Of a DNA stretch of 49,710 nucleotides, positions 1 through 49,710 are shown one piece after another. The translations under genes were made by a program, and so were the position numbers. The stretch's first letter is position 1; each line of letters starts with the position of its first letter. Source of the DNA: a virus (lineage: Duplodnaviria; Caudoviricetes); the IMG/VR virus record IMGVR_UViG_3300017658_000259, positions 1 to 49,710 of that record. One strand, 5' to 3'. The notes under the pieces are model-generated. The model saw only the letters and a list, made by a program, of their open reading frames with translations, ran no database searches and was not told the origin of the DNA.

Positions 1-90
1 CTAGCTGGGCATGGCGTTCAGCTTGTCGATGAGCGTCAGCACGAAGCCGAGGACGAATCCCGCGGCGATGGCCCGCAGCAGCCAGGGCAT
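1..90 (-). CDS. Small hydrophobic peptide (29 aa)
   Basis: MPWLLRAIAAGFVLGFVLTLIDKL: one TM segment, start overlaps the stop of the upstream gene. Confidence 0.35.
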   Translation of the reverse strand: MPWLLRAIAAGFVLGFVLTLIDKLNAMPS

Positions 91-425
91 CAGCGGATCA
101 GCGCCACGAGCATGTCGCTCGACAGCGTGCCGGTGATCGCCGCCACCGCCACGATCAGGAGGCCGATCGCCTCGCGCGGGCTGAGGCCCAAGAATTCGCT
201 CCACGCGGGCCGCCCGGGCGGCGGCTTCGCCAGGTGCGTATCGATCCGCTGGTGCACCACATCGATCCGCTCGTGCACGCGGTCGAGGCCCGCCGTCATC
301 TGCTCGCGCATCAGCTCCTGGCCCGTCTCCAGGCCGCCCACCGAGTGCTTGAGATCGAGCAGGATGCCGAACAGGTCCCAGCTCGGCTGATGGTGCCCGT
401 TCATAGGGCGGTCTTCGTAGCGCAT
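90..425 (-). CDS. Coiled-coil protein with C-terminal TM helix, possible holin-like lysis protein
   Basis: C-terminal hydrophobic stretch AIGLLIVAVAAITG; follows the spanin genes; GGAGG upstream. Confidence 0.5.
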   Translation of the reverse strand: MRYEDRPMNGHHQPSWDLFGILLDLKHSVGGLETGQELMREQMTAGLDRVHERIDVVHQRIDTHLAKPPPGRPAWSEFLGLSPREAIGLLIVAVAAITGTLSSDMLVALIR

Positions 426-467
426 GGGACATTGGCCCCCTCCAATGTGCGTTGCGGATGAACGCGG

Positions 468-701
468 CTACGCTACGGGCTTCGGCTTGCCGCACAGGCG
501 GTCCACCTTGGCGTTGTGGCGCCGCGCCTGATCGATGGTCTCGGGCGTGTCGTCGACCGACCAGCGCACCTTCTTCGACACCTGACAGAAGTTGTCGGGC
601 TCGAGCGTCACCGGCACGAGGTTGAGGTCGAGATCCTTGCCGTTGGCGGCGCAGCCGGCCAAGGCGAGCGCCGCGAGCGCGGCGATGATGAAGTTCTTCA
701 C
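468..701 (-). CDS. o-spanin (Rz1-like lipoprotein)
   Basis: Signal peptide with lipobox LAGC; overlaps the i-spanin stop; lysis cassette position. Confidence 0.75.
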   Translation of the reverse strand: MKNFIIAALAALALAGCAANGKDLDLNLVPVTLEPDNFCQVSKKVRWSVDDTPETIDQARRHNAKVDRLCGKPKPVA

Positions 702-1027
702 TGGCTTTCTCCCCCGGGTTTCAGACGCTCACGACAGGACGCGGACCTGTTGCAGAGGTCCTGCAACTCGGCCTTCTCGACCGGCGTCGGACCTACGGCG
801 CGCTCGGCCTCGTCGGCGAGGCGACGCGCCTCGGCGGCCTTCTCGTCGAGCTGGCGCTGGATAGCGGCGATGCGGCCGTTGCAGGCCGAGGCGGCCGCCT
901 GGGTAGCCTTGTCGGCGGCGGTGCGCTCGGCCGCCGGGATGTCGATCCACTTCGCCTTGAGGTCCGATAGGCCCCAGGTGAGGAACGGCGCCGCGACGGC
1001 GACCGCTATCAGGATGATCTGCTGCAT
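698..1027 (-). CDS. i-spanin (Rz-like)
   Basis: N-terminal TM helix, periplasmic coiled coil with Cys; follows the endolysin. Confidence 0.7.
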   Translation of the reverse strand: MQQIILIAVAVAAPFLTWGLSDLKAKWIDIPAAERTAADKATQAAASACNGRIAAIQRQLDEKAAEARRLADEAERAVGPTPVEKAELQDLCNRSASCRERLKPGGESQ

Positions 1028-1036
1028 GTGCTCCCC

Positions 1037-1987
1037 CTATGCCGGCTGGTGCTGCGAGAGCACCGCGTTGGCGATGTAGTCCTTGACGCGCTTCAGCTTG
1101 CCGGAGCGACCGAGCCACCAGACGTAGCCGCCGGCGAAGATGATCCCGACGAGCCACGGGTTCTGGACGAACATCTGCCCCAGCGAGGATGCGGTGCTGA
1201 CGAGCGAGTGCACGACGCCCGTCTGGTCGACGAGCGGCTGCATCGACACGGGGTCGACGGCCGGCGCTGCTGCAGGCGCCTGCATGGTGCCCTGCAGGGC
1301 CGCCGTGCCGACGCCGGCGAGGACGAGGCCGCCACCGGAGGCCTGCTGCATGTCGGCGCGCTCGATGCCCTTGCTGCCCGCCGTGCGCAGGTCCTGCACC
1401 GTCGGCGCCACGTAGCGGCGTATGGCAACGGCTTCCGAGACGTGATGCTCGGCATAGCTGGTCGTGTCCGACTGGTTGGCACCGATGCACCGCCAGCGGC
1501 CGCCGCCGAGGTCGGTATCGAGCAGCACGGCGTGGCCCTGCCAGGCGGCACCGCGCGGCAGGACCATGATGCAGCCGGGGCCGGGGTTCTTGCGCGCGTC
1601 GACGCCGTAGGACGTGTAGGAGCGGGCCAGCAGCCGCTGATCCTTAGGCGGCAGCGGCACATAGATGCCGTGCTCGGCGAGGATGGTCAGCGCGCTCGGG
1701 CCGCCCTTGATCAGGTCGGTGAGTTTGTACCCGGCCTTGAAGAACTCGGCCGCCACCAGCGCCGCGCCGACCGCCATGGCGCAGTTCGCCACCTCGTCCG
1801 ACGTGATGTCTGGCCGGTCGACGAGCGCCGACCAGCTCTGCGGCGTCCCGGCGATGATCGGGTTCGCCTTCGGGCCGGGAATTTCCTTCGTGCCGAGCCA
1901 GCCGCGCATCACCTCGAGGTGTGCGGGCACGGCAGCCTTCGTCGCCATGTTGTCCCCCGTGGGTTTAAAGAAGAGAAACTGCGCCAT
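1037..1987 (-). CDS. Endolysin, TIGR02594-like CHAP/NlpC-P60 type, with C-terminal TM region
   Basis: GTKEIPGPKANPII, catalytic Cys (NCAMAVG), WQGH, IGANQSD; start may instead be 1948. Confidence 0.75.
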   Translation of the reverse strand: MAQFLFFKPTGDNMATKAAVPAHLEVMRGWLGTKEIPGPKANPIIAGTPQSWSALVDRPDITSDEVANCAMAVGAALVAAEFFKAGYKLTDLIKGGPSALTILAEHGIYVPLPPKDQRLLARSYTSYGVDARKNPGPGCIMVLPRGAAWQGHAVLLDTDLGGGRWRCIGANQSDTTSYAEHHVSEAVAIRRYVAPTVQDLRTAGSKGIERADMQQASGGGLVLAGVGTAALQGTMQAPAAAPAVDPVSMQPLVDQTGVVHSLVSTASSLGQMFVQNPWLVGIIFAGGYVWWLGRSGKLKRVKDYIANAVLSQHQPA

Positions 1988-1991
1988 GGGC

Positions 1992-2663
1992 TCAGCCCCA
2001 GGTGCCGCCGACGATGCCGGCGACGTCGCTGCTGCTCCACGTCGCGGTGCCCGTGACGCTTTCAGCGGCTTTCGAGTACCCGGCGCTGAAGTGCGATTGG
2101 CCGGAGAGCGTGCCGTCGCCGATGAGCGACATGCCGGTTCCGCTCCATGCGGTTTCGCCGTCGACGCCGGTCGGGCCGCGGTGGGCGGCGAACCACACGC
2201 CGAAGCCGCCATTCGGGATGGTCAGAGCCTTGCCGACCGAAGTGGCCGTGGCCGAAGCGTTCCCCGATGCCGACGCCGCGACCGCCATCGCCGCGGCGCG
2301 CAGGACGATGATGCGCATCCCGCCGCTGGTAGCGCCGCTCTGGTTGACCTGAATCGATTGCCCCGTGGTGCCGGTGGGCACGATGGCGGCGAACATGGCG
2401 AGGCGGCGGAACGTGTCGATGCTGACCTCATCGATCTTCGTGCCTGTCACCGCCCCGAAAATGCAGCTGTCGATCGAGCGCGCCGGGCTCGAGGAGTTGG
2501 TGACGCCGGCGATGATCAGCCGGTAAGGGTGCGCGGCGCCGAAATCCAAGCCGCTGAAGGTCGGATTCTGCGACGCGCTCGACGCCGGCGCGCCGATGAG
2601 CGTTGGCGGCTCGAAGACGCGGCCGAAGCTCGCCAGCAGCCCAGCGCAAACGGCAGCGCTCAT
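1992..2663 (-). CDS. Tail fiber-associated beta-rich protein
   Basis: Gly/Ser/Ala-rich; translationally coupled to the tail fiber gene. Confidence 0.55.
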   Translation of the reverse strand: MSAAVCAGLLASFGRVFEPPTLIGAPASSASQNPTFSGLDFGAAHPYRLIIAGVTNSSSPARSIDSCIFGAVTGTKIDEVSIDTFRRLAMFAAIVPTGTTGQSIQVNQSGATSGGMRIIVLRAAAMAVAASASGNASATATSVGKALTIPNGGFGVWFAAHRGPTGVDGETAWSGTGMSLIGDGTLSGQSHFSAGYSKAAESVTGTATWSSSDVAGIVGGTWG

Positions 2664-4078
2664 TACGAGAGCCCCACGCCGGAAATCTTCCACTTGGTCG
2701 TGCCGGTCTTTACTGCTGTAGCGATGCCGTTGGCGGCCAACGTGCGCGAGCCCGTCGAGCCAGAGCCAGCCGCCGTAAGCGTGTCGGAGGCGATGGCGAT
2801 GGTCAGCGTGTTGATCTCGTTGTCGAAGACCAGCACCGTGCCGATGAGGAATGCTACCGAAGCATTGGCGGGGATGGTGAAGGTGCGCGCGTTGTTGTCC
2901 GACGACGGGTGCTGGATCATATAACCGGCGTCGGTGGCGACGATGGTGTAGGCGCCGCTTTGGCTGTTCTGGCGGATGAGCGACGACAGCTGCGCATCGT
3001 AGGCCTGAACGTTGGTGCCGATCGCAAGCCCCAGGTTCGTGCGCGCCGCGGCGGCATCGCCGAGGTCGGACAGGTTGCTCGCCGCCGTCAGCTTGCCGCT
3101 CAGCGCCGTGGCGATCTCCGCCAGCGTGTCGAAGGCCGACGAGACGCCGTCGCGCACCGTGGCGAGGATGCTGGCGCTGAGGGCGGCGATGGTGGTGCCG
3201 CCACCCTTCACCGTCCCGCCCGAGGTGCCGTCGAAGACGGCGATCTCCGCGTCGGCGACGGTGCCGGAGCCGGGGCCCGACAGATCGCCGGAGCCGGCCG
3301 GGCCGCGTATGTCCACGGCGTCCTCGATCGCCTCCACCAAGTCCTCGGCGCCGACGTAGAGACCGGTTTCCGGTTTCGTCCCCTCGCCGCCCTGCCAGTC
3401 GACCACCTGGTGCACGCGCCGCTCACCGTCGCTCACCGCCGCTAGCACCGGCGACCAGCCGGCGTAGCCGCGCAAGCCCTGTGGCCCGCGCACGTCGACG
3501 GCATCGCCGATCGTCGCCGTCAGGCCGTCGGCGGCGAGGTAGTCGCCGATGTCAGGCGCCTCGCCCTGCCCGCCGACCCAATCGGCCACCTGCATGACGA
3601 TGCGGTCGCCGTCCGCCAACAGGGCGAAGATCGGCGACCAGCCGCCGTCGCCCTTGAGTGTCGTCGCCTCGCTCCAGGCGCCGTCGGTCTTGAAGTAAAA
3701 CGCCTGCGCGTCGAGGTCGAAGGCGATGGCGCCGTCGGCGCCGAAGGCGTTGTCCGGGGCGCCGGTGGTCTGGATGACGGGCGTGATCTTGGCCAGCAGC
3801 TCGCCCACCTTGATGGCGAGGTCCGAGGCGAGCGTCCACTTGGGGCTGCGCCGGTCGATGGCATAGGCGACGCCCGAGACCGTTTCGCCGTCGAAGGCAG
3901 CGGCAAGCGTCAGCGCGGTGTTGCTCTCGACCGAGGCCACCTCCTGCCACGTGTCGCCGCCGTCGAAGGTGATGGCGTCACCGGGCTTGACCTGACTGCT
4001 CCAGGCCGTGAGCGCGCCGGTGACGGCCGTGCCGCCGGCCTCCACCGAGGCGGTGCCCTGGCGATACCAGATGGTCAT
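2663..4078 (-). CDS. Tail fiber protein
   Basis: N-terminal WYRQGTASV fiber motif, duplicated GWSP...RGP domain, FDTLAEIA and ARTNLGL shaft motifs. Confidence 0.8.
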   Translation of the reverse strand: MTIWYRQGTASVEAGGTAVTGALTAWSSQVKPGDAITFDGGDTWQEVASVESNTALTLAAAFDGETVSGVAYAIDRRSPKWTLASDLAIKVGELLAKITPVIQTTGAPDNAFGADGAIAFDLDAQAFYFKTDGAWSEATTLKGDGGWSPIFALLADGDRIVMQVADWVGGQGEAPDIGDYLAADGLTATIGDAVDVRGPQGLRGYAGWSPVLAAVSDGERRVHQVVDWQGGEGTKPETGLYVGAEDLVEAIEDAVDIRGPAGSGDLSGPGSGTVADAEIAVFDGTSGGTVKGGGTTIAALSASILATVRDGVSSAFDTLAEIATALSGKLTAASNLSDLGDAAAARTNLGLAIGTNVQAYDAQLSSLIRQNSQSGAYTIVATDAGYMIQHPSSDNNARTFTIPANASVAFLIGTVLVFDNEINTLTIAIASDTLTAAGSGSTGSRTLAANGIATAVKTGTTKWKISGVGLS

Positions 4079-4115
4079 GATGTGATCCTGGGTGAAACGA
4101 GCGGGCCGATGCGCG

Positions 4116-4661
4116 CTAGACGGCGAACGACCCGACGAGCAGTCGGTAATAAACCGTGCAGGCCGGCCGGGTGAGGGTGATGGCTGGGGGCGCGCCGGGG
4201 TCTTGCGCGCGCAAGACGACGCGCTCGTTCATGTAAAGCACGTTGTCGTCGACGAAGAACGAGTAGAACGCCATGCCGGTCATGTACCGGTAATTCGTGT
4301 CGGTTTGCGGCGAGGTCGTCGAGCCGCACGCGTACAGGAGATCGAGATGCGACCCCGATGCGCTGCGCCAAAGGTCGTCGAGCGGATGCGAGCCGCTCGC
4401 CCATGACGTGCGCAGCAATCCGCGGACGACGGTGGCTCCAGGGGTGACGGATTCGATGCTGTGATCGGAATTGACGTCAATGACAGTGCTGGTAACGCCG
4501 TTCGATGAAGCCGAGCGCGATGGCAGCGACAATGAGCCGATTTTCACGTCGGACGGCGCGACGCACAGCAGCCCGTCGTTTGTATCGAATACAAGGGGCG
4601 AGCCGTCGGCGGTCGGGTCGGTAACAAATAGGCGCCCGCTGCCGGGATCGTACTTCAGCAT
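4116..4661 (-). CDS. Putative tail tip/baseplate protein
   Basis: Starts MLKYDPG, overlapping the upstream stop; tail module position. Confidence 0.55.
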   Translation of the reverse strand: MLKYDPGSGRLFVTDPTADGSPLVFDTNDGLLCVAPSDVKIGSLSLPSRSASSNGVTSTVIDVNSDHSIESVTPGATVVRGLLRTSWASGSHPLDDLWRSASGSHLDLLYACGSTTSPQTDTNYRYMTGMAFYSFFVDDNVLYMNERVVLRAQDPGAPPAITLTRPACTVYYRLLVGSFAV

Positions 4662-5464
4662 CAGAACGTCACGCGGATGAACGGAGCCTGGTAGGAGCCG
4701 CCGCTGGTCGTAGAGGTGTTCCAACCGTAGACCGTCTGCGCCACGAACCCAGCGCAGGCGTAACGCCAGCGCCAGCCGGTGATATTTTGCACGACCGGCC
4801 CGGCTCCTGACCCGACGATGGCCACCGTCGGCCCGGTGGCGAGCGGCTTGATGCCCGTGCCCGTAGCAAGGCGGCGGATGTAGCGGCGCGCGGAATCGAA
4901 GCGCCCGCGGCCGAACTGCACACGCGTCGGGGAGACCAGAACGCGCGGCAGGTCCGGATCTCCGGTCGGCGCCGGACCGCTCGCAAGGAAATCGAAGGCG
5001 CTGACGACGACGGTGAACGAGGTGGCTGGCCGCGCCGAGGAGAATGCCGGCGTCATGCCCCAATAGCGCAGGATGACCTGTGTCGACGTCGAGCAGAGCG
5101 CAACCCAGGTCGCAAAGCCGCTGATGGCCGTATAGACCGGAACCGAGCCGTTGAGGTCGACGCGCTCCCCGCCGAGGTCGACGATATAGCCTTCCACCAT
5201 GCAGGCATCCGAGAACCCGTGGTCGAAAAGCACGATGGTGCCGGAGAACTGCCGGTTGGCAGCCTGCGACGGGATGGTGACGTCGACCTCCTGCGTCAGC
5301 GCCGGCGTCGTGCTGGGATAGATGTGCCCAGAGTGGAACTGCAGGCGATCTGCATTGGATAGAGGGTCCGTGAGCGGCGAGTCGTCGGTCGACGCGTGCG
5401 AAGGCACCGAGTAGATCGCCACATCGCCCGTATCCTCATCGTGCTTCAAACGCCAGACGGTCAT
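4661..5464 (-). CDS. Putative tail tip protein
   Basis: Beta-rich ORF directly after the J-like gene. Confidence 0.6.
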   Translation of the reverse strand: MTVWRLKHDEDTGDVAIYSVPSHASTDDSPLTDPLSNADRLQFHSGHIYPSTTPALTQEVDVTIPSQAANRQFSGTIVLFDHGFSDACMVEGYIVDLGGERVDLNGSVPVYTAISGFATWVALCSTSTQVILRYWGMTPAFSSARPATSFTVVVSAFDFLASGPAPTGDPDLPRVLVSPTRVQFGRGRFDSARRYIRRLATGTGIKPLATGPTVAIVGSGAGPVVQNITGWRWRYACAGFVAQTVYGWNTSTTSGGSYQAPFIRVTF

Positions 5465-5467
5465 GCT

Positions 5468-8026
5468 CTATCCGATCTGAAAGGCGCCGGTATCGAGGTC
5501 GAAATAGGTCGTGTTGTCGGCATTCTGTAAGCGCCCGGCCGTGATGATGCCGAGGTTGGCGACGATGGCGCTCAGGGATTCGACGCTGACCGATCCCGCC
5601 CGGATGGCGTCGGCGATGAGCTCGCCGGCGATGTGCGCCTTGGTTTCCCCGTCGATCTCGCTCAGCGTGAACACCGGCACCGGATCGCCGCCGGCAACGT
5701 CGGGGTGCGCGATGGCGAGCTTGTCGGCGACGATGGTCAGCTGCGATTCATCGGCCGCGCCGTCGAGGCGCACCAGGCCGACCACCTGGCCGTTGATGTT
5801 GATGGAGACGCCCCAGCCGGCCTTGATGCCGTCGATGCTCTCGATCACCTCCGAGATGGACGCCTCGTTCTCGCCGATCCACGTGACGGCGGTGGTGATC
5901 TGCTGGGCGAGGGCATTGAGCCCGTTGACCCGCTCCGTCGTCTCGGTGAGCAGCCGGGCGCCGTTCTCCTGCCCCTGCACCAGCGAGGCGAGCGCCGCCT
6001 CGCCCACCTGCTGCGCCCAGCCGTAGGCCTCCTTGATCTGCTCGGCCACCGAGCCCTGGATGGCGTCGATGTCCGTGACGAGCTTCAGCTCGAAGAGGGC
6101 CTGGGCGGAGAGCATCTCCGGCGTGATGGTGTCCGGCGGCACGGAATTGGCCTGCTCGGAGATCAGCGCCGAGGCGACGATCTGCGCCCCCGAGCTGCCG
6201 CCCGTCGACACCCAGCCCGTCCACGCCACGGCGCGCGGCGGCGCCGTGACCGGCTTCACGCGCACCTCGTACAGCGTGCCGCCCTGCACCCCCTGCACCC
6301 ACGCGTGACTGCCGGCGCCTGGGTCGAGGATCTCGACCGACAGCGATGCATCATCGCCCGTGCGCCGGTATTCGGCGATAAGCGAGGTCACCGTATAGTC
6401 CTCGATCACATCCCAGGTTATGCGGATGCCCGGCCGGGCGATGCCGTCGACGCCGCCGACGATGGCGAAGTTCTGCGCCGTCAGGCCGGTGACGGTGGTG
6501 AAGGTGGCGCCGCCCGACGGCAGCTCCACCGGGTCGAGCGGGTCGAGCTCGTCGGTGGCGGGATCCCAGGCGAAAATGCCGGCGGCCGTCGCCTGCAATG
6601 TGGCCGGCACCGACAGGTCGTCCGCCTGCGGCGCCTCCTCGACGCTGAACATCTGGTTGACGTAGCCGTAGCGATCGCTGTTCCAGACGATCCAGTCGCC
6701 GGCCTCGAGCGTGGCGCAGCGCGCCCGGAGCGGAATCGATACGCGCAGCTGCGCCCGCGCCTTGCGGCGCAGGATCTCCAGCACCCGCTGCCCCTGGCGC
6801 TGGTCGCACACGAGGTCGAGGGCGTAGCTCTGCGCCCAGCGCTCGCCGCCGTCGATCGCCTCGTCGGCGGAGGATATGCGCGGCGGCAGCGGCATCGACT
6901 CGTATCCGGAGTCCGGATCGTGGAAGGAGCCGAGCACAGCGTTGACCAGCTGCGAACGAGGATTCTTGGGCGTGATCTCCACCGCCTGGTCGAGCATCAG
7001 GTCGTCGTCGGTGATCGACATCACCGGCGCCTGCGCCACGCCCGGCAGGCACTTGATGACGCCGCCGGTGTCGACCTCCTCGCCCGCCATCGCCGCCAGC
7101 ATGGCGCGGATGACGGTGCGGTTGTCGTCGCCGCCGATGATGCCGTGCATGCGGTAGCGCGGATCGTTGCCCGAGCCGTCCCTGCGCGCCACCGTCTCGT
7201 CGCAGGCGTTCATGGCCGCGAACCAGTTGTCGAGCGGCATCGCCGCCGGCACCGTCGCCATGCCGGTCAGGCGCTCGCCGTTGACGTAGATGCCGCGGCG
7301 CCAGTTGTAGAGGCAGACGGCGGGATTTGCCGTCCACTCGTAGGTCGAAGGATCGCCCCAGCGATGATCGCCGGAGCCGCCGGCGGTGGTGTCCTTGCGC
7401 GGGTCGTAGAGGCGGATACCGCGGAAGACGAACACCAGCCGCGGCATGCCGTCGGCGAACACCTCGGCGTCATAGCGCAGCGTCACGCGCACGTAGGCGA
7501 CGCCGCGGCCGCGGTGGCTGCTGGTCCATTTGTCGCCCGAGCGGGCGATGAGGTCGGCGTCGGCGTCCTGATCCCAGGCGCCATCGTGCCAAGCGACCCA
7601 GATGTTGTCGCTGCGGCCGCTGACCGGGAATCCGGTCACCCAGGCGCCCGGGTGGAACGCCTCGAGCGCGCGGTACTTGCCGTTGACGATGACGCCCTCG
7701 ATGCCGTCGCACTGGTGGTCGGCGAGGGCGTAGACGAGCTGCGCGAAGTCGTTGCCGTTGGGGCCGTAGACGTTCTGGTAGACGAGCGTGCCGGCGCTGG
7801 CGCAGCGGCCGAAGGCCACCTCGCGCTCGGCGTTGGGATCGAAGCGCGGCGACAGGCGCATGCCGGCCGTGCCGGGGTTATAGTCGCGCGATGTCGGCGC
7901 CGGCGCCAGTTTGCGCGCCAGGTAGCCGGCGCCGACGGCAATTGCCGTGCCGACGATGGCGGTGCCGACGGCACTGAGCCCTGCGATGGCGCCGATGATC
8001 GGCGCGATGAACGCCAGCGGCGTCAT
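5468..8026 (-). CDS. Tip attachment / central tail fiber protein (lambda J-like)
   Basis: RGIRLYDPR, WTANPAVC motifs, FN3-like region, C-terminal DUF1983-like and SLSAIVANLG motifs. Confidence 0.85.
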   Translation of the reverse strand: MTPLAFIAPIIGAIAGLSAVGTAIVGTAIAVGAGYLARKLAPAPTSRDYNPGTAGMRLSPRFDPNAEREVAFGRCASAGTLVYQNVYGPNGNDFAQLVYALADHQCDGIEGVIVNGKYRALEAFHPGAWVTGFPVSGRSDNIWVAWHDGAWDQDADADLIARSGDKWTSSHRGRGVAYVRVTLRYDAEVFADGMPRLVFVFRGIRLYDPRKDTTAGGSGDHRWGDPSTYEWTANPAVCLYNWRRGIYVNGERLTGMATVPAAMPLDNWFAAMNACDETVARRDGSGNDPRYRMHGIIGGDDNRTVIRAMLAAMAGEEVDTGGVIKCLPGVAQAPVMSITDDDLMLDQAVEITPKNPRSQLVNAVLGSFHDPDSGYESMPLPPRISSADEAIDGGERWAQSYALDLVCDQRQGQRVLEILRRKARAQLRVSIPLRARCATLEAGDWIVWNSDRYGYVNQMFSVEEAPQADDLSVPATLQATAAGIFAWDPATDELDPLDPVELPSGGATFTTVTGLTAQNFAIVGGVDGIARPGIRITWDVIEDYTVTSLIAEYRRTGDDASLSVEILDPGAGSHAWVQGVQGGTLYEVRVKPVTAPPRAVAWTGWVSTGGSSGAQIVASALISEQANSVPPDTITPEMLSAQALFELKLVTDIDAIQGSVAEQIKEAYGWAQQVGEAALASLVQGQENGARLLTETTERVNGLNALAQQITTAVTWIGENEASISEVIESIDGIKAGWGVSININGQVVGLVRLDGAADESQLTIVADKLAIAHPDVAGGDPVPVFTLSEIDGETKAHIAGELIADAIRAGSVSVESLSAIVANLGIITAGRLQNADNTTYFDLDTGAFQIG

Positions 8027-8032
8027 GGCTGG

Positions 8033-8539
8033 TCAGCGCCCCACTCTGAAGGCGCGCTGCAGCAGCGTGCGCGGAAAGATGACGACGCCCGTGGCCGTGA
8101 GCGACATCGCCGTCGAGCCGACGATGACCGCCGGGCAGGATAGCGTTTCGACGTCGCCCGCGTAGCCGATGTCGCCGCGCCGCGCGTCGGCCGGCTGGAT
8201 CTCGTCGAACAGCGCTTCGATGAGGCCGCACACCGACGTGTAGCCCGAGCGCGCCAGGCGCCGCATCGCGTCCGCCTCGCTCTGCCACGGCTTGAACCGC
8301 GCCAGCGGGTCGACGCCGACGACGGCCGTCACCGCCTCGGAGAACAGCGTGGCGCAATCGCGCTTGCCCCAGGCGAAAGCGCCGTTGTGATAGCTCGCCG
8401 CCTGAATCAGCCGCTCGGGCCAGTCGTTGCGCCGCGCCAGTCGCGAAAAGTCATCGGGTGCGGTCGCAGCCGGCGCGGCCACCAAAGCGCATTCTCCTTG
8501 CCGCATGGCGCGCGAGCTCCCCTTCGTGTCAGCCAGCAT
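8033..8539 (-). CDS. Tail-associated NlpC/P60-like protein (lambda K-like)
   Basis: FAWGKRDCATL and ARRGDI motifs. Confidence 0.75.
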   Translation of the reverse strand: MLADTKGSSRAMRQGECALVAAPAATAPDDFSRLARRNDWPERLIQAASYHNGAFAWGKRDCATLFSEAVTAVVGVDPLARFKPWQSEADAMRRLARSGYTSVCGLIEALFDEIQPADARRGDIGYAGDVETLSCPAVIVGSTAMSLTATGVVIFPRTLLQRAFRVGR

Positions 8540-9147
8540 TAGAAAAGCCCGAAGAACTTCTTTTTCGGCGGGTCCGCCGCGACGCGGGACACCGGCTGGC
8601 GGCCCCAATCGAGCGGCTCCTGGCCGGACTTGGCGGTAAAGGCGAAGAAGGCGTCGTCCGGATCGCGCTGCCGCTGGTCGGCGTCGCCGCGCGTGCGCAC
8701 GCCGCGCCGCGATAGTTCGCGCGCAGGCGACTCGCAGCGGAACACCAGCGTCGAGGTGTCGAGGTCGCGGCGCAGCATCTGGTCGATGTAGCCGGAGAAC
8801 ACCGGCATCACGTGGATGATCTGCGGTGTGTCCTCGCTGATAATGGCGCGCGCGATCCAGACCGGCCGCTCGTGCCAGGCGCCGGTGTCCATGACGTTGG
8901 CCACCTCGATGTCGATACCCGCGAAGGTGACGTCCATGTTGCGCGCCGACAGGTCGGAAACCGACATCGGGCGCGAGGTGACGAACTTGCCGGCGGCGCC
9001 GTGATAGGTGACGCCCTCGTAGCTGATGGCGCCGATGTCGTCCCAGACGGCGAACGGACCGTCGTCGAGGTCGGCGCGCAGCAGGCAACGGCGGCGAAAG
9101 CGGCCGCTGTCGAGCGCCGCCTGCGCCTCGCTGGAGATGATGCGCAT
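8539..9147 (-). CDS. Tail hub / minor tail protein (DUF2163-like)
   Basis: VFSGYID and DQRQRDPDDAFF motifs; position before the NlpC/P60 gene. Confidence 0.7.
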   Translation of the reverse strand: MRIISSEAQAALDSGRFRRRCLLRADLDDGPFAVWDDIGAISYEGVTYHGAAGKFVTSRPMSVSDLSARNMDVTFAGIDIEVANVMDTGAWHERPVWIARAIISEDTPQIIHVMPVFSGYIDQMLRRDLDTSTLVFRCESPARELSRRGVRTRGDADQRQRDPDDAFFAFTAKSGQEPLDWGRQPVSRVAADPPKKKFFGLF

Positions 9148-9154
9148 GTGGAGG

Positions 9155-10819
9155 CTAGAGGATGTCCGCGCGCCAGCCGAACGTCGCGCCGCTGCCGCCT
9201 GGCGCCGCATCGACGTTGATCTTGAAAGTGGTCGCGCCGACGTCGCTGACCCAGAATTTGGCGGCATCCGTGCTGTTCGTCGGTGTCACCATGATGTCCT
9301 TCGCAGCCGGCGTACGGGCGAGGCCGTGTGTCACCGTCACGCTGGTGGCAGCCGAGGTCACCGTTGTGGTGCCCGACGCGGCCGTCTTGTAACCGAAATT
9401 ATCGCGCACGATGGAGGTGGCGTTGAGCGTGGCATCTGTCAGCACGCCCGTAGCTGCACCGGAATTGCGCAGCCGATTGAGCGCAAACGTGCTCTCCGAG
9501 AGCGAGCCGCCGAATGCCGCCGTAATCGAGCCGCCTTCGTTGAACACGTGGTTGCCGATGATGTTCATGCCGACGCTCGGCTGCGTGATGTCCACGAGAT
9601 CGCCAGCGAGCGTACCGGTGAAATGGATCGTATTGTCGAGGATGCTCAGCCCCGGGCAGCCAGCTGCGTTGAGCAAGCTGATGGCGGGATTGTCCTTGAG
9701 GAAGAACGTATTTTCGGAAATCTTGGCTACGCGAAGGTTGACCGAACTGTCGGCAGTGATGCACGGGCCGTCATAGCTGACGAAGACGTTGCCGCTGATG
9801 ACGTTCAAGTCGCTCGTCGCGAAGGCGAACCTGACCGCACCGTCCCCGAAGCTGTTGCCAGCGACGGTAAGGCCAATCCGGTTGCCGAGGACTTGGTTGC
9901 GTGTGCCGTTGAGGATGACGCCGGAGCAGCCCGAACCGGTGCCGACGAGGTAGTTGCCGATGATCGTATTGGCCTGCCCAACGTCGAGCGTCACCTCGCT
10001 GTTTTTGTAGAAGGTACAATCGGCGACTGTCGAGTTCGTCATCCGATTGGTGCCGTCCGGCCCCAGGCCGATGCGGTTGTAATTGATCCGGGTGCCCAGG
10101 AACTGGCAGTCGTTGATGCGGCCCTGGATGCCGATATCGTTGGCGCGCACGTCGGCCAGCTTCACGATCGTGTGCTCGTTGATGTAGAGCCCGACGACGT
10201 TGTACCAGATGCGGCATCGGTCGATGACCGGGAACCGGTCATTGCCGGCGCCGACTGCGCCGCTGCCGCGATAAGCCTTGTTGAAGTGGTGTATGAAGCA
10301 ATCGACGATCTGCGTCACCTCGAGCGTCGTCACCGCCGAGAAGTCGATGGCGTTGTAGTCGGTCGTGCCCCCGCCATCGAGCTGCAGGCCGAAGAAGCCG
10401 CCGCCGTCGAACGTCTCGACCGCCCCGGCCTTGAACATCGTAGCCGATGGGCTGTCGGGCAGCCTGAGGATGCTCGCGAGTTGGCCGGCGCCGCGGTAGC
10501 CGACGCCCTCGAGCAGCGCGACGTCCTGCACCACGTACTGGCCGGGCGGGACGAACAGCTCGCCGCCGCCGTGCACGCCCACCCACTCCGTCGCCTCGTT
10601 GAACGCGTCGCTGTCGTCGGTCTCGCCGTCCCCCACGGCGCCGAAGTCCTGCGGCGTCGGCATGTAGCGCTTCATTTCGGCGAGCGTGAACGATTTCACG
10701 TCGTCGATCGACGCCTGCAGTGCCGCGGCGTCCTTGACGACGCGCAGGATCTCCGAGCCGTCGAGCGGCGCGGCCGACGCCTTGGCGATGGTGCTGGCGG
10801 TCAAGGTCTGCGAGGTCAT
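9155..10819 (-). CDS. Right-handed beta-helix tailspike / depolymerase (pectate lyase 3-like)
   Basis: DFGAVGDGETDDSDAF and LFVPPGQY N-terminal motifs, Asn-rich IxxN repeats, C-terminal HGLARTP domain. Confidence 0.85.
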   Translation of the reverse strand: MTSQTLTASTIAKASAAPLDGSEILRVVKDAAALQASIDDVKSFTLAEMKRYMPTPQDFGAVGDGETDDSDAFNEATEWVGVHGGGELFVPPGQYVVQDVALLEGVGYRGAGQLASILRLPDSPSATMFKAGAVETFDGGGFFGLQLDGGGTTDYNAIDFSAVTTLEVTQIVDCFIHHFNKAYRGSGAVGAGNDRFPVIDRCRIWYNVVGLYINEHTIVKLADVRANDIGIQGRINDCQFLGTRINYNRIGLGPDGTNRMTNSTVADCTFYKNSEVTLDVGQANTIIGNYLVGTGSGCSGVILNGTRNQVLGNRIGLTVAGNSFGDGAVRFAFATSDLNVISGNVFVSYDGPCITADSSVNLRVAKISENTFFLKDNPAISLLNAAGCPGLSILDNTIHFTGTLAGDLVDITQPSVGMNIIGNHVFNEGGSITAAFGGSLSESTFALNRLRNSGAATGVLTDATLNATSIVRDNFGYKTAASGTTTVTSAATSVTVTHGLARTPAAKDIMVTPTNSTDAAKFWVSDVGATTFKINVDAAPGGSGATFGWRADIL

Positions 10820-11832
10820 GGGGCGTCATCCTTGAGGTAGGTTTCCGCATCGTCGTCGAGCAACGCGGCGCCGGCATCGGTGAGCGTTTCGTCGGGCCAT
10901 GTCGCCGCCTCGATCGCGTCGCACCAGGCGCCGAAGCCGATGGCGCCGCGGGCGCGGGCCTCGATCTCGTAGCCGGTGTCGGGGTCGAGTTCGGCGATGA
11001 CGGCGCCGGAGGAAACGGCGATCGCATCGCCCCAGGTCTCCGCTCCTGCCACGCGCAATCGCGCTTGGTAGGACGTGGCGCCGGCGACGGGCGCGAAGGT
11101 CAGCTTCAGCGAGGTCGTTCCCAGCGCCTCGACCACGAGCGCGGGCGGTGACGGCAGGGCCGCATTCCATCCGGTGGCCACTTGCGTGGCGGCGAAACGC
11201 AGCGGCGCCCGCTTGCCCGTCTGCCACGGCGCCTGCACGCTGCGCGCCTCGATCACGGCGAGGCACCACGGATCCGCCAGTTGCACGTTGACGCCGGCGA
11301 CGGCGGCATAGGGGATGGTCGGCGCCACCTTGATGTCGAGGGCGCCCAGCGCGCTGGCGGTGCCGCCCTCGGTGATCCGGTGCAGGGACTGCCCGTCGGG
11401 CGGAAACGGAAAGCTGACGAGGTCGCCGACCTGCAGCTTGAAGCCGGATGGCAGCTCGGTGATACGCAGCCCGTCGCGCGTGTCGACGATGCTGTCGAGC
11501 AGCGCCGTGCCGTCGAAGGCGCCGCCGATGGCGCGCGTCAAGCCACCGTAACCGCCGGGATAGGCGCGGGCGAAGCGCTTCAGCGGCTGCACGGCCTTGA
11601 ACAGCCGCGCCCCGCCGGCGAGCGAATCCACCCACGCCTCCCACTCCTCGGCGGCCGCCTGACGCAGCGGCGGCGTCTCGTAGGCCATGGTCCACTGCGG
11701 CGGGGCGATGTTGACGACCTGCTGGCCACCGCGCGTCGGGCTGCGCAGCTGCGCGTCGTCATAGCTCAAGCGGAAGGTCAGCGCCTTGAACGGCAGCGGC
11801 TCGGGGAATGCCCGCGGGTAGGTTATCGCCAT
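10816..11832 (-). CDS. Distal tail (Dit-like) protein with C-terminal fibronectin type III domain
   Basis: Follows the tape measure gene; WEAWVDSLAGG; FN3 signature LDPDTGYEIEARA. Confidence 0.7.
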   Translation of the reverse strand: MAITYPRAFPEPLPFKALTFRLSYDDAQLRSPTRGGQQVVNIAPPQWTMAYETPPLRQAAAEEWEAWVDSLAGGARLFKAVQPLKRFARAYPGGYGGLTRAIGGAFDGTALLDSIVDTRDGLRITELPSGFKLQVGDLVSFPFPPDGQSLHRITEGGTASALGALDIKVAPTIPYAAVAGVNVQLADPWCLAVIEARSVQAPWQTGKRAPLRFAATQVATGWNAALPSPPALVVEALGTTSLKLTFAPVAGATSYQARLRVAGAETWGDAIAVSSGAVIAELDPDTGYEIEARARGAIGFGAWCDAIEAATWPDETLTDAGAALLDDDAETYLKDDAP

Positions 11833-11839
11833 GCGATGC

Positions 11840-13783
11840 TCACATCCCGCCCCGGTCCGTCGCCTCGCGGATGGCGGCGACGGCGAGCTGCGGCACGCTG
11901 GCGTTGGTCTCGGCGATGGCGCGCTTGATCTCGGCGATGCTCTCCGGATAGGCGCCGCGGGCGTCGATGGTCTGGTTGATGGTCACGTTGGCGGTGCCGG
12001 CGCCCCCGAGCTTGTCGTTGGGGACGATCGAGCCGGAACCGGCCGGCATGAACAGCTCGGGGCCTTTCTCGCCGACGAGATAGAACTGCCCGGGATTGAC
12101 GTCGCCGCCGCCGGCGCGGGCGCCGCCGAACAGCGACGCCAGCAGGCCACCACCACTCCCCGACGAGCCGCCGCCGAACAGGCCATTGATAAGCGGGTCG
12201 ATGACCGACTTCTGAAAGGCGATCTGCGCCAGATCGGCGAGGATCGATACCGCCATGTCGTGCATCGTTTCCTTGGTCATCTCGGCGCCTTCCGACCAGC
12301 GGCGGAAGACATCCTCGAGGCCGCGGCCGACGACTTGGCCCGACTGCAGCAGCGTCTGCATGTTCTCGGCCATGTCGACGCGCGCCTGCGTCAGGTCGCG
12401 CACGGCGTCGGCGTTGGCGTTGATGGTGGCGATCTCGTCGGCGGTCGCCTCGCGGTTGGCCTGCCGGATGCGCTGCAGCTCCTGCTCGACGTACGACGCA
12501 CGCGCCTGCTCGGCGGTCGACAGGGTGAGCGCCGCCGTGCTCGCCTCGATGGAGCGCGCCTGGCGCTCGAAGCTGTTATCGCGGTCGCGGCGCAGGCGGG
12601 CGTCGTCGGCCGCCTGTGCCTCGCGCGCCCGGGCTTCGGCAAGATCGTTGATGCGCCGCACGTCGGCGTCGGTGGCTTCGCCGCCGCGCGCCTGGCGGAT
12701 CTGCAATAGCCCGCTCTCGATCGCCTGCAGCTTGGCCGCCTCGCCGGCTGCAAGGCTCATCGCCGCGGCGCGGTTGCGAAGGGTCTGCGTCTCGCGCTCC
12801 ATGGCATCGAAGGTGCGCGACACCGACGCCTCGGTCTGCTTCTGCTTGTTGTAGTCGGCGATGGCGCCCGTTGTGTCGAGATACTCCGCCTTCAACTTGG
12901 CCAGTGCGCGGGCAATCGCCTCCTTGTCGGTGATGCCGGCCTTTTCAAGCTCCGCCTGGGCGCGCAGCTCGATCTTGTACCACTCGAAATCGCCCGGCTT
13001 GCCCAGCATCTCCCGTTGCGCCTTGAGCAGATCGATCTGGGCAACGATGTCGGGAAGGGCGGCGCGCGCCTCGCTTTCGGACGCCCGGGCCAATTCGCGT
13101 CGCTTGATGTCAAGTGTCTGGCTGGTGAGGTCGATTTCAAGCTTAAGTCTCTCGATCTCGTCCTGCACCCAGGGGGCGATGACAGCACCGTTGCTCTGCG
13201 CCGCGCGCGCGTCGGCCTCGATGCTTTTGAGCTGCGCTTGAAACTGCGTAAGCTTGGCCGCCAGCGTAGATATGCTTTGCTCGGATGCCGGCCGCCATTC
13301 CTCGATGCCGCTCTTGGCGTCGCGGAACATGTCAGCGACGTATTTGAGGCCATCACCTAGTGCCGTCGCATCCTGCTTGGCGTCGCGTGCTCCCGGGCTG
13401 AAGTCGTTGAGGAGGCTTTTTGCCGTGGCGACCGTCGATTCCGCCAACTCGGCAAAAGCCCCCTCGAGGTCGTCGAGTTCGTCGCCGGCGCCCGACGCGC
13501 GAATTGTATCCTCGACGAGCCCCCAATTGTCCTTGACGAGCTTCAGTCCGGCTGCCGCCGCCTTGCCATAGGGGCCGAGGGCGCCCAGAGCCGTAATGGC
13601 GAAGTCGACAGTTCCGCCCTTGCTCTTGTCGACGCCCTTGTCGAACATCGATAAGTTGGCCGTGCTCTGCTCTTGGAAGTCGCGCACCCCCTCGCGCATG
13701 CGGGCGAGGCCGGCGCGGAACTCGGAGTCGTTGGTCTCGGCGATCAGCTTGAGATCGGCGACCGACCCAAATCCTTCCTGCAT
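11840..13783 (-). CDS. Tail tape measure protein
   Basis: Long helical protein, C-terminal RAGGGDV..YLVGEKGPELFMP lambda-H-like motif. Confidence 0.9.
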   Translation of the reverse strand: MQEGFGSVADLKLIAETNDSEFRAGLARMREGVRDFQEQSTANLSMFDKGVDKSKGGTVDFAITALGALGPYGKAAAAGLKLVKDNWGLVEDTIRASGAGDELDDLEGAFAELAESTVATAKSLLNDFSPGARDAKQDATALGDGLKYVADMFRDAKSGIEEWRPASEQSISTLAAKLTQFQAQLKSIEADARAAQSNGAVIAPWVQDEIERLKLEIDLTSQTLDIKRRELARASESEARAALPDIVAQIDLLKAQREMLGKPGDFEWYKIELRAQAELEKAGITDKEAIARALAKLKAEYLDTTGAIADYNKQKQTEASVSRTFDAMERETQTLRNRAAAMSLAAGEAAKLQAIESGLLQIRQARGGEATDADVRRINDLAEARAREAQAADDARLRRDRDNSFERQARSIEASTAALTLSTAEQARASYVEQELQRIRQANREATADEIATINANADAVRDLTQARVDMAENMQTLLQSGQVVGRGLEDVFRRWSEGAEMTKETMHDMAVSILADLAQIAFQKSVIDPLINGLFGGGSSGSGGGLLASLFGGARAGGGDVNPGQFYLVGEKGPELFMPAGSGSIVPNDKLGGAGTANVTINQTIDARGAYPESIAEIKRAIAETNASVPQLAVAAIREATDRGGM

Positions 13784-13806
13784 TCTCTAAGCCCCGTGGT
13801 TTCGGA

Positions 13807-14009
13807 TCAGGTGCGCGACGCCTGCTCGAAGAAAGCGTCGAGCGAGGCATCGTCCACCGGCACGCCGCGCGCGCGGCTGTCGCTGGCCATGCGGTTGGCA
13901 AGCACGATGGTGAACTCGGCAAAGGAAGCCGCCCAGAACTCGGCCGGCGCCCAGCCGATCCTGTCGGCGATGGAGAGCAGCAGCTCCCAGTCTAGGCGCC
14001 CGTCGGCGC
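13807..14009 (-). CDS. Tail assembly chaperone, frameshifted (GT) portion
   Basis: -1 frame relative to the upstream chaperone reads DWELLLSIADRIGWAPAEFWAAS (typical GW.P.EFW motif). Confidence 0.75.
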
Positions 14010-14384
14010 GAAAGGGCCGCGGGCATTCCGCTTCTCGGCCTCCGTCACCGACGCCTGCAGGCGGGCCGCCTCGCGCTGGAATAGCTCCGAGCTCATGATC
14101 AGCGACATGGCGAACATCGCCGCCGGCGCGTGACCGTAGACGCCGCGCTCAAAGATCCAGGCGTCGATGGCCTTCGCCGCCGGAGGGTCGGACAATCCGC
14201 GCACGAGCGCGCCGTAGAAGCGCGCCAGCTCGGAGGTGGTGACGATGCCCTTCTCCAGCCGGCGGGCGAAGGGATCGATGGCGCCGACGGCGTTCTCGAC
14301 GCGCCGCGCCATCTCCAGCGAGCGCGGCAGGAACACCTGCCGGCCGGCGATGGTCAACTCGAAGGAATTGTAAAGCTCGTCCAC
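13992..14384 (-). CDS. Tail assembly chaperone (G)
   Basis: Position between the major tail and tape measure genes; slippery site at the 3' end. Confidence 0.75.
   Translation of the reverse strand: MDELYNSFELTIAGRQVFLPRSLEMARRVENAVGAIDPFARRLEKGIVTTSELARFYGALVRGLSDPPAAKAIDAWIFERGVYGHAPAAMFAMSLIMSSELFQREAARLQASVTEAEKRNARGPFAPTGA
14010..14016 (-). other. -1 ribosomal frameshift slippery site C CCT TTC
   Basis: XXXYYYZ heptamer in the correct phase, shortly before the chaperone stop. Confidence 0.75.
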
Positions 14385-14421
14385 GCGTGCCCCCAGCGCC
14401 TAGATGCCCAACCTGTAGTGA

Positions 14422-14886
14422 TCAATCCCCCGGCAGAGGTTCGGGCGTCGGCGGCTCCGTGAACATCAGCGTCGACTGGAAGTCGTTGAGGTTGGTGTTG
14501 CTGCCCAGCGAGCGCGTGAAGCCGAACACGCGCGCCTTGAGGAACCAGGTGCGGCCGTTCCCGCGCACGATCTTGAAGTTGTATGGGTCGTCGCTGTCGT
14601 CCTCGGCGGCCTGCTTGAGCTTGAACTGCCCTTCGTCGAGGAAATCCTTCGCATCGTCCTCGCTCTCCACCGTCTGCCCTGCCACCTGCAGCGAGCCGGC
14701 GTTGCGCACGCCCTTCAGCGTCTGCACGTAATCGTCCTTGAGCACCGAGCCGTCGATCTGGCCGGCCGTGCTGCCGAAATTGCCGCTCATCGTCTTGACG
14801 CCCAGCACTTCCTTGTAGGTGTCGGTAATGGCGTCGACTGCCTTGGTGCCGATATGAATCGTGTTGCCACGCGTCTTGACGAACAT
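14422..14886 (-). CDS. Major tail tube protein
   Basis: LKGVRNAGSL and YNFKIV motifs; GGAG RBS. Confidence 0.8.
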   Translation of the reverse strand: MFVKTRGNTIHIGTKAVDAITDTYKEVLGVKTMSGNFGSTAGQIDGSVLKDDYVQTLKGVRNAGSLQVAGQTVESEDDAKDFLDEGQFKLKQAAEDDSDDPYNFKIVRGNGRTWFLKARVFGFTRSLGSNTNLNDFQSTLMFTEPPTPEPLPGD

Positions 14887-14916
14887 CGCGGTTCTCCTTC
14901 GCCAGTGGTTCTGCGG

Positions 14917-15315
14917 TTAGCGGACGGCGACGACGGTGTAGAGCGCCGTGCCGGTGTAGGTGACGCCGTCCTGATCCTGCGCCGTGTCGGCGCGGTCGAG
15001 ATCGCAGCGGCATGCCGTGCCGGTGTCGAGCGACAGCTCAGCGTCGTCGAGCGCTGCCTCGATCACTGCCAGGATCTCCAGCACCTGCTCCTGGCCGCGG
15101 AAATCCGAATAGACGGCCAGCGCCAGTTGCACGCGCCGGTCACTGCGGTCGATCAGATCGCCGGGCATGGATATGCAGCGGACGAACTGCGCGAATGGAT
15201 ATGGCGCACCGGCCGGCACGTGATCGAACAGCGGCACCGGAGGGCTGAACGCGGCGAGGACCGGCTGCAGCTTGGCGTCGACCGCCTTCTGCACGGCGAA
15301 TTCGATGGAAGGCAT
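14917..15315 (-). CDS. Tail terminator (DUF3168-like)
   Basis: LFDHVPAGAPYPF and IEAALD motifs. Confidence 0.8.
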   Translation of the reverse strand: MPSIEFAVQKAVDAKLQPVLAAFSPPVPLFDHVPAGAPYPFAQFVRCISMPGDLIDRSDRRVQLALAVYSDFRGQEQVLEILAVIEAALDDAELSLDTGTACRCDLDRADTAQDQDGVTYTGTALYTVVAVR

Positions 15316-15824
15316 CAATTCAACCCGACTTTTTCCTTGGCGCCGACGACGAGCTTCGCCCACGAGCGGCGCTCGATGACGCGGCGGATGAAGTTGGCGG
15401 CGGCCGGCCGGAACCACGGCTGCGCCATGCGCGCCGGAATGAAGCGCTTCACCTTCTGCTTGCGGCGGCGGCCGCGCTTGTCGAAGCCGGCGGCGCGTTG
15501 GTCGCCCGGGCTGTAGCCCTTGGTGCCGAACTCGACCCAGTAGAGGTAGTAGGCGGCCGCCTGCATGGACTTGGTGAGAAACCCGAGGCGCCACTGCACC
15601 GTGCCGTTCGACGGCGTGATGATCTTGAGGCGCGCCTCGTCCCTGAGGATGGTCTCGCGCCCGCGGCCGGTGTGCACTGGCACGTTGTCCGCCATCTCCT
15701 GCTGGGCGTTGCGGATCTCCTCGTCGATCGAGGTTTCGAGATCGGCCGCCACCAGCTCCTCGAACAGGTTCAGCTTGGCGATGAAGGCGTCGCCGCCCTC
15801 GAGGCGCGATTGCATGCCGCTCAT
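15315..15824 (-). CDS. HK97 gp10-like tail completion protein
   Basis: VPVHTG, VEFGT, AQPWFRPA motifs. Confidence 0.85.
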   Translation of the reverse strand: MSGMQSRLEGGDAFIAKLNLFEELVAADLETSIDEEIRNAQQEMADNVPVHTGRGRETILRDEARLKIITPSNGTVQWRLGFLTKSMQAAAYYLYWVEFGTKGYSPGDQRAAGFDKRGRRRKQKVKRFIPARMAQPWFRPAAANFIRRVIERRSWAKLVVGAKEKVGLN

Positions 15825-16147
15825 ACGCTGTAGCCGGCCGCAGTCAGCGTGCGCTCCAGCTCGGCGATGCGGCTCTCGATCGGCGCCTTTTGCGCCTCGT
15901 AGTCGTTGGCGACGCCGATGCGCTGCTCGCGCAAGGCGTCTAGCTCCCGCTTGTCGTCGGCATCGCCGCTGACGGCGAAGATCGCGTACAGCTCGGCCTC
16001 GTCCCGCTCGAACTGGCGGTAGGCTTCGCGCGCTTCCTCCTCGAGGTAGGACAGCCGGTCGCGCAGGTCGTACAGCTCGGCAAGCATCGGCTCGTAGTCG
16101 GGCGTGAAGCCGAAGGCGTCCTTGCGGCGCAGCGTCAGCGCGTACAT
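15821..16147 (-). CDS. Acidic coiled-coil protein of unknown function
   Basis: Starts MYALTLRRK; start and stop overlap both neighbours. Confidence 0.65.
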   Translation of the reverse strand: MYALTLRRKDAFGFTPDYEPMLAELYDLRDRLSYLEEEAREAYRQFERDEAELYAIFAVSGDADDKRELDALREQRIGVANDYEAQKAPIESRIAELERTLTAAGYSV

Positions 16148-16482
16148 CAGTCCGTCACTCCGCTTTCGGCGATGATCTCGATGTCCGGCTTGGCTATGAG
16201 CGCGCGCGGGCGCTCGCGAATGTTGTAGCGCTCTCCGCCCCAGGCAATGCGATCCTTGGGCGTCAGCGCCAGCGCCTCGACGGCCGCGGCGTAGACGGTG
16301 AAGCGATACTTCGAGGTGGCGCGCACGGCGCCCGAGCGGTCGGCCTCGCCGCCGCCGATCCAGTCGACCTTGGCCCAGGCGGTGCCGATCGCCGACCATG
16401 CTGCGTCCATGCCGCCACCGGGGCGGCGCGTGTTGGTTTCCCGCTCGAAGGTGACGAGCTCGGTCTTGGCGCCGGCGCTCAC
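16147..16482 (-). CDS. Head closure / head-tail joining protein
   Basis: GGGMDAAW, AWAKV, DRIAWGGERYNI motifs. Confidence 0.85.
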   Translation of the reverse strand: MSAGAKTELVTFERETNTRRPGGGMDAAWSAIGTAWAKVDWIGGGEADRSGAVRATSKYRFTVYAAAVEALALTPKDRIAWGGERYNIRERPRALIAKPDIEIIAESGVTD

Positions 16483-17046
16483 CTACATCCACCCGTGGGT
16501 TCGATACTTCTGCGTCAGCGCCTCGACCGCGAAGGGCATGTTCGGCTTGGCGTCGCCGTCGAGTTCGCGGTTGAAATACCAGTGGGCGCACAGAAGCTTC
16601 ATGGCGTGCTTGAGGTCCGATTCCGCCTCGCCGGCGCCGGCCACCCAGCGCACGTTGACGGCGCGCGGGTGCGCCTGCGTCGCCGGCCAGCTCTGACCGG
16701 GTAACAGCTCGATGGTGGCCCGGACCGCGGCCGGCTCGAAGTGATATGACGACGGCGACAGAGTCTGCTCGTTGCCGTCGCGGTCGCGGTACTTCACCCA
16801 CGCCACGCTGACCACCGGATTGCGCGGCAGAACGATGGCGCCGGCGGAGGGAAAGGCGGGCAGGAAGCCGTCGATGGTCTGCGTCATGAAGGCGGCGCCG
16901 CTGGTCTTCTCGATGTGCCCGCGCGCCGCGACGATGAGCGTTTCGAGGTAGGAGTCCTCGGTGGCGTGCAGCACCTTGAGATGCTCCTTCAGCTCCGCCA
17001 GCGTGATCGGCTCCGCTTCCGGTGCCGTGACGACGGTTGTCAGCAT
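16483..17046 (-). CDS. Head-tail connector (gp6-like)
   Basis: EPITLAELKEHLKV and AHWYFNRE motifs. Confidence 0.9.
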   Translation of the reverse strand: MLTTVVTAPEAEPITLAELKEHLKVLHATEDSYLETLIVAARGHIEKTSGAAFMTQTIDGFLPAFPSAGAIVLPRNPVVSVAWVKYRDRDGNEQTLSPSSYHFEPAAVRATIELLPGQSWPATQAHPRAVNVRWVAGAGEAESDLKHAMKLLCAHWYFNRELDGDAKPNMPFAVEALTQKYRTHGWM

Positions 17047-17116
17047 GGCGTGTGCCCTTCCACAGCCGCGCGGCGGACGGTTCCCCGCGGGGAGCCGCCG
17101 CACGCCAATCAAAACC

Positions 17117-17518
17117 CTACTTGTTGCTGGGCGCCGCACCGGCGTTCTTGTTCGCCTCCGGCGCGGGCTTCTCGTCCGCCCAGGAAGCGACGCCGGCCTC
17201 CACCATGCGTTCGGCGAGGTCGCCCTCGACGGTGACACCCTTGGCGAAGCGGGCCGGCTTGCCGTCGACGTCGAACTCGCACTGCTTGAGGACGCGCGCC
17301 TTGCGCACCGGCGCGGCCGGCGGATCCGCCTCCTCTGTCTTGTCGGCGCTCGGCATGCTAGCGGCGACCTCGTCCTCGGAGGCGAGCACGCCCCATTGGT
17401 TGCGCAGCGCGTAGTCGGCGACGACGCCGTCGACGATGTCGTCCTCCACATAGAGCTTGCCGTAGACCGCTCCCTCTGGAACGGCGGAGAATTGCTTGGT
17501 GACCTTGACCTTTGCCAT
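17117..17518 (-). CDS. Hypothetical head-module protein
   Basis: Starts MAKVKVTK; ends APSNK, as is typical of post-capsid genes. Confidence 0.6.
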   Translation of the reverse strand: MAKVKVTKQFSAVPEGAVYGKLYVEDDIVDGVVADYALRNQWGVLASEDEVAASMPSADKTEEADPPAAPVRKARVLKQCEFDVDGKPARFAKGVTVEGDLAERMVEAGVASWADEKPAPEANKNAGAAPSNK

Positions 17519-17591
17519 GGCTGTGCCCCTGTCGGTGGTGTGTGATGGATGGCGGCCGGGCACGCGGCCCGGCCGGTTTGCGGCGCGGCGC

Positions 17592-18047
17592 CTAGATCGA
17601 CGTCAGCCGGTGCGGATCGGAGAGGATGGCCGTGGCGGCGATCGGCGTCGGGCTATCGGTGTGGGTGCCCGAGAAGTCGGCGAGCAGCGCCGTCCACCGC
17701 TTGTTGCCGATGTAGCCGACCTTGGTGATGTCGGCCGTGGCGTGGGCGGCGGTGAGCGCCTTGACGATGCCGCCCTCGCCGACGCTGCCCGATTCCATCT
17801 GCACGTCGTCGTCGGTGACGGCGGTGAAGTCGCCGGGGAACGTCGGCGTCGTCTCCTTGTCGCTGTGGTACAGCTTGAACTCGATCTTGTTGTTGGTGGT
17901 GAAGCTGATGCCGCCTTCGCCGATGGAGATCTCGTAGGCGAGGGATTCGAACCCCTGCCGGTCGACGACGATCGGCGTGTTGTCGGCGGCGATGGCCGCT
18001 GCGGCGATGGACTTGACGAGCTTCAGCCTGCTGAACAGGTCGCGCAT
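17592..18047 (-). CDS. Putative capsid decoration protein
   Basis: Beta-rich, VDRQGFES and VGYIGNKR motifs; directly after the capsid gene; AAAGGA RBS. Confidence 0.6.
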   Translation of the reverse strand: MRDLFSRLKLVKSIAAAAIAADNTPIVVDRQGFESLAYEISIGEGGISFTTNNKIEFKLYHSDKETTPTFPGDFTAVTDDDVQMESGSVGEGGIVKALTAAHATADITKVGYIGNKRWTALLADFSGTHTDSPTPIAATAILSDPHRLTSI

Positions 18048-18241
18048 GGCGCAATCCTTTCTCTATGGGCGCATGGTGACTGCCCGGAGCAGCCGGCTGC
18101 CATGCGCGGGATGAATGGATGGGTTGGGCTACATCAGCGGCCCGACGTGCCGCTCAGGGCGCAAGGCGCCCGCCACGAGCGGCGGCCGTCCCGTGTGGAA
18201 CGGCCGCCGATCACGATGCTTCTCTCGGCTCGCGTCGCTTC

Positions 18242-19747
18242 CTACGAAGAAGCGAACTTCATGAACTTCATCGTCTCGAAGTTCTGCACGCCGCCGCCGA
18301 CGCGCTTGCGGGTGTTGAACACCACGTACGGGTACTTGGTGTACTCGTCCCGCAGCACCATGACGCCGACGCGATCGACGATGAGGTAGGTCTTGGCGAA
18401 GTCGCCGAAGGCGATCGACATCGATCCCGACGCCACGTCCGGCATCTGCTCGCCCTCGACCACCTCGTAGCCGCAGAGCTGGTTCGGGTTCCCGTCGCGG
18501 GCGTCGGCCCAGATCCAGCGGCCCTCGCCATCCTTCAGCGTGCGGCAGAGGCCGATGGTGCCGCGGTTCATCAGGAACTTGGCCGCCTGGCGGTGCCCCT
18601 GCTTCAGCGAGTAGATCAGCTTCCAGAGCTTGTCGCCCTGGTTCACCTGGTCGCCGGGCGCGGCGAAGCCGCCATCGACGCCGGTGGCAATGAAGCCGAT
18701 CTTACCCCAAGCCCAGCTCGCCTCGGCGACGGTCGGGTAGGAAAGCAGCCCGAACGGCTTCTTGACGCCGTTGCCGGAGATGTACGCCACACCCTCGGCC
18801 AGCGCGAAGGCGTCAAGCACCTCCTCCGACAGCCAGCCCTCGATATCGATGAGGCTGTCCTCGAGCAGCGTGCGCGTCGCCATCGGCTTAGCGTGCAGCT
18901 CGTGGGCGGGGAAGCTGAGTTCGTCGACCTCCGGCCCTGCCGTGTCGTCCCGCGGCGTGGTACGCTCGTCCACCCACTGGGCCTCGGTGCCGCGCAGATT
19001 GACGGCCTTCTTGAACTCCCCGGCACTGATCTGCCGCACGGTGGCGAGCTGCCGCATCGGCACCACCTCCTGCAGCAGCTTCTCGACGCTGGTGTCGTAC
19101 TCCGGATGCACGAAGACGCCGCCCTGCGGCAGCATCTCGGTGTTGAGCCCGACCTTGCGTTCCAGCGTCCGCAGCGAATGGCCGTTGAAGCTCTTTTCGC
19201 CCGAGCGCAGGTAATGGACGGCAGCCTTGCGATAGAGCGCCACCGTCTGGGCGCGCTGCGACGCCGGGCCGGCCATGCCGCGCGTGGGGCCCATGGGCCG
19301 CGCCGCCTTGCGATGCAGGCGCCGGTTGTCGGCGCGCAACTCGCGCATCTCCTGATCGTGCGCGCGGTCGATCGCCTCGTTGAGACGCGCCATTTGCTGG
19401 TCGTAGAGCGGATCCGGCCGGCCGCTGCGGATGGCGGCGTCGCGGCGCTCGGCGACAGCGCGCAGCTCGTGCAGAGCCTGGCCGCGCACGTTGGCGGGCC
19501 GCTGCTGCGGCACGATGACATTCGACACCTGGGGCCGCTGGGCGATGGCCTTGATCTGCCGCGTCTGCAAGTTGATGGCGTCGACGACCGACTGCGTCGG
19601 ATCGGCGGCGCGCACGTTGGCGACGACGCGGCTAGACAGCGGGCCGAGCGGCAGGCCGGCTTTCTTTTCGAGCACCCGCTCGCCGACCTCGTCGTGGTGG
19701 TCATGGCGCACGGGCTCCGGCGCCAACTCCTCGTTGGTTTTCATCAT
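18242..19747 (-). CDS. Major capsid protein, HK97 family
   Basis: GGVFV.PE, GNGVKKPFG, IAFGDF, KRVGGGV motifs; long N-terminal delta domain ending LERK. Confidence 0.95.
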   Translation of the reverse strand: MMKTNEELAPEPVRHDHHDEVGERVLEKKAGLPLGPLSSRVVANVRAADPTQSVVDAINLQTRQIKAIAQRPQVSNVIVPQQRPANVRGQALHELRAVAERRDAAIRSGRPDPLYDQQMARLNEAIDRAHDQEMRELRADNRRLHRKAARPMGPTRGMAGPASQRAQTVALYRKAAVHYLRSGEKSFNGHSLRTLERKVGLNTEMLPQGGVFVHPEYDTSVEKLLQEVVPMRQLATVRQISAGEFKKAVNLRGTEAQWVDERTTPRDDTAGPEVDELSFPAHELHAKPMATRTLLEDSLIDIEGWLSEEVLDAFALAEGVAYISGNGVKKPFGLLSYPTVAEASWAWGKIGFIATGVDGGFAAPGDQVNQGDKLWKLIYSLKQGHRQAAKFLMNRGTIGLCRTLKDGEGRWIWADARDGNPNQLCGYEVVEGEQMPDVASGSMSIAFGDFAKTYLIVDRVGVMVLRDEYTKYPYVVFNTRKRVGGGVQNFETMKFMKFASS

Positions 19748-19831
19748 GTCCTCTCAATGTTGAGTTGGGGGTACGCGTGCGCTTCGTAAGTGGCGCCGGA
19801 CGGCTTCGCCCGGCGCGGTAAAGCTTGCCGG

Positions 19832-20476
19832 CTAGCGGCGGCTCACCGAGTGGCCAGTGCGCGGCGGCCGGCTGCGCTGAGCGGCGTCGCCGCGCATCAG
19901 CAAAGCCAGGGCCGCGTCCCGCTGACGGAGCGCGGCAATGATCGGCTCAGGACGCAGCGCCGGCGGCGCCACGGATTTCACCGCCTCGATGCGCGACGGG
20001 CGGCAGGCCGGAAACGTCACCGGCGACACCTCCCAGAGGTCGAGCGTCTTCAGCAGGCGGTAGTTGCCCGCCCCGCCATAGGGACCGAACTCGTGCTCGA
20101 TGGTGTCGTAGCCGATAGACAGGCCGTCGAGCGCACCGGCCTTCATCAACGCGTGTGCCTCGCGCGCCTGCTGCACCTCGAGCACCAGGCGCCCCTCGCA
20201 CCACAGGCCGCGCTCGTCCTCGCGCATGTCGGTCCACACGCCGATGGGGTTCTTGTCGTCGTGCTGCCAGAGCAGCGACGGCATGCGGCCCTCGGCGGCA
20301 TGCGCGGCCAGCGATTCGGAGAAGGCACCGGGCAGCACGATGTCGCCGTAGCTGTCGACGACACCGAACACCGAGCCGTAGCCGGAGAAGGTGCCGTCAT
20401 CGGCGACGGCGGCGGTCTTGAAGCGGAACGTCTTCGGCTTGCTGGCAGCGCGAGTTGCAAGGTGCGCGTTCGGCAT
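19832..20476 (-). CDS. Prohead protease, HK97 family
   Basis: FSGYGSVFG, LLWQH, GLSIGY, EVSPVTFPA motifs. Confidence 0.95.
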   Translation of the reverse strand: MPNAHLATRAASKPKTFRFKTAAVADDGTFSGYGSVFGVVDSYGDIVLPGAFSESLAAHAAEGRMPSLLWQHDDKNPIGVWTDMREDERGLWCEGRLVLEVQQAREAHALMKAGALDGLSIGYDTIEHEFGPYGGAGNYRLLKTLDLWEVSPVTFPACRPSRIEAVKSVAPPALRPEPIIAALRQRDAALALLMRGDAAQRSRPPRTGHSVSRR

Positions 20477-20551
20477 CGAGCTATCCTCGTCGAGCGATTG
20501 GGCAGCGCGCGGCGACCGGCTCCCCCGCAGGGAGCCGCCGCGCGCGAGGTA

Positions 20552-21700
20552 TCAAGCCGCGCGGCGGCGGCGGGAGAGCGTCTCGTCGGGCGCGTCCTCG
20601 TCGACGGGGCTCGCTTCCTGCAGGCTGGCCATCTCGCTATCGAGCCACGCTGCCAGCGAGCTGACCTCGGACAGCGCGATGCTGGTGGCGGTGCTGGTGT
20701 CGATGGCGATCAGGCGCTCGCCGAGGGCCTGCAGGGTCGCCAGCGTTTCGTCGGCCGTTGCCGTGCCGGCGTCGAAGCCGTCGAGCGCCGCGTTGGCCTC
20801 GTCCTCGATGGCGGTGAGCTCGGCCTCGATCGCAGCGTCGGATGATTCCAGGCTCGCGTCATCGGCGCCGCCGGCATCGAAGCCGTCATCCTCCTTGCGC
20901 CCGCGGCGGCGCGAACGCAGCGTCCGCCTGCGCGACAGGCTTTCGGAGGGCGTGTCTTCCGCTTCGGCAATGCGCAGTCCCTCGGAAACGATCGTGTCGT
21001 AAAGGGCCGTGGCGTCGGCGACCAGATCGTAGGCGCCGGGGATTTCCATTCCGTCGTCGCCGGTCGTCGGAATAGACCTGAGCAGCACGGAAACGCTGTC
21101 TTCCAGATAGCGGAGAGCGTTGAGGTCGCTGGCAGCGATGGCGTTCTCTGCGGCGATGCGGCACTCGTCGTAGAGCTGCCGGCTGGCATCGATCTGATCG
21201 TTCTTTCTGCCACCTGCCGGACGCTGCGCCGACGCGCGCAGAAGGCGCGAGCGCATGGCCCGCAGGCGCCGCGACAGCGTGGCGGCCGGAAGCAGGGTGT
21301 CCTCGACCGGATCGCCGATCTCCTCGACGGCTGCGACCTCGGCCGGCACCTCCTCGACGCGGTCGAGATACCCCCACGTCTGGTCGGTGACGGGATCGAC
21401 GGACCAGGCATCAGCGGGAATCTGTTTGATCAGATCCTGCGCCAGCACGTAGAAGTCGGCCGTCTCGTCGGCATCGAACTCGACGACGGCGCGCTCGACG
21501 CGGTTGCGGGTGACGATGGCGCGATAGCGCTTGCGGATCGGCGTCACGACGGCGATGTCGCCGACCGTCGGCGTCGCCTCGGCGCCGAGCGCCGGCTCGG
21601 CCTCGGCGGGGAGGTCGAGGATTTCTTCGCGGCGGTTGCCGGGACGGTTACGCACATGGGCAGCGGCGGCCGTCTTGCGGCCAAGGGCAAGAGCGAACAT
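20552..21700 (-). CDS. Acidic modular protein with Arg-rich linkers
   Basis: 382 aa ORF with AAAGGA RBS, between the portal and protease genes. Confidence 0.75.
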   Translation of the reverse strand: MFALALGRKTAAAAHVRNRPGNRREEILDLPAEAEPALGAEATPTVGDIAVVTPIRKRYRAIVTRNRVERAVVEFDADETADFYVLAQDLIKQIPADAWSVDPVTDQTWGYLDRVEEVPAEVAAVEEIGDPVEDTLLPAATLSRRLRAMRSRLLRASAQRPAGGRKNDQIDASRQLYDECRIAAENAIAASDLNALRYLEDSVSVLLRSIPTTGDDGMEIPGAYDLVADATALYDTIVSEGLRIAEAEDTPSESLSRRRTLRSRRRGRKEDDGFDAGGADDASLESSDAAIEAELTAIEDEANAALDGFDAGTATADETLATLQALGERLIAIDTSTATSIALSEVSSLAAWLDSEMASLQEASPVDEDAPDETLSRRRRAA

Positions 21701-21725
21701 CGGTTAATCCTTTCTATTGCGCTTG

Positions 21726-23150
21726 TCAGCGGCGGGGGAGCAAACGGGCGTCCAATTCCTGGGCGACGCTGGCGCGCGCCGCGTCGAACTGTTTCGTGAT
21801 CGTCGATTCCAGATCGGCGATCCTGCCTGTTACTGCATCGGCATGCGGCTCCGCACCGCGCGGCAGCATGCCCGTGTTGTTCGCCTGCAGCTGCACGCGG
21901 TCCATGGCCGGATCGTCGATCGGGTCGAGGCCTTCCTCCGCGCGGATTTCGTTTGGCGTCTTGTAGATCTTCACCGCCTTGTCATAGGCGTTGACGCGGT
22001 CCGACAGCGTGCCGCGCTTGGTGGCGTCCTGATCGATGTCGACCCGGTAGCCGTCGCGGTATTCCTCCTCGGTGAGGAGATCGCGCTCGCAGGCCTGCTC
22101 GAGCCGCAGCACCCATGGCAGCAGCGAGTGCTCTCCATGGGCGTTGAGCAGCTGCTCGTGGCCGTTGTAGCCGACGCTGCCCTGGCTGTGGCCGATGATC
22201 TGGGGGAAGACGCGGAAGAAGCGGCACACCTCCTCGATCTGAAACTTACGGTTCTCGATTACCTGGCTGTCGGCGGAGGTGGGGTTCGTAGCCTTGAAAT
22301 CCCAATCGCCATCCATGACGGCGATGCCGCCCTCGCCGCCGCGGCGGTATTGGCTCTCCCACTGCGTCTTGATCTCTTTGCGCTGGTCGGCGGTCAGTCC
22401 GACGGCTTTGGCCGTGAGGATGCCGCCGGAGGGCCGCATGTCGTCGCCATGGAAGCGCGCCTGGCTCTGCTCCAAAGCCGCCGCGAGGCCGATTGCCTCG
22501 CGCGCCAGATGCGATACCGACTGGCCGCGGAGGTAATCGTCGCGCAGCGGGCCGCGTAGCTTCAAAAGCTGCCCCGGCTCGGCGACGATGGTGTCGCCGT
22601 AGCCGCTCACCCGGTAGATCAGCTCCCACCGCGAGCCGGGCACGTGATCGCAGGTGACGGAGCCGGGAATCAGCGGCAGCAGCTCCTGCACGCGGCCGTA
22701 CTCGTCGCGGGTGATGAGCGCGTAGGCGCCCTCGTGGAAGGTGGCGACGCCGACCAGCCACTCGAAGAACTCCATGCCCGTCATCCACTCGTTCGGGCGC
22801 TCGAGCACGTGGGCAACGGGATGCGCGCGATCGACGGCGGCACGGCGGCGCTGCTGGGCGTCGTAGCTGATGCGCTTCAGCGCCCGGGGCATCTTGGCGA
22901 CGTCCTCGGAAATGACGCGCCGGCAAGCCCAGGCGGCGGAGACGAGCTTCGCCTGCTCCGGCCCGACGAAAATGCCCGCCGCCGAAGGCACGCCGCCGCC
23001 GAGCAGGATCGCCTCCTCCTCCGGCGTGAAGCCGAAGGCGCCGCTTTTGGCTTCGAGCATGTCGATCGACTGCTCGTCGAGCCACGGGGCGCCGTATTCG
23101 TACGGCACGAGATCGCGCGAAATGTTGGGCATCGGGCGGCCGCCGCTCAC
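21726..23150 (-). CDS. Portal protein, HK97 family
   Basis: PNEWMT, EEVCRFFRV, TPNEIRAEEGL motifs; start may be 23132. Confidence 0.95.
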   Translation of the reverse strand: MSGGRPMPNISRDLVPYEYGAPWLDEQSIDMLEAKSGAFGFTPEEEAILLGGGVPSAAGIFVGPEQAKLVSAAWACRRVISEDVAKMPRALKRISYDAQQRRRAAVDRAHPVAHVLERPNEWMTGMEFFEWLVGVATFHEGAYALITRDEYGRVQELLPLIPGSVTCDHVPGSRWELIYRVSGYGDTIVAEPGQLLKLRGPLRDDYLRGQSVSHLAREAIGLAAALEQSQARFHGDDMRPSGGILTAKAVGLTADQRKEIKTQWESQYRRGGEGGIAVMDGDWDFKATNPTSADSQVIENRKFQIEEVCRFFRVFPQIIGHSQGSVGYNGHEQLLNAHGEHSLLPWVLRLEQACERDLLTEEEYRDGYRVDIDQDATKRGTLSDRVNAYDKAVKIYKTPNEIRAEEGLDPIDDPAMDRVQLQANNTGMLPRGAEPHADAVTGRIADLESTITKQFDAARASVAQELDARLLPRR

Positions 23151-23953
23151 GCGTAGCGCTCGGCAAACTCGGTGTAATCAGCGCATTCGACCGGCGGTAA
23201 CGGCGGCACGATGCCGGCCTCGTTGGCTGCCTCGTAATACTCTTCCCAGAGTGTGTCGAACTCCGCGCTGAAGCTATGCGCTTCGGCGATCACCTGGCGG
23301 AAGGTTTCGGCACCTTGTCGATCGAGCGCAGCTAGCTGGTCATAGAGTTCCTGCACCTCCGGCGGCAGATCGGAGCGCAGTGCGGACGGCCGGCGTCCCT
23401 TGCGCGCGGCTGCTTGGCCGATGGTGAAATTGAGCATCGCCGTGGCTCCCTTGGTTTCAAACTCGCCCACTACGATGGTGTCGAACGTCAACGCGAAGTC
23501 CGGCGGCGAGATCGCGCCGAGGTCCGGATTGCCATTCCAGGCGTAGGACAGCGAAACGTGCGGCAGCCAGTCAGCGAACGTCGGCTCCGCGCCAGTCTCC
23601 TCGATGATGTTGTCGCGATCCTCGATGAGGTCGGCTGCCGCATCGACGAGCAGCACCGGCGTGTCAGCGTCTTTGCCCAGAATGTCGAAGCCGCAGGCGT
23701 AGAGCGTCACCGGATCGATTTCCCATTCGCCGACCGGCAGGCTGATATCGTTGGCACTGGCGAACAGCGTGCAATGGAACTCGAATTGGCCCGTCAGCAG
23801 CTCATCGCCGCCGTGCGAGCGCGAAAGATCGAACCCCTGCGCGACTGCCCATGCCTCAAGCGCCGCCTGCGTCTCGGCGTCGGCGAACAGCATGACAATC
23901 CGCTGCGCCGGTTCATCGGCTAGCAGCGCCTCGGCTGAAATCTCGTCGAGCAT
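23147..23953 (-). CDS. 2H phosphoesterase, Acb1 (T4 57B)-like, with an acidic C-terminal extension
   Basis: Two catalytic motifs, FHCTLFAS and WLPHVSLSY, about 70 aa apart. Confidence 0.7.
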   Translation of the reverse strand: MLDEISAEALLADEPAQRIVMLFADAETQAALEAWAVAQGFDLSRSHGGDELLTGQFEFHCTLFASANDISLPVGEWEIDPVTLYACGFDILGKDADTPVLLVDAAADLIEDRDNIIEETGAEPTFADWLPHVSLSYAWNGNPDLGAISPPDFALTFDTIVVGEFETKGATAMLNFTIGQAAARKGRRPSALRSDLPPEVQELYDQLAALDRQGAETFRQVIAEAHSFSAEFDTLWEEYYEAANEAGIVPPLPPVECADYTEFAERYA

Positions 23954-23964
23954 TATCGTGCACC

Positions 23965-25716
23965 TCAGGCGCGTGCCGGCCGGCTCCCCACCGGGGCTTC
24001 GGCGCGCGCAGCAGAAGATTCGCGGCCGCCGACGAACAGGATGGGACTCGACGCCAGGTACGTTTCCGGCGGCGGCTCGGCACCGCCGAGCGCCACGGCG
24101 ATGGTGAGCGCCGCAATGCCGTCGATCTTGCCCTTCGAGGACGCCTTGCACGGCATGTAGTTGCCGTTCTTGTCGCGGCGGATGGCGGCATTGCCGTTCA
24201 TCCACTTCAGCACCGGGTGCCCGCCGTGGTCGATGTTCTCCGACAGCACCGTGCGCTCCAGTGCCTTCGCCGGCCCGGACATCGACAGCATGCCGAAACG
24301 CACCCCCTGCACCGGCACACCGTCGTTGTGCAGCTTGGTCAGTACGCTGTGGGCGTTGAAGAGGTCGATGCCCAGACCCAGAACCTTGAACGTCGCGCAG
24401 TCGGCGTGCACCTGCTCCATGATCCAGTCATGGTCGGCCGCCTCGCCCGGCGTGGCGGTGAAGGCGCCCATCTTCTCCCACGACAGGAACGGTATGCGCG
24501 TCGTCTCGGCCTTGCGCCGCATCGGCACCTCCGGCCACCAGAAGCGGCACAGCACCTTCCAGCGCTCCGCCGCGTGCGTGGGTGGAAACCACCAGGTGAG
24601 GGCGTTGAAGTCCTGCGTCTCGGCGAGGTCGAGGCCGCCCCAGCACTCGCGGCCGGCGAGTTCCTCCTCCAGATCCTGCCAGCGCGGCACCGCCGGGTTG
24701 CGCGTGCGCAGTGCGCAGGCGTTCCATTTCTCCGGTGGCAGCCAGCGCTCGGAGCTGTTGACCCAGATGCCGAGGTGGTAGCACTTGAAGTCGTTTTCCT
24801 TCTTCGGCGACTGCTTCGCTTCGCGCGACGCCTTCGCCATGTACTCGGGGCGCGGCGACACCGGCATGCCCGGGTTGGCTTCCGCTTGCACCGCCGGATC
24901 GGTGATGTCGACCTCGGCCTTCGGATCCTGCGGCGCGCACCAGATGACGACCAGCGTCTCCGGGTCGTCGAAGGTGCCCTCGCAGATGCCGATGGACTCG
25001 TCCCACAGCGAGATGCCGTAACCGTCCTCGACACCGGCCGACGAGATCAGCCATTCCATCGGCTCGGTGCGCGAGGCCATCGCCTGGCGCACGAAGGTGT
25101 AGAGCCGGTCCGACGTCCACTCGTGCACCTCGTCGCCAATGAGGTACGTCGTCTTCAGGCCGTGCTTGCCGTGCGGCTTGCCGGTGAGCGGCTCGAACTT
25201 CGACAGCGTGGCGCGCGCGAACAGCGAGCCTTCGAACACCTCGTATTGCTCGGCGAGGTCCCCCGAGTAGGCGACCATCATCTTGGCCGCGTTGAAGACG
25301 ATCTCCGCCTGGTTGCCCGAGGCGGCGATCGAGTAGAGCTCGGCGCCTTTCACCGCGTCGCCGAGCAGGCAGAGGTGCGCGACCCCGGCCATCAGCTCGG
25401 TCTTGCCGTTCTTGCGCGGCATCCAGATGATGACGCGGCGGTAGAGGCGCGTGCCGTCGGCGCGCTTCCAGCCGAAGGCGGGCCGGATGATCCATTCTGC
25501 CTGCCAGGCCGCCAGCTCGAACGGCTTGCCGGCCCACGGGTCGGCGGTGAGGCGGCAGTAGCGCGGAAAGAAATCGACCGCTACCTGTGCGGTCGCCTCG
25601 TCGTAGTACGCGCCCTCGGGCTTGGGCCGCCACAGCGAGTGATAGCGCGGCTCGCCCGGCTCGAGCTTGCGCGCCGGATCCGGCTGGCGCGGATCGGCCT
25701 CGCTTTTCTCTGTCAT
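23965..25716 (-). CDS. terL: Terminase large subunit
   Basis: Walker A PRKNGKT, Walker B LIGDEVH, nuclease GLDLA and KIDG motifs. Confidence 0.97.
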   Translation of the reverse strand: MTEKSEADPRQPDPARKLEPGEPRYHSLWRPKPEGAYYDEATAQVAVDFFPRYCRLTADPWAGKPFELAAWQAEWIIRPAFGWKRADGTRLYRRVIIWMPRKNGKTELMAGVAHLCLLGDAVKGAELYSIAASGNQAEIVFNAAKMMVAYSGDLAEQYEVFEGSLFARATLSKFEPLTGKPHGKHGLKTTYLIGDEVHEWTSDRLYTFVRQAMASRTEPMEWLISSAGVEDGYGISLWDESIGICEGTFDDPETLVVIWCAPQDPKAEVDITDPAVQAEANPGMPVSPRPEYMAKASREAKQSPKKENDFKCYHLGIWVNSSERWLPPEKWNACALRTRNPAVPRWQDLEEELAGRECWGGLDLAETQDFNALTWWFPPTHAAERWKVLCRFWWPEVPMRRKAETTRIPFLSWEKMGAFTATPGEAADHDWIMEQVHADCATFKVLGLGIDLFNAHSVLTKLHNDGVPVQGVRFGMLSMSGPAKALERTVLSENIDHGGHPVLKWMNGNAAIRRDKNGNYMPCKASSKGKIDGIAALTIAVALGGAEPPPETYLASSPILFVGGRESSAARAEAPVGSRPARA

Positions 25717-25738
25717 TGGCTCGCATCGGCGAACGCCG

Positions 25739-26326
25739 CTAGTTGGGGCGTTGGGTCGCCGCGGCCTTCAATGCGCCCAGCGGGCCGTGGTGTTGCCCGG
25801 ACGCTGCCTTTTCGCCGTCGCCGGCGCCAGGCGGGTTGTTCTTGCCCTGGCCGATGGTGCGCTTCTCCATGTCGACGCGTGCCACCGGGTTGCCGGCGAG
25901 CAGTTGCTCGTCAGCGCGCAGATCGCGATGCAGATCGAGCATCAGCGTGTACTCGGGATTCTTGCGAATGATGCGCCCGCTGGAGCCGACGGTCGTGTAC
26001 GTCGGCTTCGGGTCGCGCTTCGCCAGTCGCTCCCACTCGGCACGGCGCTGACAGTGCCGCGCGATGAAGGCGTGATCGGAATTTTTGAACCAGATGCGCG
26101 TCGATGGATCGGCGAATTTCTCGCGCCAGATCTCGCGGGCCCGCTTGCCGAGCAGCCACGCCGGAGGCTCGGGAACATTGCGTGAATCGACCCCATCCGT
26201 GTTGCATGTCGTCTTGGGCTCCTGCTTGGCGCCGAGCTGCGCCTTCGTCCGCCCCTTGCGACGGCTCGGAAAACCCTGTGCCGCTTCAACTTCTGGCGCT
26301 TTCGGCTTCGGCCCCCGCCTGCCCAT
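25739..26326 (-). CDS. terS: Terminase small subunit, P27 family
   Basis: MGRRGPKPK, PPAWL..RAREIW, KNP, NPVAR motifs. Confidence 0.9.
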   Translation of the reverse strand: MGRRGPKPKAPEVEAAQGFPSRRKGRTKAQLGAKQEPKTTCNTDGVDSRNVPEPPAWLLGKRAREIWREKFADPSTRIWFKNSDHAFIARHCQRRAEWERLAKRDPKPTYTTVGSSGRIIRKNPEYTLMLDLHRDLRADEQLLAGNPVARVDMEKRTIGQGKNNPPGAGDGEKAASGQHHGPLGALKAAATQRPN

Positions 26327-26359
26327 TCGCCCCGCTCCTCAACGCTCGATGTTCACCCT

Positions 26360-26470
26360 TTGATTCCCCAACAAAAATTTGCGCCGGAAAAACCTGCGCC
26401 CAGAATTTTTCTTGGAACCGCGCGGTCTTGGCGTCGACGCGGCGATAAAAAACGACGCCCCCTACCCCTC
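26360..26470. other. Putative cos packaging region
   Basis: Non-coding gap between the HNH cluster and terS with A/T tracts, repeated TGCGCC and minus-strand GACCGCGCGG; the exact cut site cannot be determined. Confidence 0.5.
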
Positions 26471-26471
26471 A

Positions 26472-26711
26472 TCAGTGCTTCGTGCCGATGGGGCCATAGT
26501 AGGCGGGCAGGTCGCGCACCGTGCCATCGGCTGGGTGGACGTTGTCCGAGCCGCACGACGGGCAGCGCAGTGCGCTAGCCAGCGGCGCGTCACCAGCAAC
26601 GCGCATCTTACCGATGCGGCCCTTCCACCAGCACATGAGGCACGCCCAAACGGTCGACAGCGGATCGGCGGCGCCGATCTCCGCATCGATGCGTTTCACG
26701 ATCTCGTTCAT
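26472..26711 (-). CDS. Small zinc-ribbon protein
   Basis: CLMC and CPSC motifs; overlaps the HNH stop. Confidence 0.6.
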   Translation of the reverse strand: MNEIVKRIDAEIGAADPLSTVWACLMCWWKGRIGKMRVAGDAPLASALRCPSCGSDNVHPADGTVRDLPAYYGPIGTKH

Positions 26712-27106
26712 CCGAAGAACTCCGTCAGCTCGCGATCGAGGCGCAGCGCGGCATCGCCGATCTCGCCCTCGTCCCACCGCGCCTCGAGCACCTTCTTCAC
26801 GTGCTCGTGGCACCAGTTGCACAGCGCCTGCCAGTTGCTCCGTTCCCAGAACAGCCGCATGTCGCCACGGTGCGGAATGATGTGGTCGACGAGCTCGGTG
26901 GCACTCGTTAAGCCGTTCGCAGCACAGGACGCGCATAGCGGATGCTTGGCGATGTAGCCGGTGCGCGCCTGCTGCCAGCGCCAGCCGTAGCCGCGCGCCG
27001 CCGCGTGCTGGCGTCCATCGCGCTGCAACTCCTGACCAAGATCGTCACGCGGACGGAACAGCGGCGCCGGCGAATGCTGCCGCCGGAATGCCGGCGCCTT
27101 ACGCAT
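26708..27106 (-). CDS. HNH endonuclease (terminase-associated, HK97 gp74-like)
   Basis: RGY..RW, HPLC..C, VDHIIPH.G, NWQALC..CH motifs. Confidence 0.95.
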   Translation of the reverse strand: MRKAPAFRRQHSPAPLFRPRDDLGQELQRDGRQHAAARGYGWRWQQARTGYIAKHPLCASCAANGLTSATELVDHIIPHRGDMRLFWERSNWQALCNWCHEHVKKVLEARWDEGEIGDAALRLDRELTEFFG

Positions 27107-27254
27107 CGTCCCTTTGGCGCCTCGCCTCGTCGAGCGCCCATCCGAGCACGCGCGCCAGGCGCACCATGCCGGCGCGGTCGGCGAGACGCTTCAACTCGAC
27201 GATGATGTCGACGAGGTAGCCGGCGGTGTCGCGCTGGTTCGGTTCGCGGCCCAT
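27099..27254 (-). CDS. Small hypothetical protein
   Basis: MGREPNQ...; overlaps the HNH start. Confidence 0.55.
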   Translation of the reverse strand: MGREPNQRDTAGYLVDIIVELKRLADRAGMVRLARVLGWALDEARRQRDDA

Positions 27255-27319
27255 CTCTGTCGACACTCCGGCGCGGCGGCCGGCTGCGTGGTGCGCTGTC
27301 GCCTGGCCGATGTAAAATG

Positions 27320-27356
27320 CAAAAACCCGGGAGCGGCGGCGCCGGTCCCGGGTTCT
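27320..27356 (-). terminator. Intrinsic terminator in the late-operon leader
   Basis: AACCCGGGA...TCCCGGGTT stem followed by a T tract on the minus strand. Confidence 0.55.
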
Positions 27357-27565
27357 GTTCAATCGTCTCGCGACTGTATTTGCTTTATGCCTTTCCGGAG
27401 TCGGATTCGCTATCGCTTTTCGGCAACACCCAAGTCACAACCGACCGCTAGGCTGGCTTTGACATCATCGGTTGTCCACTGAATTTCCGCAATGTGAACA
27501 TATGGCGGTCAAACGGGCTGTTAAAGTCGCTTCGTTCAGCCCTCAGACGAGAGGAGATCCGGGCA

Positions 27566-27694
27566 ATGAGCGACAAGAAAAAAACCGTCTACCGCGACAG
27601 CACGGACGGGCAGTTCACAACCAAAAAGGATGCCGAGAAGCGCCCTCGGGAAACCGAGAAGGAGCGCGTGCGCGTTGGCAACCCGAAGAAGTAA
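27566..27694 (+). CDS. 42-aa basic protein with RDxxxGQF motif
   Basis: GAGGAG RBS; MSDKKKTVYRDSTDGQFTT; followed by a GC hairpin. Confidence 0.75.
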   Translation: MSDKKKTVYRDSTDGQFTTKKDAEKRPRETEKERVRVGNPKK

Positions 27695-27874
27695 CACGGC
27701 GTTGGCTCGGCGCCACCAACGGCGCCGAGCCGCCCCTTAGCCACCTTGCCGGTTCACGCTGATGGCCCGCGCCACTGGCTTCCCGTTTCACTCCGCCAAG
27801 GTTTCAACGCCGTCATAGCCGCCAGAGCCCTCCCAGCGCGAACGCTGGTAGTGGTCGCACGGAACATGCCCTGC

Positions 27875-28282
27875 TCACATGGCTTCCTGTATCCGCTTCT
27901 TGTACCAATCAACGATCTGGTCGATAGGGGGCCTATCGTTGACTACCCACAGAATCATCTCTTCTATCGCGCGCCCCAGATCTTCGCCACGCTGGCTTGG
28001 CAGCAAATCATATCCGCTCTGATCTATGAGCAATAACATCAGCAGAACAGTCGTGCGCTTGTTGCCATCGACGTACCCGTGATTCCGGGCCATCGATTCG
28101 GTGAAGGCAGCAGCCTTGTCCCAGATCCGGCGATAGTATCCTGTGTAGGGTCGTCCGAGCGCCGAAAGCACCAGGCTATAATCCCGGATGCCGTCGCGCC
28201 CACCGCCGACCGATAGAGCGCGGTCGTGCGCGGATGCCGCGTCGGCCTCGGTGAGGCGATAGTGGCGCCTACTTTTTGGCAA
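27875..28282 (-). CDS. doc: Doc/Fic-family toxin
   Basis: HGYVDGNKRT Doc motif; GIRD..LV.SAL.RP. Confidence 0.9.
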   Translation of the reverse strand: MPKSRRHYRLTEADAASAHDRALSVGGGRDGIRDYSLVLSALGRPYTGYYRRIWDKAAAFTESMARNHGYVDGNKRTTVLLMLLLIDQSGYDLLPSQRGEDLGRAIEEMILWVVNDRPPIDQIVDWYKKRIQEAM

Positions 28283-28493
28283 GTCTCTCCAGCGTGCCCT
28301 TGAACCTATCCATGGCCTTGTCCATGCTGCGGACAGACTCTTTCTTCGTAGTTATTTCGCGCGCTTCGCCGTTGCCCTTCTTAACGACCCACTTTTCGGC
28401 AATCGTCTTATCGTTGCGCGTTTTCGCGAGTACAAATTGCCCGCTGACAGCGTCGCGCGAGATGCGAATCTTGCTTTGATCCTTCTTCGTCAT
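28269..28493 (-). CDS. Putative antitoxin
   Basis: Small gene overlapping the doc start; C-terminal 'MDRFKGTLERLAK' resembles Doc-neutralising helices. Confidence 0.7.
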   Translation of the reverse strand: MTKKDQSKIRISRDAVSGQFVLAKTRNDKTIAEKWVVKKGNGEAREITTKKESVRSMDKAMDRFKGTLERLAKK

Positions 28494-28715
28494 GCCGCGA
28501 CTATAGGCCATTTTTCAAAGACGTCTAATCTTGCGCGCATGCCGTCGTCGGTTCCCATGGACCACTCCTATCACTGCCAGGCCGGCACCGTGGTCGTCTC
28601 CCGGCGCAGAGCGTTGCTCATCCTCGGCCTTAAACGCGCGCCGACCGCCGCCGTTTCAGGCCCAGCACTTCTTCAGCCAGCCGATCCCGCACGGCACGAA
28701 CACCGCCAGCACCTG

Positions 28716-28982
28716 CTAGAGGCCAAGATTCTTCCGTTCCTCATCGTCCATCCGGTTGACCGCCACGGGCCACTCGAACCGGACACCAGAGTACTCGAAA
28801 TTGTGCGTCAACTCTGTCGACCCTCGCCTCGTGTAGATGTTGCCGGCGGTACCCACCATCTTTTCGAGCATCTCGCCGTCTTCGGTTGATAGTCGTATCG
28901 ACGCCGGCCCGCGAATGCCGAACTGCTGCAGTTCCCGCGAAAGTCGGGCCATCAGCGTCATCACTTTTTGATGCTGGACCAT
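28716..28982 (-). CDS. Hypothetical protein
   Basis: GGAGG RBS before MVQHQKV. Confidence 0.6.
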   Translation of the reverse strand: MVQHQKVMTLMARLSRELQQFGIRGPASIRLSTEDGEMLEKMVGTAGNIYTRRGSTELTHNFEYSGVRFEWPVAVNRMDDEERKNLGL

Positions 28983-29208
28983 CCGTGTTTCCTCCGCGTT
29001 GCCCCAGGGACCGTGATCAACACCAGCCCGGTCTAGGCTGCCGGCTTTTCCATCACGGCCACGTAAAACACCGAGCCATCTCTTTGCTTGGCTATGTCCA
29101 TCGTCTTGACGCGCCAATCGTGCGACGCGGCCACATTTAGTTGTTTTTCTAAATCGTCGGCCGAGCCGGAGTGTACCACCTTGTACTGCATCGTTCCTCC
29201 GATTCAGA

Positions 29209-29529
29209 TTAAGTCCGCCAGCCACTAGGCCCAGCGCGCACGCCCTGGATCGCCCTGTCGATGGGCACGTCGGCGCCACCGCCACCGGTAGCAACCGGCG
29301 GCGCGCCGGCCCCCGCGCTTTGCGTCGCCTTCCAATCCCGGTGCCACGCGCGCAGCCGCCCCAGGATTGCCGCCCACGCCCAGAATGAAACGCCAAACGA
29401 CATGCTGAGGCAGGCCGCGATCTCATGAATGGCGCTCTTGGCCCCCAACAGATAGCCGATGCCGAACAACACCCACAGTGCCCCGGCGCACCCGAGAAAG
29501 CTTTCCATGGCAATCCCCCCAAAGACCAC
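29209..29529 (-). CDS. Small two-TM membrane protein
   Basis: Two hydrophobic helices. Confidence 0.55.
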   Translation of the reverse strand: MVFGGIAMESFLGCAGALWVLFGIGYLLGAKSAIHEIAACLSMSFGVSFWAWAAILGRLRAWHRDWKATQSAGAGAPPVATGGGGADVPIDRAIQGVRAGPSGWRT

Positions 29530-29531
29530 CG

Positions 29532-29873
29532 CTAGGCGCGCAACCCGCCGGCCGTCGTCTCAATCCAACCGGCGTGGTCGTACCACTGCCGAACAAAGCG
29601 ACCGGCGAAGAATGGATAAATGAGCGCCGCGAGGCCGCCGGTGATGAGCGAGAAAAGCAGCCAGAACAACGCATGCTGCCACACGCCCTTATAGGCAAAA
29701 TAGAACGGCCCGAAGAGCAGGCACCAGAGCCACGAGAAGGGCGTGGAGCCCTTTTCCACACGCCCGGTGGCCGGGTTCGCGAAATACGTCGTCGGAATGC
29801 CGAATGAAACGACGATTGCCGCAAGCAACACGATGTGTGCGGCGGCCGCCACGACCGTCTGATGTGAGTTCAT
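29532..29873 (-). CDS. Membrane protein, DUF2628-like
   Basis: FSWLWCLLFGPFYFAYKG and final Y...GW motifs. Confidence 0.7.
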   Translation of the reverse strand: MNSHQTVVAAAAHIVLLAAIVVSFGIPTTYFANPATGRVEKGSTPFSWLWCLLFGPFYFAYKGVWQHALFWLLFSLITGGLAALIYPFFAGRFVRQWYDHAGWIETTAGGLRA

Positions 29874-29882
29874 CTTTTTCCC

Positions 29883-30134
29883 CTATCCCGCCAGCCAACG
29901 CGCTACGGCATACGTTCCGTACGCCAAGCCACCGAACATCGCGATGTTGAACACCAGACTGACGAAGTAGCCGCGGAACCCGACGAGCGGATCAGAAGCA
30001 GCCGGGATCATGTTCATGCCCGCCGCCAGGACTGCGATGGCTGGGCCGACCCACCACGGCCAACCAAGAAAACCGCAAGCGGCCGAAACAACCAAAGATA
30101 AAGTGACGAGCATTGTGACGCTGGATGCTGACAT
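29883..30134 (-). CDS. Small multi-TM membrane protein
   Basis: Three hydrophobic segments. Confidence 0.55.
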   Translation of the reverse strand: MSASSVTMLVTLSLVVSAACGFLGWPWWVGPAIAVLAAGMNMIPAASDPLVGFRGYFVSLVFNIAMFGGLAYGTYAVARWLAG

Positions 30135-30143
30135 CCCCGCACG

Positions 30144-30467
30144 CTATCCCTGCACAACGGAACGGACCAGCGCCGCCGCGAGGCTGTCGACGTCCGCCGG
30201 TTCGAAAACTTGGATGCTGCCGGCGCCATACCCTCGGTCGAGCCGATAGTCCTCGTTCAGCGGATAGGAGCGGCCACTGCGCATGCGCTCAATGCGGCGA
30301 TGGTACTCAAATTCGTCGCTCTGCACGCGGCACAGATCGCGTACCAGGCATCCGTCGCTGCGCGACTCACCTTTGACGCATAGCGCTCCAGGCTCGCCAG
30401 CGCGCAGGATGCAGAACACGGTACCCTCTGGCAGCGCGAGGAATTCCTGCCATGGCACGATGCGCAT
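30144..30467 (-). CDS. Phage hypothetical protein
   Basis: GGAGG RBS; MRIV..EFLALPEGTVF..LCVKG motif typical of phage proteins. Confidence 0.7.
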   Translation of the reverse strand: MRIVPWQEFLALPEGTVFCILRAGEPGALCVKGESRSDGCLVRDLCRVQSDEFEYHRRIERMRSGRSYPLNEDYRLDRGYGAGSIQVFEPADVDSLAAALVRSVVQG

Positions 30468-30480
30468 CGGGCTGCCTCCC

Positions 30481-30681
30481 CTACCGCTTCGTCCGGCGCG
30501 CTATCGCCTCGAGCAGCAGCTCGCGGATAACCGCCGTGCGATCACCCTGACCGTGCCGATCGGCAATGATGCCGTCGACGACCTGCAGTATGTCTTCGGG
30601 AAGACGAATGGCAATCTGCTTCATGGGCTGATCCCCTAATCTCGGACGCCCGACTGATCGCGTTTTGCCTCGGTTGCTCAT
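30481..30681 (-). CDS. Ribbon-helix-helix (CopG/Arc-like) regulator
   Basis: GRPR N-arm, IAIRLPEDIL beta strand, RTAVIRELL helix. Confidence 0.85.
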   Translation of the reverse strand: MSNRGKTRSVGRPRLGDQPMKQIAIRLPEDILQVVDGIIADRHGQGDRTAVIRELLLEAIARRTKR

Positions 30682-30752
30682 GCTCCAGAATTATGTATCC
30701 CGACACACCCCGTAAAATCACGAAAATGTGAGGGGATAAGAAACCGGCTTCA

Positions 30753-30781
30753 TTGAATTTCGTATCCCACCGGGATATATA
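30753..30781 (+). promoter_or_regulatory. Sigma70 promoter with a palindromic operator in the spacer
   Basis: TTGAAT-17 nt-TATATA; TATCCC-acc-GGGATA at 30763-30777. Confidence 0.7.
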
Positions 30782-30874
30782 TACTTTGTGCAAGACGCGA
30801 ACCGGCGCGGCGGCCTGATGGATGGCCACCACCGCACCGGGGAGGGGCCCACGAAGCTCCCTGTGATCGAGACG

Positions 30875-30939
30875 GACGAAGGCGAAACGGCGCGCCCAGC
30901 GCCGTCGCGGGGTCGCTCCCCGCCTGACGAGCCTTCGTC
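30875..30939 (+). ncRNA. Type II hammerhead ribozyme
   Basis: GACGAAGGC-GAAA-CGGCGC(gccca)GCGCCG-TC-GCGGGG(tcgct)CCCCGC-CTGACGA-GCCTTCGTC: complete core and three perfect stems; GUC cleavage after 30906. Confidence 0.95.
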
Positions 30940-30971
30940 AGCGTGTTAGGCTCCCATCCATGGAGAAACGC

Positions 30972-31205
30972 ATGTCGATCGACACTCTCGGCTACGTCAA
31001 GCGGCTCACGGCCGCTGGCATCGAGCAGGCAAAGGCTGAGGCGCACGCCGAAGCCCTGCGGGACCATCTCATCCCGCAGCTTGCCACGAGCCACGACCTT
31101 GAAATGCAGACGAGCCGGTTTGAGGCAATGCTCTGGAAACACACCCTGGCGATCATTGCCACGGTGCTCGCAACCGGGTCGTTCCTCCTGCGCTTCAGCC
31201 ACTAG
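30972..31205 (+). CDS. DUF1640/CCDC90-like small membrane-anchored protein
   Basis: IDTLGYVKRLTAAG..QAKAEA, LAT..DL, C-terminal TM helix; GGAG RBS. Confidence 0.8.
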   Translation: MSIDTLGYVKRLTAAGIEQAKAEAHAEALRDHLIPQLATSHDLEMQTSRFEAMLWKHTLAIIATVLATGSFLLRFSH

Positions 31206-31221
31206 GCGCTAACACCGCGAG

Positions 31222-31256
31222 CCCCCGGCGCTGCGCAAACAGCGTCGGGGGTTTTT
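31222..31256 (+). terminator. Intrinsic terminator
   Basis: CCCCCGGCGCTG-cgcaaa-CAGCGTCGGGGG-TTTTT. Confidence 0.8.
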
Positions 31257-31348
31257 CTATCCCGACACCTCGAAACGAGTTGGCCCGACACGGTGCGCAA
31301 ACACCGGCCGGGCCATTTGCGATAGCTCCCATCCAAAGGAACGATCAC

Positions 31349-32470
31349 ATGACCATCGATAACATGGGCGGCCGCTTGGCCGCAACGGTGTGCGCCTGCG
31401 CGCTCGGCGCCGGCGGCACGTCTCTGCTGTTCGGCGACGTCATCTTCGGCGCCGCCGACTTCACGCAAAAGCACTTTCAAACGGTTACCATCGTCATTGC
31501 CACGACGACGGCGTGGATGGCGACGACGACGGCCTTCAAAAGCCGCCACTGGCTCGCCGGCCTCGGCTTCCTCGTGCTGGCGCTCGCCGGCTCGGGCGTC
31601 ATCGTCTGGAACTCCCTCGGCCGTCAGACCGAGGGGCAGATGCTTTCCGCCGACGACCACGACAAGGCCGTCGAGAAGCGCGGCGAGCTCAGCCGCAAGA
31701 AGGCGGACGCCGAGCAGACGCTCAGCTCCCGCCAGAAAGAAGCCGACGCCGAATGCAAATCCGGCGAAGGCCCCAAGTGCCGCGGCGCCCGCGCCGTGGT
31801 CGATTTCTGGAACGGCAACGTCGCCGGACTGCAGGCGCAGCTCGACGCGTTGAAGGTGAAGCCGGCCGATCCCTCCGCCGAGGCGCTCGGCAACCTCGCC
31901 AACGCCATCGGCCGCAACGGCCGCAAGGCGAAGGCGCTCAGCATGCTGGTAATGCCCTACCTGATCACCATCCTGTTCGAGTTCGGGTTCACCATGGCGC
32001 TGCACTACGTGTTCCGGGCCTCGCGCCAGCCGAAGACTTCCCGTTCGGGCCAGATCGCTGCCGGTTCGGATAAGCCGGCGCTGACGCAGATCGGTCCGGT
32101 CAGCGATGCCGAACTGTCCGCCCTGCGCGAGCGGTTCGTGCTGGACAGTCCGGCGCCGGGACAGTCCGGCCGCGGCGGCCGGCTCCCCGCAGGGGAGTCG
32201 CCGCGGCCCAATAAGGATGGCGGCGTCCGGACGGTCCGGCCGAATCCGGACGGTCCGCGCCCGACGAGCGGACTGTCCAAGGGCGAGCTGCTCGAGCACG
32301 TGCTGACGGAGCTGGCGCTCGGGCGGACGGTCCCCTCGCAGCAGGCGCTCGCCGGACTGTCCGGCGCGCGCAAGCAGCGGGTGTCGGATTGGGTGCGCGA
32401 GTGGGAGGCGGACGGTCTCATCCCCGCCCGCACTGTCCGCGGGCGCTGCAAGAGCCTCGTGGCCGGCTAA
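31349..32470 (+). CDS. Multi-TM, coiled-coil protein with C-terminal HTH
   Basis: Three N-terminal TM helices, coiled coil with CxxGxGPKC, a fourth TM, then SQQALAGLSGARKQRVSDWVREWE HTH; AAAGGA RBS. Confidence 0.8.
   Translation: MTIDNMGGRLAATVCACALGAGGTSLLFGDVIFGAADFTQKHFQTVTIVIATTTAWMATTTAFKSRHWLAGLGFLVLALAGSGVIVWNSLGRQTEGQMLSADDHDKAVEKRGELSRKKADAEQTLSSRQKEADAECKSGEGPKCRGARAVVDFWNGNVAGLQAQLDALKVKPADPSAEALGNLANAIGRNGRKAKALSMLVMPYLITILFEFGFTMALHYVFRASRQPKTSRSGQIAAGSDKPALTQIGPVSDAELSALRERFVLDSPAPGQSGRGGRLPAGESPRPNKDGGVRTVRPNPDGPRPTSGLSKGELLEHVLTELALGRTVPSQQALAGLSGARKQRVSDWVREWEADGLIPARTVRGRCKSLVAG
32111..32438. repeat. Cluster of GGACNGTCC palindromes
   Basis: Perfect copies at 32143, 32159, 32229, 32248, 32270, 32325, 32354; one-mismatch copies at 32111, 32410, 32430. 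Confidence 0.9.
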
Positions 32471-32524
32471 GCGGCGTGGCGGCCGGCTCCGCGCAGCGGA
32501 GTCGCCACGCCGCACTAAAAAACG

Positions 32525-32558
32525 CCCCGGCGCTGGTGCCCCCAGCGCCGGGGTTTTT
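32525..32558 (+). terminator. Intrinsic terminator, copy 1 of a duplicated hairpin
   Basis: CCCCGGCGCTGGTGCCCCCAGCGCCGGGG-TTTTT. Confidence 0.8.
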
Positions 32559-32645
32559 CATGCGCGGGGCCGGTCTTGACTCCGGCGCGCGAAAAACTAC
32601 CTCGCCCGATGTGGTTCAACCGTCGCTGAGAAAGGAGATTCGGTC

Positions 32646-32999
32646 ATGGCGACAGCATCCTGTGTTTCCAAACCAGCCCCCTCACCGACAGCCGGCGCCT
32701 TGGCCTTTGGAGACGGACACAAGCCGCCGCGTATGCCGCGCGCCGCCAGTGGATCGTCCGGCCGGCGCTTCTGCAGGATCTACCGGGAGGACAGCCATTG
32801 GATCGTGCACCTCGCACCGGGCGCATGGCCTTCCAACAGCGCAGACGACGACTGCCGGCTGCGCTTTGAGACGCTCTCGGCTGCGATCGGGTACGCCATC
32901 GGCAAAGGCCTCAGCTATCGCGTGCTGCATGAGCCGCCCGTCACGCAGCCCATCTGGCTGTCCAAGGCCAACGCACCTCGACACGTTGACGGCCGGTGA
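32646..32999 (+). CDS. NDUFS4 (complex I 18-kDa subunit)-like protein
   Basis: CRIYR...W...RLRFETLSAAIGYAIGKGLSYRV resembles the ETC_C1_NDUFA4 family; AAGGAG RBS. Confidence 0.6.
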   Translation: MATASCVSKPAPSPTAGALAFGDGHKPPRMPRAASGSSGRRFCRIYREDSHWIVHLAPGAWPSNSADDDCRLRFETLSAAIGYAIGKGLSYRVLHEPPVTQPIWLSKANAPRHVDGR

Positions 33000-33021
33000 C
33001 GTCGCAACTCGGCGCAACCCA

Positions 33022-33054
33022 CCCGGCGCTGGTGCCCCCAGCGCCGGGGTTTTT
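33022..33054 (+). terminator. Intrinsic terminator, copy 2
   Basis: CCCGGCGCTGGTGCCCCCAGCGCCGGGG-TTTTT, identical to copy 1. Confidence 0.8.
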
Positions 33055-33191
33055 GCTTTCTCGCCGTAGTGCTAGGCTTGCGGCAGCCAAAGGCGGGACG
33101 AGAACCAAGCCTCAAACGCGAGCCAAATCTCCCACGAGAGCCATACCTGAATCGCGAAGGCGGCCCCGGCGCTTCACGGTGTCGGGGCTTT

Positions 33192-33428
33192 CTATTTCTC
33201 CGGGCTCCACAGCGCCTCCTCGCCCTCGTACAGCAGGTAGCCGTCGCGCGCCAGCGCCGCGCGCACGTCCGGCTTCAGGTTGGCGACCAGGCCGCGCCCG
33301 CCATGCCAGGGGCCACGCGAGCGGGCCGCCTGCGGCACGCCATCGAAGCCACCCTCGTAGCAGATCAAATATAGCCCGCGGTGCCGGTGCGAGCGGTTCT
33401 TCTCGTAGTGCGTCGGTTCCTTGCCCAT
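33192..33428 (-). CDS. Hypothetical protein
   Basis: 78 aa, coupled to the upstream ORF; hairpin downstream. Confidence 0.55.
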   Translation of the reverse strand: MGKEPTHYEKNRSHRHRGLYLICYEGGFDGVPQAARSRGPWHGGRGLVANLKPDVRAALARDGYLLYEGEEALWSPEK

Positions 33429-33431
33429 GGC

Positions 33432-33605
33432 CTAGCCCCAGATGAAGAAGCCGATGGCGCCGACGACGCCGGCGATGTCGGGCCGCAGCCCGGCGATGTC
33501 GACCACCGCCGTCGGCTCCCAGACGAGGCCGCCCGGCAGGTTGCTGCCGTCCTGGCGCATGGTGACCGCCACCTCGCGCCCGCGCCGGAATTCGTATGCC
33601 CGCAT
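33432..33605 (-). CDS. Hypothetical protein
   Basis: MRAYEFRRG..DGSNLP; 57 aa. Confidence 0.55.
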   Translation of the reverse strand: MRAYEFRRGREVAVTMRQDGSNLPGGLVWEPTAVVDIAGLRPDIAGVVGAIGFFIWG

Positions 33606-33622
33606 GCTGTACCCCTGATTGC

Positions 33623-33646
33623 TTGACTCGTGTTCCCCCTTTGTTC
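33623..33646 (+). promoter_or_regulatory. Alphaproteobacterial LexA (SOS) box overlapping a promoter
   Basis: -35 TTGACT at 33623; GTTC-ccccttt-GTTC at 33632-33646 (GTTC-N7-GTTC). Confidence 0.8.
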
Positions 33647-33658
33647 TACGCCCAGCGC

Positions 33659-33967
33659 ATGAGCCGGCGCAAGGGCGAGCTGACCCAACCCACAATCGAC
33701 CGCCAATGGCCGCATCAGGTGGCGATCCCGGCCGAGCTGCTGCGCGGCGCCGGCTATGTCACCGTGCATCTGTTCTGCGAAGGGCTGTCGGCGTGCCGCC
33801 GCAACGCGCGTCTGGTACGCTGCGGCCGCGAGTTCGTCGTCTTCTGCTTTGCCGAGCCCGAGCACGCCGACCGGTTCCGCGCCCGCTTTGACGGGGAGGC
33901 GATGACGCCCCAGCAACGGCGGGACCTCGACGACCGGCGCCGCAACCGCGGCATCGCCCGCCGCTAG
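33659..33967 (+). CDS. SOS-regulated hypothetical protein
   Basis: MSRRKGE..IDRQWPHQV..FCFAE..HADRFRARFDGE. Confidence 0.75.
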   Translation: MSRRKGELTQPTIDRQWPHQVAIPAELLRGAGYVTVHLFCEGLSACRRNARLVRCGREFVVFCFAEPEHADRFRARFDGEAMTPQQRRDLDDRRRNRGIARR

Positions 33968-33973
33968 CGGCCT

Positions 33974-34687
33974 TTACCGCGCGCCGCGCATCTTCTCGAA
34001 GCGCTGCCTGTTGGCGGCCTTCCACGCCGGGCACTTGGTCTTGACCCAGTCATCGCAGCGCCCAGAGCGGTAGGCGGCGTCGGTGCGCTTCGACACGATG
34101 CCCTCCAGCCCCAGCTTGCACGCGTGCGCCAGCACCACCTCGCCGTCGCCCTCGATGTGCTCGACGAACTTGATCAGCTGCGCACCGCGCGTGTTGTCGA
34201 GCAGCGCCTCGAGCACCCGTTTGCGGTCGATCAGCGCCGCGCCGCGCAAATCGAAGCCATCCAGATAGAGAAGGTCGAAGGCGTAGTAGACGAGCCGCGC
34301 CGTGACGCGGGTCGGCTTGGTGGTGATCGCCGCCGGCAGCTCGTAGAACACCGGATGCCCGCGGGCGTCGACCGCCACCAGCTCGCCGTCGAGGATGATG
34401 TTGTTGACCGGCAACGCCCGCACCGAGGCGGCAATGGTCGGCATGCGCGCCGCCCAGTCGTTGCCGCGCCGGGTGTAGACGTGCGCCGCGCCGTCGGCGA
34501 ACTGCGCCTGCGCCCGGTAGCCGTCGTGCTTGATCTCGTGCAGCCAGCCCTCGCCGCTCGGCGGAACCCTACGCTCGATGGGGTTGCACGGATCGACGAA
34601 GCCGGGGAACGGCGCCGCCTTGGCACCGTCGACGACGCGGCCGAGGAAGCGGGCCGACGAGCGATGGGTCGAGCGCCGCGGCGTCAA
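33974..34687 (-). CDS. ATP-dependent DNA ligase, adenylation domain only (LigD/LigC-like)
   Basis: EIKHDGYR, LDGELV, AFDLL, EGIVSK, WVKTK motifs; TTG start inferred. Confidence 0.9.
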   Translation of the reverse strand: MTPRRSTHRSSARFLGRVVDGAKAAPFPGFVDPCNPIERRVPPSGEGWLHEIKHDGYRAQAQFADGAAHVYTRRGNDWAARMPTIAASVRALPVNNIILDGELVAVDARGHPVFYELPAAITTKPTRVTARLVYYAFDLLYLDGFDLRGAALIDRKRVLEALLDNTRGAQLIKFVEHIEGDGEVVLAHACKLGLEGIVSKRTDAAYRSGRCDDWVKTKCPAWKAANRQRFEKMRGAR

Positions 34688-34926
34688 TGGCGCTCCCCGT
34701 CCTTGTCGACGCCGGTCTTGAAGCCGCCCGGCGGCCGCGGCGGATGATCGGCGTCGGCCTTGTTGCAGACCGGGCACGGCATCCCGGCCCCGCATTCACA
34801 GCCACGCGGCGTCGACCTGTCCCAGGGCGAGAAGGGATGGTTCTCGCACACCCAGCCGACGTCGAAACAGTTGCCGCACTTGGGGACCGGCCTCAGGTTC
34901 GGGTCGGGCCGCAGGAACTTGAACAT
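34684..34926 (-). CDS. Cys-rich zinc-binding small protein
   Basis: CxxC..WVCENH..CxCG.GMPCPVC. Confidence 0.7.
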   Translation of the reverse strand: MFKFLRPDPNLRPVPKCGNCFDVGWVCENHPFSPWDRSTPRGCECGAGMPCPVCNKADADHPPRPPGGFKTGVDKDGERH

Positions 34927-35099
34927 CGCACTGCCACTCCAGCAGCTGGTGACGCGAACCGGGTGCCGAGAACAGCACCATCAAGGCCGTCATTTTGTGT
35001 CCGCCAGCGCAACCGGGTCAACGTATTGGGCGCTATTCCTGGCTTGCGCGCGCGAGTTGCATGCGCCAAACTCCACACGGGAGTTGGGGATTTTCATGT

Positions 35100-35453
35100 A
35101 TGCGTAGTCACCTATGGGCGCTTCTCGCGCTCGGGCTCGCCGGCTGTGCCGGCCGGGCGCCAGAGTTGGTGCCGGTGGTCCAGTCTATCGATCAGCAGAT
35201 GACCTGCGACCAGATCGTCGCCGAGATCAAAGCGAACAACGCGCGCATGAGCGATCTCGCGACCGAGGAAGGCTGGAAGGTGACGCAGAACGTTGCCGCG
35301 GGCGTCGTCGGCCTGTTCATTTGGCCGGTCTGGTTCGGCATGGATTTTCAGGACGCGGCCGGAAAAGAAGGCAAGGCGCTGTCGCAGCGGAATGAATATC
35401 TGGGCGGCCTCGCGCGCGAAAGATGCGGGCATCAAACCCAGGCTTACCAATAA
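35100..35453 (+). CDS. Lipoprotein
   Basis: Lipobox LAGC, MTCDQI, internal hydrophobic segment, terminal Cys. Confidence 0.75.
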   Translation: MRSHLWALLALGLAGCAGRAPELVPVVQSIDQQMTCDQIVAEIKANNARMSDLATEEGWKVTQNVAAGVVGLFIWPVWFGMDFQDAAGKEGKALSQRNEYLGGLARERCGHQTQAYQ

Positions 35454-35499
35454 GCGAAGGCGCGGTCATCCGCGGCTTACGCGGGCAACTAGCGACCCG

Positions 35500-35829
35500 C
35501 TATCTGGCCGGCTCGTCGCCGCCGGACGGCGGAGCGGTGCTGACGCCGGCAAAGAATCGGACGTCGTCACCGATATTGTCGAGCGCCACCTTGAGGCTCG
35601 CTCGCGCCTCGGCCTCCGTACCGCCCCAGCCGACGACCGAGATCCAATAGCCGCCGTCGCCATTGATGAGCACGTAGGCGCTGACCTCCGCCTCGACGCC
35701 GCTGCCCGCCCGCGACGGCCTCACCTCCACCTCGCCGACCTCGACGGCGGGCCCCAGGTACGGCCTGCGCGGCCCCATCTCCCGCTCGCGCCGGTATCTC
35801 GTCAGGTCGATGGGCTCGTTGTCTGCCAT
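35500..35829 (-). CDS. Hypothetical protein
   Basis: MADNEPIDLTRYR; overlaps the SRAP stop. Confidence 0.6.
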   Translation of the reverse strand: MADNEPIDLTRYRREREMGPRRPYLGPAVEVGEVEVRPSRAGSGVEAEVSAYVLINGDGGYWISVVGWGGTEAEARASLKVALDNIGDDVRFFAGVSTAPPSGGDEPAR

Positions 35830-36488
35830 CACGCCGCCAGCCGGTCCTCGCGCTCGGCGCCCGATTGCACGATGCGCATCTGCTCGGCGGCATAGCTGCG
35901 CGCCAGCTTGAAAGCTTCCGGCGGCGGCGCCGACAGCCAGGTATCGAAGTCGGCCGGGTCGGTGATCAGTACCGGCATGCGCTCGTGGTTGATGGAGACG
36001 GTGAGCGCGTTCGGCTCCGTCGTCATGAAGGCGAACACCTCCTGCTCGACTGTGTCGCCGTTCTTCTTCAACGGCCCGCGGTAGCGCGTCCACACGCCGG
36101 GGAAGGCGAACAGCGGACGCTGCTCCGCGCCGTCGAGCGCGAACCAGTGCCACGTCGCCGGCTTCTCGCCCTTCGGCTCGCAGTAGGACGACGCCGGCAC
36201 CAGGCAGCGGCGCTGCTCGAAGGACGCCTTCCAGAACGGGCTCGCGAGAATCTTGTCGTCGCGCACGTTGGTGACGCGCCGCGGCGCCCGCTCCTTCTGC
36301 AGCAGCACGAAACCCCAGTTGAGCATGACGAGCTCGCGCTCGCCGTCGGCCGCCTGGCGCACGACGGGCGCCTGATAGCCGGGAAAGATCGCCGGCAGCG
36401 GATCGAATGCGGCGGCGCGGTTGTGCGACACGCCGAACAGGCGGCGGATGGCTTCGTGGTTTCTGGTGCAGGAATAGAGGTTGCACAT
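35829..36488 (-). CDS. SOS response-associated peptidase (SRAP/HMCES, abasic-site crosslinking)
   Basis: N-terminal MCNLY, RCLVPA, HERMPVL motifs. Confidence 0.95.
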   Translation of the reverse strand: MCNLYSCTRNHEAIRRLFGVSHNRAAAFDPLPAIFPGYQAPVVRQAADGERELVMLNWGFVLLQKERAPRRVTNVRDDKILASPFWKASFEQRRCLVPASSYCEPKGEKPATWHWFALDGAEQRPLFAFPGVWTRYRGPLKKNGDTVEQEVFAFMTTEPNALTVSINHERMPVLITDPADFDTWLSAPPPEAFKLARSYAAEQMRIVQSGAEREDRLAA

Positions 36489-36806
36489 AGACGGCCTTAA
36501 CCTTTCTCCGTAGCCGGACAGCAACTATATCTAGGGTGCTCTCGTTAGATAGAAACCCTCGATTTAGTAACGCGTAAGGACCCGCTGCGATGGCCGCCCG
36601 TGCCTACTGAAAGGGCTTTCTCCGGCTCTCCCTCGTCTCGATATCGGTCGAAGTCTACAGGAGCGCGGCTTCATCCGCCGAATTACGGGCAAGGACCGCG
36701 CGATCGACGTCGTCCGGCCGGTGAGCAGGTTCGCTGCCTTCCGGTTCGACCATCGAAAAAAGCGGCTCTTGCAATGGCGGCCGCGCGAGCGGCTGACCGA
36801 CTAAGC

Positions 36807-37766
36807 TCACCGCCTCGGGTAATTAGGGCGAGCTGCGTAGAGTTGTCGGATCGTATCCCGGTTAAACGAGAGAAGCCCAGCTTTCTTGGCGTAGTAGTCG
36901 ACCACTGACGATACCTCCGTCGAGTCCGCCTTCAGGTTCACGGCGCGAAACCAACCATCGTGCTGGCCAATCGAATACACGACGACATCTCCCGTCTTCG
37001 TCGTCATCAGTCTGATTTTGCGCTCGTGCAGAAGCTCCCTGATGGGGTCGCACGGATGGTCATACTGGTTGTCGTAATTAGACGAACAGATCGCCAGTTG
37101 GGGGGCAATCTTCGACAGGAAGGGCCGGTTCGTAAAGCCGTTGTCAGCGCCATGATGACTTAGGATCATCACGTCCGTCTCGCGCTGCAAAAACGTCTGG
37201 CTGCGCAAGTAGCTAGAAACGTTCGGGCTTTCTACATCGCCAAGGCTGAGGACATTGAAGCTACCGCTCCTGAACAGCTTCACGGTCGAGTTATTGTTGG
37301 AGCAGCATGGATCGATGCTCCTCGGATGGTAGAATACGTTGTTGAAGGCGAGCGCTTCGGCCTCCTTCAGGCCGGTAATGTAGGCTGGTGAGACGTACTG
37401 GACTGTGACCGACCGGTTGCTCGAACGCTGCACCGCTTCATAGCCCGCTATCAGCTCGGCGCACTTCTTTCCGTTGTCGGAAGAAGGAAGATATCCGGGC
37501 GCCTCAATGTTTCGCGGACTCAACAACGCGAGAAGGTTAGTGAGCTCGCCGGCGGCGCAGTGATCCGCGTCCCAGCTGGTGATGTGCAGCGTGTCCGCAA
37601 CCTCAACCTTGCACACCGCCATCTCCGCAATGAGCGTCGGCTTGTTGACCTCTGTTAGTCGCCCTTCGATGACGGTGAAATGACCATCTGCGAAGTACGA
37701 GAACGACGATCCGGCTGTGCCAAGTTGGTAGGCCCGAAATCGCGTGACTTTGGCGGTCATGACCAT
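36807..37766 (-). CDS. ComEC/Rec2-like MBL-fold hydrolase
   Basis: HITSWDADHC, NNNS.V, LGD, SHHG, YDHP motifs; AGGAG RBS. Confidence 0.8.
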   Translation of the reverse strand: MVMTAKVTRFRAYQLGTAGSSFSYFADGHFTVIEGRLTEVNKPTLIAEMAVCKVEVADTLHITSWDADHCAAGELTNLLALLSPRNIEAPGYLPSSDNGKKCAELIAGYEAVQRSSNRSVTVQYVSPAYITGLKEAEALAFNNVFYHPRSIDPCCSNNNSTVKLFRSGSFNVLSLGDVESPNVSSYLRSQTFLQRETDVMILSHHGADNGFTNRPFLSKIAPQLAICSSNYDNQYDHPCDPIRELLHERKIRLMTTKTGDVVVYSIGQHDGWFRAVNLKADSTEVSSVVDYYAKKAGLLSFNRDTIRQLYAARPNYPRR

Positions 37767-37855
37767 GGCAAACTCCTGCGCTAGCGGCAGGGGCTCCGGC
37801 TTTTTGTTCTTAAAATGACCACAACCGTCGAGAAGCTCTAACCCCACGGCATGCA

Positions 37856-38995
37856 ATGCAAATTGGTCTGGCCCTCTCGGGAGGCGGTCTTCGGGCCGCC
37901 GCCTTTCATTCCGGCGTGTTGCGACGCCTCGCTGTGCAGGGGGAGATGGAAAATGTATCGACCATTTCAACGGTTTCCGGTGCCAGCCTGATGCTAGCTG
38001 CGGTCTTCCGGTTCAGTGACCTTCTGTGGCCATCGTCTCAACGGTACCTAGAGGACGTGTATCCGCGGCTCCGAATCCTCCTAGCCACTTTAGACTTGGC
38101 AAGCATCGGGACGCTTAGGTGGCGGGACGTTGCGCGTTCACACGTGCGCCTCTTCAATCACCGCGCAAGCGTTCTCGTCGATCTGCTAGAGACGCGCTGG
38201 CTCATCGAAGGTCGCCTTCCGGACCTGCCAGTGCGGCCCGTGTGGTGGATCAATGCTACGTCTCTGCCCACAGGGAAGAATTGGCGTTTCTCGCGGGGCG
38301 AGATGGGCGATTGGAAGTTCGGTCGACACTATGCTCCGACTGCCAAGATCGCCGAGGCCGTCGCCGCTTCAGCAGCCGTACCGTACGTCATCGGCGCACT
38401 AAAACTTTCGCTTCCGACGAGCGGCTGGTACCGCACGGATCCGGCCACGAAGCAGCCAGTCGAAGCGATTTCGGTGGCGTCCGCCGTTCGCTTGTGGGAC
38501 GGCGGTGCGTATGAGAACCTCGGCCTGGAGCCTCTGTTCAAAGCACCCGGCACGTTGACCGGCTGTGACTTTCTCATCTGCTGTGACGCCTCAACCGCAC
38601 TCGGGCCGCAGCTATCGCCCGTGCAATCGTTGATCAGAGGGGACCTCGGCGCGCCGCGCCTCTTCGACATCGCTGCGGATCAGATCCGCTCGCTGCGAGC
38701 GCGTTCCCTAATCGGCGCCTTAGCGTCCGGCGTCTTAGCAGGGGCATACGTGCGCATGGGAAACAGTGTGGAGGTGATCGACCGCAAAACATCGCGAACG
38801 CGGGAGACCTATGCTCATCTCCTGGGCGAGGCCGAAGTAGAGGCGGCTTCAACAAGTCCGACCCACCTTCGTGCCCTAACCATCCCCGCCTTCGACACGA
38901 TTGCGCGCCACGGCTTTGAAGCAGCTGATGCTACCCTTACTGCACACCGGCCGAGTGAATTTACGAGTAGCTTTCGTTGGCCGAGTGCAGCGTGA
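37856..38995 (+). CDS. Patatin-like phospholipase
   Basis: LALSGGGLRA, nucleophile STVSGAS, ASAAVP, DGGAYEN motifs. Confidence 0.92.
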   Translation: MQIGLALSGGGLRAAAFHSGVLRRLAVQGEMENVSTISTVSGASLMLAAVFRFSDLLWPSSQRYLEDVYPRLRILLATLDLASIGTLRWRDVARSHVRLFNHRASVLVDLLETRWLIEGRLPDLPVRPVWWINATSLPTGKNWRFSRGEMGDWKFGRHYAPTAKIAEAVAASAAVPYVIGALKLSLPTSGWYRTDPATKQPVEAISVASAVRLWDGGAYENLGLEPLFKAPGTLTGCDFLICCDASTALGPQLSPVQSLIRGDLGAPRLFDIAADQIRSLRARSLIGALASGVLAGAYVRMGNSVEVIDRKTSRTRETYAHLLGEAEVEAASTSPTHLRALTIPAFDTIARHGFEAADATLTAHRPSEFTSSFRWPSAA

Positions 38996-39066
38996 TTGCC
39001 AACACAGAAGGGCCGGAGGAGGGCTAAGTGGCGCGGCCGAGTAGGCCTTCCCGGCCGCGCTCGTTT

Positions 39067-39291
39067 TTAGTCCGGCGTCTTGCGGTGCGGCCACGCCTCC
39101 ATGGCGTCGGCCAGCTCGAGCGCCTCCCGCACCTTCTCGGCCGGGGCGCCCTTGGCCTCGGCCTGGGCCGCCCAGTCGCGGACGACCTCGGGCGCGCTCT
39201 CGTCCTGCGCCCGCAGCACGAACAGCGGCTCGTCCTCGGCCGCCTTGTTGAGGCAGCTATTCGCATTGGCAATCTCGTCACGCTTCAGCAT
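39067..39291 (-). CDS. Phage hypothetical protein
   Basis: DEPLFVLRAQD motif; AAGGAGG RBS. Confidence 0.75.
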   Translation of the reverse strand: MLKRDEIANANSCLNKAAEDEPLFVLRAQDESAPEVVRDWAAQAEAKGAPAEKVREALELADAMEAWPHRKTPD

Positions 39292-39348
39292 CTATCAGTC
39301 CTCCTTGGATTGAACGCCTGCACAGATTGTCGGCGAGCCGGCGGCGCA

Positions 39349-41904
39349 TCAGGCCGCTGCGACCTCCTCCCCGGCATCGAATAGCGTCGGCATTAGGCGC
39401 TCTCGCTCGGCGGCCTCGCAGTAGTAGGCGCCGTCGACGAACGACTTGTGGTTCAGCTCCGAGGCTTGCCCGCGCCGCCCCTTGAGCACCGCCCGGTAGG
39501 GCACCGTCATCAGCCCGCCGAACGGGTCGTAGACGAGCTCGTCCGGGTTCGAATACCGCTCGATCAGGCGATCGACGATGTCGAACTGCAGCGGGCAGAT
39601 GTGGAACTCGAGGTTGCGATGCGCCTGGTTGCCGTTGAGCGTGCGCATGCGGTCGACGTCGTGCCACACGTCGGGATGATGCGAGCCCGGCGCGAGCGAC
39701 ATGAACGTCGCCGGCAGCGCGCCCTTGGCCTCCAGCTCCTCGCCGATGCGGACGTGGAAGTCGTAATCGTAGACGCCGGCGAGGCTAAAGGACGTGAAGG
39801 CCTTCGCCAGCTTGTCGGGCCCGAGCGCGGCGAGCTCCTCGGCCGTCAGCAGTCGGTTGCCGCTTGAGCGCCAGAAGGCATGCGCGTCAACCTGCCAGCG
39901 GGCGCGGGTATAATCGGCCTTGTCCTTGGCCACCGGTACATCGGCATAGCTCTTCGAGCGGTCCGTCTGCGGCTTGTGCATGAGCACGATGTACTCGGGG
40001 CAACCGACGCCCATCTTCGTTCCGTCCTTGCATTGCTCCGACCAGCCGAGCCGATAGGTCTGGTTGTTCTCCCGCACGACGTCGGTGATGACCGTGATCA
40101 TCCCGAAGTAGTCAAAGCCGTGGCGGCGGAAGTGCTCGATTGTCTCGCAGTGGAAGGGGCTGACCGTCGGCACACCGGCGCCGGTCACGTTGCCGAAGAG
40201 AATGCGATCCTTGACGTGGATGGCGGCGATCCGGCCGGGCTTCAGGATCCGGAGGAGCTCCGGCGTCAGGAAGTCCATCTGCTCCCAGAAGTGCCCGTTG
40301 TCGTCGGTGTGCCCGAAGTCCTCGTATTTGTCGGTGTACTCGTAGTGGTTGGAGAACGGCACGGACGTCACGACGAGGTCGACGCTGTTCGCCGGCTGCA
40401 ACTGCGCTTCGAGCACACAGTCGTTGCAGGCGATCTTGTAGCGCTCGCCCGCAACCTCGATGCGGTCGACGCCGATGGAGCGCTTCAGCACCTCGGCCAT
40501 CTCGATCTGGTCGAGGCCGTACTTGCGGATAATTTCCCCCATGGTCGCCATCATCTCCTCGTGTCGCGCCCACTTGGCCTTGAGCACGCGCAGGACCTCG
40601 CGCTCGGCCTCGGTATGGATCAGGTGGATTCTGCAGGCTCGCTTCTGCAGGAAGCGATAGATGCGGTGCACCGCCTGGATGAAGTCGTTGAACTTGAAGC
40701 CGATGCCGAGGAACACCGCCTCGGCGCAATGGTGCTGGAAGTTGCAGCCTGAGCCGGACAGCTCCGGCTTGGTGGCGAGGTATTTGATCTCGCCGTCCGA
40801 GAAGGCGATGACGTTTGCTTCGCGCGTCTCGAGGTCCTGGCTGCCGTACACGCTGACGACGTTCGGCACGGCACGCTCGATGGCGCGGCGCTCGTCCTCT
40901 AGGTCATGCCAGAGCAGCATGTTCTCGTCGGGCGCGGCGGCGATGATGTCCAGCAGTTTGGCGATGCGCCGGTCGAGGCTCTCTCGCTTCTCGGCGGCGG
41001 CCTGGGTGACGCCGAGCGCCGCGTCCTTAAACAGCAGGGCTTGGCCGTCGCGGTCGACGCCGGCGCCGGCGTGATCGGTCGGCACCTCGTGATAGACGAC
41101 CTCGAGCGGAGGAAGGTCATAGCCCTCGTCGGAGAAGCCAAGGTCGGAAGGCTTCTGCACGAACAGCGCCCAGCTGTGCATCCACAGCCAGAACTCGGTC
41201 TCCTTGTGCGGGTAGAGTGTCAGGTTGCCGGCCGACGTCGAGTCACGCTGGAAGAAGCGCGTCAAAGCGAGGCCCGTATCCATGACGCCGAGGAAGCCGG
41301 CGTAGTGGATCAACTCCTTGTAACGGTTCGGCGACGGCGTTGCCGTGGCGACGAAGCGGAAGCGCACCTTGTCGAAGAGGCGCAAGAACTCGTGATACGT
41401 CTTAGTGCCATAGCTGCGCAGCACAGACGCCTCGTCGAGGCTGGCGGCCATGAACAGGTTGGGGTCGAGCTTACCGTCGCGCACCGTCTCGTAGTTCGTC
41501 AGGTGGATGCCGCCAGGCTCGATCTCCTCTGCGGAGCGGACGAACTTGACGGTGACGCCGAGCTTGGCGGCGTCGCGCGTGAACTCCTGCCGCACGCCGA
41601 GCGGCAGAACGATCAGCGCCTCGCCGCCGCAATGCTTCACGAGCAGGCGCAGGATCTCGATCTGTATGCCGGTCTTGCCGAGCCCGAAGGCGGCGAAGAT
41701 GGCCCGCCTGCCGCCGCGCAGCGCCCAGCGCACGATGGCCCGGGCGTGCGGTTTCAGCCAGGTGGAGATCTCCGCCTCGTCGACGTCGATGCCGTCGAAG
41801 GTGGCGAGCTTGATCTTGCTTTCGAGGAAGGCGCGATAGTCGGCCTGACGGCGCTTGTCGGACCTGGCGGTGCGCTTGGTGGACGGGATGTGGCGGCTGC
41901 TCAT
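39349..41904 (-). CDS. SNF2-like helicase / N4-N6 DNA methyltransferase fusion
   Basis: GLGKT, LDEAS, TATP helicase motifs; TSVPF, HICPLQ, YDPFGG MTase motifs. Confidence 0.9.
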   Translation of the reverse strand: MSSRHIPSTKRTARSDKRRQADYRAFLESKIKLATFDGIDVDEAEISTWLKPHARAIVRWALRGGRRAIFAAFGLGKTGIQIEILRLLVKHCGGEALIVLPLGVRQEFTRDAAKLGVTVKFVRSAEEIEPGGIHLTNYETVRDGKLDPNLFMAASLDEASVLRSYGTKTYHEFLRLFDKVRFRFVATATPSPNRYKELIHYAGFLGVMDTGLALTRFFQRDSTSAGNLTLYPHKETEFWLWMHSWALFVQKPSDLGFSDEGYDLPPLEVVYHEVPTDHAGAGVDRDGQALLFKDAALGVTQAAAEKRESLDRRIAKLLDIIAAAPDENMLLWHDLEDERRAIERAVPNVVSVYGSQDLETREANVIAFSDGEIKYLATKPELSGSGCNFQHHCAEAVFLGIGFKFNDFIQAVHRIYRFLQKRACRIHLIHTEAEREVLRVLKAKWARHEEMMATMGEIIRKYGLDQIEMAEVLKRSIGVDRIEVAGERYKIACNDCVLEAQLQPANSVDLVVTSVPFSNHYEYTDKYEDFGHTDDNGHFWEQMDFLTPELLRILKPGRIAAIHVKDRILFGNVTGAGVPTVSPFHCETIEHFRRHGFDYFGMITVITDVVRENNQTYRLGWSEQCKDGTKMGVGCPEYIVLMHKPQTDRSKSYADVPVAKDKADYTRARWQVDAHAFWRSSGNRLLTAEELAALGPDKLAKAFTSFSLAGVYDYDFHVRIGEELEAKGALPATFMSLAPGSHHPDVWHDVDRMRTLNGNQAHRNLEFHICPLQFDIVDRLIERYSNPDELVYDPFGGLMTVPYRAVLKGRRGQASELNHKSFVDGAYYCEAAERERLMPTLFDAGEEVAAA

Positions 41905-42137
41905 GCCGGCACCGGCTCTTTTTTGTGGCCCGCGACTGCCCTGCTGGCAGCCGGCCGCGGGCCGTTTTTATGCGCGCTCCGGCCGGCTCCGCGCGGCGGA
42001 GCCGGAGCGCGCTCCAAGACCGGCGCCACCATGATCGGCAGGCCGAGCCGCTCCGCCACCTTGCGGGCAACGAAATGCCCCGGTTTCACCTCCACCATCC
42101 CCTCGCCATCGTCGCTGCGTATGTAGCTTCGCGTCAT
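41901..42137 (-). CDS. Hypothetical protein
   Basis: Overlaps the next start; GAGG RBS. Confidence 0.55.
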   Translation of the reverse strand: MTRSYIRSDDGEGMVEVKPGHFVARKVAERLGLPIMVAPVLERAPAPPRGAGRSAHKNGPRPAASRAVAGHKKEPVPA

Positions 42138-42149
42138 CGCACCCCCACC

Positions 42150-42335
42150 TCAGTTGACCGCCCTGCGGTTGTCGAAATCGTTCGCCGGGCCGAATGCTGC
42201 ATCCCAGCGCAGGTTCACGAGATACCCAGCGCGCAGCTCACCGCGCGCGATCTCCAACGCGTCGTCCTCATCGCGCACGAAGCGCGCGACGTGGTCTTGA
42301 CTGTCCCTGCCGCCCCAGACGTCGACGATGATCAC
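42150..42335 (-). CDS. Hypothetical protein
   Basis: Coupled small ORF in the early operon. Confidence 0.55.
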   Translation of the reverse strand: MIIVDVWGGRDSQDHVARFVRDEDDALEIARGELRAGYLVNLRWDAAFGPANDFDNRRAVN

Positions 42336-42823
42336 AAAAACCCCCGCATCAGATCGCGACGCACCTCGGCGTCGATGCGCTGCTGCGCCTGCTCGGCATC
42401 AAAGACGGTGATGCCGGCGCGCCGGCCGGCGGCGCGGATCTCCGCCTCGATGTCCTCGGCCGCCAGGCGCACCCAGTTCGAGCGGCCCGCAATGCCCAGC
42501 TCCGCGAAGCGCGGCCGGAACGCCTCCTCGAGGCGGCCGCGATAGCGCTCGCCCTCGGTCCACAGCGACACCCGGCATCCGCGCTCGCGCGGCGAATGCA
42601 CCCGCGCCTCGTCGAGACGCTTGCGCACCGACAGCCAGGTGACGGCGAGGATCTCGTATTCGCCCGCCAGCGGCCCATCGACGTCGCCGACGGCGATGAA
42701 GCCGCTGAGGCCCAGCCGCTCGATGGCGCGCCGCTCAGGCGGGGTGAGACGCGACACCACGCACCCGCCGATCGTTTGCGGCGCTCTCTTCGGTGCTGAC
42801 AGACGTGGCGCTGTCTCAAGCAT
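42332..42823 (-). CDS. Hypothetical protein
   Basis: Starts MLETAPR after GGAG. Confidence 0.6.
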   Translation of the reverse strand: MLETAPRLSAPKRAPQTIGGCVVSRLTPPERRAIERLGLSGFIAVGDVDGPLAGEYEILAVTWLSVRKRLDEARVHSPRERGCRVSLWTEGERYRGRLEEAFRPRFAELGIAGRSNWVRLAAEDIEAEIRAAGRRAGITVFDAEQAQQRIDAEVRRDLMRGFL

Positions 42824-42855
42824 GTGTCCGGTCTCCGTGCTGCTGCACACCGGCG

Positions 42856-43746
42856 CTAGCGCCGGGCGCCCTTGGCGCCTGAGCGGCCTGCGGCCGCTGC
42901 AGTGGGGCGTGGGCAGCTTGTCTGCGGCAGCGAGGGCGCAAGGCGCCCCGCGGCGTTGCCGCGGCCGTCCACTCGCGCGCGGCCGGACCCCGACAAAGCT
43001 TCTCGCCGCTCGTGTCGCTCGGAAGTGCGCCAGCACTCGGTGATGGCCGTGCGATAGATCGTGCGAGTGCGGTTCTCATTGCGGCCGATCTCCGTTGCGA
43101 TGGTGCGAAAGGAAGCCCCGCGCGCGCGCATCCACAGCGCCAGCCACGCGCGCCAGTCGAGGTCGACGCCGCTGATGGCGCCCATGGTCGCGAGCCAGAT
43201 GTCGACCTGCGCCCGCGTCGGACGAAACGGGGTGGCGATACCGGTGGGATAGTCGCCCGGCGCGCGCGTCGTCGCCGGCCACAGGCTGCGCACCCGCAGC
43301 AGGCTGCGCTCCCGGTCGGGCAGCGCATCGTCCACGCGGATGGCGAGCAGCAGCCGCGCCTCGAAGGCTGCCAGCGCCGCACCGATGTCGAACGGAGATT
43401 CGAGCGTCGGCGGCGGCAGACCGGTCGGCACGTGCGCCACCGGCTGCCGGATGTACGCCGTCGGTTGCCCGATCGGCGCGGGGGACGGGCCCGCGTCCGG
43501 GGGCCGGCTCCGCGCAGCGGAGTCGCCGGGCGCCAACCGAAAGCTCGTCGGCGCATCGCGCGCCGGGATGCGCTGCACCCGCTTCGGGTTCGACGTATCG
43601 TAATAGGTGCGCACGCGCCGCCCGCGCGCCGTCGTCTCCCAGCGCCAGTAGCCCGGCACCTCCCATCCGCGCCCGATGAGCGTCGCCCGTGCCCCCTCGG
43701 CCAAGGCGAGGATGTCCCGCTCCTTGGCCTGCCCCTTGTCCGCCAC
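42856..43746 (-). CDS. Putative transcription regulator (C-terminal HTH, possible late activator)
   Basis: LWMRARGASFRTIATEIG sigma4-like HTH. Confidence 0.6.
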   Translation of the reverse strand: MADKGQAKERDILALAEGARATLIGRGWEVPGYWRWETTARGRRVRTYYDTSNPKRVQRIPARDAPTSFRLAPGDSAARSRPPDAGPSPAPIGQPTAYIRQPVAHVPTGLPPPTLESPFDIGAALAAFEARLLLAIRVDDALPDRERSLLRVRSLWPATTRAPGDYPTGIATPFRPTRAQVDIWLATMGAISGVDLDWRAWLALWMRARGASFRTIATEIGRNENRTRTIYRTAITECWRTSERHERREALSGSGRARVDGRGNAAGRLAPSLPQTSCPRPTAAAAGRSGAKGARR

Positions 43747-43776
43747 CTGCGCCCCCGCTGGTCATGGTGCTTCGTC

Positions 43777-44136
43777 TCAGTTGAGATCGGCGCGCCGGCG
43801 CGGCGCCCGCTCGCCGTCGTCATCGTCCGGCGCCGGAAGTTCTTCCGCCTCCTTGCGCGCAGCCTCCTGCGCGGCGTCGAGCGTCACCGGCAGGCCGACG
43901 GCTTTGCGGTAGGTGTCGAGCACGAGTTCCAGCTCGAGCTGGCCGGCCTGATAGTCGGCGCCCTTGCGCAGCTCCTTGACGACCTGGTTGAGCGCCTTCA
44001 AATCGTACCCGTCCGACTTGGCCTCGGTGCGGATCTGCTTGGCGTCCTCCTGCAGTTCGGCGATCTGGTCGAGGATGCTGCTCAACGCCTCAGCGCGACG
44101 CTTCAGCTCGGCATCCGCTTGGTTGTGGCCTTCCAT
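43777..44136 (-). CDS. gapR: GapR/DUF2312-like nucleoid-associated protein
   Basis: EAKSDGYDLKAL..VVK.RK...LDTYRKAVG signature. Confidence 0.85.
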   Translation of the reverse strand: MEGHNQADAELKRRAEALSSILDQIAELQEDAKQIRTEAKSDGYDLKALNQVVKELRKGADYQAGQLELELVLDTYRKAVGLPVTLDAAQEAARKEAEELPAPDDDDGERAPRRRADLN

Positions 44137-44137
44137 T

Positions 44138-44827
44138 TCAGCCCCCTTGTTTGCTGGCGACCGGCGGCCGGCTCCGCGCAGCGGAGTCGCCGGTCGCAGA
44201 TAAAGACGCATCGAACTTGCCCGTCTCGTTGCCCCAGGCTTCCCAGCCGGGGCGGCTCTCGCGTGAAAAGAGGTCGGCGCGGCGCCGCGCTGTCGGCATA
44301 AGGCGACCAGCTTCCTCGTACGCTTCGTCAGGCTTGCGCGAATGCTCGCGGCGCATGCCCTCGACCACAGAGCGCACGCAGCGGCTCGTCTCCGGCTCGC
44401 CGATGGCGCCGATGAGGAACGGCTCGTGCGCGCTGCGCAGCACGTAGCCGGTGCCGAAGTCGGTCTTGCCGGTGACGGTCTTCTTCACCCACACGCCGGA
44501 GGTGACGAAGCGGAAGCCCCAGCGCTTCAGGATCGCGATCTGCTGGTCGAGCATCGGCGCCGTCGCCCACAGCCACATGAGGCAGTTGCCGCGCGCCAGG
44601 TCCGCCACCGGCAGGGCGGCGATGTCGTCGAGCGTCATGGTGGCGTAGTGCGCCTGCGCGCTCTTGCCTTCGCCCTTCGCCGAGTAGAGCTCGAAGCGCC
44701 ACGGCGGGTCGGCCATGATGAAATCGTAGGCCTGCGGCTGCAGCGGCGCGAACGGCCAGGCGCGGATCGGCGCCGGGTCGAACAGGCCCGGCTGCAGGAA
44801 CGAGGCGGCGGGCGTCATCGCGTTCAT
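44138..44827 (-). CDS. MT-A70 family adenine methyltransferase
   Basis: ADPPW, LWAT, HE, REHSRKP, LFSRE..GW..WGNE motifs. Confidence 0.95.
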   Translation of the reverse strand: MNAMTPAASFLQPGLFDPAPIRAWPFAPLQPQAYDFIMADPPWRFELYSAKGEGKSAQAHYATMTLDDIAALPVADLARGNCLMWLWATAPMLDQQIAILKRWGFRFVTSGVWVKKTVTGKTDFGTGYVLRSAHEPFLIGAIGEPETSRCVRSVVEGMRREHSRKPDEAYEEAGRLMPTARRRADLFSRESRPGWEAWGNETGKFDASLSATGDSAARSRPPVASKQGG

Positions 44828-45309
44828 GCTCCGCTCCCCGCGTCGTGATCCCAGAGGCCGACGGTTCCCGGCAGCCGCGGCGGCGCATCGCAGGCGAGCC
44901 GCCGCGCGCTGCGCGCGGCGTCGAGCCAGCGGGTGACGATTACGCGCGCGGCGTCGAACAGCGCCCGGTGCTCGCGCGACATGCGGAAGCTGTCGGCCAG
45001 CTTCAGCGTGGTGAGCACGGCGGCCACCTCGAGCGGATCGGCGCCGGGCGGCCGGCTCCCCGCAGGGGAGTCGCCGGGCGCCGACGAAGTGACCGGCGCG
45101 GCGAGAACGGGAATAGCGGGCTGCAGGGCGAGGAACAGCGCCGGCGCCTCGGTCTCGATACGCCGCAGCAGCAGGGCGAGAACGTCGTTGCGGCGGGCGC
45201 TGTCGATCATGTCGACCAGCTGCCGCGTCATGACGTCGAGCAGGCCGTTGCGCGGATCCTCGCGCTCCTCCGGCTCGCTGAACGCGCGCTGGTGCAGGGC
45301 GCTGCTCAT
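44824..45309 (-). CDS. Hypothetical protein
   Basis: ATGA overlaps at both ends. Confidence 0.6.
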   Translation of the reverse strand: MSSALHQRAFSEPEEREDPRNGLLDVMTRQLVDMIDSARRNDVLALLLRRIETEAPALFLALQPAIPVLAAPVTSSAPGDSPAGSRPPGADPLEVAAVLTTLKLADSFRMSREHRALFDAARVIVTRWLDAARSARRLACDAPPRLPGTVGLWDHDAGSGA

Positions 45310-46421
45310 GCCGGCACCTTGGCGCGCTGGCGAACCGCGATGCGGAATCGGCCGACGCCGAACACGGCACCGACACAGCGCAGCAGGGCGTCGTGATAGT
45401 TGGCGTCGATGTACGTTTTCTGAAACCGGTGCGGTACGGAGAGCTCGGCGGTGTCATCGCCCAGGACGACCAGCTCGACGGTCGCGAACCATGCCTCGAA
45501 GATCTGCTGACCAAGATGCCTGCACAGCGCTTCGCGCAGCCGCAGCGTCGCCGTTGATGCGGGTTCGGTGGGTTCCAGGCGCGGCGCGCTCGCGGCATCG
45601 ACGGCGGCTTTCAGCGCGCTCTCGACGTCGGGCACCTTGAAGCTGAAAGCGCGTGCTGCCTTCACGCGCTCGACGGTATCGGCGAGCACTGCCGCATCGT
45701 GCTTCGCCGCTTTCTCGGCCAGCACGCCGAGCGCGTACACCGGATCGGGGCAGCCGTTGAGGCGGCGCTGCCGCAGCAGCGGGTCGATCAGACCGTCGAT
45801 GGCATCGCAGCACTGTGGATGCTCTGTGCGCAATGCCTGCAAAACCTGCTCGAAACTTCCCTCTCTCTCGCTGCCTGGGGGGGTAAGGGGGGGAGAGTTA
45901 TTATTACTAACCTCTCCTACGGTAAGGGGGGATTGGGGGGTCGTAGCACCCTTAGCAGCACCCAAAGCAGCACCCTTGGCGGCACCCTTGGCAGCACCCT
46001 TTTCGCCTTCGTTTGGGTGCTGTGACGGCACGCTAGGATTGGGTGCTGTGACGGCACCCTTTTGCTCGCGCCAGATGCGCGCGGCGGCAGCGTAGTCCCA
46101 CTCGCCAGCGAACAGCGCTTCCAGGCGCTGCACGTTGATGCGGTAGATTCCCTTCGCGCCGCGTCCGCGCCCAGCTTGGTCGCGACCATGCTCATCGGTG
46201 ACGACTTCCAGCAAGCCGACGCCGATCAGCTCGCGGCGCACGCGCATGGCGTTCTTGCTGCTCAGCAGCTCGGCCGCTTCGGCAATTTCATCTGCGCCCA
46301 TGACGATGGCATCGCCGGCATCGTTGGCCGCGTTGCAGAGCGCGATCATGGCCAGCTTGCGCGAGGCGTTGCGCTCGCCGAATTTGGCGCGCCTGGCAAA
46401 GCCAACGAGAAAGTCGCTCAA
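45306..46421 (-). CDS. Replication initiator: N-terminal wHTH, C-terminal DnaA domain I
   Basis: KLAMIALCNAAN..G HTH; LGQQIFEAWF...LSVPHRFQKTYI DnaA_N signature. Confidence 0.85.
   Translation of the reverse strand: MSDFLVGFARRAKFGERNASRKLAMIALCNAANDAGDAIVMGADEIAEAAELLSSKNAMRVRRELIGVGLLEVVTDEHGRDQAGRGRGAKGIYRINVQRLEALFAGEWDYAAAARIWREQKGAVTAPNPSVPSQHPNEGEKGAAKGAAKGAALGAAKGATTPQSPLTVGEVSNNNSPPLTPPGSEREGSFEQVLQALRTEHPQCCDAIDGLIDPLLRQRRLNGCPDPVYALGVLAEKAAKHDAAVLADTVERVKAARAFSFKVPDVESALKAAVDAASAPRLEPTEPASTATLRLREALCRHLGQQIFEAWFATVELVVLGDDTAELSVPHRFQKTYIDANYHDALLRCVGAVFGVGRFRIAVRQRAKVPA
45878..46062. other. Putative replication origin (iterons plus AT-rich tract)
   Basis: Five 12-bp GC(A/G)GCACCC-type repeats at about 45946-46002; TGCTGTGACGGCAC at 46018 and 46044; adjacent TTATTATTACTAA. 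Confidence 0.75.
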
Positions 46422-46581
46422 CGTATGCCCCCGTCCTGTTTGCGAGGGCTTGACCGTGAGGATCGCAAGTGAGAATCTTGCGTCATCACGGGCCGGCCCC
46501 CGGCCCGTCTACGGAGCGACCCCTCTCAGAGCGCTCCGACATTGGCGCCTCCGCGGTTGCAGCCTCGGAGGCGCAATCGCG

Positions 46582-46767
46582 TTAAGCGTGGGTGAGCGCT
46601 TTCTCGGACCACCACGCCTCGACGGCGCGGCCATCGCCGGCGACGTAGCGAACCCAGTATTGGTTCACCATCTCGCCCTGGTGGTACTCGGCGCGGCCGA
46701 TGACATCGCCCACCTCGCTGCCCAGGATCGCGACCCTCTGGCCGAGCTCGAATGCAAATTTCGACAT
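46582..46767 (-). CDS. Small phage protein
   Basis: FELGQRV..G.VIGRAEY..QYWVRY...W motif. Confidence 0.75.
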   Translation of the reverse strand: MSKFAFELGQRVAILGSEVGDVIGRAEYHQGEMVNQYWVRYVAGDGRAVEAWWSEKALTHA

Positions 46768-46819
46768 TCCCCGTTCCCCATCGATTGATACGCAGGCACG
46801 CGAAAGCACACGGCGCCCG

Positions 46820-47215
46820 TCAGCGGACGACGCGCCAGTCCCGCAAGGCGTCGATCGCCTCGTCGAGCGAATAGACGGTGCGCACCTCGGCGCCGCTGGC
46901 GACGAGCTGCGCGTGTGCGAGGCGCTGCTTCGGCGACAGGACGCCGCCGCGCCGTTTCAGCTCCAGACCGTAGAAGCGGCCGGCGCACAGGATGCAGATG
47001 TCCGGCACGCCGGCGCGCGTGCCCATGCCCTTGAGCTTGCCGCCGATACCGCGCCCGCGCGCTTCGCCGTTGGGCACGTGGAACCAGAAGGCGCCGGCGA
47101 CGGCGGTGCGCTCCAAAAGCTCGACGACGGCGCGATGGATCTGCTCCTCGCTCGGCTGCGGGGCGAAGGCCCGTTGCCCAACGGCGGCAAGTGCGAGGCT
47201 AACGCGCGCGTTCAT
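46820..47215 (-). CDS. VRR-NUC nuclease
   Basis: SEEQIH, HVPNG, GVPDI, ELK..GG.LSP.Q motifs. Confidence 0.9.
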   Translation of the reverse strand: MNARVSLALAAVGQRAFAPQPSEEQIHRAVVELLERTAVAGAFWFHVPNGEARGRGIGGKLKGMGTRAGVPDICILCAGRFYGLELKRRGGVLSPKQRLAHAQLVASGAEVRTVYSLDEAIDALRDWRVVR

Positions 47216-47856
47216 GCTGCATCCCTCACGCCCGTCTCGTAGCCGGCGAGGATGTCGTTGGGTCCGCTGGCACGTGCCCGCGCCGGTCGCGCCGCGGCGC
47301 GCGAGGGGCTGCCGGCGCCGCGCGGCACCTTCACCTCGTCGACGTCCTTGATGGTGTAGTAGTAGGCGCGCACGGGCGTGCCGGAGGCGAGGCGCAGCAC
47401 CTTGCCGGTGCGCGGACACTTCACCCGGTCGCGCTTCTTGCGCACGCTGCTGTGCAGCCGGCCCAGCGCCGTGAGGAACGTCTGTACGTCGAGCGGATGC
47501 ACGCGCAGGTCATAAACGAACCAGTCGCCGTAGAACTCGACGATCTCGGCCGTCGAATAGCGGCCGGTGAAGCCGTGGCCGCGCATCCACATGACGAATT
47601 CGACGGCGTGCGCGTGCGAGTTCATCGACATGCGGAAAATCGGGTCGTCGGACCCGCCGGCGGCCTGCCCGCGGTCCTCGACCAGGGCCCGGGTCCGTCC
47701 CAGCCGGTGCCCGGGACTCGCCCGGGACGCCCGGGACTCCGCGCCGGACGGTCCCGCGGACGGTCCGGACTCGGCGACGGGACTCGCGCGCCCGCCGGGT
47801 GGCGCCGGACGGCCGACCAGACGCAGGCCGACGACGCTCGCCAGGAAGGCGAGCAT
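47212..47856 (-). CDS. Hypothetical protein with hydrophobic N-terminus and low-complexity linker
   Basis: Open frame to 48012; start uncertain; globular C-terminal domain. Confidence 0.55.
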   Translation of the reverse strand: MLAFLASVVGLRLVGRPAPPGGRASPVAESGPSAGPSGAESRASRASPGHRLGRTRALVEDRGQAAGGSDDPIFRMSMNSHAHAVEFVMWMRGHGFTGRYSTAEIVEFYGDWFVYDLRVHPLDVQTFLTALGRLHSSVRKKRDRVKCPRTGKVLRLASGTPVRAYYYTIKDVDEVKVPRGAGSPSRAAARPARARASGPNDILAGYETGVRDAA

Positions 47857-48008
47857 GGCGCCGGCGATGTAAGCGTTGTCGACCACTGGGCTCGAAGCTC
47901 CTGAGAAGCCCGGCCGGTGATGAGCCGGCCGGGCCGAGAGACAGAAGACGCGAGAGACGCCACCTACGACCGATCGTCGGACGCGAAGGGCGTCCGGCGT
48001 GGAACTGT

Positions 48009-48287
48009 TCACGACATGGCTGCACCCGGCACCGCATCGGAAATGGATGCATCGCGGTCATTGATCGGGGTATGTTCGGAGTGCGGCGCGTCGCCGAAAA
48101 CGTCGGGTCTGAGCACGGAACGGTGAATGCCCGTCGCCTGCTCGACGACGATGCATCTATTGACCGGGACCGAGTACCATTGTGAAACGGCTTGGACCGA
48201 CAGCTGTATGCTCTTCGCAAGCAACGATATGGAACCCGCTGCGCGGATAGCCGTGGTCAGGCCGATATCTCTCTGTCGACGAGTCAT
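48009..48287 (-). CDS. cro: Cro/YdaS-like repressor
   Basis: AAGSISLLAK..QAVSQW..VP...VEQATG...LRPDVF. Confidence 0.9.
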   Translation of the reverse strand: MTRRQRDIGLTTAIRAAGSISLLAKSIQLSVQAVSQWYSVPVNRCIVVEQATGIHRSVLRPDVFGDAPHSEHTPINDRDASISDAVPGAAMS

Positions 48288-48297
48288 GCGTCGATAC

Positions 48298-48333
48298 TCA
48301 AGCGTGGCTTTAGAAAAGTCAAGCACCCCTTGA
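48298..48333. promoter_or_regulatory. OR operators and PR promoter
   Basis: 15-bp pseudo-palindromes TCAAGCgtgGCTTTA (48298) and TCAAGCaccCCTTGA (48319); minus-strand -35 TTGACT. Confidence 0.75.
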
Positions 48334-48369
48334 ATTCAACGCTCGCACTGATAAGGTAGCAGGAACAAC

Positions 48370-49017
48370 GTGACCAACTGGAAGCGCGTCGGAGAGGCCA
48401 TCAAGCAATGGCGAAAGTCGCGTGGATGGAACCAAGGCGAACTGGGGAGCCGCATCGGCGTGTCGGCGGCTTCGGTTTCGAATTGGGAGAAAGGCGTAGA
48501 CCTAAGTTACGACCGGGTGTTCGAATTGGCCCCGCACGTCGATGCGCGCCCCGAGGATTTGTTGGCGGGTCGCGGTCCGGGGGATCGGGGCGGCGACAGT
48601 GCGATTGCGAAGGTGTCGAGCCTCGGGGGTCGAATTGTGCCAACCTATGATTTCGAGACAGTACGGCAGCGTTACAAGCAGCCCGGTTTTGCGGAGGAAG
48701 TTCGCTCGAATTTCCCCTGCTCCCCGGAGAGCTTTGCTCTGCTCATCAGTGATCGCTCCAACGCACCCAAATACCTGCCGGGCGATCGGGTCATCATCGA
48801 TCCGGAGCTGGCTCCGGAGCCGGGAGATATGGTTCTGGCCTTTGTCGGCGTTGATATGCTGCCCGTGCTGAGACGGGTGACGTTTCTTCAAACGGGACCA
48901 GCGCCGCGGTACGCCCTCAAGCCGTTGAACGACACCTGGCCTGAATTCGTCGTAGGGCCAGAGGAGCCCGGCGAAATCGTGGGTGTCGTAAGCGAGCATA
49001 CACAGCCACGCCGGTAA
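48370..49017 (+). CDS. cI: CI-like repressor (XRE HTH plus S24 peptidase)
   Basis: QGELGSRIGVSAASVSNWEKG; FAL.I...SN.P....GDRVIIDP; divergent from cro. Confidence 0.92.
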   Translation: MTNWKRVGEAIKQWRKSRGWNQGELGSRIGVSAASVSNWEKGVDLSYDRVFELAPHVDARPEDLLAGRGPGDRGGDSAIAKVSSLGGRIVPTYDFETVRQRYKQPGFAEEVRSNFPCSPESFALLISDRSNAPKYLPGDRVIIDPELAPEPGDMVLAFVGVDMLPVLRRVTFLQTGPAPRYALKPLNDTWPEFVVGPEEPGEIVGVVSEHTQPRR

Positions 49018-49033
49018 ACAAACGTTACCAGAT

Positions 49034-49071
49034 TAAAGCTGTGCTTGACTGATAATTAAAGCTGAGCTTTA
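49034..49071 (+). promoter_or_regulatory. OL operators and PL promoter
   Basis: TAAAGCtgtGCTTGA (49034) and TAAAGCtgaGCTTTA (49057); -35 TTGACT at 49045. Confidence 0.8.
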
Positions 49072-49102
49072 CTCTGGCCAGTTCTTGGCCGGAGGCGACC
49101 GC

Positions 49103-49387
49103 ATGCAACCCATCAATCAGCGCGTTTCCGTCGAAGCGATTGTCGACGAGGTCACCCGCACGGCGACTGGCGCTCTCGCCGCCGCGCCGCTCATCTGCCT
49201 TCAATCTGACGCCGCCGCCGGCGCGCAAGCGCGGGCCGAACTGGCCGCGCGCGCCACACTCTTGAAGATCGCCACCAAAGGTTGTGTGGGCGACGTGCTG
49301 GCGGCCCTGGCGGCCGTCGGCGCCCCGGGCGACCTCGGCGAATACCACCAGCGCCTGCAGGCGGCGACGCCGGGGAGCGGCCGCTGA
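49103..49387 (+). CDS. Hypothetical early protein
   Basis: GGAGG RBS before MQPINQ. Confidence 0.65.
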   Translation: MQPINQRVSVEAIVDEVTRTATGALAAAPLICLQSDAAAGAQARAELAARATLLKIATKGCVGDVLAALAAVGAPGDLGEYHQRLQAATPGSGR

Positions 49388-49710
49388 TGCTCACCCTCAA
49401 TGGCATGCCGGTAGTCGTGTCCGACGCGGCCACAGCAGCGCTGCCGCGGGAGCGTTGGGACTGGTCGGGCTATCGCTCGCCAGCCCGGGCAAAGCGCCGC
49501 CGTGACCGTAGCCGCGTCATCACGCGTGAGCCCGCCAGCTATGTGCTGGGCGGCCGCCTCGTCATTCACCCGACGCTCTGGCGCGCGCTGGTCGATGATT
49601 CACAACGCAGCGGCGAAGCCGCTCCGGCGCCAAGGGCGCCCGGCGCGAGCGCCGGCCATCTTCACGTGTTGGCTAACTTGGCGGCAGGGGGCCTCCGCTC
49701 GTGTCCGTGA
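49387..49710 (+). CDS. Hypothetical early protein
   Basis: TGATG coupling; SPARAKRRR..LVIHP motif. Confidence 0.65.
   Translation: MLTLNGMPVVVSDAATAALPRERWDWSGYRSPARAKRRRDRSRVITREPASYVLGGRLVIHPTLWRALVDDSQRSGEAAPAPRAPGASAGHLHVLANLAAGGLRSCP

Follow-up and report, generated by a model that had tools for sequence, protein, structure and literature searches.

We propose, with moderate confidence, that a type II hammerhead ribozyme carried in an optional cassette of a temperate phage would cut its transcript 66 nt before a DUF1640-like gene, giving the message a protected 5' end. The window analyzed here is the whole virus record (49,710 nt), and its gene content is that of a lambdoid temperate phage, including an HK97-type capsid, a cI/cro-like pair, a replication initiator, a helicase, a ligase and a Doc-like gene. 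A Fic/Doc-like gene and a small upstream gene, likely a Phd-Doc-type pair, are located at 27875-28511. An identical copy of 4.2 kb around the hammerhead locus lies inside a 175-kb metagenome contig (L012), suggesting that the phage resides as a prophage. GenBank phages gave no real match to the window DNA or to the small DUF1640-like protein, whose closest named homologs come from Hyphomicrobiaceae, so that the host is likely an alphaproteobacterium.

The hammerhead is located at 30875-30939 on the plus strand. Its stem II (30875-30883 with 30931-30939; 9 bp) encloses the GAAA core (30884-30887), stem III (30888-30893 with 30899-30904; 6 bp plus an A-U pair), the GUC (30904-30906), stem I (30907-30912 with 30918-30923; 6 bp) and the catalytic core CUGACGA (30924-30930), with the predicted cut between 30906 and 30907. 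Every element named in the original prediction, namely the CUGACGA/GAAA core, the 9/6/6-bp stems and a GUC ending at 30906, was found in its place. The CUGANGA core, the GAAA and the NUH thus sit in a three-way junction that is the minimum-energy fold of 30875-30939 (-40.5 kcal/mol; z = -4.04; 0/200 shuffles equal), with stems I and III closed by loops and stem II open, which is the type II arrangement. A scan with a type II pattern matched the window once, with no second type II hammerhead, and matched none of 200 shuffled windows even when stems of 3 bp were allowed. The Infernal check with Rfam models, suggested from the outset, gave a match below threshold: RF02276 (Hammerhead_II) matched over the whole model (31.7 bits; E = 2e-4), but the gathering score of 37 was not reached, and at gathering level Rfam returned nothing in the window. 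The bits are lost around stem I and the tail, where the alignment of the model differs. In this region we also identified a predicted pseudoknot that the original prediction had not described, in which loop I (CGCU, 30914-30917) pairs with the tail (AGCG, 30940-30943; 4 bp, span 30914-30943, plus strand). The complement is 4 bp in the window and L002 and 3 bp in L001, and no compensatory change was seen. A pseudoknot between loop I and the 3' tail is the usual tertiary contact, present in most type II hammerheads (Perreault et al., 2011; PMC3088659). By pattern, fold and homology, the motif is a real, canonical type II hammerhead, for which self-cleavage at 30906/30907 is predicted.

We compared 59 loci encoding relatives of the small protein, after excluding L003 and L004 as duplicates. 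A hammerhead was present at three of them (L001, L002 and L012, the last identical to the window), and the predicted cut always falls 66 nt before the start codon. No hammerhead was found in the DNA fetched for the other 56, most of which are distant (the closest are 51-67% identical) and some of which extended less than 300 nt upstream. Both of the distinct related phages with the gene at 69% identity or more (2/2) keep the 66-nt spacing, which upholds the placement of a hammerhead in the 5' leader of a small membrane-protein gene. Among the three distinct copies (window, L001 and L002), 95.8% of cells are paired. The core, stem I and the tail are invariant in the three phages despite diverged upstream leaders and regulators; stem II has two compensatory pairs and, in L002, a U-U at its base, which corresponds to the tolerated natural variant U10.1-U11.1 (PMC3088659). 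Three of the four pseudoknot pairs are invariant and one is broken in L001. With three sequences only, hammerhead covariation was not above the column shuffle (136/500). A strict hammerhead pattern had no match in a sample of 401 genomes (family of G001), and a tail-built pattern matched five loci, of which three were discarded as chance matches inside other genes.

The locus is a variable array in which the cassette (ribozyme plus gene) is optional, as judged from related phages. L116 has the same RHH gene, operator half-sites and left neighbours, and its promoter runs directly into the gene for a 373-aa protein, with neither a hammerhead nor a DUF1640 gene at the locus. At the same locus in L117, three other type II hammerheads separate small genes, the last one preceding the 373-aa homolog; these hammerheads (about 1790-2420) have a CUAG/AUG internal loop in stem III. 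In L001 and L002, the cassette lies beside unrelated divergent genes that have no Pfam match, presumably encode helix-turn-helix proteins, and face promoters with other palindromes in the spacer. By this comparison, a divergent regulator, a promoter and, in most cases, the 373-aa gene make up the constant frame of the locus; ribozyme-plus-gene cassettes are gained and lost inside that frame, and the RHH gene goes with the promoter and not with the ribozyme cassette. The fixed unit of RHH regulator, ribozyme, small RNA and membrane peptide that had been envisaged is not supported, given the RHH gene without a cassette in L116, the cassette with other regulators in L001 and L002, and the 56 of 59 loci without a hammerhead in the DNA fetched. 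As to the order RHH-hammerhead-DUF1640, its second half persists at the same distance in L001 and L002, but the RHH gene is replaced.

The divergent RHH gene (30481..30681, minus strand) encodes a putative repressor of 66 aa. The regulator assignment was supported by phrog_4738 (transcriptional repressor; E = 1.7e-5) but lay below the cut-off for PF01402 (14.3 bits versus 20.5; E = 0.04); the L116 homolog, 70% identical, is above this cut-off. An RHH search returned a single, unrelated locus. A leftward RHH promoter, predicted by reading the sequence (30689..30717, minus strand), carries the half-site GTATCCC (30695-30701) in its spacer, and the leftward promoter of L116 has this half-site with equal spacing. 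GTATCCC occurs three times on the plus strand of the window, two of them at this locus. The predicted rightward promoter, TTGAAT-N17-TATATA (30753..30781, plus strand; start near 30788), has a palindromic operator (30762-30778) in its spacer. At the corresponding position, L001 (TTGACT-N17-CATTAT) and L002 (TTGCAG-N16-TATAGT) show more clear-cut promoters, and the spacer of each contains a palindrome of its own. The sigma70 promoter with a palindromic operator thus found support in its palindrome and in the relatives, but a consensus scan of the window listed neither this promoter nor the terminator described below, so that both rest on reading and on the relatives. The RHH repressor would act on the putative operator half-sites in its own and the divergent promoter, which are conserved in L116.

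The leader (30788..30874, plus strand) has two hairpins (30802-30840 and about 30845-30862) and forms the 5' part of the predicted 119-nt released fragment. A 53-codon frame over the leader (30788-30949) was considered as a gene and dropped, since the frame is broken in L001. The leader sequence is similar in L001 and mostly different in L002, and the two-hairpin layout, with CGAA and GGAG linkers, is found in all three copies. Compared with shuffles, the fold of the released leader has z values of about 0.07-0.08 in the window, -3.08 in L001 and -1.68 in L002. A structured RNA of about 120 nt had been expected; release of a leader of about 119 nt and a 5'-OH message is indeed predicted, but the fragment of the window is no better structured than shuffles.

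Downstream of the ribozyme, the Shine-Dalgarno sequence GGAGA (30962-30966, plus strand) is predicted to form a 4-bp hairpin with CUCC just upstream (30951..30966), a region conserved in L001 and L002. The DUF1640/CCDC90-like gene (30972..31205, plus strand) encodes a 77-aa protein, a length above that usual for type I toxins, with 30972 as the most likely start codon because homologs begin there. The protein has one predicted C-terminal membrane helix (hydrophobic segment 58-76, marginal, hydropathy 1.62), its monomer model contains helices only (pTM 0.40), and it reads LATSHD where homologs have LATK.D. We identified 28 homologs at 49-97% identity, 13 of them with a precomputed PF07798 match; the PF07798 cut-off (33.5 bits) was not reached by an 81-aa reading of the protein (16.7 bits) or by longer homologs (26-28 bits). 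PDB matches to CCDC90B were not significant, searches of PADLOC, NCBIfam and PDB did not help to characterize the small protein, and a literature search on DUF1640 with phage found no description. One RNA-library contig of 234 nt covers 30985-31218 at 99% identity or more, such contigs giving no strand, start or end; the RNA run with a share of 0.07 had no cover elsewhere in 18000-37990, where missing cover proves nothing, so that neither cleavage nor selective expression follows from these data.

The gene is followed by a terminator-like hairpin with five T after it (31218..31257, plus strand; -29.8 kcal/mol), which has equivalents in L001 and L002. Gene and closing hairpin are both present as originally described, the former below the PF07798 cut-off and the latter unlisted by the consensus scan. 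The hairpins at 31218-31257 and 31281-31316 share the loop CGCAAA, and those of L001 both contain GTTCGTGC. Upstream of the 373-aa gene, L116 and L117 have a similar hairpin of two stems. This downstream gene (31349..32470, plus strand) encodes a predicted 373-aa membrane protein with a weak C-terminal helix-turn-helix match, has homologs 72-73% identical in L116 and L117, and in L001 likewise comes after the cassette; in the Atlas, its neighbours are clusters without names, most of them viral. It would be the conserved target of the putative RHH-controlled promoter. The DUF1640-like and 373-aa genes have the upstream motif GCTCCCATCCA in common (30950-30986 and 31326-31360), with first codons reading MSID and MTID, and in L002 both copies read GCTCCCTACCA; the motif may be a mark left by local duplication when the cassette was inserted. 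Two identical 33-nt hairpins, each with a T tail, lie at 32526-32558 and 33022-33054, either side of a 117-codon frame, and related copies sit after the 373-aa homolog in L064, L116 and L117.

Six of the 59 homolog loci (L014, L015, L016, L017, L043 and L044) have a GTTC-N7-GTTC box 76-81 nt upstream of the gene, compared with a background of 0.002 per 150 nt. These loci are chromosomal, have no hammerhead and represent about two lineages. GTTC-N7-GTTC is the alphaproteobacterial LexA motif (PMC8565304), and in L014 the DUF1640-like gene directly precedes an imuA-like gene. On the basis of these boxes and this neighbour, the host version is probably an SOS gene, which suggests that this DUF1640 subfamily is SOS-regulated. 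The sole GTTC-N7-GTTC box in the window is located at 33632-33646, in an accessory region near the ligase gene.

A second feature absent from the original prediction is a core clamp (30924..30941, plus strand). The tail UCGUCAG (30935-30941), which corresponds to the 3' arm of stem II plus two bases, is the exact 7-nt complement of the core CUGACGA and is invariant in the three copies. Fold predictions for the 3' cleavage product place the clamp behind stem I, which begins at the first base, with a clamp pairing probability of 0.87-0.95 and the first base paired at 0.98-0.99 in the three copies.

Clamp enrichment was tested on two hammerhead sets that had not been selected for the clamp. The two broader patterns used, which match an estimated 230 and 3,200 viral stretches, were sampled at 130 and 139 loci, respectively; structure filters and removal of near-duplicates kept 117 of 151 and 120 of 147 matches. 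Watson-Crick clamps of at least 6 bp were found in 7/117 and 4/120 hammerheads, versus 0.29 and 0.31 expected and 0/500 shuffles (11/237 versus about 0.6 for both sets together), and a distant control window gave none. Most type II hammerheads have no clamp. Among TCAG-bearing tails, the variable core base N7 covaries with its partner, in 10 C-G, 0 C-A, 6 U-A and 2 U-G combinations (two rows with a T partner omitted; Fisher p = 0.0015, an optimistic value since some clamp-bearing examples are related). When TCAG was counted loosely, the second set showed no enrichment (7/120 versus 6 in the far control). Nor did clamp-bearing hammerheads show an excess of core-like copies 5' of stem II (5/13 versus 24/104; 1/7 versus 24/113), which makes the long stem II of the window hammerhead a special case. 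Taken as sequence patterns, these data show signs of selection on the clamp. Among other loci, L101 carries clamp tails on five type II hammerheads, some of them reaching 9 bp plus an extra base after the core, the L080 contig carries at least four type II hammerheads in tandem, and the third hammerhead of L117 bears the clamp tail CAUCAG.

The position of the ribozyme is a common one. A pattern of stem I and core retrieved 39 viral loci (L081 and L082 excluded as duplicates); on reading by eye, most proved to be hammerheads of type II or III with a ribosome-binding site after them. In the two broader sets, a Shine-Dalgarno sequence and an ATG (at least 30 codons) lie within 60 nt 3' of the hammerhead in 77/117 and 67/120 cases, compared with 1 and 2 in an opposite-strand control, so that 144 of 237 sampled phage type II hammerheads stand just before a ribosome-binding site. 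This arrangement is published: hammerheads are known to flank prophage genes, and cleavage, both in vitro and in E. coli, was shown for three clusters (PMC3088659).

In the mechanism we propose, RNA would start near 30788 from the repressor-controlled promoter. The hammerhead is predicted to fold via the 9-bp stem II and the 4-bp pseudoknot and to cut after C30906; from sequence order, stem II should be complete before the end of the clamp is transcribed. After the cut, stem II would be the sole helix joining the two products. The freed core is then predicted to pair with the UCGUCAG tail, which it can do by invading stem II because the core and the 5' arm of that stem share GACGA; stem II would be displaced, the 119-nt leader released and re-ligation blocked. 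The message would then carry a 5'-OH and begin directly in two stacked hairpins, leaving no 5' nucleotide unpaired. A paired 5'-OH end is a poor substrate and entry point for 5'-end-dependent nucleases and exonucleases, and such an end would here slow 5'-end-dependent decay and make expression independent of the leader, as in RiboJ. A literature search on this paired-5'-end argument found no paper.

The main rival reading places the action of the clamp before cleavage, as a switch: the RNA would be bistable, and a protein, an antisense RNA or the speed of transcription would decide cutting and downstream output. We regard this as possible, though on balance unlikely. In the fold predictions, the clamp competes with stem II before cleavage too, which counts against its proposed role in product release, and active and blocked folds lie close in the full leader. 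The precursor forms stem II with a probability of 0.53-0.95 in the window, 0.02-0.74 in L001 and 0.06-0.55 in L002, the pseudoknot being uncounted. The gap between active and blocked folds is 4.4 kcal/mol in the window (minimal RNA, active fold favoured), 2.9 in L001 and 0.0 in L002, where the blocked fold dominates in two of three lengths tested, and in the test set, 13/13 TCAG-bearing hammerheads have a blocked fold that is either better than the active fold or at most 1.5 kcal/mol worse. Perreault et al. (2011) raised regulated cleavage as a possibility (PMC3088659). On the other side, the analysis identified neither a ligand nor a protein site nor an antisense partner, the pseudoknot omitted from the energies favours the active fold, and stem II is finished before the clamp end is transcribed.

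Release of a protected message must also be weighed against a reading in which cleavage is an off signal. Here the intact leader, by sequestering the anti-Shine-Dalgarno strand, would leave the ribosome-binding site open, and the cut would reduce translation or set off decay, so that less membrane protein is made. In 5/6 comparisons, cleavage is predicted to make the ribosome-binding site less open, by 0.5-2.2 kcal/mol, which counts against a cap that protects an otherwise active message and keeps this second alternative alive, improbable as we consider it. In one predicted fold, leader GGGAG can pair with CUCCC (30951-30955), and both are present in the three copies; cleavage of glmS leads to decay (PMC6765202). 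The differences in openness are small, however, and reversed in one comparison, the Shine-Dalgarno hairpin is predicted alike before and after cleavage, and the 5' end of the product is paired.

Equally doubtful is a reading in which the released 119-nt RNA is a functional small RNA, serving as an antitoxin or exclusion factor paired with a toxic membrane peptide under RHH control. The conserved two-hairpin leader layout speaks for it, as does the complementarity, in the window, of ATGGATGG in the first hairpin to CCATCCAT beside the Shine-Dalgarno sequence (8 nt, a length reached by 7% of shuffles); the LexA-type box of the six chromosomal homologs would fit a protein that slows growth or division. 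Against it, shuffled sequences form a duplex between the leader and the beginning of the gene that is as stable as the real one in 9%, 22% and 48% of cases for the three copies, none reaching the 5% level, and antisense pairing of the leader with the next gene downstream reached 2% in L001 only, at a site unlike that of the window and with the L001 target one base off. The lack of structure in the window fragment, the RHH gene without cassette and cassette without RHH gene, and the 56/59 homolog loci without a hammerhead (in a search for hammerheads only) also argue against this reading, the last of them against an obligate toxin-RNA linkage. The consensus scan listed nothing promoter-like that could drive an opposite-strand RNA across the gene, and PADLOC gave no match of note. 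A toxin and an antitoxin made one-to-one from a single RNA would lack the usual antitoxin excess. The toxin-antitoxin or exclusion module proposed in the original prediction consequently has little support. Finally, we consider it very improbable that the hammerhead is a remnant of an operon punctuated by ribozymes, as in L117, with no remaining effect on expression: although cassettes are gained and lost at the locus and L002 combines its U-U with a predicted dominant blocked fold, that mismatch is a tolerated variant, and the core, stem I, tail and compensatory pairs have been kept despite diverged leaders and regulators.

The reading we prefer, a cut that leaves the message with a protected 5' end, can be set against known systems. 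Type II hammerheads (RF02276; PMC3088659) have the same permutation, core consensus, pseudoknot between loop I and 3' tail and place upstream of a small phage gene; the window differs in having a single copy behind a repressor-controlled promoter instead of a cluster, a long 9-bp stem II, a core-complementary tail and a sub-gathering Rfam score. L117 has the same layout as the clustered prophage hammerheads that flank single genes (such as the Agrobacterium ardA locus; PMC3088659), with inconstant neighbour genes, whereas the window has one hammerhead and its message would end at the terminator-like hairpin and not at a second ribozyme. RiboJ, a synthetic insulator, likewise places a hammerhead between promoter and ribosome-binding site, which takes off the leader and gives the message a 5'-terminal hairpin, and it raises mRNA about twofold and protein two- to tenfold (PMC6206723). 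RiboJ is, however, an engineered plant satellite RNA ribozyme with an added hairpin, whereas the second hairpin in the window would come from the ribozyme's own core, so that the likeness is a working analogy and not kinship. The glmS ribozyme also cleaves itself within a bacterial 5' leader and yields a message with a 5'-OH, but it belongs to another class, needs a metabolite and lowers expression by cleavage (PMC6765202); no ligand was identified for the window hammerhead. The encoded protein resembles DUF1640/CCDC90-like proteins (PF07798; PMC4786415) in a putative N-terminal head, a candidate beta-layer motif like aliphatic-A-T-K-polar-D/E and a predicted C-terminal membrane helix, and differs from them in its length of 77 aa, its very short stalk, the K to S change in the motif and its score below the Pfam cut-off.

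Judged from its sequence, the window hammerhead is a well-formed example of a known ribozyme class, its setting is of a kind already described, and the clamp is what it adds. No description of a core-complementary tail was found in the literature searched, which was mostly non-subscription and included the text of PMC3088659 and PMC12192606; the supplementary alignments of PMC3088659 may include such tails. More speculatively, and rather improbably in our estimate, a subset of phage type II hammerheads may be natural switchable ribozymes by virtue of such a tail; here the switch would set the dose of a host-derived, SOS-type membrane protein moved from LexA control to that of a phage repressor and a ribozyme. 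For what self-cleaving ribozymes do in bacteria and phages, a question treated as open in the literature (PMC6765202), this locus offers a natural comparison set, with the cassette present, absent (L116), replaced by three other hammerheads (L117) or present as a variant predicted to be mostly blocked (L002).
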